Shown one piece after another: positions 1 through 28,903 of a DNA stretch of 28,903 nucleotides. The stretch's first letter is position 1; each line of letters opens with the position of its first letter. A program made the translations under genes and the position numbers. Below the pieces are notes generated by a model, which did not search any database, had not been told where the DNA came from, and was given only the letters and a program-made list of their open reading frames with translations. This stretch comes from an uncultured Pseudomonadota bacterium. Lineage in GTDB: Bacteria > Babelota > Babeliae > Babelales > UBA12409. Location of the stretch: the NCBI GenBank assembly GCA_964444435.1, contig CAYUHH010000001.1, forward strand, positions 1 to 28,903, written 5' to 3'.

Positions 1-1949
1 ATTTCAATATCAACAATTTCAAGAATATCATCATTATCTGCATCATTTGCTTTAGTTTGGACTTGTCGTTTTGTTTTATTAGCGTTTGAAGCGTCTGTCC
101 CTGCGGTAGCTTCAAGAAAATCTTCGATGATAACATTAATATCGAGGTTAATAAGACCAAATTCATTAATTTGAGGTGTAATAGAGACTTGTAGTTTTGC
201 ATCAAATGTTGAGAAACCTTTGGCATCATTACCAATAATTTGACTTTCTGCTCGACGTGTTTCGCTAATTGCAACAGTAGAGGTGTATTTATTTGTTGCA
301 ACGATAAAAGGGTTTGCAAGGAGTCGAGATTGAGTGTCTGAGCTTAAAACACCGAGTATGGCATATACACTTTCTTTACCTAGCGTAAAAAGCGTTGTAC
401 CTGTGGTAGCAGTTTTAGCAAGGCCAATTAAGTTTCCGAGAAGCGTATTGCTATATTTTGCGGGTGTATTTGTTATGGTAGCTACTTGTGCGTCGCTACC
501 GAAAAAACCGGTCATTTGACCTTCAATTTTGGCAGGGTTTTTTGTTTGCCATTGAACGCCAAGTTGTCTGGTTCGATTCAAATCTAACTCAATAATCATG
601 ACTTCAATAGCAACCTGTTGCTGTCTCTTGTCAAGTTGATCAATAATTTTACTTAAATGAACCCAGTCTTCTTGATTTGATCTAATAAGGAGTCTGTTTC
701 CTTGTTCTTCTGGTTGGATGAAAATATCACCAAAATACTTAAGGCCACCAATAACCGCTCCAGATTCAGAAGCAGATGGGCCTTCTTTGTTGCCGCTACC
801 GCTTTTTTTGCCAAATTGAACGACGTTGTTAAGAATTTCAGCAATCTGTTTTGCAGGGGCATAATTGAGATCGTAAACGTGAACAGGGCGGTACATTTGT
901 TTAAGTTCAATATCAACATGACTTAATATGAATTGTTCGATTCTGCGAACGCCTTCGCTTGGGCCAACAAGTATTAATGAATTGGTGCGTGGTGAAGGGA
1001 TTAGTGTTACGTCTTTAGAAAAATAATATAAGCTTGATTCTTTTTTAGGCATCCATGGGGCGGAAGTATTTTCATCTTTATTTTGAAGTGATTTGACAAG
1101 AGCGGCAACTTCAGTTGTTTCTGCTTCTTTGAGATTAATAACTGATAAAATTTGGTTTTCAGAAGTTTTATCTAATTCTTTAATAATTCTTAAGAGAGAT
1201 ATGATATTATATGCAGCGTCCGTAATGATGATCGCGCGTAAAAGATTCATAGTGTCAAGTTGCGCATTTGCACTGGTAAGATTTTTCAAGATATTAGACA
1301 TCTGTTCTGGTGAACTATTTTCGAGGAAACATACGTATCTGATTCTTTGGTCACTTTCTGGAAGTATATCAAGAGACGTATTTATGTAAGTTGGGAGAGA
1401 CAATTTATTTGCGTTCTTTATCGTAGTAATACGATAAACTTGAGGGTCAGAGGTTGGCACAAGTGACCATCCTGCAAGTTCGAGAAACATTGTAAAAAAG
1501 TTCCAGGCTTTTTTACGAGAGAAAGGCACATTTGTTTTAAAAGAAATTTTTGAGTCATTCAGAGGTTTTGTTTGTGTCCCGGGAGTTTTTACAACATCAT
1601 CAGGAATGAAGGTTACGTTAAAAATTTGACTAATTTGGTCAACAATGTTTTGTAAACTTGCATTATTGAAGTTGAGTTCTACGTCTGGCTGAATTTCTTT
1701 CTTTAATTGACTTGTTTCATCGAAAGAAAGAGGCTCTTCTTTAATTTTATCTGACGTTTCTGAATTGGTTGGTTGCAGAGAGATATCTTTTTTAGGGGGA
1801 ACATTTTTTTGCGCTCGTTCTTTTTTTGATGCAAAAAAATTATTTATTTTTCCCGATCCCGATGTTTTAGCGTTTATTTGCTCTTGGTTCGAGAGTGTGC
1901 TGATGATTGATAGTATAAAAAATAATACTAAGATTAACTTTTTTTTCAT
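1..1949 (-). CDS. gspD: Type II secretion system secretin GspD (3'-truncated by window edge; absent from the ORF track because no stop codon is in the window)
   Basis: Hand translation from ATG at 1949 (overlapping the gspC TAA as TAATG) is open for 649 codons to the edge. It shows a signal peptide MKKKLILVLFFILSIISTLS, N0-like ELNFNNASLQNIVDQIS, N-domain PRTNSLILVG, and secretin motifs IDQLDKRQQQVAIEVMIIE, LGVQW, LLANPFIV and ITPQIN. Confidence 0.93.
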   Translation of the reverse strand, partial: MKKKLILVLFFILSIISTLSNQEQINAKTSGSGKINNFFASKKERAQKNVPPKKDISLQPTNSETSDKIKEEPLSFDETSQLKKEIQPDVELNFNNASLQNIVDQISQIFNVTFIPDDVVKTPGTQTKPLNDSKISFKTNVPFSRKKAWNFFTMFLELAGWSLVPTSDPQVYRITTIKNANKLSLPTYINTSLDILPESDQRIRYVCFLENSSPEQMSNILKNLTSANAQLDTMNLLRAIIITDAAYNIISLLRIIKELDKTSENQILSVINLKEAETTEVAALVKSLQNKDENTSAPWMPKKESSLYYFSKDVTLIPSPRTNSLILVGPSEGVRRIEQFILSHVDIELKQMYRPVHVYDLNYAPAKQIAEILNNVVQFGKKSGSGNKEGPSASESGAVIGGLKYFGDIFIQPEEQGNRLLIRSNQEDWVHLSKIIDQLDKRQQQVAIEVMIIELDLNRTRQLGVQWQTKNPAKIEGQMTGFFGSDAQVATITNTPAKYSNTLLGNLIGLAKTATTGTTLFTLGKESVYAILGVLSSDTQSRLLANPFIVATNKYTSTVAISETRRAESQIIGNDAKGFSTFDAKLQVSITPQINEFGLINLDINVIIEDFLEATAGTDASNANKTKRQVQTKANDADNDDILEIVDIE

Positions 1950-3091
1950 TAGTTACCCCTATCTATGCTGCCCTTTGATGCTTGATGTTTTTTTATATTT
2001 TCTAACTCTTTTAATCGAATATCTTCCAATGTTGGAGCAAATTTTTCTTTTGTTTTGAGAATTTTTATTTTTTCTTGTTCAAGTTTGTCGTCGAAAAATT
2101 TTTCAGTTTTAGTGAGGGCCTGTGTAGGTTCATTTTTAGGAAGAATAGGAGGTCTCTCAGAAAAAGGTTTTATTGTACCAATTTTTATTTTTTTAGTGAA
2201 CGGAGTGTTATTGCTTAATCCTTCTATTGAAAAAATACTGTTACGAGTGAGCGAGCTTATTTTTTTGTAGATTTGTAATCGTTCAACGGTTGTTGTTGCG
2301 GGAAGTTCAGCTATTTTGGTAATAATATCATTCGTTTTAAATCCTAAGATAGTGGGAAGAGTGTTTTCTTCGATATCACCTACTTTTGCACCAATACTTC
2401 GTCCTTGTTTAAATGCTGTGGTGAGATCAAATAAATCTATGAGATTGCTGAGTGATTTTATCTCATAAATGAATTCTTGCTTATCTATCAGATATTCAGA
2501 TTTGTTTGTTTTTTTAATGATATGAGACCAATTTTTTTTATCTTGTGTTAATTCGTCTTTTGAAGCTTCTTCTTGGCGTAGATACAGCATTTCTTGTTGG
2601 CCATTTGATCGTATCAACAGAATTTTGTTTGAAAATATTTTTACCAGTTGTGCATCTTCAATTTCATCGCCAATTTTGTAAGAAACTTCTTGTTTGCTTT
2701 TATTATCCAGAATGATAGCTCTATTGATTACATCATCATGAAACATGAAGATGCCGGTTAGGGTGATTGGCAGGGGGTCAAGGAATTTTGGTTGTTCTAT
2801 TTTTTGTGCTGGTATAACTACGGGTTGCGGAGGAGTTGGGATTGGTTTTACATAGCCAGGTTTTTTAGGTTGAGAGACTTCAGATTTATACGTATTAAAG
2901 AGATCATTTTCTTGATAAATTTGGTGCGTTTCAATTGTTTCACTTTTGGGGAAAGGTAGTTGCGTTGCAAGATCATCAGGTATAATAGAAGCAGATCTTT
3001 GTAATTGGACCTTGTATATTGATATGAATAATAAGAAAGTAAAAAATAGTAATAATGTACTTAAATTTAAGATCCAAACGGGATGTCTCAT
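1949..3091 (-). CDS. gspC: Type II secretion system protein GspC (TM anchor, Pro-rich linker, HR domain, PDZ-like domain, charged C-terminal extension)
   Basis: N-terminal TM; HR-like LTGIFMF..AIILDN..QEVSYKIGDEIEDAQLVKIFSNKILLIRSNGQQEML; PDZ-like GAKVGDIEENTLPTILGFKTNDIITKI; directly upstream of and coupled to gspD; RBS AAGGAG at 3100-3105. Confidence 0.85.
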   Translation of the reverse strand: MRHPVWILNLSTLLLFFTFLLFISIYKVQLQRSASIIPDDLATQLPFPKSETIETHQIYQENDLFNTYKSEVSQPKKPGYVKPIPTPPQPVVIPAQKIEQPKFLDPLPITLTGIFMFHDDVINRAIILDNKSKQEVSYKIGDEIEDAQLVKIFSNKILLIRSNGQQEMLYLRQEEASKDELTQDKKNWSHIIKKTNKSEYLIDKQEFIYEIKSLSNLIDLFDLTTAFKQGRSIGAKVGDIEENTLPTILGFKTNDIITKIAELPATTTVERLQIYKKISSLTRNSIFSIEGLSNNTPFTKKIKIGTIKPFSERPPILPKNEPTQALTKTEKFFDDKLEQEKIKILKTKEKFAPTLEDIRLKELENIKKHQASKGSIDRGN

Positions 3092-3121
3092 GTAAGGATC
3101 TCCTTTCTTAGTTTACTGTTC

Positions 3122-3151
3122 ACATTACTCATGCAATTGGGCGCTTGTCAA
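3122..3151 (-). promoter_or_regulatory. Putative sigma70 promoter for gspC-gspD (TTGACA-N18-TAATGT)
   Basis: The minus strand reads a perfect -35 TTGACA (3151-3146), an 18-nt spacer and a TAnnnT -10 (3127-3122), upstream of the gspC RBS in the 85-bp moxR-gspC gap. Confidence 0.55.
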
Positions 3152-3176
3152 GTTGAAACATCTGAAAATCATCTGC

Positions 3177-4163
3177 TCATGGGGCGGTAAGATTGTTGAG
3201 AATTTCATGAACAATGTCATCTGCGTTTTTCTCTTCGCCATGGGCTTGAAACGATAGTATAAGCCTGTGTCTTAATATGGGTAGTGCCACTTTTTTTACA
3301 TCGTCAGGAGTAACAAATTGACGCTTGTTCATAAAGGCATGTGCTTGAGCGGCGCGGTAAAGATTTAATGTTGCGCGAGGAGATGCTCCACGTTGAATGT
3401 ATGGCTGAATGTTTTCTAAATCAAAGAGGTGTGGCTTGCGAGTTGCAAACACAAGATGTGTTATATAATCAATTACTTTTTGATCAACATAAATTTGTGA
3501 TATTACCTTTTGTGCTGTGATAATATCTTCTTTGCTGACGACTTTTTGAATAATTTGTTTATTAAATACACGTTTGATAATTTCTTTTTCTTCCTCCATA
3601 GAAGGATAATCAATATGTATTTTAAACATAAAGCGATCGATTTGTGCTTCTGGCAACTGGTATGTTCCTTGTTGTTCAAGAGGATTTTGTGTTGCAAAGA
3701 CAAGAAACGGTTCATCAAGCTTGTGTGTTTCTGAGCCAATAGTTACTTGTCGTTCTTGCATTGACTCAAGAAGGGCGGATTGTACTTTTGCAGGTGCTCG
3801 ATTTATTTCATCAGCTAAAACAATATTTGAAAAAATAGGCCCTTTTTTTGTTTCAAAATCTTGTGTTCTTGGGTTAAAAATAAGCGTTCCGACAAGGTCT
3901 GCAGGAAGAAGGTCTGGGGTAAATTGTATTCGCTTAAATGAAAGGCCGATGGCATCTGATATACATTTGATCATTGTTGTTTTTGCGATGCCGGGAACGC
4001 CTTCCAAGAGTACATGTCCGTCACACATAATTGCAATGAGCATAAGATCAATTGCTTCTTCATTTCCCACTATGATGCGTGAAATTTCTTCTTTGAGATG
4101 AGTAAATGGTTGAAAAAGGGTTCCCCATTCAGTGGGGTTAATTTCTTTATTCGTTTCAATCAT
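3177..4163 (-). CDS. moxR: MoxR-family AAA+ ATPase
   Basis: GHVLLEGVPGIAKT (Walker A), RIQFTPDLLPADLVG, LADEINRAPAKVQSALLE (Walker B), ATQNPLEQQGTYQLPEAQIDRF, GASPRA, LRHRLIL. Confidence 0.95.
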   Translation of the reverse strand: MIETNKEINPTEWGTLFQPFTHLKEEISRIIVGNEEAIDLMLIAIMCDGHVLLEGVPGIAKTTMIKCISDAIGLSFKRIQFTPDLLPADLVGTLIFNPRTQDFETKKGPIFSNIVLADEINRAPAKVQSALLESMQERQVTIGSETHKLDEPFLVFATQNPLEQQGTYQLPEAQIDRFMFKIHIDYPSMEEEKEIIKRVFNKQIIQKVVSKEDIITAQKVISQIYVDQKVIDYITHLVFATRKPHLFDLENIQPYIQRGASPRATLNLYRAAQAHAFMNKRQFVTPDDVKKVALPILRHRLILSFQAHGEEKNADDIVHEILNNLTAP

Positions 4164-4449
4164 TTTGTCAATTCCATTTGTCTATTTATTACGTAATTGT
4201 AGTAAGAGTACCAAGCTTTGTGCGAGCTTACAAATTTCTTAGGATATGTGAAAGAGTATATTTTTTAAATTTCTTTCGATGTTTTTTTATTTCAGAAAAA
4301 ACTATTGAAATCAAAAACAATAGGGCAAAAATATTTTAAAAAATGGGTTTTTATTTTTACTGTTTTATTGAAATTAAAACGGTTTATTTAGCTATGAATT
4401 TTTATTTTTTTATGCCAATACTTGTCCTATGTTTATGCAAAATTAAGAG

Positions 4450-4477
4450 TTGTTTAACTTGTTGAGGTGTATATAAT
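4450..4477 (+). promoter_or_regulatory. Possible sigma70 promoter upstream of the beta-barrel gene (TTGTTT-N16-TATAAT)
   Basis: Consensus -10 TATAAT at 4472-4477 in an AT-rich divergent intergenic region. The -35 is weak, so a chance match is plausible. Confidence 0.35.
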
Positions 4478-4504
4478 TGTTTTCATACCTTGAAAGGGAT
4501 GGCG

Positions 4505-6157
4505 ATGGGCAAAAGAACCGTTTTTGTTGTAAGCTTAATAAGTGGTTTTTTTAGTGTTACGTATTGTGCGCGTACTTTCTTGAGTCTTCCGGTACCTTTT
4601 CATCCTACTTCTCCTGAGCGTCAAACAATGACGCGAGATCAAATGAGAGATTTTACTCAGGAGAAATATCGCAAATTTTCTATTACATTGTTAGGTGGTC
4701 AAGCCACAGAAACTGACAAGATAGCCAAATATTTTTTACCTTTTGAAAAAACATCATTAGTTGCAGGTGAAATAGGTTCTGATGCAGTAAAAAATCACGA
4801 AGCTGATTTGATTGCGAATTACTTTAATGTATGTACTGGTCGGGCTCGTGCAACGGCAGATGAAGCGTTGGATCAAAATAATATATTTGATGTTATTGAT
4901 ACATGGACTTTTCAAAGTAAGTTAAATTTTTGTCCTTCGCATAAATATTTTGTTATTGGATTAGTTTATCATCATCATATGTCATCAAATTTTGATAAGG
5001 GATGGTGGTTTGAGTTGGCTATGCCCATTATGTGTATAAAAAATAATATGGGAATGAGCGAAATAATTGAAGTTTGTGGTGGTGAAGGTGGTGATGATCC
5101 CCAGCAAGCTCCTTCGTTTTTTTCTACGGATGCGGATCAGTTTGCAGCGCAATCTATGACAGCGGCCTTACGGAGTGGGCAATTTCGTTGTGGAAAAATT
5201 GATAGTAGAGAGTATCGACGTACAAAGTGGGGCGTTGCGGATTTAGAGTTTCGGCTTGGTTATACTTACTTCAAAGAGCCTGCATATCATTTAAGTAGTT
5301 ATGTGGGGGTTTTGGCACCAACAGGTAATACGCCTACTGGTGAATTTATGTTTGAAAAGGTTGTTGGATATAATGGTCAGACGGGATTTTTTTTAGGTAC
5401 AAACGGTGGAATTAAAGTCTGGGCACATGATCAAAACTATTTATCATTTGAATTTGATACAGGTGCGACTATGTTTGTAGATAATTTGCAATGTCGTTCC
5501 TTTGATTTGTATGATAAGCAATGGGGACGTTATATTTGGGTTTACCCAAACAAGCAAAAGTTTAATGATAACGAAGAATCTGAGGTGACGATGAAAGCTC
5601 CTCTTAAGCCAGGGATAAATTATTTCTCTAGAGGGGTATATGTTGAGCATGGTTCTATTCGAAATTTAAACTTAGCATGGGTTTATACGATGAGCGATTT
5701 TCAAGGTGAGCTTGGTTATCATTTCTATTCTAGGGACCGTGAAAAGGTTTGTTTGGCTAAAACGTGGAATGATGAGGTTGCATTAGCTGCGTTATGGGAT
5801 AGTAATAATAATTTTATTGGTGCTGGTGAAAGTCGTAAAAGTAGAACGAATGCTGTCATAAATAATTATACTGAAGTTACGAATGATGTGAGAGAATTTA
5901 AATCTCTTGAAGGGTTAACCACTGAACAAATTACCAATAATGATATGTATCTACCAATTAAAAACGGTCAGATTGATTTAGGTTCTGCTGCCTGTCCATC
6001 CGTTGTTGTTCATACGGTGTATGGTTCGGTAGGGTATGGTTGGTATGACATTGTTTTTCCTACCTCTATTAATCTTGCTGGTGGCTATGAATTTGGGAAT
6101 GGAAATGAAGTTGTTGATCGTTGGAAGCTGTGGTTTAAAGTAGGTGTTTCGTTTTGA
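4505..6157 (+). CDS. Putative Cys-rich outer-membrane beta-barrel protein (Dependentiae-type family, by recollection)
   Basis: Start placed at ATG 4505 (AAGGGA RBS) rather than TTG 4490. It has a signal peptide, alternating aromatic/Gly beta strands (ADLEFRLGY, GELGYHFY, AGGYEFG), a C-terminal WFKVGVSF with terminal Phe (BAM beta-signal), and 9 Cys in the ORF translation. Confidence 0.7.
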   Translation: MGKRTVFVVSLISGFFSVTYCARTFLSLPVPFHPTSPERQTMTRDQMRDFTQEKYRKFSITLLGGQATETDKIAKYFLPFEKTSLVAGEIGSDAVKNHEADLIANYFNVCTGRARATADEALDQNNIFDVIDTWTFQSKLNFCPSHKYFVIGLVYHHHMSSNFDKGWWFELAMPIMCIKNNMGMSEIIEVCGGEGGDDPQQAPSFFSTDADQFAAQSMTAALRSGQFRCGKIDSREYRRTKWGVADLEFRLGYTYFKEPAYHLSSYVGVLAPTGNTPTGEFMFEKVVGYNGQTGFFLGTNGGIKVWAHDQNYLSFEFDTGATMFVDNLQCRSFDLYDKQWGRYIWVYPNKQKFNDNEESEVTMKAPLKPGINYFSRGVYVEHGSIRNLNLAWVYTMSDFQGELGYHFYSRDREKVCLAKTWNDEVALAALWDSNNNFIGAGESRKSRTNAVINNYTEVTNDVREFKSLEGLTTEQITNNDMYLPIKNGQIDLGSAACPSVVVHTVYGSVGYGWYDIVFPTSINLAGGYEFGNGNEVVDRWKLWFKVGVSF

Positions 6158-6213
6158 TTAAACTACGGTTTTTATTGTTTTTAGTTTGCTTTTTAGGATT
6201 TCAGAAGGTTTAC

Positions 6214-7218
6214 ATGAAAGAATCAATTTTAGTAACAGGTGGGGCCGGATACATTGGTTCACATACGGCACATTTATTAGCGCAGAAAGGGTATGATGTT
6301 ATTGTATTAGATGATTTACAGTATCATCAGCCATTTAATTGTTCGTGTGGCCGTCTTGTAAAAGGAAATGTTGGCGATGAATCTATTTTAGATGGTATTT
6401 TTTCAGAGAATACTATTAAAGCGGTCATACATTTTGCAGGATTTATTGCGGTGGGAGAATCGGTTAAAAATCCTACAAAGTATTACGAAAACAATGTTGT
6501 TAATACATTGAATCTTTTAAAAAAAATGGTTGAATATAACGTTCAACATATTATTTTTTCTTCAAGTGCTGCGGTGTATGGAATTCCAGATCAACTGCCT
6601 TTATCAGAAGACCATAAAAAGGTTCCCGTAAATGCATATGGCAATACAAAGCTTATTGTTGAGTATATGCTTTCTGATTTTGCTCGTGCTCATGACATTA
6701 ATTTTGTTGCGTTGCGTTATTTTAATGCGTGTGGGGCTGATTCAGAAAATGGTTTAGGTGAACGGCATGAACCAGAAACCCATATTATTCCGTTAGCATT
6801 GCGTGCAGTTTTGTGTGGTGAAGCGTTTAATATTTTTGGCGATGACTATGATACCCCTGATGGGACCTGTATTCGTGATTATCTTCATGTGAAAGACCTT
6901 GCTTCAGCGCACTTAGCGGCACTTTGTTATCTTGAAAATGATGGTAAGTCTGATTTCTTTAATTTAGGAACAGGAAAAGGGTATTCAGTTAAAGAGGTTT
7001 TACAGATGATTGAACATGTGATTGGTAAAGGTATTAAGGTTAATGTGTGTGCTCGTCGGGAGGGCGATCCGTCGGAATTGGTTGCTGACCCTAATAAAGC
7101 TCGAAGAATTTTACAGTGGACACCATCTTTTTCTGATTTGAGTAATATTGTAATGGATGCGTATCATTTTGAGTTATTTTTAAAAAGTAAGCAAAAAGGT
7201 GTCGAATTAATCTTATAA
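6214..7218 (+). CDS. galE: UDP-glucose 4-epimerase
   Basis: MKESILVTGGAGYIGSH NAD-binding motif, HFAGFIAVGES, FSSSAAVYG, YGNTK (YxxxK), LRYFNACGA, DYDTPDGTCIRDYLHV, RREGDP. Start placed at ATG 6214 behind GAAGGT. Confidence 0.95.
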   Translation: MKESILVTGGAGYIGSHTAHLLAQKGYDVIVLDDLQYHQPFNCSCGRLVKGNVGDESILDGIFSENTIKAVIHFAGFIAVGESVKNPTKYYENNVVNTLNLLKKMVEYNVQHIIFSSSAAVYGIPDQLPLSEDHKKVPVNAYGNTKLIVEYMLSDFARAHDINFVALRYFNACGADSENGLGERHEPETHIIPLALRAVLCGEAFNIFGDDYDTPDGTCIRDYLHVKDLASAHLAALCYLENDGKSDFFNLGTGKGYSVKEVLQMIEHVIGKGIKVNVCARREGDPSELVADPNKARRILQWTPSFSDLSNIVMDAYHFELFLKSKQKGVELIL

Positions 7219-7308
7219 TTTATTTAAGGTTAATAAAAAGTTAAATTATTTCCTAAATTATATTTTCGTGCTAGCGTGAGAAAAAGGCTGTTTTTAAGGG
7301 GAGCTCGT

Positions 7309-10300
7309 ATGAAAATTCATTTGGTTGCGGTGTTTTTTTTCTTTACGCATTGTTTTGCTCAAGACGTTAAAACTCAAGTAGAAGGTTTGATTAAAGAAAA
7401 TCATCAGCTTTGTATTTCACAAATTTTACAAACATTTAATGTGAATATTGATATTCCTCAGTATTCTGACCTTGCTCAAACAATTTTCAAAAATTTATGC
7501 TTAACGGTTGATAAGAATAAAATAAAAGTATTGCCCAATGGTGTTGAAGTTACAGGTCAGGCTCAATACAATGATCAAAATATTTCAGTTTCATTTCGAA
7601 TTTTAAAACCAAATTCATCATATGTTTTAGAAGTAATGACAACCATACCAAAACTTTCTCTGAGTGCAATTAACTCTTCTTTGCAAATTGTAGATGTAAC
7701 GGAATTGCAAAACGTTACTATTCTTTATTCGAATGCTTCTCTTAAAGATGATTTTAATATGATTCCGGTTAAACAAGGTTTAACGGTAGAAGCAGGGCTG
7801 AAATCTGCAGGATTTTTAACGCAAGCGTTAGGATCTGGTCTTAATAAAATAGCATCGCAAGTACGTTTACGCATATTTGTGCCAGTAGGCGCAAAGAGTA
7901 TGCAAGATGTGCAGACAAGGTTGGTACCGGCAGATGGTAAGCCGATAGAGTTGTGTCTTAAAGATTTGCCTGGTTTAAGTCAGATGCCACAAGACAATGC
8001 GTACATAAAGTCATTATTAAGTGACACATGTCTGAAGGCAGAGACATTTAATTTTGATGTACAAGAAGTGGATGGAAAAAATAAGATATCAGTATCATTG
8101 GCAGGTGAAGCAGAAGTAGTTGGCGCGAAGACAAAGGTAGAATTACATTTTCAAGATGGTAATTACATTGCGGCGGTAAAGATAAAGAGTCTCGATGACC
8201 TACTGAAGAATATGCCGGGCTTAAATGATGTCGGGGATCAACTAAAGAAACTTTTTACGTTCGAAGAGTTGCTTTTTGTGGTTTCAAATACGTCAGGATT
8301 GATGCAACTTAAGACAACAGAAGAGAAACCGGAACAAACACAGACAATGGAAGATGAGTTTGCAGATTTTGATGATGAAGAACTGTTGGCATTATTTGGA
8401 GAAGAGTTTATAGAGGAAACAGAGGCTGGAGAAGAAGAGCAAACGGGAATGCAGGTTGAGCCTGGCTGGAGTATAACGGGTAAGGTGAAAGCTTCGGGAA
8501 TTATAGCGGATACGCTTTCAAAGACAAATTTGAAGGGTGCATATATAAGCATGCATATGTCAAAGAAGGGTAGCCCTGATCAAAAACAAACATTAAAAGA
8601 TATACAGATTAAGTTAGAGCCGTTAATGAAAACAGATGAAGGACTTTGTTTAGGATCATTCTTGCAAGGTGTATTGGCAAAGTTTGGTATTGATGCGTTA
8701 GTTGCACCGGTAAAAGATATTTTGGACTTTGTATGTTTTGGAACAGATATTGGTATTACCTTTAATGCTGACATGAAGCCTGAATTATTTATACAGGGAC
8801 CATTGAAGAAAAAACCAAATATGACATCGATGGTAAAAATTGGACCAGCTCTTGAGGGATCAACAAGTAAGTTCTCAGTTGTATTTGGACTTAAGGGAGC
8901 GGATCTAAAAGTAAGTGATATTATTTCATTAAAAGAACTCGACATATTTGAATTGGAAAACCCGCTTATTTTAATGACAACTAAGGATGATGCAAGTGTA
9001 TTTGATGTGCAAAATGGAGCAGTTGATCAAAATGCACCAGGTGTGATACATCACTTACAAAAAGGTTTAACGGTAGAAGCAGGTCTGAAGTCTACAGGAT
9101 TCTTAACGCAAGCGTTAGGGCCTGGCCTTAATAAATTAGCATCGCAAGTGCGCTTACGTATATTTGTGCCAGCAGGCGCAAAGAGCATGCAAGATGTGAA
9201 GACGAAGTTGGTGCCGGTAGATGGTAAGCCGATAGAGCTGTGTCTTAAAGATTTGCCTGGTTTAAGTCAGATGCCACAAGACAATGCGTACATAAAGTCA
9301 TTATTAAGTGACACATGTCTGAAGGCAGAGACATTTAATTTTGATGTACAAGAAGTGGATGGAAAAAATAAGATATCAGTATCATTGGCAGGTGAAGCAG
9401 AAGTAGTTGGCGCGAAGACAAAGGTAGAATTACATTTTCAAGATGGTAATTACATTGCGGCGGTAAAGATAAAGAGTCTCGATGACCTACTGAAGAATAT
9501 GCCGGGCTTAAATGATGTCGGGGATCAACTAAAGAAACTTTTTACGTTCGAAGAGTTGCTTTTTGTGGTTTCAAATACGTCAGGATTGATGCAACTTAAG
9601 ACAACAGAAGAGAAACCGGAACAAACACAGACAATGGAAGATGAGTTTGCAGATTTTGATGATGAAGAACTGTTGGCATTATTTGGAGAAGAGTTTATAG
9701 AGGAAACAGAGGCTGGAGAAGAAGAGCAAACGGGAATGCAGGTTGAGCCTGGCTGGAGTATAACGGGTAAGGTGAAAGCTTCGGGAATTATAGCGGATAC
9801 GCTTTCAAAGACAAATTTGAAGGGTGCATATATAAGCATGCATATGTCAAAGAAGGGTAGCCCTGATCAAAAACAAACATTAAAAGATATACAGATTAAG
9901 TTAGAGCCGTTAATGAAAACAGATGAAGGACTTTGTTTAGGATCATTCTTGCAAGGTGTATTGGCAAAGTTTGGTATTGATGCGTTAGTTGCACCGGTAA
10001 AAGATATTTTGGACTTTGTATGTTTTGGAACAGATATTGGTATTACCTTTAATGCTGACATGAAGCCTGAATTATTTATACAGGGACCATTGAAGAAAAA
10101 ACCAAATATGATTTCAATGGTTAAGATAGAGCTTGCTCCTGAAGGTTTTGCTCCTAAGTTTTATATTACGTTTGGTCTCAAAGGTGGATCACTTACTTTG
10201 AGTGATATCCTTCCAATGGATCAGCTGGATATCTTTGAGTTAGAAAATCCAATTGTTTTAATGACAACTAAGGATGATGGGAGTGTTTTTGATGTTGAAG

Positions 10301-13300
10301 ATGGGGTGCTCAATGAAAGTGCGCCGGGAGCCATTCATCATTTACAGAAAGGATTAACTGTCGAAGCCGGAATTAAATCTACCGGATTCTTAACACAAGC
10401 ATTGGGACCTGGCTTTAATAAACTTGCATCGCAAGTGCGCTTGCGTATATTTGTGCCAGTAGGTGCAAAGAGTATGAAGGATGTGCAAACGAAGTTGATT
10501 CCTGTTGATGGAAAACCACTTGAAATATGCTTGAAAGATCTTCCTGGGGTTAGTCAAATTCCTCAAGATAATGCATACATAAAATCATTGTTGAGTGATA
10601 CTTGTTTGAAAGCAACTGCGTTTGATTTTGATGTACAACAGGTTGATGGTAAAAAGAAAATATCAGTATCGTTAGCCGGTGAGGCAACGGTTGTTGGTGT
10701 TCAAACTCAAGTAGAGTTACATTTTCAAGATGGCAAATATATTGCGGCTGTGAAAGTTAAAAGTATTGATGATCTTTTAAAAAATATTCCCGGACTTAAT
10801 ATTATTGGTGATCAGCTTAAAAATTTCTTTACATTTGAACAGTTATTATTTGTTATTGCCAATACGTCGGGCAAAATTCAATTGCAGATTAACAAGGATC
10901 CAAAGAAGCCTAGTCTTGAAAAATTAAAAGCGGAATTTGGATTGCTGATACCGACAGCTCAAAAAGCTCCCGAAGCAGGAATGATTGTAAAGCCTGGAAT
11001 TACGGTTGGTGGAAAAGTTGAGTCAGATGGAGTAATCAAAACAATATTTAGTGCAATAAAAATTGTTGGTGCATATGTAAGCATTACAAAGCCAAAAGTT
11101 GAAGAAGCAACAACGCCACAAGTTAACGTTAATACACAAGGCATTGATGCATCTATGAATGGATATGTGGTAAAAATTGATCCAATAACCGCTGATGGCA
11201 CTTTGGATTTAGGAAATATATTATTAGGATTTTTTGATAATTTTGGGTTTGGTTCTTTCTTGAGTCCATTTAAAAATTTATTGAGTACATTCTCCTTTGG
11301 TATAGGGTTTGACTTGGGCATTGATTTTAGATTAGGAAAGCCTCTTTTCTTTATTAATGGACCGTTCAAATTAAATCCTTCACTACTTGGTATGTTAAAA
11401 ATTAATTTACCCTTAAAAGGATTTTCACTTGATGGAGTAGATTTTTCATTTGGATTAAAAGGGCCCTCCCTTAAATTAATAGAATTTATTCCTCTTGACG
11501 TATTAAAAGGACTTAAATTAGATTTATTCGAATTGCAAAATCTTGTTGCAGCGCTTACTAATGACATGGGAATGAGTATTTTTGACATAAAGGATGGTAT
11601 TCTCGATATAAATGCTGTTGATGCACTTCTTAATTTGCCAAAAGGACTTATGATTGAAGGCGAATTGAAAACCGCAGGGTTTTTGGCCCAAGCATTAGGT
11701 TCATTAATCGATGATGTTTTGAGTAGTGTGCGGTTCCGTATTGTTGTTCCATTTGGCGCGACTTCATTGAAAGATATTAAATTAAGTCTTAATTTACTTA
11801 AAAAACAAAAGATTTGCTTAAATAAATTGCCCGGTCTCTCCGGAATGAGCGATGTTCCTCTGTTAAAAGATGTGTTAAATACTTGTCTTGAAGTTAATTC
11901 ATTAGATTTAAACCCTATTTCTAATGATAAATACGAACTTGCAGTTGATGGGGTGGCAAAAGTCGCAGGGCAGGATGCGGATGTTCAATTACGTCTTATG
12001 GTTGATTTAAAAACAAAGAAAAAAACGTATATTGTTGGTGTTAAACCGCTTGGTAAATTAAGTGCAGAACAGATTGAGCCGGCTCTTTCATTGGTCGATA
12101 AGATTGCGGCGATAGAGAACCCGATGCTTATTTATGCAGAGGAAGATTATGAAGGGCAAATATTTTCCTTTCCTCGCGTTAATAAAGGTTTAAACATTAT
12201 TACTGATTTTAAGGCTAAAGGTTTTATTGGTGACGTATTTTCAAATCTTGGTTTGAAAAAAATTAAAGCAATGATGAAAATTACCAAAAATGATAAAGGT
12301 AAAATTCGTCCAGCGATAATATTATTCCTTGAAGGTGAAGATGATGGTGTGCCAATGTTGGGTGCTTTGGAAAAAATAATACAAGGGCTCGATATTGGCG
12401 TTGCAGAGAGTTTGCAGTCAGTAATAGAGACAATTAATTTTGGAACAGCAATTGGTATTTTATTTGATGACAAGGATAAACCAGTTTTATTCTTTGATGG
12501 GAAATTAATTAAGGGCACCGGTATTGAGGCGATGGTTAAATTTACTAAATTCGATGAAAAGGGGTCAATTTTATCCAAACATTTAGGTGATATTGCTGGA
12601 GCTGCAGTAGTTGTTGATGAACAGAGAAATATTGGATATAAAGTTACCGGTGCTATTCGCACAGGAGAAATTAGATTAGGTGATATCTCAAAAGATCTTA
12701 GTTTTCTTGATTCACAGATTAAAATTAATGACCCTATTATTGCCTTTACGAATAGTGACGGGGAATCTGCTTATGATATTGATGTCCGCGATATGGCTAT
12801 TAAAGTTATAAAAGGTCAATCAATAGAAAATCTTAATATGGGAATTACTATTTTAGGTAGAATTGAGTTTCCTCCTGGATCATATTTGTATATGATTCTT
12901 TCTAAGTTTGGACTTGATACAGCGGGGATACGTATAGAGATTCCGGTTTTAGCAAAAGAGTCAAAACAAGTTGAGTTTAAATTTGAAACTGATAGTGGAG
13001 GCAAGTCAAAAAAATTCTGCTTAAGTGATTTGAAAGGGATGGTTCCGGCTAATATTGTTCCATCAATTGCTTTATTGCAAAAAGTTTTGGGGGGATCTGA
13101 TATTTGCCTTCAAAAGAGAAATTTAGGAATGCAGCCGGTTGAAACAGGCCTTGATTTTATTTTTAACGGCTACTTTATAGTTGATGATAAACCGCAAGAT
13201 ATGGCTATCGTATTTAATGTTAAGCAAAAAGAATCTGAAGGTGGTAGTGGCCCGGAAGTTATCTTAACAACTAAATTAAGTGGGGATCTTGATTTGGGAA

Positions 13301-16300
13301 TGTTTAATGATAAGTTGAAAGGCCAAGTTGTTCTTAAGCAGCCTCGATTTATTATTTCATCCCAAGAAACTGAGGCTGATGTATTAGGTATTGGTGAGAT
13401 TCAAAAAGGTTTTAGTATTAGATCGCAAGTTCATTTTGGTGGATATATTGGACAAGCACTTGATATGTTCCAGTTAAATGATATGTATGCTACCGTTCGA
13501 ATTCCACCTGATCCTGCAGATTTAGATGGATATATTATCGAGGTAAGTCAAACGTTTGATAAAGCACAAAAACCTGCGGGGGATGATCTGCAAATTTTAG
13601 GCTTCGATTATATCTTTAAAAGCGGTATCCCTCCAACGTTGGCTCTTAATTTGAATACGCTTTTCAGGATTCCTGGAGGTTCTTCAAAACCAGTAAGTTT
13701 AACCTTCACAACAGCGGTGAGTGGTCCTGAATTTACTTTGGCTGGAACTGCAAAGTGTAATCAAGGGGCGTGTCCCGCATTATCGCTCGCGAAATTCTTT
13801 CCAGCAACAATTAGTGCAACAAAGGATGTTCCCCTTGCTGCGTTAATTCATGTTATAGGTGGTAGCGTATTAGGTCTTGGAGGAAGTGGTGTCGCTGATT
13901 TATTTGGTCAACAAGCTCAAATTTCTTTTGATGTTGATCCTGTACATGTAAAAAAATCTGGACTTAAAGGAAAGGTGAGTAAAATCTGTGCAACTGATTT
14001 TACGAAAGTTTATACATTTTTAGGAAATGTTTCATCTGGTTTTGTTGATGTTTTCAATAAAATTCCAGGTTTTTTTTGTATCACAGATGCATCATTTAGC
14101 GTTGCTCAAGATAAAGTTACTATTGCGGGTGTCGTTATTGACCCTGGTATTGTGCTTAAGGGTAATTTTGCATGCGACATTAAGGCACTGCCAATGACGG
14201 GAAAGATAGATTTAAGTATTATCCCTCCAAGTTTTTCTAATGTGATTACTAAACTACAGCAGATTGGCGTTCATGGGGTTGCGAAGTTAGATCCTGTTAA
14301 GTGGGGCGACTTTATGTCAATAACCGATGTTTCTGGTAAAGGTGGCCCGACACTTGAAATTGATGCAACTTTGAAGAAGCAGGGTGTCAAGCTGTCTGGT
14401 TTAGTTAATATAATTCATATATTGAATGTTGTTGCAGATGTGGTATTCGGTCTTGATGGAATAAGTCTTAATGTTTCTCAATCAATTGCGGGTATTCAGT
14501 TGGACCGTGAAGTAACGATTCCATTTAAGAATCCTGCGGGCGGCAGTGTTTCCTGTGTGCTTTCTCAAGGACTTGTGAAGGCGGTAACGGGGTCACTTGA
14601 AAAATTGGTTAAAGAGGCTACGGACGTGTTGAATAAAGTAGCCGGTGGAGGGCAGCAGGCATTATTAGGTTCATGTGATACTGTTCTTAAAACCTTGAAG
14701 CCTTTTTTGAATATTTCGTGTACTGATTGTCTTAATAATCTTGGTCCGCTTGGATTTATTCAGGCTGTGATTGATGCGCTAAATAAATATGCCAAGAAAA
14801 TATTAGATTCACTTGATATTAGAAGTGCAGGATTTGAAGTTGATTTTGGCAGTATTATGGCGAAAAAGATGCCATCGTTAATAATTAAATATGTTTTTGG
14901 TGGTGGCGCAGAGAAAAAATTAACGATAGGGAACTTTGATGTAACAAAGCCACAAATGGTTATTGATCAGTTAGTAATGGGTATTTGGAAAGAGTTTGCA
15001 CCAGGTCAACTTGTTTCACTTATAACTGGTAATGTTGCGGAAATTTCTAAATCAATGACAGATGCGCTTAAGGACCAAAAATTGGAGTGTACCGCTTCAT
15101 CTCAGTTTGGTGGTGCTGACATTGTATTGAAGGTTAATTTCCAGCCTTCAGATCCGCAATCAGCCCAAGCGACAGGGATTGTTTCTAAGTTATGTCTGGG
15201 AAATTTGATAACAGCTGCAAATAATCTTGGCGTTGGTATTCCTTCCGTTAAATTCCCTTCAATAGGTTGTATGAAAGAAGCAGCTCTTACTGTTTCAGCA
15301 GGTCCATTTGCTGCAATTCAAGGAACGGTTGGTTTGTTGGGGGCAAACGTACAGCTTACTGGGTCTGTTTCTAAGGATGGCGTACAACTTAATGGGACAC
15401 TTGATAAAGATGTATCTTTGGGGTTGGTCAAATTAAGCGGCCTTGAGGGAACTGGGTGTAGTTGTGGTATAACATTGAATAAGTTTTTACAACAAATTGA
15501 GCTAGATGGGAATGTCGAAATTGGTGATGGGAAGGTGATAAACTCTGTTGGGCACCTTGCTATAAGAACAGATGAAATTATTATTGATTCGACTGCTTCT
15601 ATTTTGGGTTTGAAAGCTAAGTTTAAGGCGAAGGCTCCTTTTAGTTCTCCTGAAGACATTAGTGCTACTCTGACGATTCAACAAGATATTGCACAAAATA
15701 TTAAAGATGCAATGGTTGAGTCTCTTAATGAAGCCAAAAGTCAGGCGACTGCAGGGCTTGATAAAGTGAATTCGGTTTTCTCCAAGATTAAATCTAAGTG
15801 TGGTCCTTTGGGATCTGTTTGTGATTCTGCCATGGGCGGTGCGAAAAAAATAGTTAATTCAGCAAAAGATGCGTTTAATGCGGTTACAAGTTTAGTTAAT
15901 ACTTTTGCTCAGTTGCCGCTATCTATTAAGTCAATCGTGATCAAAGCAAAGTTTATAGACATTCAACGCAAGGGATCTGCTACTGTGATATTTAATACTG
16001 GTGGTTCGGATCAGTCGATGACCGTTAATGTTTCATTGGCCGGCATGAAAGCTTTTAGTCAAGATGTTGCTCTGGCAATTATTAATAATTCATTCAAATC
16101 TCCTTTTGCAAATGCTAAGAATTTAGCTGCAGGTTTTGATAATTTAGAAAAGAAATTACTTGATATTTTAAGTAACATTGGTGATTTGTTTAAGAATTTA
16201 ATGGGGGCTGCCGTTAAAGAAATAGGCAAATTGGCGGACAGCGCTTCAGAGGCTGCCTTAAATACAGCTAAAGACATGACCGCAACTATGGGTAATTTGT

Positions 16301-16596
16301 CAGGCGATACAACAGCAATAATGTCAGACATTTCTTCAAGTATGACAAGCGTTGAAGGTATAGGTAATTTAGCTACGGGCGCTGTTGCAGATGTTTCAAA
16401 AGCGCTAGATGATGCAAAGGATGCTGTGAAGGCTGCAACACAAGCCGCGAAGTTGGCAACTGAGGTGGCAGGCAAGGCGTTAGATGCGGCAAAACAAGCT
16501 GTGGCAAAAGCTGCCAAGGCGGCCAAAGAAGCGGCTGACAAGGCTTTTAATGCTGCAAAGAAAGCGGCAGAAAAATTGAATCCAAGTCATTGGTAA
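7309..16596 (+). CDS. Giant (~3095 aa) exported repetitive beta-rich protein of unknown function
   Basis: Single open frame. ATG 7309 follows AAGGGGA. Signal peptide MKIHLVAVFFFFTHCFA|QD; ~200-aa internal subrepeats; duplicated C-terminal module; Ala/Lys-rich helical tail. No recognised catalytic motif. Confidence 0.9.
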   Translation: MKIHLVAVFFFFTHCFAQDVKTQVEGLIKENHQLCISQILQTFNVNIDIPQYSDLAQTIFKNLCLTVDKNKIKVLPNGVEVTGQAQYNDQNISVSFRILKPNSSYVLEVMTTIPKLSLSAINSSLQIVDVTELQNVTILYSNASLKDDFNMIPVKQGLTVEAGLKSAGFLTQALGSGLNKIASQVRLRIFVPVGAKSMQDVQTRLVPADGKPIELCLKDLPGLSQMPQDNAYIKSLLSDTCLKAETFNFDVQEVDGKNKISVSLAGEAEVVGAKTKVELHFQDGNYIAAVKIKSLDDLLKNMPGLNDVGDQLKKLFTFEELLFVVSNTSGLMQLKTTEEKPEQTQTMEDEFADFDDEELLALFGEEFIEETEAGEEEQTGMQVEPGWSITGKVKASGIIADTLSKTNLKGAYISMHMSKKGSPDQKQTLKDIQIKLEPLMKTDEGLCLGSFLQGVLAKFGIDALVAPVKDILDFVCFGTDIGITFNADMKPELFIQGPLKKKPNMTSMVKIGPALEGSTSKFSVVFGLKGADLKVSDIISLKELDIFELENPLILMTTKDDASVFDVQNGAVDQNAPGVIHHLQKGLTVEAGLKSTGFLTQALGPGLNKLASQVRLRIFVPAGAKSMQDVKTKLVPVDGKPIELCLKDLPGLSQMPQDNAYIKSLLSDTCLKAETFNFDVQEVDGKNKISVSLAGEAEVVGAKTKVELHFQDGNYIAAVKIKSLDDLLKNMPGLNDVGDQLKKLFTFEELLFVVSNTSGLMQLKTTEEKPEQTQTMEDEFADFDDEELLALFGEEFIEETEAGEEEQTGMQVEPGWSITGKVKASGIIADTLSKTNLKGAYISMHMSKKGSPDQKQTLKDIQIKLEPLMKTDEGLCLGSFLQGVLAKFGIDALVAPVKDILDFVCFGTDIGITFNADMKPELFIQGPLKKKPNMISMVKIELAPEGFAPKFYITFGLKGGSLTLSDILPMDQLDIFELENPIVLMTTKDDGSVFDVEDGVLNESAPGAIHHLQKGLTVEAGIKSTGFLTQALGPGFNKLASQVRLRIFVPVGAKSMKDVQTKLIPVDGKPLEICLKDLPGVSQIPQDNAYIKSLLSDTCLKATAFDFDVQQVDGKKKISVSLAGEATVVGVQTQVELHFQDGKYIAAVKVKSIDDLLKNIPGLNIIGDQLKNFFTFEQLLFVIANTSGKIQLQINKDPKKPSLEKLKAEFGLLIPTAQKAPEAGMIVKPGITVGGKVESDGVIKTIFSAIKIVGAYVSITKPKVEEATTPQVNVNTQGIDASMNGYVVKIDPITADGTLDLGNILLGFFDNFGFGSFLSPFKNLLSTFSFGIGFDLGIDFRLGKPLFFINGPFKLNPSLLGMLKINLPLKGFSLDGVDFSFGLKGPSLKLIEFIPLDVLKGLKLDLFELQNLVAALTNDMGMSIFDIKDGILDINAVDALLNLPKGLMIEGELKTAGFLAQALGSLIDDVLSSVRFRIVVPFGATSLKDIKLSLNLLKKQKICLNKLPGLSGMSDVPLLKDVLNTCLEVNSLDLNPISNDKYELAVDGVAKVAGQDADVQLRLMVDLKTKKKTYIVGVKPLGKLSAEQIEPALSLVDKIAAIENPMLIYAEEDYEGQIFSFPRVNKGLNIITDFKAKGFIGDVFSNLGLKKIKAMMKITKNDKGKIRPAIILFLEGEDDGVPMLGALEKIIQGLDIGVAESLQSVIETINFGTAIGILFDDKDKPVLFFDGKLIKGTGIEAMVKFTKFDEKGSILSKHLGDIAGAAVVVDEQRNIGYKVTGAIRTGEIRLGDISKDLSFLDSQIKINDPIIAFTNSDGESAYDIDVRDMAIKVIKGQSIENLNMGITILGRIEFPPGSYLYMILSKFGLDTAGIRIEIPVLAKESKQVEFKFETDSGGKSKKFCLSDLKGMVPANIVPSIALLQKVLGGSDICLQKRNLGMQPVETGLDFIFNGYFIVDDKPQDMAIVFNVKQKESEGGSGPEVILTTKLSGDLDLGMFNDKLKGQVVLKQPRFIISSQETEADVLGIGEIQKGFSIRSQVHFGGYIGQALDMFQLNDMYATVRIPPDPADLDGYIIEVSQTFDKAQKPAGDDLQILGFDYIFKSGIPPTLALNLNTLFRIPGGSSKPVSLTFTTAVSGPEFTLAGTAKCNQGACPALSLAKFFPATISATKDVPLAALIHVIGGSVLGLGGSGVADLFGQQAQISFDVDPVHVKKSGLKGKVSKICATDFTKVYTFLGNVSSGFVDVFNKIPGFFCITDASFSVAQDKVTIAGVVIDPGIVLKGNFACDIKALPMTGKIDLSIIPPSFSNVITKLQQIGVHGVAKLDPVKWGDFMSITDVSGKGGPTLEIDATLKKQGVKLSGLVNIIHILNVVADVVFGLDGISLNVSQSIAGIQLDREVTIPFKNPAGGSVSCVLSQGLVKAVTGSLEKLVKEATDVLNKVAGGGQQALLGSCDTVLKTLKPFLNISCTDCLNNLGPLGFIQAVIDALNKYAKKILDSLDIRSAGFEVDFGSIMAKKMPSLIIKYVFGGGAEKKLTIGNFDVTKPQMVIDQLVMGIWKEFAPGQLVSLITGNVAEISKSMTDALKDQKLECTASSQFGGADIVLKVNFQPSDPQSAQATGIVSKLCLGNLITAANNLGVGIPSVKFPSIGCMKEAALTVSAGPFAAIQGTVGLLGANVQLTGSVSKDGVQLNGTLDKDVSLGLVKLSGLEGTGCSCGITLNKFLQQIELDGNVEIGDGKVINSVGHLAIRTDEIIIDSTASILGLKAKFKAKAPFSSPEDISATLTIQQDIAQNIKDAMVESLNEAKSQATAGLDKVNSVFSKIKSKCGPLGSVCDSAMGGAKKIVNSAKDAFNAVTSLVNTFAQLPLSIKSIVIKAKFIDIQRKGSATVIFNTGGSDQSMTVNVSLAGMKAFSQDVALAIINNSFKSPFANAKNLAAGFDNLEKKLLDILSNIGDLFKNLMGAAVKEIGKLADSASEAALNTAKDMTATMGNLSGDTTAIMSDISSSMTSVEGIGNLATGAVADVSKALDDAKDAVKAATQAAKLATEVAGKALDAAKQAVAKAAKAAKEAADKAFNAAKKAAEKLNPSHW
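7952..8824 (+). repeat. 873-bp direct repeat, copy 1 (identical to 9239..10111; period 1287 bp = 429 codons)
   Basis: Line-by-line comparison showed no mismatch between 7952-8824 and 9239-10111. The first mismatches are at 7951/9238 and 8825/10112. Confidence 0.95.
9239..10111 (+). repeat. 873-bp direct repeat, copy 2
   Basis: Identical to 7952..8824. A third, diverged in-phase copy follows a further 1287 bp downstream. Confidence 0.95.
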
Positions 16597-16609
16597 GGAA
16601 GGGGTACGG

Positions 16610-17623
16610 ATGAAACGGTTAGTGATGTTATTAATGATAAGCGAGGTAATGAGTGAGTTGCCTCCTATGCCTCAAATATCTTCAGGTGGATGTGGAAATA
16701 GTAAGGCAATACTTTTTGTGAGACAAATTCGTTATGTAAATGTCCTTAAAGATTATATTCAAAAAAAAGGTGCAGAAATTAAGGATGCAGCGTTTGTAAT
16801 CAAAATTGCACAAATTAAGATTAAGGGGTTACAAAGTATTATTGAATCAATGAAAATAGTGATTAATAGTTATGCTGCAAAAATTGAATCAACAAAAGAA
16901 GGTGTGAAAGAGTTACAAGGTCAGTATCCAGATGTTAATAAATTGTCGGGGGTAGCTTTTTGTGAAGCTCGTTATGCGTTGGCGATGATTCCTCCTTTAA
17001 AATTTGCCCTTAAAAATGGATATATGGATTTTGATAATTCTTTTGTATACACTAACGTGGCTATGCAAATGGGTAGTTGTTTGAAAGACACAACAGTTTC
17101 TCTTGATGAGATGGTGAGTAGTTCCATACAAACGGGAGTAATTACCGATAAGCAATTGGAGGCGATGATGGGTGCAAGTCGTGCAGACTTTCCAAGTAAG
17201 TATGGCGAGTCTTTTGATCAGTATGCAAAGAGTTTTAATCTGCCTTTCGATAAAGGTGGGGTGCAAGATAATTTGATTCAATTTACTCGTGCCATACGCG
17301 GTCTCAAACCTTTTCTTGATCAATTGTCAAAAACTATTGCGGGAATTAAGGTGCGCATTAAAAATGCATTGAACTTGATGCAGAAATATAGCACTTCAAT
17401 GGCTACAGAGTATCAAAATGTTTTGGACAATCAAAATCTTGTAAAAAATCACATTGCAACGATTCAAGCGCAAAAAAAGATTATTGAAGATTGTGCAACT
17501 GAGATAATAAATGCAAAAGATACGATACAAGATCTTGTTGTAAAAATAAACAATGCTCAATCAGATAATGGTATGTTTAAGGATTGTCCTAAATGGTTAC
17601 AAACAGCTCTTAAGGGAATCTAA
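16610..17623 (+). CDS. Hypothetical, probably exported, alpha-helical/coiled-coil protein (337 aa), partner of the giant gene
   Basis: Lies 13 bp after the giant stop with RBS GGAAGGGG. Short N-terminal hydrophobic segment; long heptad-like helices near both ends; 5 Cys. Confidence 0.8.
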   Translation: MKRLVMLLMISEVMSELPPMPQISSGGCGNSKAILFVRQIRYVNVLKDYIQKKGAEIKDAAFVIKIAQIKIKGLQSIIESMKIVINSYAAKIESTKEGVKELQGQYPDVNKLSGVAFCEARYALAMIPPLKFALKNGYMDFDNSFVYTNVAMQMGSCLKDTTVSLDEMVSSSIQTGVITDKQLEAMMGASRADFPSKYGESFDQYAKSFNLPFDKGGVQDNLIQFTRAIRGLKPFLDQLSKTIAGIKVRIKNALNLMQKYSTSMATEYQNVLDNQNLVKNHIATIQAQKKIIEDCATEIINAKDTIQDLVVKINNAQSDNGMFKDCPKWLQTALKGI

Positions 17624-17624
17624 G

Positions 17625-17653
17625 AAAAAGGCCAACAAAATGTTGGCCTTTTT
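17625..17653. terminator. Bidirectional rho-independent terminator
   Basis: Perfect inverted repeat AAAAAGGCCAACA-aaa-TGTTGGCCTTTTT between convergent genes, with a U-tract on both strands. Confidence 0.88.
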
Positions 17654-17676
17654 AATGCTAAAAAAGATAGTTTTTT

Positions 17677-18057
17677 TCAAGTTGCTTGTTGAGTTCCATC
17701 ATAGGTATATTTATTTGATCCTTTCTTTAATAATTCCTTTATCTTTGTGGTGTTGATATATATATTTGTGCCGAATCCTCCTCCCTTTGCAGAGCAGTGG
17801 GCAAAGAAAAAGCCGCTAGAAGAAGGAGGCGATTCTTTTGCAGGAGTGTTAATAGCGTTGTTCCATTTTGGACAACCGGGGCATGTGGATCCTCCCAAAA
17901 ATCTCCCTTGACTTAAACAGGCACATATAGAACTCATATAATCAGATGATGATGAGCCAATTATGCTTAATCCAGGAAAATTTTCATTAATGCAGGTAAG
18001 CATAGGGAGAAGGGGTAGATAGATGAAAATTGATAATAAAAATAAGGTTTTTTTCAT
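17677..18057 (-). CDS. Small secreted Cys-rich hypothetical protein (126 aa, 6 Cys)
   Basis: Signal peptide MKKTLFLLSIFIYLPLLP; CAC and CPGC motifs; RBS GAGG upstream. Confidence 0.75.
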   Translation of the reverse strand: MKKTLFLLSIFIYLPLLPMLTCINENFPGLSIIGSSSSDYMSSICACLSQGRFLGGSTCPGCPKWNNAINTPAKESPPSSSGFFFAHCSAKGGGFGTNIYINTTKIKELLKKGSNKYTYDGTQQAT

Positions 18058-18075
18058 TTTTTCCTCTCATTTTAT

Positions 18076-18648
18076 TTATTCAGGTGCTTTTGGTAATTCA
18101 GGTTTTTTTATATCTTTAAGTTGTTTAGTTAAATCACCCTTGTTATTTTGAAGTAATTCAGTTGAAGTTTTAATATTTTCTAAATATTGATTTGTTTCCG
18201 CAGTTTGGTCGGAAGCATTTTTATTGAGTGTAGGTTTCTGAAAGCCAAGGTCTTTAAGATATAATGATGAGAACGCTTTTTCTAATTTTTTTCTTTGATT
18301 TATGTAAGCTGTTTTAGTTGTATCTGAGAAACCTTTTGTTGCATCATCTATCGATTTATTCCATTCCCCTGTTTTCATTTGACCTAATCCAATTAAGGCG
18401 TCTCCGATGGTTGCGAGTTTATCGTTAATTGGGTTTGTTTGTGTATTGTAAGTTTCTAATTTTTTATTGTAAGTTTTTAAGGCGTCGGTATATTTTTGGT
18501 TAATTGATTCAATGATAGTGGATGCCGGTATTTTTTCTACGTTTGTTGAAGATCTATTTGTGAGTATTGTCAAATTTGTTTGATATTCTGTTTGGCTTTG
18601 TAATTGAATTGTTATTAGTAGGATGGAGATATATAAAAATTTTTTCAT
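18076..18648 (-). CDS. Secreted helical hypothetical protein (190 aa)
   Basis: Signal peptide MKKFLYISILLITIQLQS; Lys/Thr/Asn/Gln-rich helical body; 4-bp ATGA overlap with the upstream gene. Confidence 0.8.
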   Translation of the reverse strand: MKKFLYISILLITIQLQSQTEYQTNLTILTNRSSTNVEKIPASTIIESINQKYTDALKTYNKKLETYNTQTNPINDKLATIGDALIGLGQMKTGEWNKSIDDATKGFSDTTKTAYINQRKKLEKAFSSLYLKDLGFQKPTLNKNASDQTAETNQYLENIKTSTELLQNNKGDLTKQLKDIKKPELPKAPE

Positions 18649-19742
18649 TTTTCATCCTTTGGGCTAATTCTTTCTACAATGTTATTTACTTGTGTTTTTG
18701 TGTAAACTTCTCCACGAGGGTTGACTGATGTTACAGATGTAAGGCTTGGATGTGTTGGTTTCTTATCCTTTTCAATTGTGGCAAACCATAAACTATTAAA
18801 TGTTTTGTAGCAATTAAGGTCGACGATAGAATCCGTAAGATCGGTGTTTTCAAAGTTTGCGCCTAATACCGGTGCGCTGAATAATGTTTTTTTCATGATT
18901 GAATTTTTGAAAGATGTTGCGGAAAGATCGGTGTTTTCAAATATCGCTCCAGTTGCATTACTTGCAATTGTGCCTGTTCCATTTCCGATTACGACGCTTT
19001 CAAAGATAAGGTTTTTTGCCGAACCATTCGTTATTGTAAGATTTGTTATATGTGGAGAGGGAGGAGGAGGGTCTTCGTTTTTGGCATCATCTATGACGGT
19101 CATGGTAAAATTGCTGTTATCTATGATTGAGTCGGTTATAATAATGTTTTCAGCGTTTAGTTGTGTTAGGTCTGCATTGTTGAATATACATTTATCTATG
19201 GCCAATGTGCCATGTACGATTGAATTGCTTAGTTGTACCTTTTGGCCATCATTAATATTGCTAAATTTGTTTGTTATTTCGTTATAATTGTGAAAGTTGC
19301 AGCCCATGAAGGCTGTCGGTTTTTTATTATTCTCATTAAAAGAGCATCCATTAAATGAACAACCGTAAAAGGTACAGTTAGAAAAAATAGTATTTGCCAT
19401 TTTGGCGCCATCAAATTTTGTATTGGTAAAGGTGCAGTTGGTAAGTGCGGTGAGGCCGGTGCTTGTTGGTGAGCTGAAAATTGCGTTTGAAAAATCGGCA
19501 TTCATTAAGTTAAGTACACTAATCTTAGTTTCTTCAAGATGTGCATTTTGAAAATTAACAGTTTTTGAGGGGATAAAAAAAGAATTAAGCATGCATCCTT
19601 TTAAGTTTGCATCTTCAAGATTAGGAGTGGGTGAGCCTTTTTTTGTATTATTTATTGTTTGTATGCATTTAAAAATGCTTGGTTTTGAATAAGTAAAATG
19701 GTGAGTTAATAAAATAATAGATAATAAAAGTATTTTTTTCAT
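18645..19742 (-). CDS. Signal-peptide-bearing pentapeptide-repeat protein
   Basis: Runs such as NLMNA-DFSNA, ALTNC-TFTNT-KFDGA-KMANT-IFSNC-TFYGC-SFNGC and IFENT-DLSAT-SFKNS-IMKKT. Signal peptide MKKILLLSIILLTHHFTYS; RBS GGAGG. Confidence 0.85.
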   Translation of the reverse strand: MKKILLLSIILLTHHFTYSKPSIFKCIQTINNTKKGSPTPNLEDANLKGCMLNSFFIPSKTVNFQNAHLEETKISVLNLMNADFSNAIFSSPTSTGLTALTNCTFTNTKFDGAKMANTIFSNCTFYGCSFNGCSFNENNKKPTAFMGCNFHNYNEITNKFSNINDGQKVQLSNSIVHGTLAIDKCIFNNADLTQLNAENIIITDSIIDNSNFTMTVIDDAKNEDPPPPSPHITNLTITNGSAKNLIFESVVIGNGTGTIASNATGAIFENTDLSATSFKNSIMKKTLFSAPVLGANFENTDLTDSIVDLNCYKTFNSLWFATIEKDKKPTHPSLTSVTSVNPRGEVYTKTQVNNIVERISPKDEK

Positions 19743-19825
19743 AAAAAGAATCCTCCACTTTTTTCAATAATAACTGTTTTAAATATTGTTTTTCAAGAAA
19801 AGAGTGATACTTTTTATTTTTTGCC

Positions 19826-20929
19826 TTAAAGTTTGAATTTTTTCATTAAGGATCGCTTAATTTTCTTCCTGGTGGTTTCAAGTGTTTTCCAGGTAAGAAG
19901 GCCGCTTTTTGCATCTTCGAAACTGATGACGGAGCTTGCATTAATAATGCCGTTGATTAATGCATCTTCGATTTTGAGTCCTTTGAAGATACTTGCAGCA
20001 AAGCATGAGCCAAATGCGTCCCCTGCACCTACGGTATCAATAATTTCGGTTGGAATGCTTGGAAAAAAGTAAAGTGTTTTTTGGTGAGCGACATAGACCC
20101 CTTCTTCGCTATTGGTTACCACAATTATTGAGGGTCCTCGTGACATAATTTCATTGCAAAAATCTTTGAGGTTGAAGCATACATTTTCAATGTAGACGAG
20201 AGATTTTACCAGGTCGGGTAATTTTTCGAAACAAATTGTTGATTTGATATTTTTTTCGAGTTCTTTTGGTGAAAGTTGTTTGGCGAGGCTTTGAAGAAAT
20301 ATTTTTGCTTCTTGGCTGTTTAAAATAAAAATATCAATGTATTTAAGAGCCTTGGCTAATTCTTTGCAGCCAACGCAGAGCTGGCTTGCTCCTGGGTTTA
20401 CCGCCACGGGAACGTTATTTTTTTTTGCGTGTTTAGTAATTGGAACGAGAATTTGAGATGCGTCACCGCTTAGCGACGTAATGTAAAGATATGTTCCGCT
20501 TCGAATCTCTTTAAGGGGGATATTTTTTAGTGAGAGTTTTTTATTTGCGCCGCGATAGGCAAAAATGGTTCGGTCGCCTTCGAAGGAAGGGATAATATAC
20601 GACAATCCTGTTCCAACGTTTTTATCTTTAATGATATACGATGTGTTTATTTTTTCTTTTATTAGTTGGTCTTCGATATATTGGCCAGCCTTTCCGGCGC
20701 CTGTTTTTATAACTGGATGAACATCAAAGCCAAGTTTTTTGAAAGAAAAAGCCGAATTAGTTGCACCGCCACCGGTGCTATATGTGAGTTCTTCAACCTC
20801 TATTTTTGCTCCTTTTTCAAGGAGGAGATATGACTTTGTTTCTTTATTATTTTTTATTATTAATGATTCGGGGTCTTGATAATGAATGAAAATGTCCTGT
20901 GTTGCGCCACCAATCGTAAAGACTTTCAT
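19826..20929 (-). CDS. PfkB/ribokinase-family carbohydrate kinase
   Basis: Likely start MKVFTIGGATQD (ATG at 20929); TGGGATNSA substrate motif; DTVGAGDAFG anion-hole motif. Confidence 0.9.
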   Translation of the reverse strand: MKVFTIGGATQDIFIHYQDPESLIIKNNKETKSYLLLEKGAKIEVEELTYSTGGGATNSAFSFKKLGFDVHPVIKTGAGKAGQYIEDQLIKEKINTSYIIKDKNVGTGLSYIIPSFEGDRTIFAYRGANKKLSLKNIPLKEIRSGTYLYITSLSGDASQILVPITKHAKKNNVPVAVNPGASQLCVGCKELAKALKYIDIFILNSQEAKIFLQSLAKQLSPKELEKNIKSTICFEKLPDLVKSLVYIENVCFNLKDFCNEIMSRGPSIIVVTNSEEGVYVAHQKTLYFFPSIPTEIIDTVGAGDAFGSCFAASIFKGLKIEDALINGIINASSVISFEDAKSGLLTWKTLETTRKKIKRSLMKKFKL

Positions 20930-21002
20930 GATTTTTTCTCTTAAAAAGTTACGGGTCTTATATTTAAAGATATAAGACCCGTAATTGATTGGCAATTAAA
21001 TT

Positions 21003-23360
21003 TTATGCAGCGACTTTTTTACGGCATGGCTTCATTAATACTTGGTGAATAGCTTCGTTTGCATGGTCTACAAAGATAAGGTCGATTCCTTTGATTAGGT
21101 CTTGAACCATATGTAGATCATTTTTATTTTTTTCAGGTAAGATGACGTGGTCGATTCCATTTCGTTTTGCTGCAAGAATTTTTTCTTTAACGCCACCAAT
21201 TGGCATGACATGACCCTGTAAATCAAGTTCTCCTGTCATGGCAAATTTTGCATTGATTGGTCGATAGGTAAAGACCGAAAGTATTGATGAAAGCATGGTG
21301 ATACCTGCAGATGGTCCATCTTTAGGTGTCGCGCCTGCGGGAACATGAATATGAAGATCATGTGTTTGGAAAAGTGCTGAGTCGATATCAAATTCATCAG
21401 CATGAGCGCGAGCATAACTCAATGCAGCTTGGGCTGATTCTTTCATAACATCGCCCAATTGGCCTGTTAGAATGAGTTTTCCTTTTCCCGGCATTAAAAC
21501 TGCTTCAATTCTAATCATTTCACCGCCATAAGATGTCCACGCGAGGCCATTACAGATTCCTATTTCGTCATGGTGATTTATTTCTTCATCTATAAATTTT
21601 GGGGGCCCAATAAACGTCATAAGATTTGCCAAGTGAAATTCCGGAAGAGGATGACCTTCAACAATTTCACGTGCAGCTTTCGAACAGAGCTTTTGAATTA
21701 AGCGTTCAAGTTGTCTAACCCCTGATTCACGTGTGTGATGACTAATAAGTTCGCTAATGGTTTCATCGGAGATTTTTATTTTATGGTCTTCAAGCCCCGT
21801 AGAATAGAGTGCGCGCTGAACGAGATATTTTTTGGCAATTTCTATTTTTTCTTCTTGTGTATAACCTTCAACCGATATAATTTCCATACGGTCTCTTAGT
21901 GGTTGAGAAATTGTTTCAAGGCTGTTTGCTGTTGCAATAAATATTACTTTTGAAAGATCGAAGGAGACCCCTAAGTAATTATCATAAAAAGCTTTGTTTT
22001 GTTGAGGGTCGAGAACTTCGAGCATTGCGGCAGATGGGTCGCCTCTAAAGTCTGCGCCAATTTTATCAAGTTCATCGATAATGATGACCGGGTTTATACT
22101 GCCAGCTTTTCGAATCGCTTGAATTAATCTCCCTGGCATAGCGCCGACATATGTACGACGATGTCCGCGAATTTCAGATTCATCCTTTACGCCACCCAGT
22201 GATATTCGATGGTAGTTTCTTCCTAATGCTCGAGCAATTGATTGGCCAAGCGATGTTTTGCCAGTTCCTGGAGGACCTACAAAGCAAAGAATTGGTGTAT
22301 TGCCATCCTTTTTTAGATTTCTTACAGAAATGAAGTCAAGAATACGATCTTTAATTTCTTTGAGACCGTAGTGATCATCATTGAGAATTTTTTGTGCGTG
22401 GGGGATATCAAGAATGTCTGGTGTTTCTATCCCCCAAGGCAATGCGAACATCCAGTCTAAGTAATTACGAAGAACAGTTGCTTCCATTGAATCTGGTGCT
22501 GTTTTTTCTAAGCGACTGATTTGACGCTTAACTTCTGCATGAGCTTCTTCGTTAAATGGTGTTGAAATTAGTTTTTCTTTAATTTCATCAACTTCTTCAG
22601 CGTCATCTTCGCCCAGTTCTTTTTTAATTGCACGTAACTGTTCGCGTAGGTAGTATTCTTTTTGTGATTTGTTCATTGATTCGCGCGTATTACTTCTGAT
22701 TTTCTCTTGAACTTCTGAAACGTCCGCTTCTTTTTTTAAGAGTTTATAAACATCTTCTAATAATGCTTGATGACTTTTAATTTCAAGTAATTTTTGTGAT
22801 TGATCAACTGATAGATTAAGATGTGAAATAACAAAGTCTGCGATTTTATCTGGATCAGTCATTTTTGAGAGTAATACAGTAAAATCTGGACTTAATGTTT
22901 GCCCACTTTCACACATTTCTTCTGCTAATTTTTTAATGTTGCGCATGTGTGCTTCGATTTGTTGGTCCTCGTTGTCTTGTGTTGGGTCAAGTTCTTGAAG
23001 GTGTGCAATAAGAATATTGTCTTCCGATGTTATTTCGGATGCTTTTGCTTTTGCAACGCCTTGAACGAGTATTTTTACGCCACCTTCTGGCAGTTGTACC
23101 ACTCTCATGATAGTTGCGATTGTCCCTGTTTCATACAGATCGGTTGTGCTAATCGCGCCATTTTGATTTTCTGATTGATTTTTTGAAGCGATAAGAAAGA
23201 TAAGTTTATTTCCTTCAATTGCCCGATCGATACCTTTGATAATTCTTTCATCAACTACTAGGAGTGGGACAATCATGTGTGGGAAGATAACGACGTCTAT
23301 TGTTGGAATTACCGGTAAGTTTTTTGGTATTTTTTCTAGTCCCTTTTTTCCTATTTCCAT
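21003..23360 (-). CDS. lon: ATP-dependent Lon protease (LonA)
   Basis: LON N-domain, DHYGLKEIKDRI, GPPGTGKTS, RGHRRTYVGAMPG, IDELDK, catalytic PKDGPSAG and GGVKEK. Confidence 0.97.
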   Translation of the reverse strand: MEIGKKGLEKIPKNLPVIPTIDVVIFPHMIVPLLVVDERIIKGIDRAIEGNKLIFLIASKNQSENQNGAISTTDLYETGTIATIMRVVQLPEGGVKILVQGVAKAKASEITSEDNILIAHLQELDPTQDNEDQQIEAHMRNIKKLAEEMCESGQTLSPDFTVLLSKMTDPDKIADFVISHLNLSVDQSQKLLEIKSHQALLEDVYKLLKKEADVSEVQEKIRSNTRESMNKSQKEYYLREQLRAIKKELGEDDAEEVDEIKEKLISTPFNEEAHAEVKRQISRLEKTAPDSMEATVLRNYLDWMFALPWGIETPDILDIPHAQKILNDDHYGLKEIKDRILDFISVRNLKKDGNTPILCFVGPPGTGKTSLGQSIARALGRNYHRISLGGVKDESEIRGHRRTYVGAMPGRLIQAIRKAGSINPVIIIDELDKIGADFRGDPSAAMLEVLDPQQNKAFYDNYLGVSFDLSKVIFIATANSLETISQPLRDRMEIISVEGYTQEEKIEIAKKYLVQRALYSTGLEDHKIKISDETISELISHHTRESGVRQLERLIQKLCSKAAREIVEGHPLPEFHLANLMTFIGPPKFIDEEINHHDEIGICNGLAWTSYGGEMIRIEAVLMPGKGKLILTGQLGDVMKESAQAALSYARAHADEFDIDSALFQTHDLHIHVPAGATPKDGPSAGITMLSSILSVFTYRPINAKFAMTGELDLQGHVMPIGGVKEKILAAKRNGIDHVILPEKNKNDLHMVQDLIKGIDLIFVDHANEAIHQVLMKPCRKKVAA

Positions 23361-23525
23361 AATGCCCCCTCATTTACCCCTCAGAATCTTATTATTATGC
23401 TACTAGTCTAACGGTGCCTGTTTCTTAAAGACAATAATTACACCCTTTGAAGCTTAAGTACGTTGATGTACAAAAGCTTTTTGTTTGGTAAAATTAAGGA
23501 CTAAATTATCTTTAAAGGATTAAAC

Positions 23526-24089
23526 ATGGAATTGTTAAAGCAGTGGCCTTTTCTTGTATGGATTGATCTTGAAATGTCTGGACTTGCTATTCAGCATGAT
23601 AAGATTTTAGAAATTGCATGCATTATTACTGACTCAGATTTAAATGTAATTGCAGCGAAAGAGTCGATTATTATTTATCAAGAGACCGAGTTGTTGGAAG
23701 GTATGGATGAATGGAATACTCATCAACATGCGAAATCTGGTTTGATTGATTCAATTAAAAGGTCTTCCTATACCACTGCGCAGGCAGAACATGAAGTACT
23801 TGCGTTTGTTAAAGAATATTGTGAGCCTCAAACGGCGCCACTATGTGGAAATTCTATTTGGGTTGACCGGCTGTTTTTGAAGACATATATGCCTGTACTT
23901 GAGCAGTATTTGTATTATCGTACTATTGATGTAAGTACAATAAAGCAATTGGTAAATTTTTGGTATGGAAAACCTGATTCACAATTTTTTACAAAAAAAG
24001 ACATGCACAGAGCTCTCGATGATATTCGCGAGTCAATTGAAGAATTAAAATATTATCGTGAAAATTTCTTCATAAAAGTGAAGTTATAA
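23526..24089 (+). CDS. orn: Oligoribonuclease
   Basis: DEDDh motifs WIDLEMSGL, GNSIWVDR, YRTIDVST, HRALDDIRESIEEL. Confidence 0.95.
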   Translation: MELLKQWPFLVWIDLEMSGLAIQHDKILEIACIITDSDLNVIAAKESIIIYQETELLEGMDEWNTHQHAKSGLIDSIKRSSYTTAQAEHEVLAFVKEYCEPQTAPLCGNSIWVDRLFLKTYMPVLEQYLYYRTIDVSTIKQLVNFWYGKPDSQFFTKKDMHRALDDIRESIEELKYYRENFFIKVKL

Positions 24090-24607
24090 TGAAATATAAC
24101 TCTTTAAAATTATTTATCATGGGTCTGGCTTGCGTTTTTTCACTGAACTCTATTTTTGAAGAAAAGTTAGATATTAAGGATGATTTTAGATTGCGCCATT
24201 TACATGTGAGTGATTTTAAAAAGGGTATATGCGAATTGTTAGAGCAATTAACATTTATTGGGGCAGTAGGTACGTCACATTTTGAATCGTTTCGATTTAA
24301 ACTTACCAGGGATCATATAGTTCTTGTTATTGAAGATTTTGATCAACATAAAATTGTGGCAGCAGGGACTTTGTTTATTGAGCCCAAATTAATTCATACA
24401 GGTGGCCGTGTTGGTCATATTGAAGATGTTGTGACGGATGAGGCTATGAGAGGAAAAGGTTTTGGTAAATTAATTATTGCTCGTCTTGAGGCGTATGCCA
24501 ATGCGAGGGGATGTTATAAAACAATTTTAGATTGCAGTGAAAAAAACGTTTCTTTTTATAGAAGTTGTTCGTTTCGTCCTTGTGGTATTGAGATGGAAAA
24601 AAGATAG
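24089..24607 (+). CDS. GNAT acetyltransferase, glucosamine-6-phosphate N-acetyltransferase (GNA1-like), with a signal-peptide-like N-terminus
   Basis: EPKLIHTGGRVGHIEDVVTD..RGKGFGK and CYKTILDCSEKNVSFY match the GNA1 subfamily pattern. TAATG overlap with orn. Confidence 0.85.
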   Translation: MKYNSLKLFIMGLACVFSLNSIFEEKLDIKDDFRLRHLHVSDFKKGICELLEQLTFIGAVGTSHFESFRFKLTRDHIVLVIEDFDQHKIVAAGTLFIEPKLIHTGGRVGHIEDVVTDEAMRGKGFGKLIIARLEAYANARGCYKTILDCSEKNVSFYRSCSFRPCGIEMEKR

Positions 24608-24627
24608 GTCGTTACCTTATGAAATAT

Positions 24628-24636
24628 TGGTATAAT
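24628..24636 (+). promoter_or_regulatory. Possible extended -10 promoter (TGGTATAAT) for the DUF2608 gene
   Basis: TGn-TATAAT in the intergenic region ~115 bp upstream of the ATG; no good -35. Confidence 0.35.
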
Positions 24637-24749
24637 AAATACAATATTATGGGAATTGCTTATTTTAGGTTTAAATGTTTTTTACATAAAAGTTTTTTTC
24701 CATATTAAAGGCGGATGATTATTAACCATTTGAGCGGAGTTTTGGTGTT

Positions 24750-25433
24750 ATGGAAATAAAAAAAATAGCTGATGTGTATAGTTATATTGATCATACGTTG
24801 GACGTTGTTTTTTTTGACATAGATAACACAATCTTAGAAACTGAAGCAGGTCCTAACCTTGTTAGTTGGGCAATAGCGTTAGAAAAGCATATTCGTTCTC
24901 ATCATCAGATGAAAAATCTTTCTGACCATGATTTTTTTATTTATGTGCAGCAGAAAATTGCTGATTTTATTGAGCATATGAAGCCTGCGTTGGTTGAGGA
25001 AGAAGTTTTAGGGGTTATTCATAGTTTAGAACAAAAAAATATTCCTATTATTGGGTTAACAAATAGGCCTTTAAGATCAGTTGAAGTAACTATTCAGCAG
25101 TTGCATCGATTTGGATTGGATTTTTCTTCACATCCGTTTGGGTTGCAGGAATATCATTTTGAAACACAAGATCGTCCGGCTCGATTCAAAAATGGTGTTA
25201 TTGTGGGTAATAGTAATAACAAGGGTTTTTTGATTCGTGAATTTTTGGAAAAAATTCAATTTCGTCCCAAAAAGCTACTTTTTGTTGATGATTCTGAGCA
25301 TTTTATCATTGATGTTGAAAATGTTTTTAAAGAATCTAAGACTGATGTTGTTGCGTTACGGTATGGATTTTTAGATAAGAAGGGCCAGGACTTTTATCTG
25401 ACAACAGAGATGATTCCCGAAGAGTTGCGTTGA
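24750..25433 (+). CDS. DUF2608-family HAD-like hydrolase
   Basis: HAD motifs FFDIDNTIL, IGLTNRP, K in NNKG, FVDDS; C-terminal VALRYGF. Confidence 0.8.
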   Translation: MEIKKIADVYSYIDHTLDVVFFDIDNTILETEAGPNLVSWAIALEKHIRSHHQMKNLSDHDFFIYVQQKIADFIEHMKPALVEEEVLGVIHSLEQKNIPIIGLTNRPLRSVEVTIQQLHRFGLDFSSHPFGLQEYHFETQDRPARFKNGVIVGNSNNKGFLIREFLEKIQFRPKKLLFVDDSEHFIIDVENVFKESKTDVVALRYGFLDKKGQDFYLTTEMIPEELR

Positions 25434-25463
25434 TTATAGAGAGAGTTTTAGATTGTGCGTCCT

Positions 25464-25703
25464 TTAGCAAAGTTCTTTTGTTGAAGGACGTTCGTTTTTG
25501 TGCGGTGTATTTATTTTTATTTGTTTTGGTGGAAGGTTTTTCTTTTTTGTTTGGGTAAGATTGTTCACTTTGATACGTTTTGAATTGTGATAAGTTTTTG
25601 ATTCATAATAAATTTCTTGAATGGTTATTTCATGATATGAAAGATCATAATATTCAAGGGGAGTAATAATCAAAGGGCAAAATACATAAATAATAGAAAA
25701 CAT
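25464..25703 (-). CDS. Small hypothetical protein with hydrophobic N-terminus (79 aa)
   Basis: Start moved to ATG 25703, which has an AAGGTG RBS, because the longer start at 25742 abuts the upstream terminator. No family recognised. Confidence 0.45.
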   Translation of the reverse strand: MFSIIYVFCPLIITPLEYYDLSYHEITIQEIYYESKTYHNSKRIKVNNLTQTKKKNLPPKQIKINTPHKNERPSTKELC

Positions 25704-25758
25704 TGTACACCTTAAAATTTTTATTTTGAGTGTACTCTTCAAAGATTTTTATGCAACG

Positions 25759-25787
25759 AAAAAAGAAGCCCCGGAAGAATCCGGGGC
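25759..25787 (-). terminator. Rho-independent terminator after the DUF378 gene
   Basis: Stem GCCCCGGA/TCCGGGGC (25768-25787) with a 4-nt loop, followed on the minus strand by TTCTTTTTT; 7 nt downstream of the stop. Confidence 0.85.
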
Positions 25788-25794
25788 ACAATTT

Positions 25795-26007
25795 TTACTT
25801 AGAGAACATGCAAGAGAATGCATCAAATAAAGAAAAGAGTCCCGCGATGCCGATTAGAATGTAGACGTAGTTGATAATGGCAGGGAAATTAATTAACATG
25901 GCGAATTTTACAACAAGGTTAATATTAAAGAGGCCAATTATTCCCCAATTTAGGGCGCCAATAGCGCTGAGAAGGAGTGCTAACGCACTTAATTTACTAC
26001 ATATCAT
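25795..26007 (-). CDS. DUF378-family small membrane protein
   Basis: IGALNWGIIGLFNINLV signature, plus a second TM segment YVYILIGIAGLFSL. Confidence 0.88.
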   Translation of the reverse strand: MICSKLSALALLLSAIGALNWGIIGLFNINLVVKFAMLINFPAIINYVYILIGIAGLFSLFDAFSCMFSK

Positions 26008-26219
26008 TATTCGCTCTCCACAGGTTTAATGATTATTTCTTTCTTCGTTTTAGCATGCTTATTTGTTTTTTGCAAATTCTTATTAAAAAGCTTGTGACAC
26101 TTTCATGCAAATCAAAATTAAATAAGAAAACTAGTTGGATGTAGAAGGTCTTTAAGCAAAAAAAGAAGGTGGATCCCTTTACAATAATGGGTGCTTTAAG
26201 TAATTTATTAGATAAGTAA

Positions 26220-27686
<1,467 letters not shown>

Positions 27687-27689
27687 CGT

Positions 27690-27929
27690 ATGAAATTACA
27701 TATCGCTACACCATTGGAAAAACATACAGTTGAAATTGCATGGCTTGAGTTGAATACGCCTGGAGGAAATTTTGTTATTCAACCTGAACATGTGCCGATG
27801 GTTGTCACATTGAGTCCTTTGTCTGAAGTAAGTTATCGTTTGCGTTCGGGCAAGGAAGAAGTAAAAAAGGTTGTTGGTGGTATTGCGCATGTTGAGCGGG
27901 ATCATATTACACTTCTTATAACATCATGA
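27690..27929 (+). CDS. atpC: ATP synthase epsilon subunit, N-terminal beta-sandwich only (79 aa)
   Basis: Follows atpD; LHIATP..., TPGGNFVIQPEHVPMVVTL, VVGGIAHV. It ends before any C-terminal helices. Confidence 0.85.
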   Translation: MKLHIATPLEKHTVEIAWLELNTPGGNFVIQPEHVPMVVTLSPLSEVSYRLRSGKEEVKKVVGGIAHVERDHITLLITS

Positions 27930-28903
27930 AAGAACAGTTAGGTTTTGTTGTTGCAGGTTCTTTAAGTGAAGGTTTTTCTGTCAGAATTAATTCGAATGTT
28001 TCGTTGGAGCATATAAAAACAGGTAAGTTTGTTACAATTGTGGACGAAAAATCTGTTTTTTTTTCATTAATTACCGATCTTAAATTGGAAGTAACGAATC
28101 CTGATATTATTTTATTTCCACCGAATGAAGAACAAAAATTATTAATTAATTCTTTAAAAAAACGACACACATATGTTGTTGCACATGTTAAGCCGATGTT
28201 AATGCTGAATCAATTTAATCAAATTGTCCCTGTCAAAACAATACCGGTTCATTTTAGTTCTGTTTCTGAAGCAAATGAGAAAGATGTGGCTCTTGTTTTT
28301 GGAAAAGAGGAAGAATATGAGTCACGTTATTTTATGATTGGTTCGCCCTTAGATATGGACACACCGGTTTGTATTGATTTAGAACGTTTAACTGAAAGAA
28401 GTAATGGCATTTTTGGAAAAACGGGAACTGGTAAAACATTTTTGACGCGGCTTGTGCTTGCTGGTTTAATTAAGCATCAAAAAGCAGTAACTATTATTTT
28501 TGATATGCATAGTGAATATGGAGTGCAAGCACGGCAAGAAGGAAAAAATAAAAATTTTGTAAAAGGATTGAAAGCACTTTTTCCAGATCGTGTTTCAATT
28601 TTTTCATTGGATCCACATTCAACCCGGCGTCGTGGTAATGCGCCTGATGTAACGATATCAATTCCATATCACGAAATTCATGTTGAAGATATTATTTCAC
28701 TTCAAAGTGAGCTTAATCTGCATGCAACGGCACTTGAAGCAGCGTATTTAATTGTAGCAAAGTATAAAAAACAATGGTTGTCGACATTATTATCTCATGG
28801 AGAAAATTTAAAGGATTTTGCCCAATCAATTGGGGCTCACCCAGAATCGGTTGCGGCTTTGTATCGTAAGCTTAAACGAATTGAAAGATTATCCTTTTTT
28901 GTT
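27926..28903 (+). CDS. herA: HerA/DUF87-family P-loop ATPase with N-terminal HAS barrel (3'-truncated; absent from the ORF track)
   Basis: Hand translation from ATG 27926 (ATGA overlap with the atpC stop) is open for 326 codons. It shows LGFVVAGSLSEGFSVRI (HAS barrel), RSNGIFGKTGTGKT (Walker A) and IIFDMHSEYG (HerA motif). Confidence 0.85.
   Translation, partial: MKEQLGFVVAGSLSEGFSVRINSNVSLEHIKTGKFVTIVDEKSVFFSLITDLKLEVTNPDIILFPPNEEQKLLINSLKKRHTYVVAHVKPMLMLNQFNQIVPVKTIPVHFSSVSEANEKDVALVFGKEEEYESRYFMIGSPLDMDTPVCIDLERLTERSNGIFGKTGTGKTFLTRLVLAGLIKHQKAVTIIFDMHSEYGVQARQEGKNKNFVKGLKALFPDRVSIFSLDPHSTRRRGNAPDVTISIPYHEIHVEDIISLQSELNLHATALEAAYLIVAKYKKQWLSTLLSHGENLKDFAQSIGAHPESVAALYRKLKRIERLSFFV

Follow-up and report, generated by a model that had tools for sequence, protein, structure and literature searches.

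In the 28,903-nucleotide window, i.e. the whole stretch of DNA that was analyzed, a gene for a giant repetitive protein and the gene directly behind it form a real two-gene operon, for whose products the likeliest reading, still a tentative one, is an extracytoplasmic scaffold that would bind lipid or a membrane surface. Sequence comparison linked the giant to no described family. Its own family is very rare, with 11 relatives of 879-3095 aa in all when 1.84 billion proteins were searched exhaustively by profile. An initial annotation of the same DNA had proposed an exported and undescribed system, and both attributes were retained, signal peptides being present throughout and no known family being matched.

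The giant gene is located at 7309..16596 on the plus strand. Its open reading frame spans 7276-16596 and the start was assigned to the ATG at 7309, which is preceded 6 nt upstream by the Shine-Dalgarno sequence AGGGGA, thus resulting in a protein of 3095 aa plus stop. The orthologue P0002 (86% identical) begins at the same residue, so that reading frame, ribosome binding site, start codon and orthologue N-terminus all agree with the giant signal-peptide gene described previously. The Sec-type signal peptide, MKIHLVAVFFFFTHCFA|QD, covers aa 1-17 (7309..7359, plus strand), contains a hydrophobic stretch of 14 residues and has a predicted cleavage site CFA|QD as read from the sequence; every complete family member carries a signal peptide, with an A|Q site at the end of most of them. 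Scans of the giant protein against Pfam, NCBIfam, PHROGs and PADLOC returned sub-threshold noise with neither an enzymatic nor any other domain, and sequence searches of the PDB gave no match, in keeping with the absence of an enzymatic domain noticed earlier. Tyrosine and tryptophan account for 1.0% and 0.2% of the residues respectively, a composition unlike that of outer-membrane barrels.

From the N- to the C-terminus the protein consists of a cap, about ten Cys-stapled modules of ~215 aa, a core of ~570 aa and an amphipathic helical tail with a period of 11 residues. The modules pair into five super-repeats of ~429 aa, each comprising an A and a B module, which defines the repetitive nature already recognized in the initial annotation. 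The cap (aa 18-145; 7360..7743, on the plus strand like all the following segments of the gene) bears Cys pair C35/C64, the first in the protein, shows homology to the final part of a B-type module and is conserved in the relatives P0007-P0009 and P0011-P0013. Unit 3 (aa 1004-1434; 10318..11610) is 54-57% identical to units 1 (aa 146-574; 7744..9030) and 2 (aa 575-1003; 9031..10317). Identity to unit 3 is 28% for unit 4 (aa 1435-1833; 11611..12807), the best-modelled part of the repeats (pLDDT 70-86), and 24% for unit 5 (aa 1834-2225; 12808..13983), which merges into the conserved core. The A and B modules of unit 1 both start with the motif KGLxVxGxL..G and contain a Cys pair each, whose members are separated by 25-29 residues; over the giant protein ten recurrent pairs occur, with a spacing of 23-30 residues, and most modules hold one.

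An exact tract of 873 nt at 7952..8824 is repeated in register at 9239-10111 and marks gene conversion of unit 1 with unit 2. Acidic linkers with the motif DEFADFDDEELLALFGEEF are found at 8323..8457 and, as a second copy, at 9610-9744; they are probably disordered, and their equivalent in unit 3 is non-acidic and falls within a stretch of model 2 with pLDDT<50. The C-terminal core (aa 2226-2794; 13984..15690) is common to most of the family and is predicted to be composed of long beta-meander blocks and Cys-bounded helical inserts. It is followed by two helices of ~36 residues with a conserved loop KC-x8-C (aa 2795-2867; 15691..15909), which was found again in P0008 and P0012-P0015, and by the tail (aa 2910-3095; 16036..16593), whose final ~66 residues are Ala/Lys-rich 11-residue repeats. 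The hydrophobic moment of the tail is maximal at 100 degrees, as expected from the amphipathic helical end claimed earlier, and its lag-11 periodicity showed z values of 5.1 in the window protein and of 3.7-10.1 in four relatives. Apolipoproteins, perilipins, synuclein and LEA proteins typically contain hendecad amphipathic helices; the 11-residue periodicity is equally consistent with right-handed coiled coils, which counts against a lipid scaffold.

Across the 72 predicted strands with 7 or more residues, the mean |KD(even)-KD(odd)| was 3.11 vs 1.75 +/- 0.14 in within-strand shuffles, placing the alternation of hydrophobic and polar residues, which the initial annotation had described, far above the control. 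One face of the strands is 75% hydrophobic and the opposite face 60% polar, 36 strands are 10 residues or longer, and the presence of 31 tight turns indicates a meander topology. Ordinary beta-sandwich domains contain alternating strands too, a further point against the scaffold. AlphaFold (AF2) models of moderate to low confidence (pLDDT 57-66, pTM 0.37-0.40), built on alignments of only 6-7 rows, showed long beta-meander sheets of amphipathic character, interrupted by helical inserts. The model of aa 2020-3095 had a pLDDT of 66 overall and of 70-88 in the beta blocks, and a Foldseek search of the PDB placed ApoB100 on top (9ea7, E 3.8e-4, prob 0.97; 9e9r, E 5.4e-4, prob 0.98). When the second model, covering the repeat region (pLDDT 57), was submitted, LptD was the first match (9ia2, E 4.3e-4, prob 0.33) and ApoB100 the second. 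TM-scores were low, about 0.1 (about 0.14 for ApoB100), generic beta-barrels came next, and the weak ApoB100 match may signify merely a long antiparallel meander sheet.

The ApoB100 belt contains 120 strands with a mean length of 11 residues, inserts that are mostly amphipathic-helical and a large helical insert at the C-terminal tip (PMC11839476). The models suggest a layout of the same kind for the giant protein, whose closest structural analogue would be, on this weak match, the ApoB100 beta-belt, a sheet lying on a lipid surface. Both proteins are giant and secreted, and the bacterial one is predicted to share with ApoB100 a very extended antiparallel meander sheet of amphipathic strands, mostly helical inserts and amphipathic helices near the C-terminal end. 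They differ in that sequence similarity is absent and the TM-score is about 0.1, and Pfam matched no Vitellogenin_N/LLTP N-terminal or related domain in the giant protein or its relatives. Moreover, the giant's predicted sheet is divided regularly into Cys-stapled modules of ~215 aa, which undergo duplication, and the protein is bacterial, has a dedicated partner gene and binds lipid only putatively.

The partner gene (337 aa; 16610..17623, plus strand) starts with an ATG at 16610, 13 nt after the giant's stop as previously indicated, and has its own ribosome binding site. Its product has a signal peptide at the N-terminus, contains five conserved Cys as well as the conserved motifs LPPMPQIS..GGCGN and CPKWLQTAL.GI, and is predicted from its sequence to be helical. 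One strong bidirectional intrinsic-terminator hairpin at 17625-17653, with a 13-bp stem between A and T runs (dG -17.7 kcal/mol, z = -5.3), ends the operon, confirming the single terminator assigned to both genes, and also faces a convergent 126-aa ORF. This hairpin was not picked up by a simple terminator scan, probably because the flanking A/T runs can pair, thus consuming the T tail.

Among the relatives, the number of modules ranges from ~1-2 up to ~10 while cap, core and tail are constant, and the 3.5-fold size span arises through module gain. All the relatives larger than 1700 aa have a homologous exported partner directly downstream; a lack of such co-occurrence, which according to the initial annotation would have refuted its proposal, was thus not seen for these proteins. 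The partner is conserved in this position in four independent lineages (L012 and L014 being counted with the L002/L006 lineage), and its homologues also carry signal peptides. The 1240-aa relative is followed by a gene of the same size, helical and non-homologous to the partner, at least one small relative has no partner and the smallest ones appear to lack it; the pairing is not obligatory family-wide. A phage tail or defence-system protein found no support, as the PHROG and PADLOC scans gave just acidic low-complexity and coiled-coil noise with no family match, and the scan of viral contigs in IMG/VR found no relatives.

Sec signal peptides and conserved Cys pairs are present in both the giant and the partner, and suggest that the two proteins fold outside the cytoplasm, in an oxidising compartment. 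According to the scaffold reading, the giant would be a chain of ~215-aa modules, a prediction of moderate to low confidence, each of which would contribute antiparallel meander strands of 8-14 residues with one aliphatic and one polar face, and a short helical hairpin flanked by the two residues of a Cys pair. The chain would terminate with a helical hairpin followed by the amphipathic tail. The hydrophobic face of the sheet and the tail might lie on, or enclose, a lipid phase such as a membrane surface, a lipid particle or a lipid track, in a manner comparable to the ApoB100 beta-belt with its helical inserts, and the number of modules would set the surface or distance covered. The helical partner might act as a stoichiometric co-factor, binding either the helical end of the giant or the same lipid surface, and the complex could be retained on the bacterial envelope or released toward a host membrane, possibly via the nearby type II secretion system (T2SS). 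A bolder and unlikely version describes the pair as a bacterial analogue of the apolipoprotein system, with a Sec-exported, modular amphipathic beta-belt, its helical tail of 11-mer repeats and a helical "exchangeable" partner wrapping or coating lipid outside the cytoplasm. If true, the two proteins could form lipid particles or clamp onto a host or outer membrane, scavenging or moving lipid to the benefit of a bacterium with a reduced genome, and the belt length would be adjusted by module duplication.

The giant might instead be a surface adhesin, fibre or S-layer-like coat, a possible but rather doubtful explanation in which closed beta domains would build a rod, the number of modules setting its length, and the partner would serve as tip, anchor or assembly factor. 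In favour are the giant size, the Sec export and the repeats, which have undergone recent duplication and gene conversion and vary largely in copy number between lineages, as is typical of surface proteins exposed to pressure from hosts or phages. The acidic linear motif is located in the putatively disordered linkers, and the envelope-related genes linked in the neighbourhoods examined are limited to secretion genes, an epimerase and an uncharacterised exported protein. RTX/BapA/SiiE-type adhesins are comparable to the giant in size and Sec export, and their modules likewise duplicate in tandem and vary in copy number; however, their repeat domains, secretion signals and anchors are absent and the module type is not in Pfam. 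Pfam and NCBIfam scans of the giant protein and eight relatives detected no Ig-like, cadherin, RTX, beta-helix, SLH, autotransporter, TPS, LPXTG, lipobox or T9SS CTD elements. In addition, the predicted strands are long and joined by hairpins, unlike those of a sandwich, the tail is an array of amphipathic helices instead of an anchor, and the structural matches are lipid-associated or membrane sheets with no adhesin repeats among them.

We consider improbable a two-component membrane-damaging toxin, in which the partner would be an alpha-pore former of the ClyA/Hbl/Mak type and the giant would deliver it to, or dock it on, the target membrane. The two best PDB matches of the partner-family profile were MakE (6w08, E 6e-4) and the near-identical chain 6tao (8e-4), followed by MakA (6dfp, 7p3r) and 6ezv at 0.04-0.06, all with lengths similar to that of the partner; the pair is exported and a T2SS lies nearby in three related genomes. 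The ClyA-family tripartite toxins (MakA/B/E, AhlABC, SmhABC, Nhe, Hbl) are likewise exported and helical, measure ~340-370 aa and are encoded next to their co-acting components. However, the Mak match is limited to partner residues 204-325 vs Mak 73-201, is non-collinear over the whole fold and sits at the noise level of plain coiled-coil matches (keratin, sigma-1, haemagglutinin), and the HBL/ClyA Pfam family does not recur in per-member scans of the partner. The partner shows no segment above 1.6, the maximum 19-residue Kyte-Doolittle mean being 1.23, with no strongly hydrophobic head segment or beta-tongue, and the giant's tail is unrelated to it (HH-align probability 0.3%).

A repeating-beta-groove (RBG) bridge of the AsmA/TamB/YhdP or VPS13/ATG2 kind, whose continuous hydrophobic groove would conduct lipid between two membranes, for instance those of bacterium and host, was the explanation preferred in the initial annotation and appears very improbable. 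TamB, YhdP, YdbH, VPS13, ATG2 and BLTP1-3 are large, extracytoplasmic or intermembrane proteins with amphipathic strands and helical elements; the giant resembles them in its long amphipathic meander strands and in the amphipathic helices at its end, and a lipid-handling role is plausible for it. LptD of the Lpt lipid bridge (beta-jellyroll, barrel), itself a lipid-handling antiparallel sheet, was among the top matches of the repeat-region model at low probability, but the giant has no LptD/OstA Pfam match and its aromatic content is unlike that of barrels. The best HH-align stretch, which is non-significant, falls in the C-terminal region of TamB (residues 1032-1091), and the A4 and A1 family profiles aligned to E. 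coli TamB with probabilities of 0.8% and 0.1%. The Chorein_N, AsmA, DUF490 and VPS13 profiles match no family member, Chorein_N being absent from the giant protein at E<=1, and RBG proteins are absent from the best 50 Foldseek PDB matches of either model (pLDDT 57-66). AsmA-like proteins bear an inner-membrane anchor helix at the N-terminus followed by a Chorein-N domain (PMC10345924), whereas the giant starts with a short cleavable signal peptide and no inner-membrane anchor. A family whose length varies 3.5-fold does not easily fit a bridge across a fixed intermembrane distance, and modules of ~215 aa with helical hairpins differ from the RBG unit of about five strands and a loop. All the sequence tests run were negative, indicating that the giant is no recognisable member of the TamB/VPS13 lipid-bridge family; the proposed membership was not supported by profiles, HH-align or the Foldseek search of the PDB with the two AlphaFold models, while a lipid- or membrane-associating role stays the best guess.

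Finally, we inspected the surroundings of the operon. No lipid-metabolism genes were linked in the loci seen, which is again a point against the scaffold. As to the host, which the initial annotation took for a member of Dependentiae, a placement that is putative, AtpD does not resemble gammaproteobacterial homologues, and the genome of one relative carries the label Pseudomonadota from its submitter. The gspC and gspD genes, previously placed ~4 kb upstream of the giant gene, were found at 1949-3091 and 3-1949 respectively, both on the minus strand and with gspD cut by the window edge.

The very long reading frame was confirmed as an ORF at 7276-16596 on the forward strand. Its functional start was assigned to the ATG at 7309, returning a protein of 3095 aa, here called the giant. 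An AGGGGA ribosome-binding site ends 6 nt before this ATG, and the N-terminus of P0002, the orthologue sharing 86% identity with the giant, falls at the same residue. The protein opens with a short Sec-type signal peptide, MKIHLVAVFFFFTHCFA, with QD following the cleavage site; a signal peptide was present in all complete relatives, mostly ending in an A|Q site. The partner gene (16610-17623, forward strand) starts with an ATG 13 nt past the giant stop codon, is provided with a separate GGAAGGGG site and specifies a protein of 337 aa. It is followed at 17625-17653 by a hairpin with a 13-bp stem flanked by A and T runs (-17.7 kcal/mol; z = -5.3), which a simple terminator scan did not pick up, probably because the flanking A/T runs also pair and consume the T tail. 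Searches of Pfam, NCBIfam, PHROG and PADLOC returned no match at threshold for either protein, sub-threshold matches being located on the acidic linker or helical segments, and PDB sequence searches with the giant, as a single sequence or as profiles, gave nothing. The YukE (P0005), LXG (P0009 tail), tape-measure and SpiroCoCo labels were weak and were taken as coiled-coil noise. The initial annotation was thus right in describing a signal-peptide gene devoid of a recognisable enzymatic domain and a closely spaced partner sharing one terminator: the two genes encode a Sec-exported, cysteine-paired modular giant and a coupled exported partner.

The repetitive nature of the giant, also anticipated by the initial annotation, required piecewise BLAST to be resolved, as whole-protein self-BLAST returned the self-hit only and Tandem Repeats Finder gave nothing on the window, the period of 1287 nt lying above its limit. 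Piecewise self-comparison revealed five units of about 429 aa extending from aa 146 to about 2225, each consisting of two modules of about 215 aa. The motif KGΦxΦxGxΦ..G marks the beginning of every module and is found at aa 157, 386, 586, 815, 1015, 1230, 1446, 1627, 1845 and 2034. A cysteine pair of the form ΦCΦ...CΦ, with 23-30 residues between the two cysteines, occurs ten times, in the N-terminal cap, most modules and the C-terminal core, and flanks a short helical hairpin in the structural models. An exact direct repeat of 873 nt lies in register in units 1 and 2 (7952-8824 and 9239-10111, spacing 1287 nt), which emerged from in-register comparison, the repeat finder having understated the duplication (300 nt, 93%). 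When the giant was compared with P0002, orthologous units showed 88.3% and 87.6% identity versus 82.1% and 83.4% for the other unit. Since each unit is nearest to its orthologous unit, the duplication of units 1 and 2 is old and was partly homogenised later by gene conversion of recent date. A repeat of 873 nt also carries the risk of a wrong unit number in the assembly of a metagenome contig.

An acidic linker bearing DEFADFDDEELLALFGEEF is also present in units 1 and 2, at 8323-8457 and 9610-9744 (giant aa 339-383 and 768-812). The pattern DEF[AS]D[FE]D[DE]E.L[LM]ALFGE[ED] occurs twice in P0002 and once in P0006, the family protein of locus L005, and was not found in the remaining family lineages. 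The linker is probably disordered, and its motif resembles a short linear interaction motif that may serve host binding. Beyond the units lie a non-repeated core (aa 2226-2794), a pair of helices of about 36 residues each that a conserved KC-x8-C loop connects, three strands and, at aa 2910-3095, the helical tail. This tail displays a sharp 100-degree hydrophobic moment, bearing out the amphipathic helical end expected from the initial annotation, and its final 66 residues are built of Ala/Lys 11-mers (lag-11 z = 5.1).

Relatives were searched for at several levels. A word-indexed homologue search, run with the full giant and with the family alignment, returned the orthologue P0002 alone; P0006 to P0009 were not returned even though they were rows of the query alignment, and the presence of P0006 and P0008 in the collection was confirmed. 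Exhaustive HMMER analysis of 1.84 billion representative proteins with the five-unit profile yielded 11 proteins in total, namely P0002, four large proteins (P0006 to P0009, 1240-2388 aa), two short ones (P0010, 121 aa; P0011, 524 aa) and four smaller ones (P0012 to P0015, 879-1105 aa). Genome and metagenome scans, the genome scan with a 3-row alignment as query, added the loci L006, L007, L012, L013 and L014, while a scan of IMG/VR viral sequences found no relatives. Common to the large relatives, P0012 and P0013 are a signal peptide, a cap with its Cys pair at the N-terminus, the core towards the C-terminus and a helical tail; in P0014 and P0015 all of these were seen except the Cys-pair cap. 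No Pfam domains were detected in the relatives. Family members differ chiefly in module number, which varies around a constant cap, core and tail, and the giant is the longest member seen. At the sequence level, the family is genuine, very rare, undescribed and new. Even on a conservative reading, the family combines a conserved architecture of cap, modules, core and tail with a dedicated partner, all of which, being absent from Pfam, NCBIfam and PDB, can enter annotation resources.

Structural models of the giant were calculated with AF2 from alignments containing full-length homologues (A4 and A5). The model of aa 2020-3095, from a 6-row alignment, showed a pLDDT of 66.2 and a pTM of 0.37, with values of 70-88 in the beta blocks and 31-60 in the tail. 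It consists of runs of 4-6 long hairpin-joined strands, helical inserts with cysteines at their borders, a two-helix hairpin and very long terminal helices. When this model was submitted to Foldseek against the PDB, human apolipoprotein B100 ranked on top (9ea7, 3.8e-4, prob 0.97; 9e9r, 5.4e-4, prob 0.98), followed by VDAC, FhuA and other barrels with non-significant E-values; TM-scores were about 0.1. The poorer model of aa 1004-2030 (pLDDT 57.1) returned LptD (4.3e-4, prob 0.33), ApoB100 (1.8e-3), FimD and others, and a comparison with BFVD gave nothing useful. DSSP analysis of the models agreed with the alternating strands of the initial annotation, as the amphipathic alternation of the predicted strands was 3.11 versus 1.75 ± 0.14 in shuffles; of the 95 strands, 36 were 10 residues or longer, and in 31 cases the turn between two strands had 3 residues or fewer. 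An outer-membrane barrel was rejected on composition, the giant being much too poor in Tyr (1.0%) and Trp (0.2%). A TULIP/BPI-like module, suggested by the module size, was considered and not favoured, the predicted helices being short and no BPI, CETP, P47 or OrfX match being returned by Foldseek.

The belt of ApoB100 contains 120 strands averaging 11 residues; amphipathic helix makes up about 60% of its inserts, its C-terminal tip bears a large helical insert, and lipid-free AF2 models collapse according to the authors (PMC11839476), a caveat that applies to the models of the giant as well. With moderate to low confidence, the predicted fold comprises long amphipathic meander sheets with helical inserts and an amphipathic hendecad tail. 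In its design the family is most like the known giant lipid-handling amphipathic beta-sheet proteins, while belonging to none of those families. Our tentative interpretation is that the hydrophobic face of the sheet and the tail might associate with a lipid phase as the ApoB belt does, with the partner serving as helical co-factor either at the tail or on that surface. The modules might instead fold as closed domains and build an adhesin or a coat, which we consider rather unlikely.

The coupling between the giant and its partner was then examined across the family. In every relative of at least 1240 aa, the next gene encodes 300-360 aa and begins no more than 13 nt after the giant stop codon or overlaps it, and homology to the partner could be demonstrated in four independent lineages, one of which is the window group. 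The downstream gene of L005 matched the partner by BLAST at 6e-8, that of L003/L007 at 6e-21 over the full length, and those of L002/L006, together with L012 and L014 of the same lineage, gave profile E-values of 1.7e-22, 7.5e-11 and 2.3e-10. The homologues have in common a signal peptide and an N-terminal ΦPxΦ...C motif; a C-terminal CPxΦ(L/I) motif is shared too, except in the L002/L006 lineage. In L004, the locus of the most divergent large member, the partner position is occupied by an exported helical protein of 335 aa (5695-6702, forward strand) for which comparison with the partner family revealed no similarity (E 0.14), either a non-orthologous replacement or a homologue diverged past recognition. 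The gene downstream of P0013 is a convergent autotransporter gene and that of P0014 an unrelated 249-aa ORF, while the P0012 contig ends there. As far as gene order and homology tell, the co-occurrence expected from the initial annotation is a property of the large members and is not universal across the family. With an HH-align probability of 0.3% between the two, the idea of the giant tail being a fused partner was rejected.

A pair of exported proteins could also constitute a two-component membrane-damaging toxin, and the best PDB matches of the partner profile were indeed MakE and MakA (6e-4 to 0.06). However, these matches are limited to the final two helices of the partner, are not collinear and stand among keratin, sigma-1 and haemagglutinin; moreover, Pfam scans of individual partner homologues gave coiled-coil families only and the partner is without a hydrophobic head. 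On these grounds the partner was rejected as a member of the ClyA/Mak family, and a toxin appears improbable.

Membership in the repeating-beta-groove family, as proposed by the initial annotation, is not supported. The features that define AsmA-like proteins are a membrane anchor at the N-terminus, a Chorein-N domain and beta-taco repeats of the AsmA type (PMC10345924), whereas the N-terminus of the giant is a cleavable signal peptide. No family member matched the Chorein_N, AsmA or DUF490 profiles, HH-align of the family profiles with E. coli TamB returned probabilities of 0.8% and 0.1%, and neither TamB, VPS13, ATG2 nor any other protein of this type occurred among the best 50 Foldseek matches of either model (pLDDT 57-66). 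In addition, the 3.5-fold range of lengths within the family argues against a bridge across a fixed gap. A bridge of the repeating-beta-groove type is very improbable, a groove-type mechanism as such being conceivable, and the tempting yet unsupported label of a giant TamB/VPS13 is removed by the present results.

Should the giant indeed hold lipid through its sheet and tail, it would represent the first counterpart in bacteria of the design known from ApoB, with lipid held by a giant amphipathic beta-sheet together with amphipathic helices. This counterpart would have arisen independently and would be assembled from a duplicable, disulfide-stapled module. It would then provide uncultured, probably host-dependent bacteria with a new route for handling or stealing lipid, and the members of 879-1240 aa would offer a compact model for amphipathic-sheet lipid binding. 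As for the host, PDB comparison of the F1 ATP synthase beta subunit AtpD (26235-27686, forward strand) scored the enzymes of Caldalkalibacillus, Fusobacterium and Geobacillus above those of E. coli and Acinetobacter, indicating that the host is not a typical gammaproteobacterium; the genome of one relative bears the submitter label "uncultured Pseudomonadota", and the Dependentiae origin assumed in the initial annotation is a guess.

Finally, we inspected the genes flanking the operon. A pentapeptide-repeat protein is encoded at 18645-19742 on the reverse strand, less than 2 kb downstream of the pair, and another occurs at 16887-17726 (forward strand) in the unrelated L003 lineage, where L007, of identical sequence, has a 309-aa ORF at that position (5107-6036, forward strand). 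The window and L003 proteins differ in orientation and show no BLAST similarity at 1e-5, and their vicinity to the pair may be a coincidence. A convergent 126-aa ORF (17677-18057, reverse strand), with no family match, uses the same bidirectional terminator as the operon. An ORF matching it in size and position was found in L001 and a cut gene of 117 residues in the P0002 contig, BLAST revealing no counterpart in the other lineages compared.

About 4 kb upstream of the giant, where gspC and gspD had been annotated, a divergent block on the reverse strand carries gspD (3-1949, cut by the window edge), a divergent gspC (1949-3091, best NCBIfam model GspC_delta, under its cut-off) and a MoxR-type AAA+ ATPase (3177-4163). 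The block also occurs in L005, and its gspC and MoxR genes at the edge of L006. The wider synteny, gspD-gspC-moxR on one side and 555-aa ORF-epimerase-giant-partner on the other, is common to the window, L005 and L006 only, and the relatedness of these genomes may be its sole reason. The 555-aa ORF (4490-6157, forward strand) matched nothing in Pfam, NCBIfam, PHROG or PDB. It encodes a signal peptide and a C-terminus, ...WFKVGVSF, resembling an outer-membrane beta-barrel signature, and has an overlap of 4 nt with the beginning of the epimerase gene. In L005 and L006, homologues with 61-64% identity precede the giant gene, and the P0002 contig has a cut gene in this position; the ORF might belong to the operon as its fourth member or act as an envelope partner.

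What the first reader, a model, noticed from the sequence alone, without database searches (positions are those of the whole stretch)
7309..13410. Two-level repeat architecture: alternating A/B ~200-aa subrepeats whose Cys pairs are kept or lost together
A G-x-T/S-V/I-x-G/A...G-F/I-L/I anchor recurs at nt 7777, 8464, 9064, 9751, 10351, 10996, 11644, 12187, 12841 and 13408 (spacings 229, 200, 229, 200, 215, 216, 181, 218, 189 aa). The first eight junctions are preceded by an L-x-N/D/E-P/L/V-hydrophobic strand (ELQNVTILYS, TFEELLFVVS, ELENPLILMT, AIENPMLIYA, KINDPIIAFT). Units read (A-B)x4 + A, with a half unit at the N-terminus. All A units keep a Cys pair around a helix (LCL..DTCL, ICL..NTCL, FCL..DICL). 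B1/B2 have LCL..VCF, while B3 (LDL..FSF) and B4 (PML..INF) lose both Cys together. This co-variation suggests one structural disulfide per module, and therefore an oxidising extracytoplasmic location and an unnamed repeat domain.
Basis: seen in the sequence. Interest (0 to 1): 0.72.

Follow-up and report, generated by a model that had tools for sequence, protein, structure and literature searches.

The report
Giant secreted protein of disulfide-stapled repeats
One 9.3-kb bacterial gene encodes a 3,095-residue exported protein made of about eleven copies of an undescribed ~185-residue module that alternates between two types, most copies carrying a co-evolving cysteine pair; the family is rare and has no named relatives, and its function (possibly lipid or membrane binding) is still a guess.

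Summary

- **Gene and repeats.** Window 7309-16596 (+) is one gene with a Shine-Dalgarno site and a Sec-type signal peptide. All ten anchors lie in frame at the stated coordinates.
- **Unit order.** The protein reads: truncated N-terminal unit, (A-B)x4, A, a Cys-less half unit, then at least one degenerate unit inside the C-terminal module.
- **A and B are homologous.** hhalign gives 86% probability with close relatives and 98.6% (E 1e-15) family-wide.
- **Cys pair.** The two Cys columns are the most strongly coupled of 11,628 column pairs. Over 93 units the counts are 68 both, 22 neither and 3 single. Each pair brackets a helical hairpin between two strands.
- **No known relatives.** Pfam, NCBIfam and PDB sequences give no significant match. 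A confident AlphaFold model of one unit has no PDB fold match.
- **Rarity.** An exhaustive profile search of 1.84 billion proteins found 21 hits, one of them false. Members carry 1 to about 11 units.
- **Multi-unit model.** It is mostly long amphipathic antiparallel strands, and its best PDB hit is the beta-belt of apolipoprotein B100.
- **Best reading.** This is a disulfide-stabilised extracytoplasmic beta-ribbon of adjustable length. Lipid or membrane association is possible but unproven.
- **Partner gene.** A small secreted coiled-coil gene follows the giant gene across the family.

The parts
7309..16596 (+). Giant gene: 3095 codons from ATG 7309 plus the stop codon. The ORF lister's GTG 7276 start is probably 11 codons too early.
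   Evidence: SD AAGGGGAG at 7296-7303. P0001 = 3095 aa.
7309..7359 (+). Sec-type signal peptide MKIHLVAVFFFFTHCFA, with predicted cleavage before QD.
   Evidence: Read from the sequence. Relatives have equivalent N-termini.
7366..7776 (+). N-terminally truncated unit N0 (profile positions ~37-181), with Cys pair C46/C75.
7777..8463 (+). Unit A1 (Cys 227/252). It ends in a ~50-aa acidic insert (8314-8463).
8464..9063 (+). Unit B1 (Cys 458/487).
9064..9750 (+). Unit A2 (Cys 656/681) with an acidic insert at 9601-9750. The core 9064-9600 was modelled with pLDDT 84.
9751..10350 (+). Unit B2 (Cys 887/916).
10351..10995 (+). Unit A3 (Cys 1085/1110), with a shorter non-acidic insert at 10888-10995.
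10996..11643 (+). Unit B3. Both Cys are replaced (D..S) and the hairpin is very Phe-rich.
11644..12186 (+). Unit A4 (Cys 1514/1537).
12187..12840 (+). Unit B4. Both Cys are replaced (P..N). The ortholog of this unit in P0004 keeps both.
12841..13407 (+). Unit A5 (Cys 1915/1944). This is the A-type unit that is always the last full unit in the family.
13408..13794 (+). Cys-less half unit (profile positions 1-117), conserved in almost every family member as the junction to the C-terminal module.
   Evidence: (iE 2.9e-20).
13795..16101 (+). C-terminal module. It holds a hydrophobic Gly-rich segment (GGSVLGLGGSG), a degenerate unit with Cys pair 2238/2268 (13798-14334; iE 3.4e-10) and a marginal second candidate near Cys pair 2640/2665 (15022-15444; iE 0.004), and Cys-containing helical segments. 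It is internally duplicated compared with the small family members.
16102..16593 (+). Ala/Lys-rich amphipathic helical tail (25% A, 13% K).
   Evidence: The sub-threshold apolipophorin-III and helical-bundle hits fall in the helical segment of the C-terminal module (the A4 profile ends at nt 15075), not in this tail.
16610..17623 (+). Downstream partner gene: 337-aa secreted coiled-coil protein. Its N-terminal motif recurs directly downstream of the giant gene in L001, L003 and L007 by blastp, and in L006 by eye.

Best explanation
The gene encodes a Sec-exported giant protein of 3,078 mature residues. It belongs to an undescribed, rare family.

Shown:
- The chain is a truncated unit, nine full ~185-aa units that alternate between two ancient subtypes (A and B), a Cys-less half unit, a C-terminal module that contains at least one further degenerate unit, and an Ala/Lys-rich helical tail.
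- Each unit is alpha/beta, with about nine strands and three short helical elements.
- Two co-evolving cysteines sit at the end of one strand and the start of the next. They bracket a 23-30-residue helical hairpin.

Inferred:
- The two cysteines form one disulfide that staples the base of the hairpin. This requires folding in the periplasm or outside the cell.
- Units are joined by beta-hairpins without linkers, so the strands merge into one long amphipathic antiparallel beta-ribbon. The hairpins and loops, including the 50-aa acidic loops of A1 and A2, act as inter-strand inserts.
- Length is set by gain or loss of A-B pairs. Relatives carry 1 to about 11 units, and copies 1 and 2 here were homogenised very recently.
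- As a working mechanism, the hydrophobic face of the ribbon and the amphipathic C-terminal tail bind lipid or a membrane. The protein would then act as an apolipoprotein-B-like belt, or as a long lipid-binding tether, on or beyond the cell surface. It may work with the conserved downstream coiled-coil protein and may be exported by the adjacent type II secretion system.
For: - Architecture and homology.
- Signal peptide and start codon.
- Cys coupling.
- Structural context of the Cys pair.
- Unit model: pLDDT 84.2, pTM 0.69.
- Four-unit model: pLDDT 74.4, 44% strand. In it 29 of 46 long strands have one hydrophobic and one polar face, and the unit junctions are beta-hairpins.
- Foldseek on the four-unit model: the best PDB matches are ApoB100 of LDL (9e9r E 8.4e-5, prob 0.84; 9ea7; 9bdt). 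Outer-membrane barrels follow, which means a long curved antiparallel sheet.
- ApoB100 itself is a 120-strand amphipathic beta-belt (mean strand length 11 residues) with helical inter-strand inserts (PMC11839476).
- Tail composition and helical amphipathicity.
- Variable unit number and A-type last unit across the family.
- The 800-nt identical tract between copies 1 and 2.
- Conserved partner gene.
- gspD and gspC within 4 kb in this window and in L001.
Against: - No coordinates were available. Sheet continuity, an exposed hydrophobic face and the S-S distance are therefore all inferred from secondary-structure strings.
- The ApoB match has TM 0.05-0.12. It may mean no more than 'many long antiparallel strands'.
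- There is no sequence relationship to any lipid-binding family. The BPI hit has E 0.16 and apolipophorin-III E 0.65.
- Amphipathic strands also occur in ordinary two-layer soluble domains, and the unit's helices could cover the hydrophobic face.
- T2SS linkage is seen only in the two close relatives, not in L004, L005 or L006.
- The organism is uncultured and its lifestyle is unknown.
Confidence: 0.4

Rival explanations
1. It is a surface fibre or adhesin spacer. The units would be independent, disulfide-hardened globular domains strung like beads. They would hold a functional C-terminal module (ankyrin repeats in some relatives) away from the cell, with unit number tuning the reach. No lipid would be involved.
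For: - Giant secreted bacterial repeat proteins are usually adhesins.
- Unit number varies from 1 to about 11 while the C-terminal module is constant.
- P0006 and P0015 end in what look, by eye, like ankyrin repeats.
- Recent homogenisation of repeats, as seen in adhesins.
- One disulfide per domain is typical of extracellular domains.
Against: - There are no linkers between most units, and the junctions are predicted beta-hairpins.
- The single-unit model matches no known globular fold.
- No adhesin-type domain (Ig-like, cadherin, RTX) and no anchoring or secretion domain (LPXTG, autotransporter barrel, TPS) was found.
- The multi-unit model matches belts and barrels rather than bead-like folds.
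Confidence: 0.3
2. It is a membrane-inserting protein. The C-terminal module, or the whole ribbon, would close into a beta-barrel or pore in the bacterium's own outer membrane or in a host or prey membrane. That would make it a giant pore-forming toxin or translocon.
For: - Foldseek hits to VDAC1 (prob 0.91, TMt 0.37), TOM40, porins, ushers, LptD and TonB-dependent receptors.
- A hydrophobic Gly-rich segment, VPLAALIHVIGGSVLGLGGSG.
- Many family members end in an aromatic or hydrophobic residue (W, F, L).
Against: - The last ~160 residues are helical, not a beta-signal strand.
- Barrel hits have low TM scores and most have low probability.
- There are no aromatic girdles or OMP Pfam families.
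- Disulfide-stapled helical hairpins in every unit fit poorly inside a barrel wall.
Confidence: 0.1
3. It is a repeating-beta-groove (AsmA/TamB/VPS13-like) bridge that carries lipids through a hydrophobic groove between two membranes.
For: - The size, the beta-rich repeats, the amphipathic strands and the amphipathic C-terminal helices all recall bridge-like lipid transfer proteins (PMC6791001, PMC12066543).
Against: - No AsmA, TamB, Chorein_N or VPS13 Pfam hit appears even at E<=1 in 14 members.
- No RBG structure appears among the top 50 Foldseek hits.
- The N-terminus is a cleavable-looking signal peptide, not a membrane anchor plus chorein motif.
- The unit is ~185 aa with about nine strands and three helical elements, not five strands plus a loop.
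- At roughly 3,000 residues the protein is far longer than a periplasm.
Confidence: 0.1
4. The repeat number is an assembly artefact, or the Cys pairs are cytoplasmic metal ligands rather than disulfides.
For: - Copies 1 and 2 are 100% identical over ~800 nt.
- The homologous gene in L001 carries an assembly gap inside its repeats.
Against: - An independent metagenome (P0002, 86% identity, 3086 aa) has the same ten-unit layout, and its copies are diverged.
- A signal peptide is present throughout the family.
- Two Cys per 185 aa, with no His or Cys partners, cannot form a metal site.
- Pairs are replaced by unrelated residues (D..S, P..N, K..E) with no loss of the unit.
Confidence: 0.03

Closest known systems
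Apolipoprotein B100 beta-belt (large lipid transfer protein family; PDB 9e9r, PMC11839476)
   Same: Both are very large secreted proteins dominated by amphipathic antiparallel strands about 10-11 residues long. Both have helical inserts between strands and long amphipathic helical segments. ApoB100 is the best Foldseek hit for the four-unit model (E 8.4e-5, prob 0.84).
   Different: There is no sequence similarity and no vitellogenin-type N-terminal lipid-transfer domain. The window protein has a regular 185-aa module with a disulfide-stapled hairpin, which ApoB lacks. TM scores are very low (0.05-0.12). One protein is bacterial and the other from vertebrates. Lipid binding was not tested here.
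Bridge-like lipid transfer proteins of the repeating-beta-groove superfamily (AsmA, TamB, YhdP, VPS13, ATG2)
   Same: Both are giant beta-rich proteins built from repeated strand-plus-helix units. Both have amphipathic helices at the C-terminus. AsmA-like members are also extracytoplasmic in diderm bacteria.
   Different: No Pfam or Foldseek link was found. The unit anatomy differs (about nine strands and three helical elements against five strands and a loop). The N-terminus is a signal peptide rather than a membrane anchor with a chorein motif. The cysteine pairs have no counterpart.
TULIP / BPI-like lipid-binding domains (BPI 1bp1; bacterial double-TULIP TipA with its partner TipB, bioRxiv 10.1101/2025.09.09.675085)
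   Same: Both have ~200-aa alpha/beta modules used in tandem. BPI's N-terminal domain has one conserved disulfide. A sub-threshold profile hit links the C-terminal module to BPI residues 72-199 (E 0.16). TipA, like this protein, is encoded next to a small partner protein.
   Different: The hit is not significant. The single-unit model does not match any TULIP structure in the PDB (best TM 0.27). The position of the Cys pair also differs: here it is strand to strand across a helical hairpin, whereas by my recollection BPI's links a strand to a helix.
Giant secreted bacterial repeat adhesins (Ig-like, cadherin-like or RTX families)
   Same: Both show a signal peptide or other export, many tandem domains, copy-number variation between relatives and recent homogenisation of neighbouring repeats.
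   Different: None of the known adhesin repeat domains, anchors or secretion signals is present. The unit is much larger (185 aa against 80-110 aa) and contains helices.

Membership tests
Sec-exported, disulfide-bonded extracytoplasmic repeat protein (generic class) | N-terminal signal peptide | tested here: met
   The sequence reads MK + a 14-residue hydrophobic core + CFA|QD, after SD-ATG 7309. Equivalent N-termini occur in relatives. This was judged by eye; no dedicated predictor was available.
Sec-exported, disulfide-bonded extracytoplasmic repeat protein (generic class) | Cysteines occur in conserved, co-varying pairs | tested here: met
   CC 68, neither 22, single 3 over 93 units. Top MI-APC pair of 11,628. 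32 Cys in the mature protein.
Sec-exported, disulfide-bonded extracytoplasmic repeat protein (generic class) | Paired Cys within bonding distance in a structure | not testable with these tools
   Model coordinates are not exposed. Only the topology is known: end of one strand, start of the next.
Repeating-beta-groove / AsmA-like lipid bridges | Sequence match to AsmA, TamB, DUF748, Chorein_N or VPS13 profiles | tested here: not met
   No such Pfam family at E<=1 in 14 family members, nor in the full protein.
Repeating-beta-groove / AsmA-like lipid bridges | Units of five strands plus a crossing loop, forming an open hydrophobic groove | tested here: inconclusive
   The unit has about nine strands and three helical elements. 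No RBG structure is among the top 50 Foldseek hits. Groove geometry cannot be checked without coordinates.
Large lipid transfer proteins (ApoB / vitellogenin / MTP) | Vitellogenin-type N-terminal lipid-transfer module | tested here: not met
   No Pfam hit. The N-terminus is a truncated repeat unit.
Large lipid transfer proteins (ApoB / vitellogenin / MTP) | Long amphipathic beta-sheet resembling the ApoB beta-belt | tested here: inconclusive
   Foldseek gives 9e9r at E 8.4e-5, prob 0.84, but TM 0.12/0.05. 29 of 46 long strands are amphipathic.
TULIP / BPI-like | TULIP fold: a long helix wrapped by a curved sheet | tested here: not met
   The single-unit model (pLDDT 84) has no PDB match better than E 0.086 and TM 0.27, and none of the listed top hits is a TULIP protein.
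TULIP / BPI-like | Significant profile similarity to BPI, LBP or CETP | tested here: inconclusive
   The family profile hits BPI 1bp1 and 1ewf at E 0.16-0.22 over ~125 residues of the C-terminal module. This is below significance.
Known bacterial adhesin repeats / autotransporters / RTX | Ig-like, cadherin or RTX repeats, or an autotransporter, TPS or LPXTG element | tested here: not met
   Pfam and NCBIfam give nothing.

The most novel reading that the evidence does not exclude
This family would be a bacterial counterpart of apolipoprotein-type beta-belts. A secreted amphipathic beta-ribbon hundreds of strands long would have its length adjusted by A-B module duplication. Together with its C-terminal amphipathic helices and a dedicated small coiled-coil partner, it would wrap, extract or bridge lipid, for example host or prey membranes or lipid droplets. 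That would be a class of lipid-handling machine not so far described in prokaryotes, built on a new disulfide-stapled fold.
Probability: 0.2. Interest if true: 0.85.

Novelty: new variant of a known kind. Interest (0 to 1): 0.6.

Why it matters
- **New domain family.** The module has a confident predicted structure and a clean co-evolving disulfide, but no Pfam, NCBIfam or PDB relative. It is a candidate for curation and for structure determination.
- **Repeat evolution on two time scales.** The family shows an ancient A/B split that is kept in alternation. On top of that sits very recent homogenisation, an ~800-nt identical tract between copies 1 and 2.
- **Possible new lipid-handling proteins.** If the ribbon really exposes a hydrophobic face, these proteins would extend apolipoprotein-like or bridge-like lipid handling to secreted bacterial proteins. 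The ankyrin-like C-terminal regions of some members, judged by eye, would point to interaction with eukaryotic hosts.
- **If it is only a spacer.** If the protein is simply a long adhesin stalk, the finding is a well-characterised but ordinary new repeat domain.

Tried and rejected
- **Tandem Repeats Finder** found nothing, because the 1287-nt period exceeds its limit. The repeat finder recovered the three DNA copies.
- **Whole-protein self-BLAST** returns only the self hit. I switched to unit-against-unit comparison.
- **Word-indexed homology search** with the full protein found only two relatives. The same tool with a 38-unit alignment returned nothing at all, not even the query, so one search was wasted. 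The exhaustive profile search was what opened up the family.
- **P0020**, an Ig-like repeat protein, was rejected as a false positive.
- **The genome-contig scan** found only the MAG already known, so the taxonomy stays at 'uncultured Pseudomonadota' for the nearest relative. A literature search for that study accession found nothing.
- **Pfam, NCBIfam, PDB sequence profiles and Rfam** gave no significant hits.
- **Foldseek** with the single unit against the PDB, and with the four-unit model against viral structures, gave nothing.
- **An FFAT-like or other host-binding short motif** in the acidic inserts did not fit the consensus by eye and was dropped.
- **Window 1-1950**, an apparently gene-free but conserved stretch, was checked as a possible RNA or pseudogene. 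It is simply gspD on the minus strand, running off the window end.

Full report
**The gene.** Window 7276-16596 (+) is a single 3,106-codon open frame. The real start is almost certainly ATG 7309. AAGGGGAG lies 5-6 nt upstream of it, the database copy of the protein has 3,095 residues, and the product then begins with MKIHLVAVFFFFTHCFA|QD, a classic Sec signal peptide. The surrounding sequence is an ordinary low-GC (about 36%) bacterial chromosome:
- upstream: gspD (running off the left end), gspC, a MoxR ATPase, an unknown 555-aa protein and galE;
- downstream: a pentapeptide-repeat protein, a PfkB kinase, Lon, RNase T, a GNAT acetyltransferase, a DUF2608 phosphatase and atpD.

**Checking the observation.** At the DNA level there is a 1287-nt (429-aa) direct repeat in three copies.

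- A1-A2-A3-A4 at E 1e-165 to 1e-19, with A5 at 8e-4;
- B1-B2-B3-B4 at E 1e-126 to 1e-9.

A against B is only marginal by BLAST, but the matches are colinear. Profile methods decide the question. A- and B-profiles built from the three closest proteins align in register over 151 columns with 86% probability. Family-wide A- and B-profiles align over 161 columns with 98.6% probability, E 1.2e-15.

A combined model that did not include the N-terminal segment finds it at iE 4.8e-13, covering profile positions 37-181 of 200. The 'half unit' is therefore a true N-terminally truncated unit that starts just after the signal peptide.

The architecture '(A-B)x4 + A with a half unit in front' is correct, but it does not end at 13410. 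Iterated searches add a Cys-less half unit (13408-13794, iE 3e-20) and one degenerate unit in the C-terminal module (13798-14334, iE 3.4e-10), plus a marginal second candidate (15022-15444, iE 0.004).

**The cysteines.** The protein has 33 Cys. One is in the signal peptide, and the 32 in the mature chain occur in local pairs. Within the repeat region every Cys lies in one of two alignment columns, 23-30 residues apart. B3 (D..S) and B4 (P..N) lack both.

Across 93 units from the whole family the states are CC 68, neither 22 and single 3. Two of the singles are alignment slips, because those units do contain two Cys. The one real exception is H..C in unit A1 of the 86%-identical ortholog P0002. 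After clustering at 40% identity the counts are 45 / 12 / 3. If the two columns were independent, about a third of units would be singles. The two columns are the top-scoring pair of 11,628 in an APC-corrected mutual-information scan, z 7.5.

Pair loss happened several times independently. Examples are B3; B4, whose P0004 ortholog keeps the pair; P0004 unit 366-552; the first units of P0009 and P0010; and the half units.

In both AlphaFold models Cys1 is the last residue of a strand and Cys2 the first residue of the next strand, with a helical hairpin between them. This is the geometry expected for a disulfide that staples the base of an insert. I could not measure the distance, because coordinates are not exposed.

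**The family.** The word-indexed search found only an 86% ortholog from a JGI metagenome and a 35% relative in an NCBI MAG labelled 'uncultured Pseudomonadota'. The gene in that MAG has an assembly gap inside the repeats.

An exhaustive profile search of 1.84 billion cluster representatives found just 21 proteins, 15 of them below 1e-10 and one a false positive. They share one plan:
- signal peptide;
- truncated unit;
- n full units, from one in the ~880-aa members to nine here and about eleven in P0006;
- Cys-less half unit;
- conserved C-terminal module;
- Ala/Lys/Glu/Gln-rich helical tail, which in two members appears by eye to be replaced by ankyrin-like repeats.

A/B alternation also holds in L001, P0004 and P0005, and roughly in P0006. 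The last full unit is always A-type, and the minimal members have only that A unit. The A/B split is therefore ancient, and growth happens by adding A-B pairs.

In this window, copies 1 and 2 of the 1287-nt repeat are 100% identical over about 800 nt but only 61-92% identical at their edges. In P0002 the corresponding copies differ. This points to recent gene conversion rather than mis-assembly, and the independent ortholog confirms the copy number.

**What the module is.** No Pfam or NCBIfam family matches the protein or 14 of its relatives, even at E<=1. No PDB sequence matches the unit profile.

A model of unit A2 built with a 38-sequence alignment is confident (pLDDT 84.2, pTM 0.69). Its order of elements is beta-alpha-beta-beta-beta-[helical hairpin]-beta-beta-beta-beta-alpha-beta. 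Foldseek finds no PDB fold for it; the best hit has E 0.086 and TM 0.27 or less. On present evidence it is an undescribed domain.

**How the units assemble.** A 1,144-residue model covering A4-B4-A5, the half unit and the first part of the C-terminal module has pLDDT 74.4. It is 44% strand and 25% helix. Strands are typically 9-13 residues long, and the junctions between units are beta-hairpins rather than linkers. Of 46 long strands, 29 have one hydrophobic and one polar face, and only 4 are hydrophobic on both.

Foldseek's best PDB matches for this model are three ApoB100 structures from LDL (E 8.4e-5 to 1.5e-3, prob up to 0.84). Outer-membrane barrels, LptD, ushers and VDAC follow. All have low TM scores. 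According to the structure paper, ApoB100 is a 120-strand amphipathic beta-belt with a mean strand length of 11 residues. It is interrupted by helical inserts, and AlphaFold collapses it when no lipid is present (PMC11839476).

The family profile also gives sub-threshold hits to BPI (E 0.16) and apolipophorin-III (E 0.65). I treat these only as leads.

**Most likely mechanism.**
- Shown: this is an exported, cysteine-paired, modular beta-rich protein of a new family, with variable unit number.
- Inferred: the pairs are disulfides, and the strands of successive units merge into one long amphipathic ribbon. The helical hairpins and the acidic loops of A1 and A2 project from it as inserts.
- Speculative, though it is the reading I commit to at about 0.4: the apolar face and the amphipathic tail engage lipid or membranes. 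The protein would then work as a belt or tether of adjustable length.

Two features of the locus may bear on this. A small secreted coiled-coil protein is encoded directly downstream here and in L001, L003 and L007, with a similar motif seen by eye in L006; the copies share an N-terminal motif. The neighbouring gspC-gspD genes suggest, weakly, export by type II secretion. That linkage is seen only in the two closest genomes.

**Rivals.**
- A bead-like adhesin stalk remains a serious alternative (0.3).
- A membrane-inserting barrel or pore (0.1) and an AsmA/VPS13-type groove (0.1) are less likely. The tail is helical, no profile or fold links exist, and the unit anatomy differs.
- Assembly artefact or cytoplasmic metal binding is essentially excluded.

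**Novelty.** Giant secreted repeat proteins with one disulfide per module are a familiar kind of thing. This module, its alternating two-type arrangement and the family as a whole appear to be undescribed. I rate it a new variant of a known kind, with interest 0.6. About a one-in-five chance remains that it is a genuinely new class of prokaryotic lipid-handling protein.

Noticed in passing
window 16610-17623 (+); L001:15341-16255; L003:7300-7890; L006:16314-18026; L007:5776-6306: The gene directly downstream of the giant gene encodes a secreted coiled-coil protein. Its N-terminal motif (C..N..A..F[VI]RQ[IV]RY[VL]..L[KQ].Y) recurs downstream of four other family members, including a distant one (P0010, about 21% identity). 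For L001, L003 and L007 the match is from blastp; for L006 it was seen only by eye and blastp reported no hit. This looks like a conserved two-gene module.
   Followed up: partly
window 1-1952 (-): the ORF listing shows no gene here, yet the stretch is 69% identical at the nucleotide level to L001, with strong third-codon-position divergence. It is a 650-codon open frame on the minus strand that runs off the left end of the window, and it appears to be the T2SS secretin gspD. That naming rests on a short tblastn match to the Pfam-annotated secretin gene fragment of L001 and on its position just downstream of gspC (1949-3091); no family search was run on it.
   Followed up: yes
window ~7975-8766 and ~9262-10053: About 800 nt are perfectly identical between repeat copies 1 and 2, while the edges of the same copies are only 61-92% identical. 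This is a gene-conversion tract, or less likely a local assembly collapse. The ortholog P0002 keeps diverged copies.
   Followed up: partly
window 8314-8463 and 9601-9750: A 50-residue strongly acidic insert rich in Phe and Leu (EEKPEQTQTMEDEFADFDDEELLALFGEEFIEETEAGEEEQTG) sits at the A-to-B junction of A1 and A2. A similar insert occurs in L001, and Asp/Leu-rich ones in P0012 and P0016. A3 has a non-acidic insert at the same place. Its purpose is unknown, and it does not fit an FFAT motif by eye.
   Followed up: partly
window 11170-11260 (unit B3, aa ~1300-1330): In the Cys-less unit B3 the helical hairpin is unusually hydrophobic and Phe-rich (LGNILLGFFDNFGFGSFLSPFKNLLSTF), as if it were a lipid- or membrane-inserting loop.
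   Followed up: no
proteins P0006 and P0015 (relatives; L005): Two family members, of 3,111 and 5,131 aa, appear by eye to replace the helical tail with long ankyrin-repeat-like regions. P0015 also has Pro/Gly-rich 'LPDGSIK'-type repeats. This hints at interaction with eukaryotic hosts. P0005, P0012 and P0016 end in FCFG(I/G)(F/L)(L)C.
   Followed up: no
window 18645-19742 (-); L004:2824-3372; L006:18052-19284: Pentapeptide-repeat proteins lie within a few kb of the giant gene in three otherwise non-syntenic loci. This may be coincidence.
   Followed up: no
window 4490-6157 (+): This 555-aa protein has a signal-peptide-like N-terminus and no Pfam or NCBIfam match. Its C-terminal half is conserved at 63% identity in L001 (6612-7373), between the MoxR gene and galE.
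   Followed up: partly

Follow-up and report, generated by a model that had tools for sequence, protein, structure and literature searches.

GNA1 is the textbook eukaryotic solution for the N-acetylation of glucosamine and GlmU the textbook bacterial one. The locus described here raises the question of why a parasitic bacterium should carry a gene of the GNA1 type, and why this gene should begin with what resembles an export signal. It is situated in a window of 28,903 nucleotides (the whole stretch of DNA that was analysed) from a metagenome-assembled genome of about 1 Mb belonging to the Dependentiae (TM6), whose assembly is 94.6% complete and comprises 176 contigs. Below, this genome is designated G000, and G001, G002, G004, G005 and G006 are relatives from the same family, f1. 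Literature searches retrieved no relevant work on Dependentiae in combination with glucosamine, nor on GNA1 together with horizontal transfer and GlmU.

The open reading frame was found as the initial annotation had quoted it, including the N-terminus MKYNSLKLFIMGLACVFSLNS, and its features are compiled in the table. It directly follows orn, the orn stop codon (TAA, 24087-24089) and the GNA1 start codon (ATG, 24089-24091) having one base in common. The translational coupling to orn that had been proposed earlier is plausible in this genome only: in orthologous loci the two genes were separated by 1 nt (L182), by 26 nt (G002) or by a DUF2608 gene. The lon-orn backbone was kept in relatives. A leaderless gene of the DUF2608 group (HAD superfamily) occurs downstream of GNA1. 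It is unlikely to be a dedicated partner of the acetyltransferase, since it belongs to a multi-copy family (eight copies in this genome) and adjoins orn in G001, a genome of the same genus without GNA1, where orn is directly followed by DUF2608 at the syntenic site (gap of 42 bp). A literature search on DUF2608 gave no match.

Features of the orn-GNA1 locus, with positions in the window
Feature	Position	Strand	Evidence or remarks
orn (oligoribonuclease)	23526..24089	+	NCBIfam NF003765, 247 bits; Pfam RNase_T; upstream gene of the operon
TAATG stop/start overlap, orn to GNA1	24087..24091	+	Direct sequence reading
ORF, predicted GNA1-type glucosamine-6-phosphate N-acetyltransferase	24089..24607	+	172 aa plus stop
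Leader, residues 1-21	24089..24151	+	n-region MKYNSLK, h-region LFIMGLACVFSL, c-region NS (LNS at -3/-1)
GNAT catalytic domain, residues 33-172	24185..24604	+	pLDDT >95; TM-score 0.91 (target-normalised) to 3t90
GHIEDV motif, G109-V114	24413..24430	+	H110, E112 and D113 invariant in 66 homologues
GCYKTILDC motif, G141-C149	24509..24535	+	Y143, K144, L147 and C149 invariant in 66 homologues
Y157, predicted CoA-thiolate-stabilising tyrosine	24557..24559	+	Invariant in 66 homologues
C-terminal M169-E-K-R172	24593..24604	+	M169, conserved active-site Met, invariant; R172, last residue
DUF2608 (HAD-superfamily) gene, leaderless, downstream of GNA1	24750..25433	+	Pfam PF11019, 123 bits

The assignment to the GNA1 type was borne out by sequence matches in the PDB, by fold matches and by the retention of substrate-binding and catalytic residues. 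Pfam and NCBIfam profiles recognised a generic GNAT only. A phmmer search of the PDB retrieved GNA1 from Arabidopsis (3t90, 1e-30) and A. fumigatus (2vez, 2e-28), followed by those of yeast, C. elegans, human and T. brucei (1e-19 to 1e-24); the best GNAT outside the GNA1 family reached only 3e-8. Likewise, the AF2 model of the ORF (mean pLDDT 92.8) matched GNA1 structures exclusively at Foldseek ranks 1 to 26 in the PDB, the first other protein appearing at rank 27. GNA1 is an obligate homodimer whose active sites are formed by beta-strand exchange; the ORF has the C-terminal strand as well as those residues that a second subunit would supply. By transfer from CeGNA1 Glu104, Asp105 and Val106 (PMC3413214), E112 and D113, the Glu-Asp pair of IED on beta4, are predicted to bind the 3-OH and 4-OH of the sugar, while D113 and V114 would hold the acetyl carbonyl through their backbone amides. 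K144 and C149 correspond to CeGNA1 Lys136 and Cys141 (PMC3413214), which makes the former a putative 6-phosphate ligand and the latter the probable equivalent of the active-site Cys conserved throughout the family. The counterparts of Y157 are ScGNA1 Tyr143 and CeGNA1 Tyr149 (PMC3413214). At the C-terminus, R172 would align with the Arg that binds the phosphate, and the spacing between M169 and R172 agrees with that of CeGNA1 Met161 and Arg164 (PMC3413214). The gene is thus predicted to encode an enzyme of the GNA1 type, converting acetyl-CoA and GlcN-6-P into GlcNAc-6-P.

GNA1 was rare among relatives. The gene was present in three of 261 Dependentiae species genomes, all from family f1 (genera g1 and g5), and in 3 of the 41 relatives examined. 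The premise of the initial annotation, which names eukaryotes and Mimivirus as carriers of GNA1, needs correction in view of 462 GNA1-like loci among prokaryote species genomes, mostly in Nitrososphaerota archaea with a few scattered bacteria. In the maximum-likelihood tree, five Dependentiae orthologues were monophyletic (100/95) and nested in a clade of 23 rows (95/86) that further contained 15 NCLDV, two unnamed and one spirochete sequence, while the archaeal GNA1-likes formed a separate clade (99/86). With its occurrence in 3 of 261 genomes and its position in a clade dominated by NCLDV, the gene falls outside any broad, vertically inherited bacterial clade. Judging from this patchy distribution and from the tree, the horizontal acquisition of GNA1 by a sublineage of Dependentiae, also suggested by the initial annotation, appears well supported. 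As for the donor, a topology uniting Dependentiae and archaea in one clade was not rejected by the AU test (p=0.105), and there was no compositional sign of recent transfer (G+C content of 34.1% in the gene versus 36.3% in the genome).

The branch leading to the Dependentiae clade is long (0.55), which would fit a shift of this GNA1-fold GNAT towards another acceptor, be it GlcN-1-P, a different amino sugar, a host protein or a small molecule. Mimivirus L316 indeed takes GlcN-1-P as well, with a 5-fold lower preference (PMC9614988), and other exported GNAT types abound in family f1. We nevertheless regard such a shift as very improbable, given that all residues which touch the sugar or the 6-phosphate in GNA1 complexes of known structure were retained and that identity to bona fide GNA1 amounts to 40-48% over the whole domain.

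The hexosamine pathway of the genome provided the metabolic context. A glmU gene is present (C35 in G000) in a shortened form. In six f1 genomes (G000, G001, G002, G004, G005 and G006) the match of GlmU to TIGR01173 was limited to positions 2-355 of 452 and remained below the cut-off. Alignment with full-length GlmU from Dependentiae revealed that about 90 aa are deleted internally, from KH-L-S/T-Y-I/L-GD over NYDG to AAGS, which is predicted to remove the catalytic segment of the acetyltransferase and to leave the uridyltransferase half. GNA1 was encountered in 3 of 12 genomes with a short GlmU versus none of 28 with a full-length one. Yet, G001, G004 and G005 combine a short GlmU with the lack of GNA1, indicating that the GlmU loss does not strictly demand GNA1. 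None of the f1 genomes yielded a canonical GlmM, MurA is present, and the PGM/PMM-type mutase encoded by sister genomes resembles archaeal GlmM (305 bits). Because GlmU is devoid of its acetyltransferase core, canonical GlmM is missing and MurA is retained, the genome context points to a supply of the parasite's own need for UDP-GlcNAc.

One form of such a supply would be a replacement inside the cell, in which GNA1 stays in the cytoplasm, with a hydrophobic N-terminus that either is inert or fastens the enzyme to the cytoplasmic side of the membrane, and takes over from the lost GlmU acetyltransferase in a route from GlmS through GNA1, a PGM-type mutase and the GlmU uridyltransferase to MurA. 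The restriction of GNA1 to genomes with a short GlmU, the mutase of the sister genomes and the presence of MurA all agree with it, and both acetyl-CoA and the GlcN-6-P made by GlmS are cytoplasmic. A further argument is that neither a UhpC/GlpT-type importer (TIGR00881) nor NagA (TIGR00221) was found in eight genomes of the family, which counts against an exported module in that the uptake of GlcNAc-6-P is left without explanation. We nonetheless judge the cytoplasmic replacement unlikely. Besides the three relatives that get by with a short GlmU and no GNA1, an objection came from GlmS. In G002 and G006 the canonical GlmS, the sole catalytically competent one, carries a Sec-type leader of 20-21 aa directly before CSIVGYIG, whose first residue is the catalytic Cys. 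To be active, this enzyme would have to lose its leader by a cut precisely before Cys1, which would place GlcN-6-P synthesis outside the cytoplasm too. Thirteen other GlmS genes of Dependentiae begin with M-C, and G004 and G005 possess an ordinary M-C GlmS.

The N-terminal leader of GNA1 itself also argued against a cytoplasmic enzyme. In each of the four leaders available at full length the charge bias was N-in, predicting an N-in/C-out orientation, and the h-regions (9-13 residues across orthologues) are short for a membrane anchor. The query leader contains an uncharged stretch of 16 residues with an h-region of 12 (best 9-residue hydropathy 2.77), is directly followed by the acidic flank IFEEKLDIKDD and, in the AF2 model, forms a helix that stands apart (residues 5-21, pLDDT 66-79). 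Its n-h-c organisation was retained in all five orthologues (48-74% identity) despite sequence drift, with small residues at -3/-1 (NAYA|I in G006, TFS|V in G002, LNS|I in the query). By a home-made heuristic, which flags about 12% of control segments, it is a predicted Sec-type (SPase I) signal peptide, with the n-h-c pattern, an h-region in the expected range of 7-15 residues, small side chains at -3/-1 and no sign of a lipobox; the same heuristic flagged only 18 of 414 homologues when Dependentiae rows were left out. A lipoprotein was ruled out, as no Cys is conserved at the lipobox position across orthologues.

An internal start that would skip the leader was excluded for ATG codons, for M11 falls inside the h-region, no ATG occurs between M11 and M120, and an open leader with an ATG start was kept in all five orthologues. 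TTG at L35 is a possible formal alternative without conserved support. One apparently leaderless orthologue (P0004) was discarded; it stems from an error-ridden long-read contig on which orn and atpD are frameshifted, and remnants of the leader are found upstream in a shifted frame.

As for export machinery, two genes for signal peptidase I and no fewer than three for secretins were identified in the genome. Leaders were called in 45-46% of its ORFs versus 11-13% of internal or shuffled controls. Having one is hence not distinctive in itself, as nearly half of the genome's proteins do, which weakens the argument for an exported module. A comparable value of 44% was reported for Chromulinavorax, in which effectors carry signal peptides (PMC6561590). 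Among the remaining GNATs examined in sister genomes only L210 of G001 was without a leader, and a leader-bearing adenylate kinase also occurs in family f1.

These last observations could also suit an effector, as the initial annotation had implied: exported GNA1 would alter UDP-GlcNAc-dependent processes of the host (chitin or cyst wall, glycosylation, O-GlcNAc) rather than feed the bacterium. The conserved leader, the large secretome with its secretins, the signal peptides of Dependentiae effectors (PMC6561590) and the other exported enzymes of the family are in line with this, as is the fact that giant viruses encode the same enzymes and thereby raise the GlcNAc supply of their hosts (PMC9614988). 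Still, it strikes us as improbable. The sequence gives no link to chitin or encystment. Salt-lake and marine metagenomes are listed as containing this DNA, with no RNA data set among them. Moreover, hosts have a GNA1 already, with GFAT usually being the controlling step, and the idea would not account for the concurrence with a GlmU/GlmM route that is crippled in the bacterium itself.

We therefore consider as best explanation, though with chances that we hold to be about even, that a Sec-exported module of GlmS and GNA1 makes GlcNAc-6-P in the periplasm or the host cytosol for a parasite that does not itself N-acetylate. An ancestor of the sublineage would have acquired GNA1 horizontally from a gene pool of giant-virus or eukaryote-like type, the gene being subsequently fitted with a cleavable Sec-type leader. 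Translation would begin with the ATG of position 24089, orn being the preceding gene of the operon; SecYEG would translocate the protein, and signal peptidase I would remove the leader close to residues 19-21. Mature GNA1 might then work in the periplasm on host metabolites diffusing in or, alternatively, in the host cytosol after passage of the outer membrane. Its putative partner would be the canonical GlmS, where leader cleavage before the catalytic Cys (sister genomes) would create the required N-terminal nucleophile, and both enzymes together would turn host Fru-6-P, Gln and acetyl-CoA into GlcNAc-6-P. The bacterium would need this module because its GlmU is without the acetyltransferase segment and canonical GlmM is absent. 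Once the product was taken up, the remaining route would comprise the uridyltransferase half of GlmU, the PGM/PMM-type mutase (sister genomes) and MurA.

The enzyme family with its residues, the restriction to one clade, the conserved leader, the GlmU deletion and the leader on GlmS are observations, from which we infer actual export of GNA1, its cleavage site and place of action, product uptake and a functional link among these features; export is made more likely by the co-occurrence of a leader-bearing GlmS in the two other GNA1-bearing genomes. In its more specific form, that the first two hexosamine steps have moved outside the cytoplasm, with GlmS and a GNA1 of viral or eukaryotic derivation exported and the uridyltransferase half of GlmU kept, the proposal is put forward as tentative, somewhat short of an even chance. 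Other points speak against an exported module. The assembly of this genome itself yielded neither the leader-GlmS nor the PGM paralogue; tblastn with the G002 proteins recovered only a leaderless, Cys-less GlmS paralogue there. Furthermore, a periplasmic supply of acetyl-CoA is not known, and the molecule is large for porins.

An obligate intracellular bacterium here appears to have swapped GlmU acetylation for GNA1, with GNA1, and GlmS in sister genomes, seemingly placed behind export signals. If true, this would be a parasite that secretes core metabolic enzymes dependent on cytosolic cofactors and so builds its cell wall from carbon harvested in the host, and one in which signal-peptide cleavage is used to generate the nucleophile of an Ntn-amidotransferase. 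It would also add gene sharing as a concrete tie of Dependentiae to giant viruses, whose protist hosts are of the same kinds, and offer a testable account of continued peptidoglycan synthesis in Dependentiae whose GlmU/GlmM route is crippled.

Among known systems, the bacterial GlmU acetyltransferase carries out the same metabolic step as GNA1, N-acetylation towards UDP-GlcNAc, but has an unrelated left-handed beta-helix fold and uses GlcN-1-P as acceptor. Eukaryotic GNA1/GNPNAT1 (EC 2.3.1.4) shares the GNAT fold of the query (TM-score up to 0.91, target-normalised), and solved members (Arabidopsis 3t90, 2vez/2vxk of A. fumigatus, yeast 1i1d, 4ag7 from C. elegans and human 2huz) are 33-41% identical to it, with the GHIEDV, GCYK-ILDC, FY and C-terminal M..R signatures in common. 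They differ in their cytosolic N-terminus, in contrast to the Sec-type leader and bacterial genome of the query, which is further distinguished by its operon position behind orn and by the Arg being its very last residue. The largest prokaryotic GNA1-like group, from Nitrososphaerota (Thaumarchaeota), has the same motifs at 36-45% identity, but is leaderless, vertically widespread in its phylum and forms a clade of its own. The nearest relatives in the tree were GNA1s of giant viruses (Mimivirus L316 and metagenomic NCLDV sequences, 43-48% identity), some of which are fused to an AGM1-type mutase (about 620 aa; L088, L089, L090 and L092). Unlike the query they are without leader and require no secretion, their place of action being the host cytoplasm or the viral factory. 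Mimivirus pairs GNA1 (L316) with GFAT (L619) and has a UAP but no mutase (PMC9614988). The GNA1 of this sublineage is alike in having GFAT/GlmS as its putative partner and no dedicated mutase, and the outsourced pathway proposed here would, if true, be convergent with the GFAT and GNA1 strategy of giant viruses.

The reading frame overlapping the end of the oligoribonuclease gene orn matched only generic GNAT models in Pfam and NCBIfam. A PDB sequence search was more telling: glucosamine-6-phosphate N-acetyltransferases (GNA1) of Arabidopsis (3t90, 1e-30) and A. fumigatus (2e-28) came first, followed by those of yeast, C. elegans, human and T. brucei (1e-19 to 1e-24), the first GNAT of another kind appearing at 3e-8. 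An AlphaFold2 model, built on an alignment of 66 homologues, displayed a mean pLDDT of 92.8 (above 95 for residues 33-171), with residues 5-21 as a detached helix (pLDDT 66-79), and its top 26 PDB fold matches were GNA1 (26/26). The residues described in GNA1 complexes (PMC3413214), i.e. the IED-strand Glu/Asp (E112/D113), the phosphate-binding Lys (K144), the family-wide Cys (C149), the thiolate-stabilising Tyr (Y157) and the active-site Met (M169), were invariant across alignments, and terminal R172 lay where GNA1 has its second phosphate ligand. The gene is thus real and of GNA1 type, as initially annotated, and a changed acceptor is unlikely since every substrate-contacting residue was kept.

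Coordinates of the features discussed (L, loci; C, contigs; G000, own genome; G001, G002, G004, G005 and G006, other genomes of Dependentiae family f1)
Feature	Location	Strand	Remarks
GNA1 ORF	window 24089-24607	+	172 aa, N-terminus MKYNSLKLFIMGLACVFSLNS
orn	window 23526-24089		upstream of GNA1 ORF; NCBIfam match, 247 bits
DUF2608 gene	window 24750-25433		
Secretin-family ORF	window 3-1949	-	PF00263
Partial glmU	L001:53-913 (G000 C35)		contig edge
Shortened GlmU loci	L001, L195, L196, L197, L199, L200		f1 genera g1, g3, g4, g5
GlmS-like gene	L004:1492-3345 = G000 C8:8883-10736	+	start MSSVVGYIG
Canonical leader-GlmS	G002 C8 = L222:475-2379	-	
Canonical leader-GlmS	G006 C20:5200-5750 = L224		
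Other GNATs examined	L201-L212		G001, G002, G004, G005, G006
Other GNAT examined	L217:1447-2007 (G000 C11)	-	
DUF2608(HAD)-GNAT fusion	L212:496-1884 (G002)		leader-bearing
Adenylate kinase	L178:68-808 (G004)	+	GAPGTGKGT P-loop
P0144, GNA1-like	L213:2188-2721	+	Logan contig
DUF2608 paralogue	L171:1447-2202		signal peptide

All four intact orthologues (4/4) possessed a tripartite N-terminal segment of 16-22 residues: it opened with a basic n-region, continued with 9-13 uncharged residues (h-region) and carried small residues at -3 and -1. Putative ends (slash) were NAYA/I in G006, TFS/V in G002 and LNS/I in the GNA1 ORF, and the flank beyond was acidic or neutral, giving an N-in/C-out charge bias. 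Leader sequence was poorly conserved among orthologues and its character retained, as expected of signal peptides; no conserved lipobox Cys was found in these leaders. No internal ATG bypassing the leader occurred between M11, inside the h-region, and M120, and with the leader kept in orthologues, the proposal of a signal-peptide-like leader stood: it is not skipped by an internal ATG. Protein P0004, considered as a leaderless orthologue, was rejected, its long-read contig being frameshift-ridden with leader remnants upstream. The GNA1 leader is clearly a selected trait, added after transfer.

A crude heuristic for hydrophobic leaders was applied to GNA1 homologues and genome ORFs. It flagged 23 of 414 homologues, five being Dependentiae-clade rows, and also P0144, from another bacterial contig, which may represent a second bacterial lineage with exported GNA1. 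P0144 displayed 50% identity to the GNA1 ORF, its own hydrophobic leader, and ruvA, an ABC ATPase gene and murJ as neighbours. In the own genome, 45-46% of ORFs (at least 100 aa) were flagged vs 11-13% in internal/shuffled controls. Of the remaining f1 GNATs inspected, all except L210 of G001 carried a hydrophobic leader or anchor, and the G004 adenylate kinase, with a signal-peptide-like leader ending AWA/HKE, looks like another cofactor-dependent "cytosolic" enzyme of exported appearance. Leaders are therefore common rather than exotic. For export, the genome encodes signal peptidase I twice, along with several secretins; the secretin-family ORF of the window was one of four such matches in the genome. 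The leader frequency agrees with that of the cultured Dependentiae member Chromulinavorax, where 44% of CDS have signal peptides and where the Sec system and a PulD-like channel were invoked for putative effectors bearing them (PMC6561590).

The window is an entire contig of a 0.95 Mb Dependentiae (TM6) genome (176 contigs, 94.6% complete) whose DNA also occurs in salt-lake and marine metagenomes. The GNA1 gene was found in three of 41 relatives by protein query (G000, G002 and G006, all of family f1) and in 3/261 species genomes of the whole phylum by profile search. G001, G004 and G005, also of f1, were without it; the syntenic site of same-genus G001 consisted of orn, a 42-bp gap and DUF2608. 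The order lon-orn-GNA1-DUF2608 was common to G002 and two metagenome contigs, and orn-DUF2608-GNA1 was found in G006. HAD-like DUF2608 itself occurred in 30/41 Dependentiae vs 0/14 control genomes, with eight copies in G000 (in the window and on C4, C13, C73, C84 and C103) and nine in G002, and some paralogues had signal peptides.

Identity to the GNA1 ORF was 48-74% within the Dependentiae clade and at most 48% beyond it, where the best named matches were eukaryotic (a lycophyte, liverworts, Coemansia, Naegleria and Acrasis); giant-virus contigs reached 43-48%. A view of GNA1 as exclusively eukaryotic or viral proved too narrow, since among prokaryote species genomes 462 loci carried GNA1-likes, overwhelmingly in Nitrososphaerota archaea, with isolated bacterial cases (e.g. 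Entomospira and a Fibrobacteraceae MAG). In an ML tree (91 rows, 147 columns, LG+C20), the five Dependentiae sequences were monophyletic (100/95) and nested in a 23-row clade (95/86) with 15 NCLDV, two unnamed and one spirochete sequences, the archaeal proteins forming a separate clade (99/86). Of the proposed horizontal acquisition, the transfer itself, into an ancestor shared by genera g1 and g5, is well supported by this NCLDV-rich placement and by restriction to one clade. For the donor, a giant-virus-like source is the leading candidate rather than an established one, because a single clade of Dependentiae and archaea was not rejected (AU test, p=0.105) and the G+C of the gene equals that of the genome. 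Tandem double GNA1 domains were seen in many metagenomic proteins (P0003, P0121-P0134), and four IMG/VR giant-virus contigs (L088, L089, L090 and L092) encoded ~620-aa fusions of an N-terminal AGM1-like phosphohexomutase with a C-terminal GNA1.

GlmU was full-length in 28 other Dependentiae. In six f1 genomes (G000, G001, G002, G004, G005 and G006), it covered model positions 2-355 of 452, below the family cut-off: an internal deletion of ~90 aa removed KH-L-S/T-Y-I/L-GD through NYDG through AAGS, sparing the uridyltransferase half at the N-terminus and the tail at the C-terminus. Since the deleted segment houses the catalytic His and acetyl-CoA site, acetyltransferase activity has most likely been lost there. 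Similar shortening was seen in genomes G008, G011, G019 and G031, and a milder form in G022 and G039. Canonical GlmM (>300 bits), present in most Dependentiae, was found in no f1 genome; these retained only a 165-197-bit PGM/PMM-type paralogue (best NCBIfam matches PgmG and archaeal GlmM), and neither form was found in the own assembly (94.6% complete). MurA was present, so UDP-GlcNAc is needed. A purely cytoplasmic GNA1 replacing the GlmU acetyltransferase would be consistent with the deletion; yet it is at odds with the topology signals of the GNA1 leader and with a leader on GlmS, and we regard it as rather unlikely.

That second leader was carried by the canonical GlmS of G002 and G006, both other GNA1-bearing genomes, and by 0/13 other canonical Dependentiae GlmS examined, which start M-C (including G004 and G005, f1 members without GNA1). 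Instead of Met, an n-h-c leader of 20-21 residues directly preceded the catalytic Cys (...VSVKA/CSIVGYIG and ...SAGALG/CSIVGYIG), the family model beginning at residue 22. GlmS requires a free N-terminal Cys, so the leader must come off exactly before it; cleavage by signal peptidase after translocation would free this Ntn nucleophile. tblastn of the own assembly retrieved no leader-GlmS, which may lie in the unassembled 5%. The single GlmS-like gene of this genome was leaderless (stop 12 codons upstream), with Ser for the catalytic Cys. This Cys-less paralogue was also found in G001 (L240), G002 (L223) and G006; its G000 and G002 versions are 80% identical, and identity to canonical GlmS is ~52%. 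Having probably lost glutaminase activity, it may act as an ammonia-dependent synthase or as a GlcN-6-P deaminase.

The GNA1 enzyme family and sporadic bacterial GNA1-likes were already known. What is new is a leader-bearing GNA1 in Dependentiae, restricted to one clade and coinciding with a deleted GlmU acetyltransferase core and a leader-bearing GlmS; a search of the available literature on GNA1 or the amino-sugar route in Dependentiae found no paper. We propose that GNA1 would be co-transcribed with orn, with reinitiation plausible at TAATG, where stop and start codons overlap by one base, then exported via Sec and its leader cleaved. Beside exported GlmS, in the periplasm or host cytosol, it would convert host Fru-6-P, glutamine and acetyl-CoA to GlcNAc-6-P, and a PGM-type mutase and the GlmU uridyltransferase half would finish the route in the bacterium, feeding MurA. 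For product uptake, a UhpC/GlpT-type transporter and NagA were searched and not found in eight family genomes. Export would also be compatible with manipulation of host chitin or encystment, as the initial annotation suggested, but nothing among the present findings supports this unlikely idea. The proposed exported route is analogous to the set of Mimivirus, which encodes GFAT (L619), GNA1 (L316) and UAP (R689) and lacks a mutase (PMC9614988).
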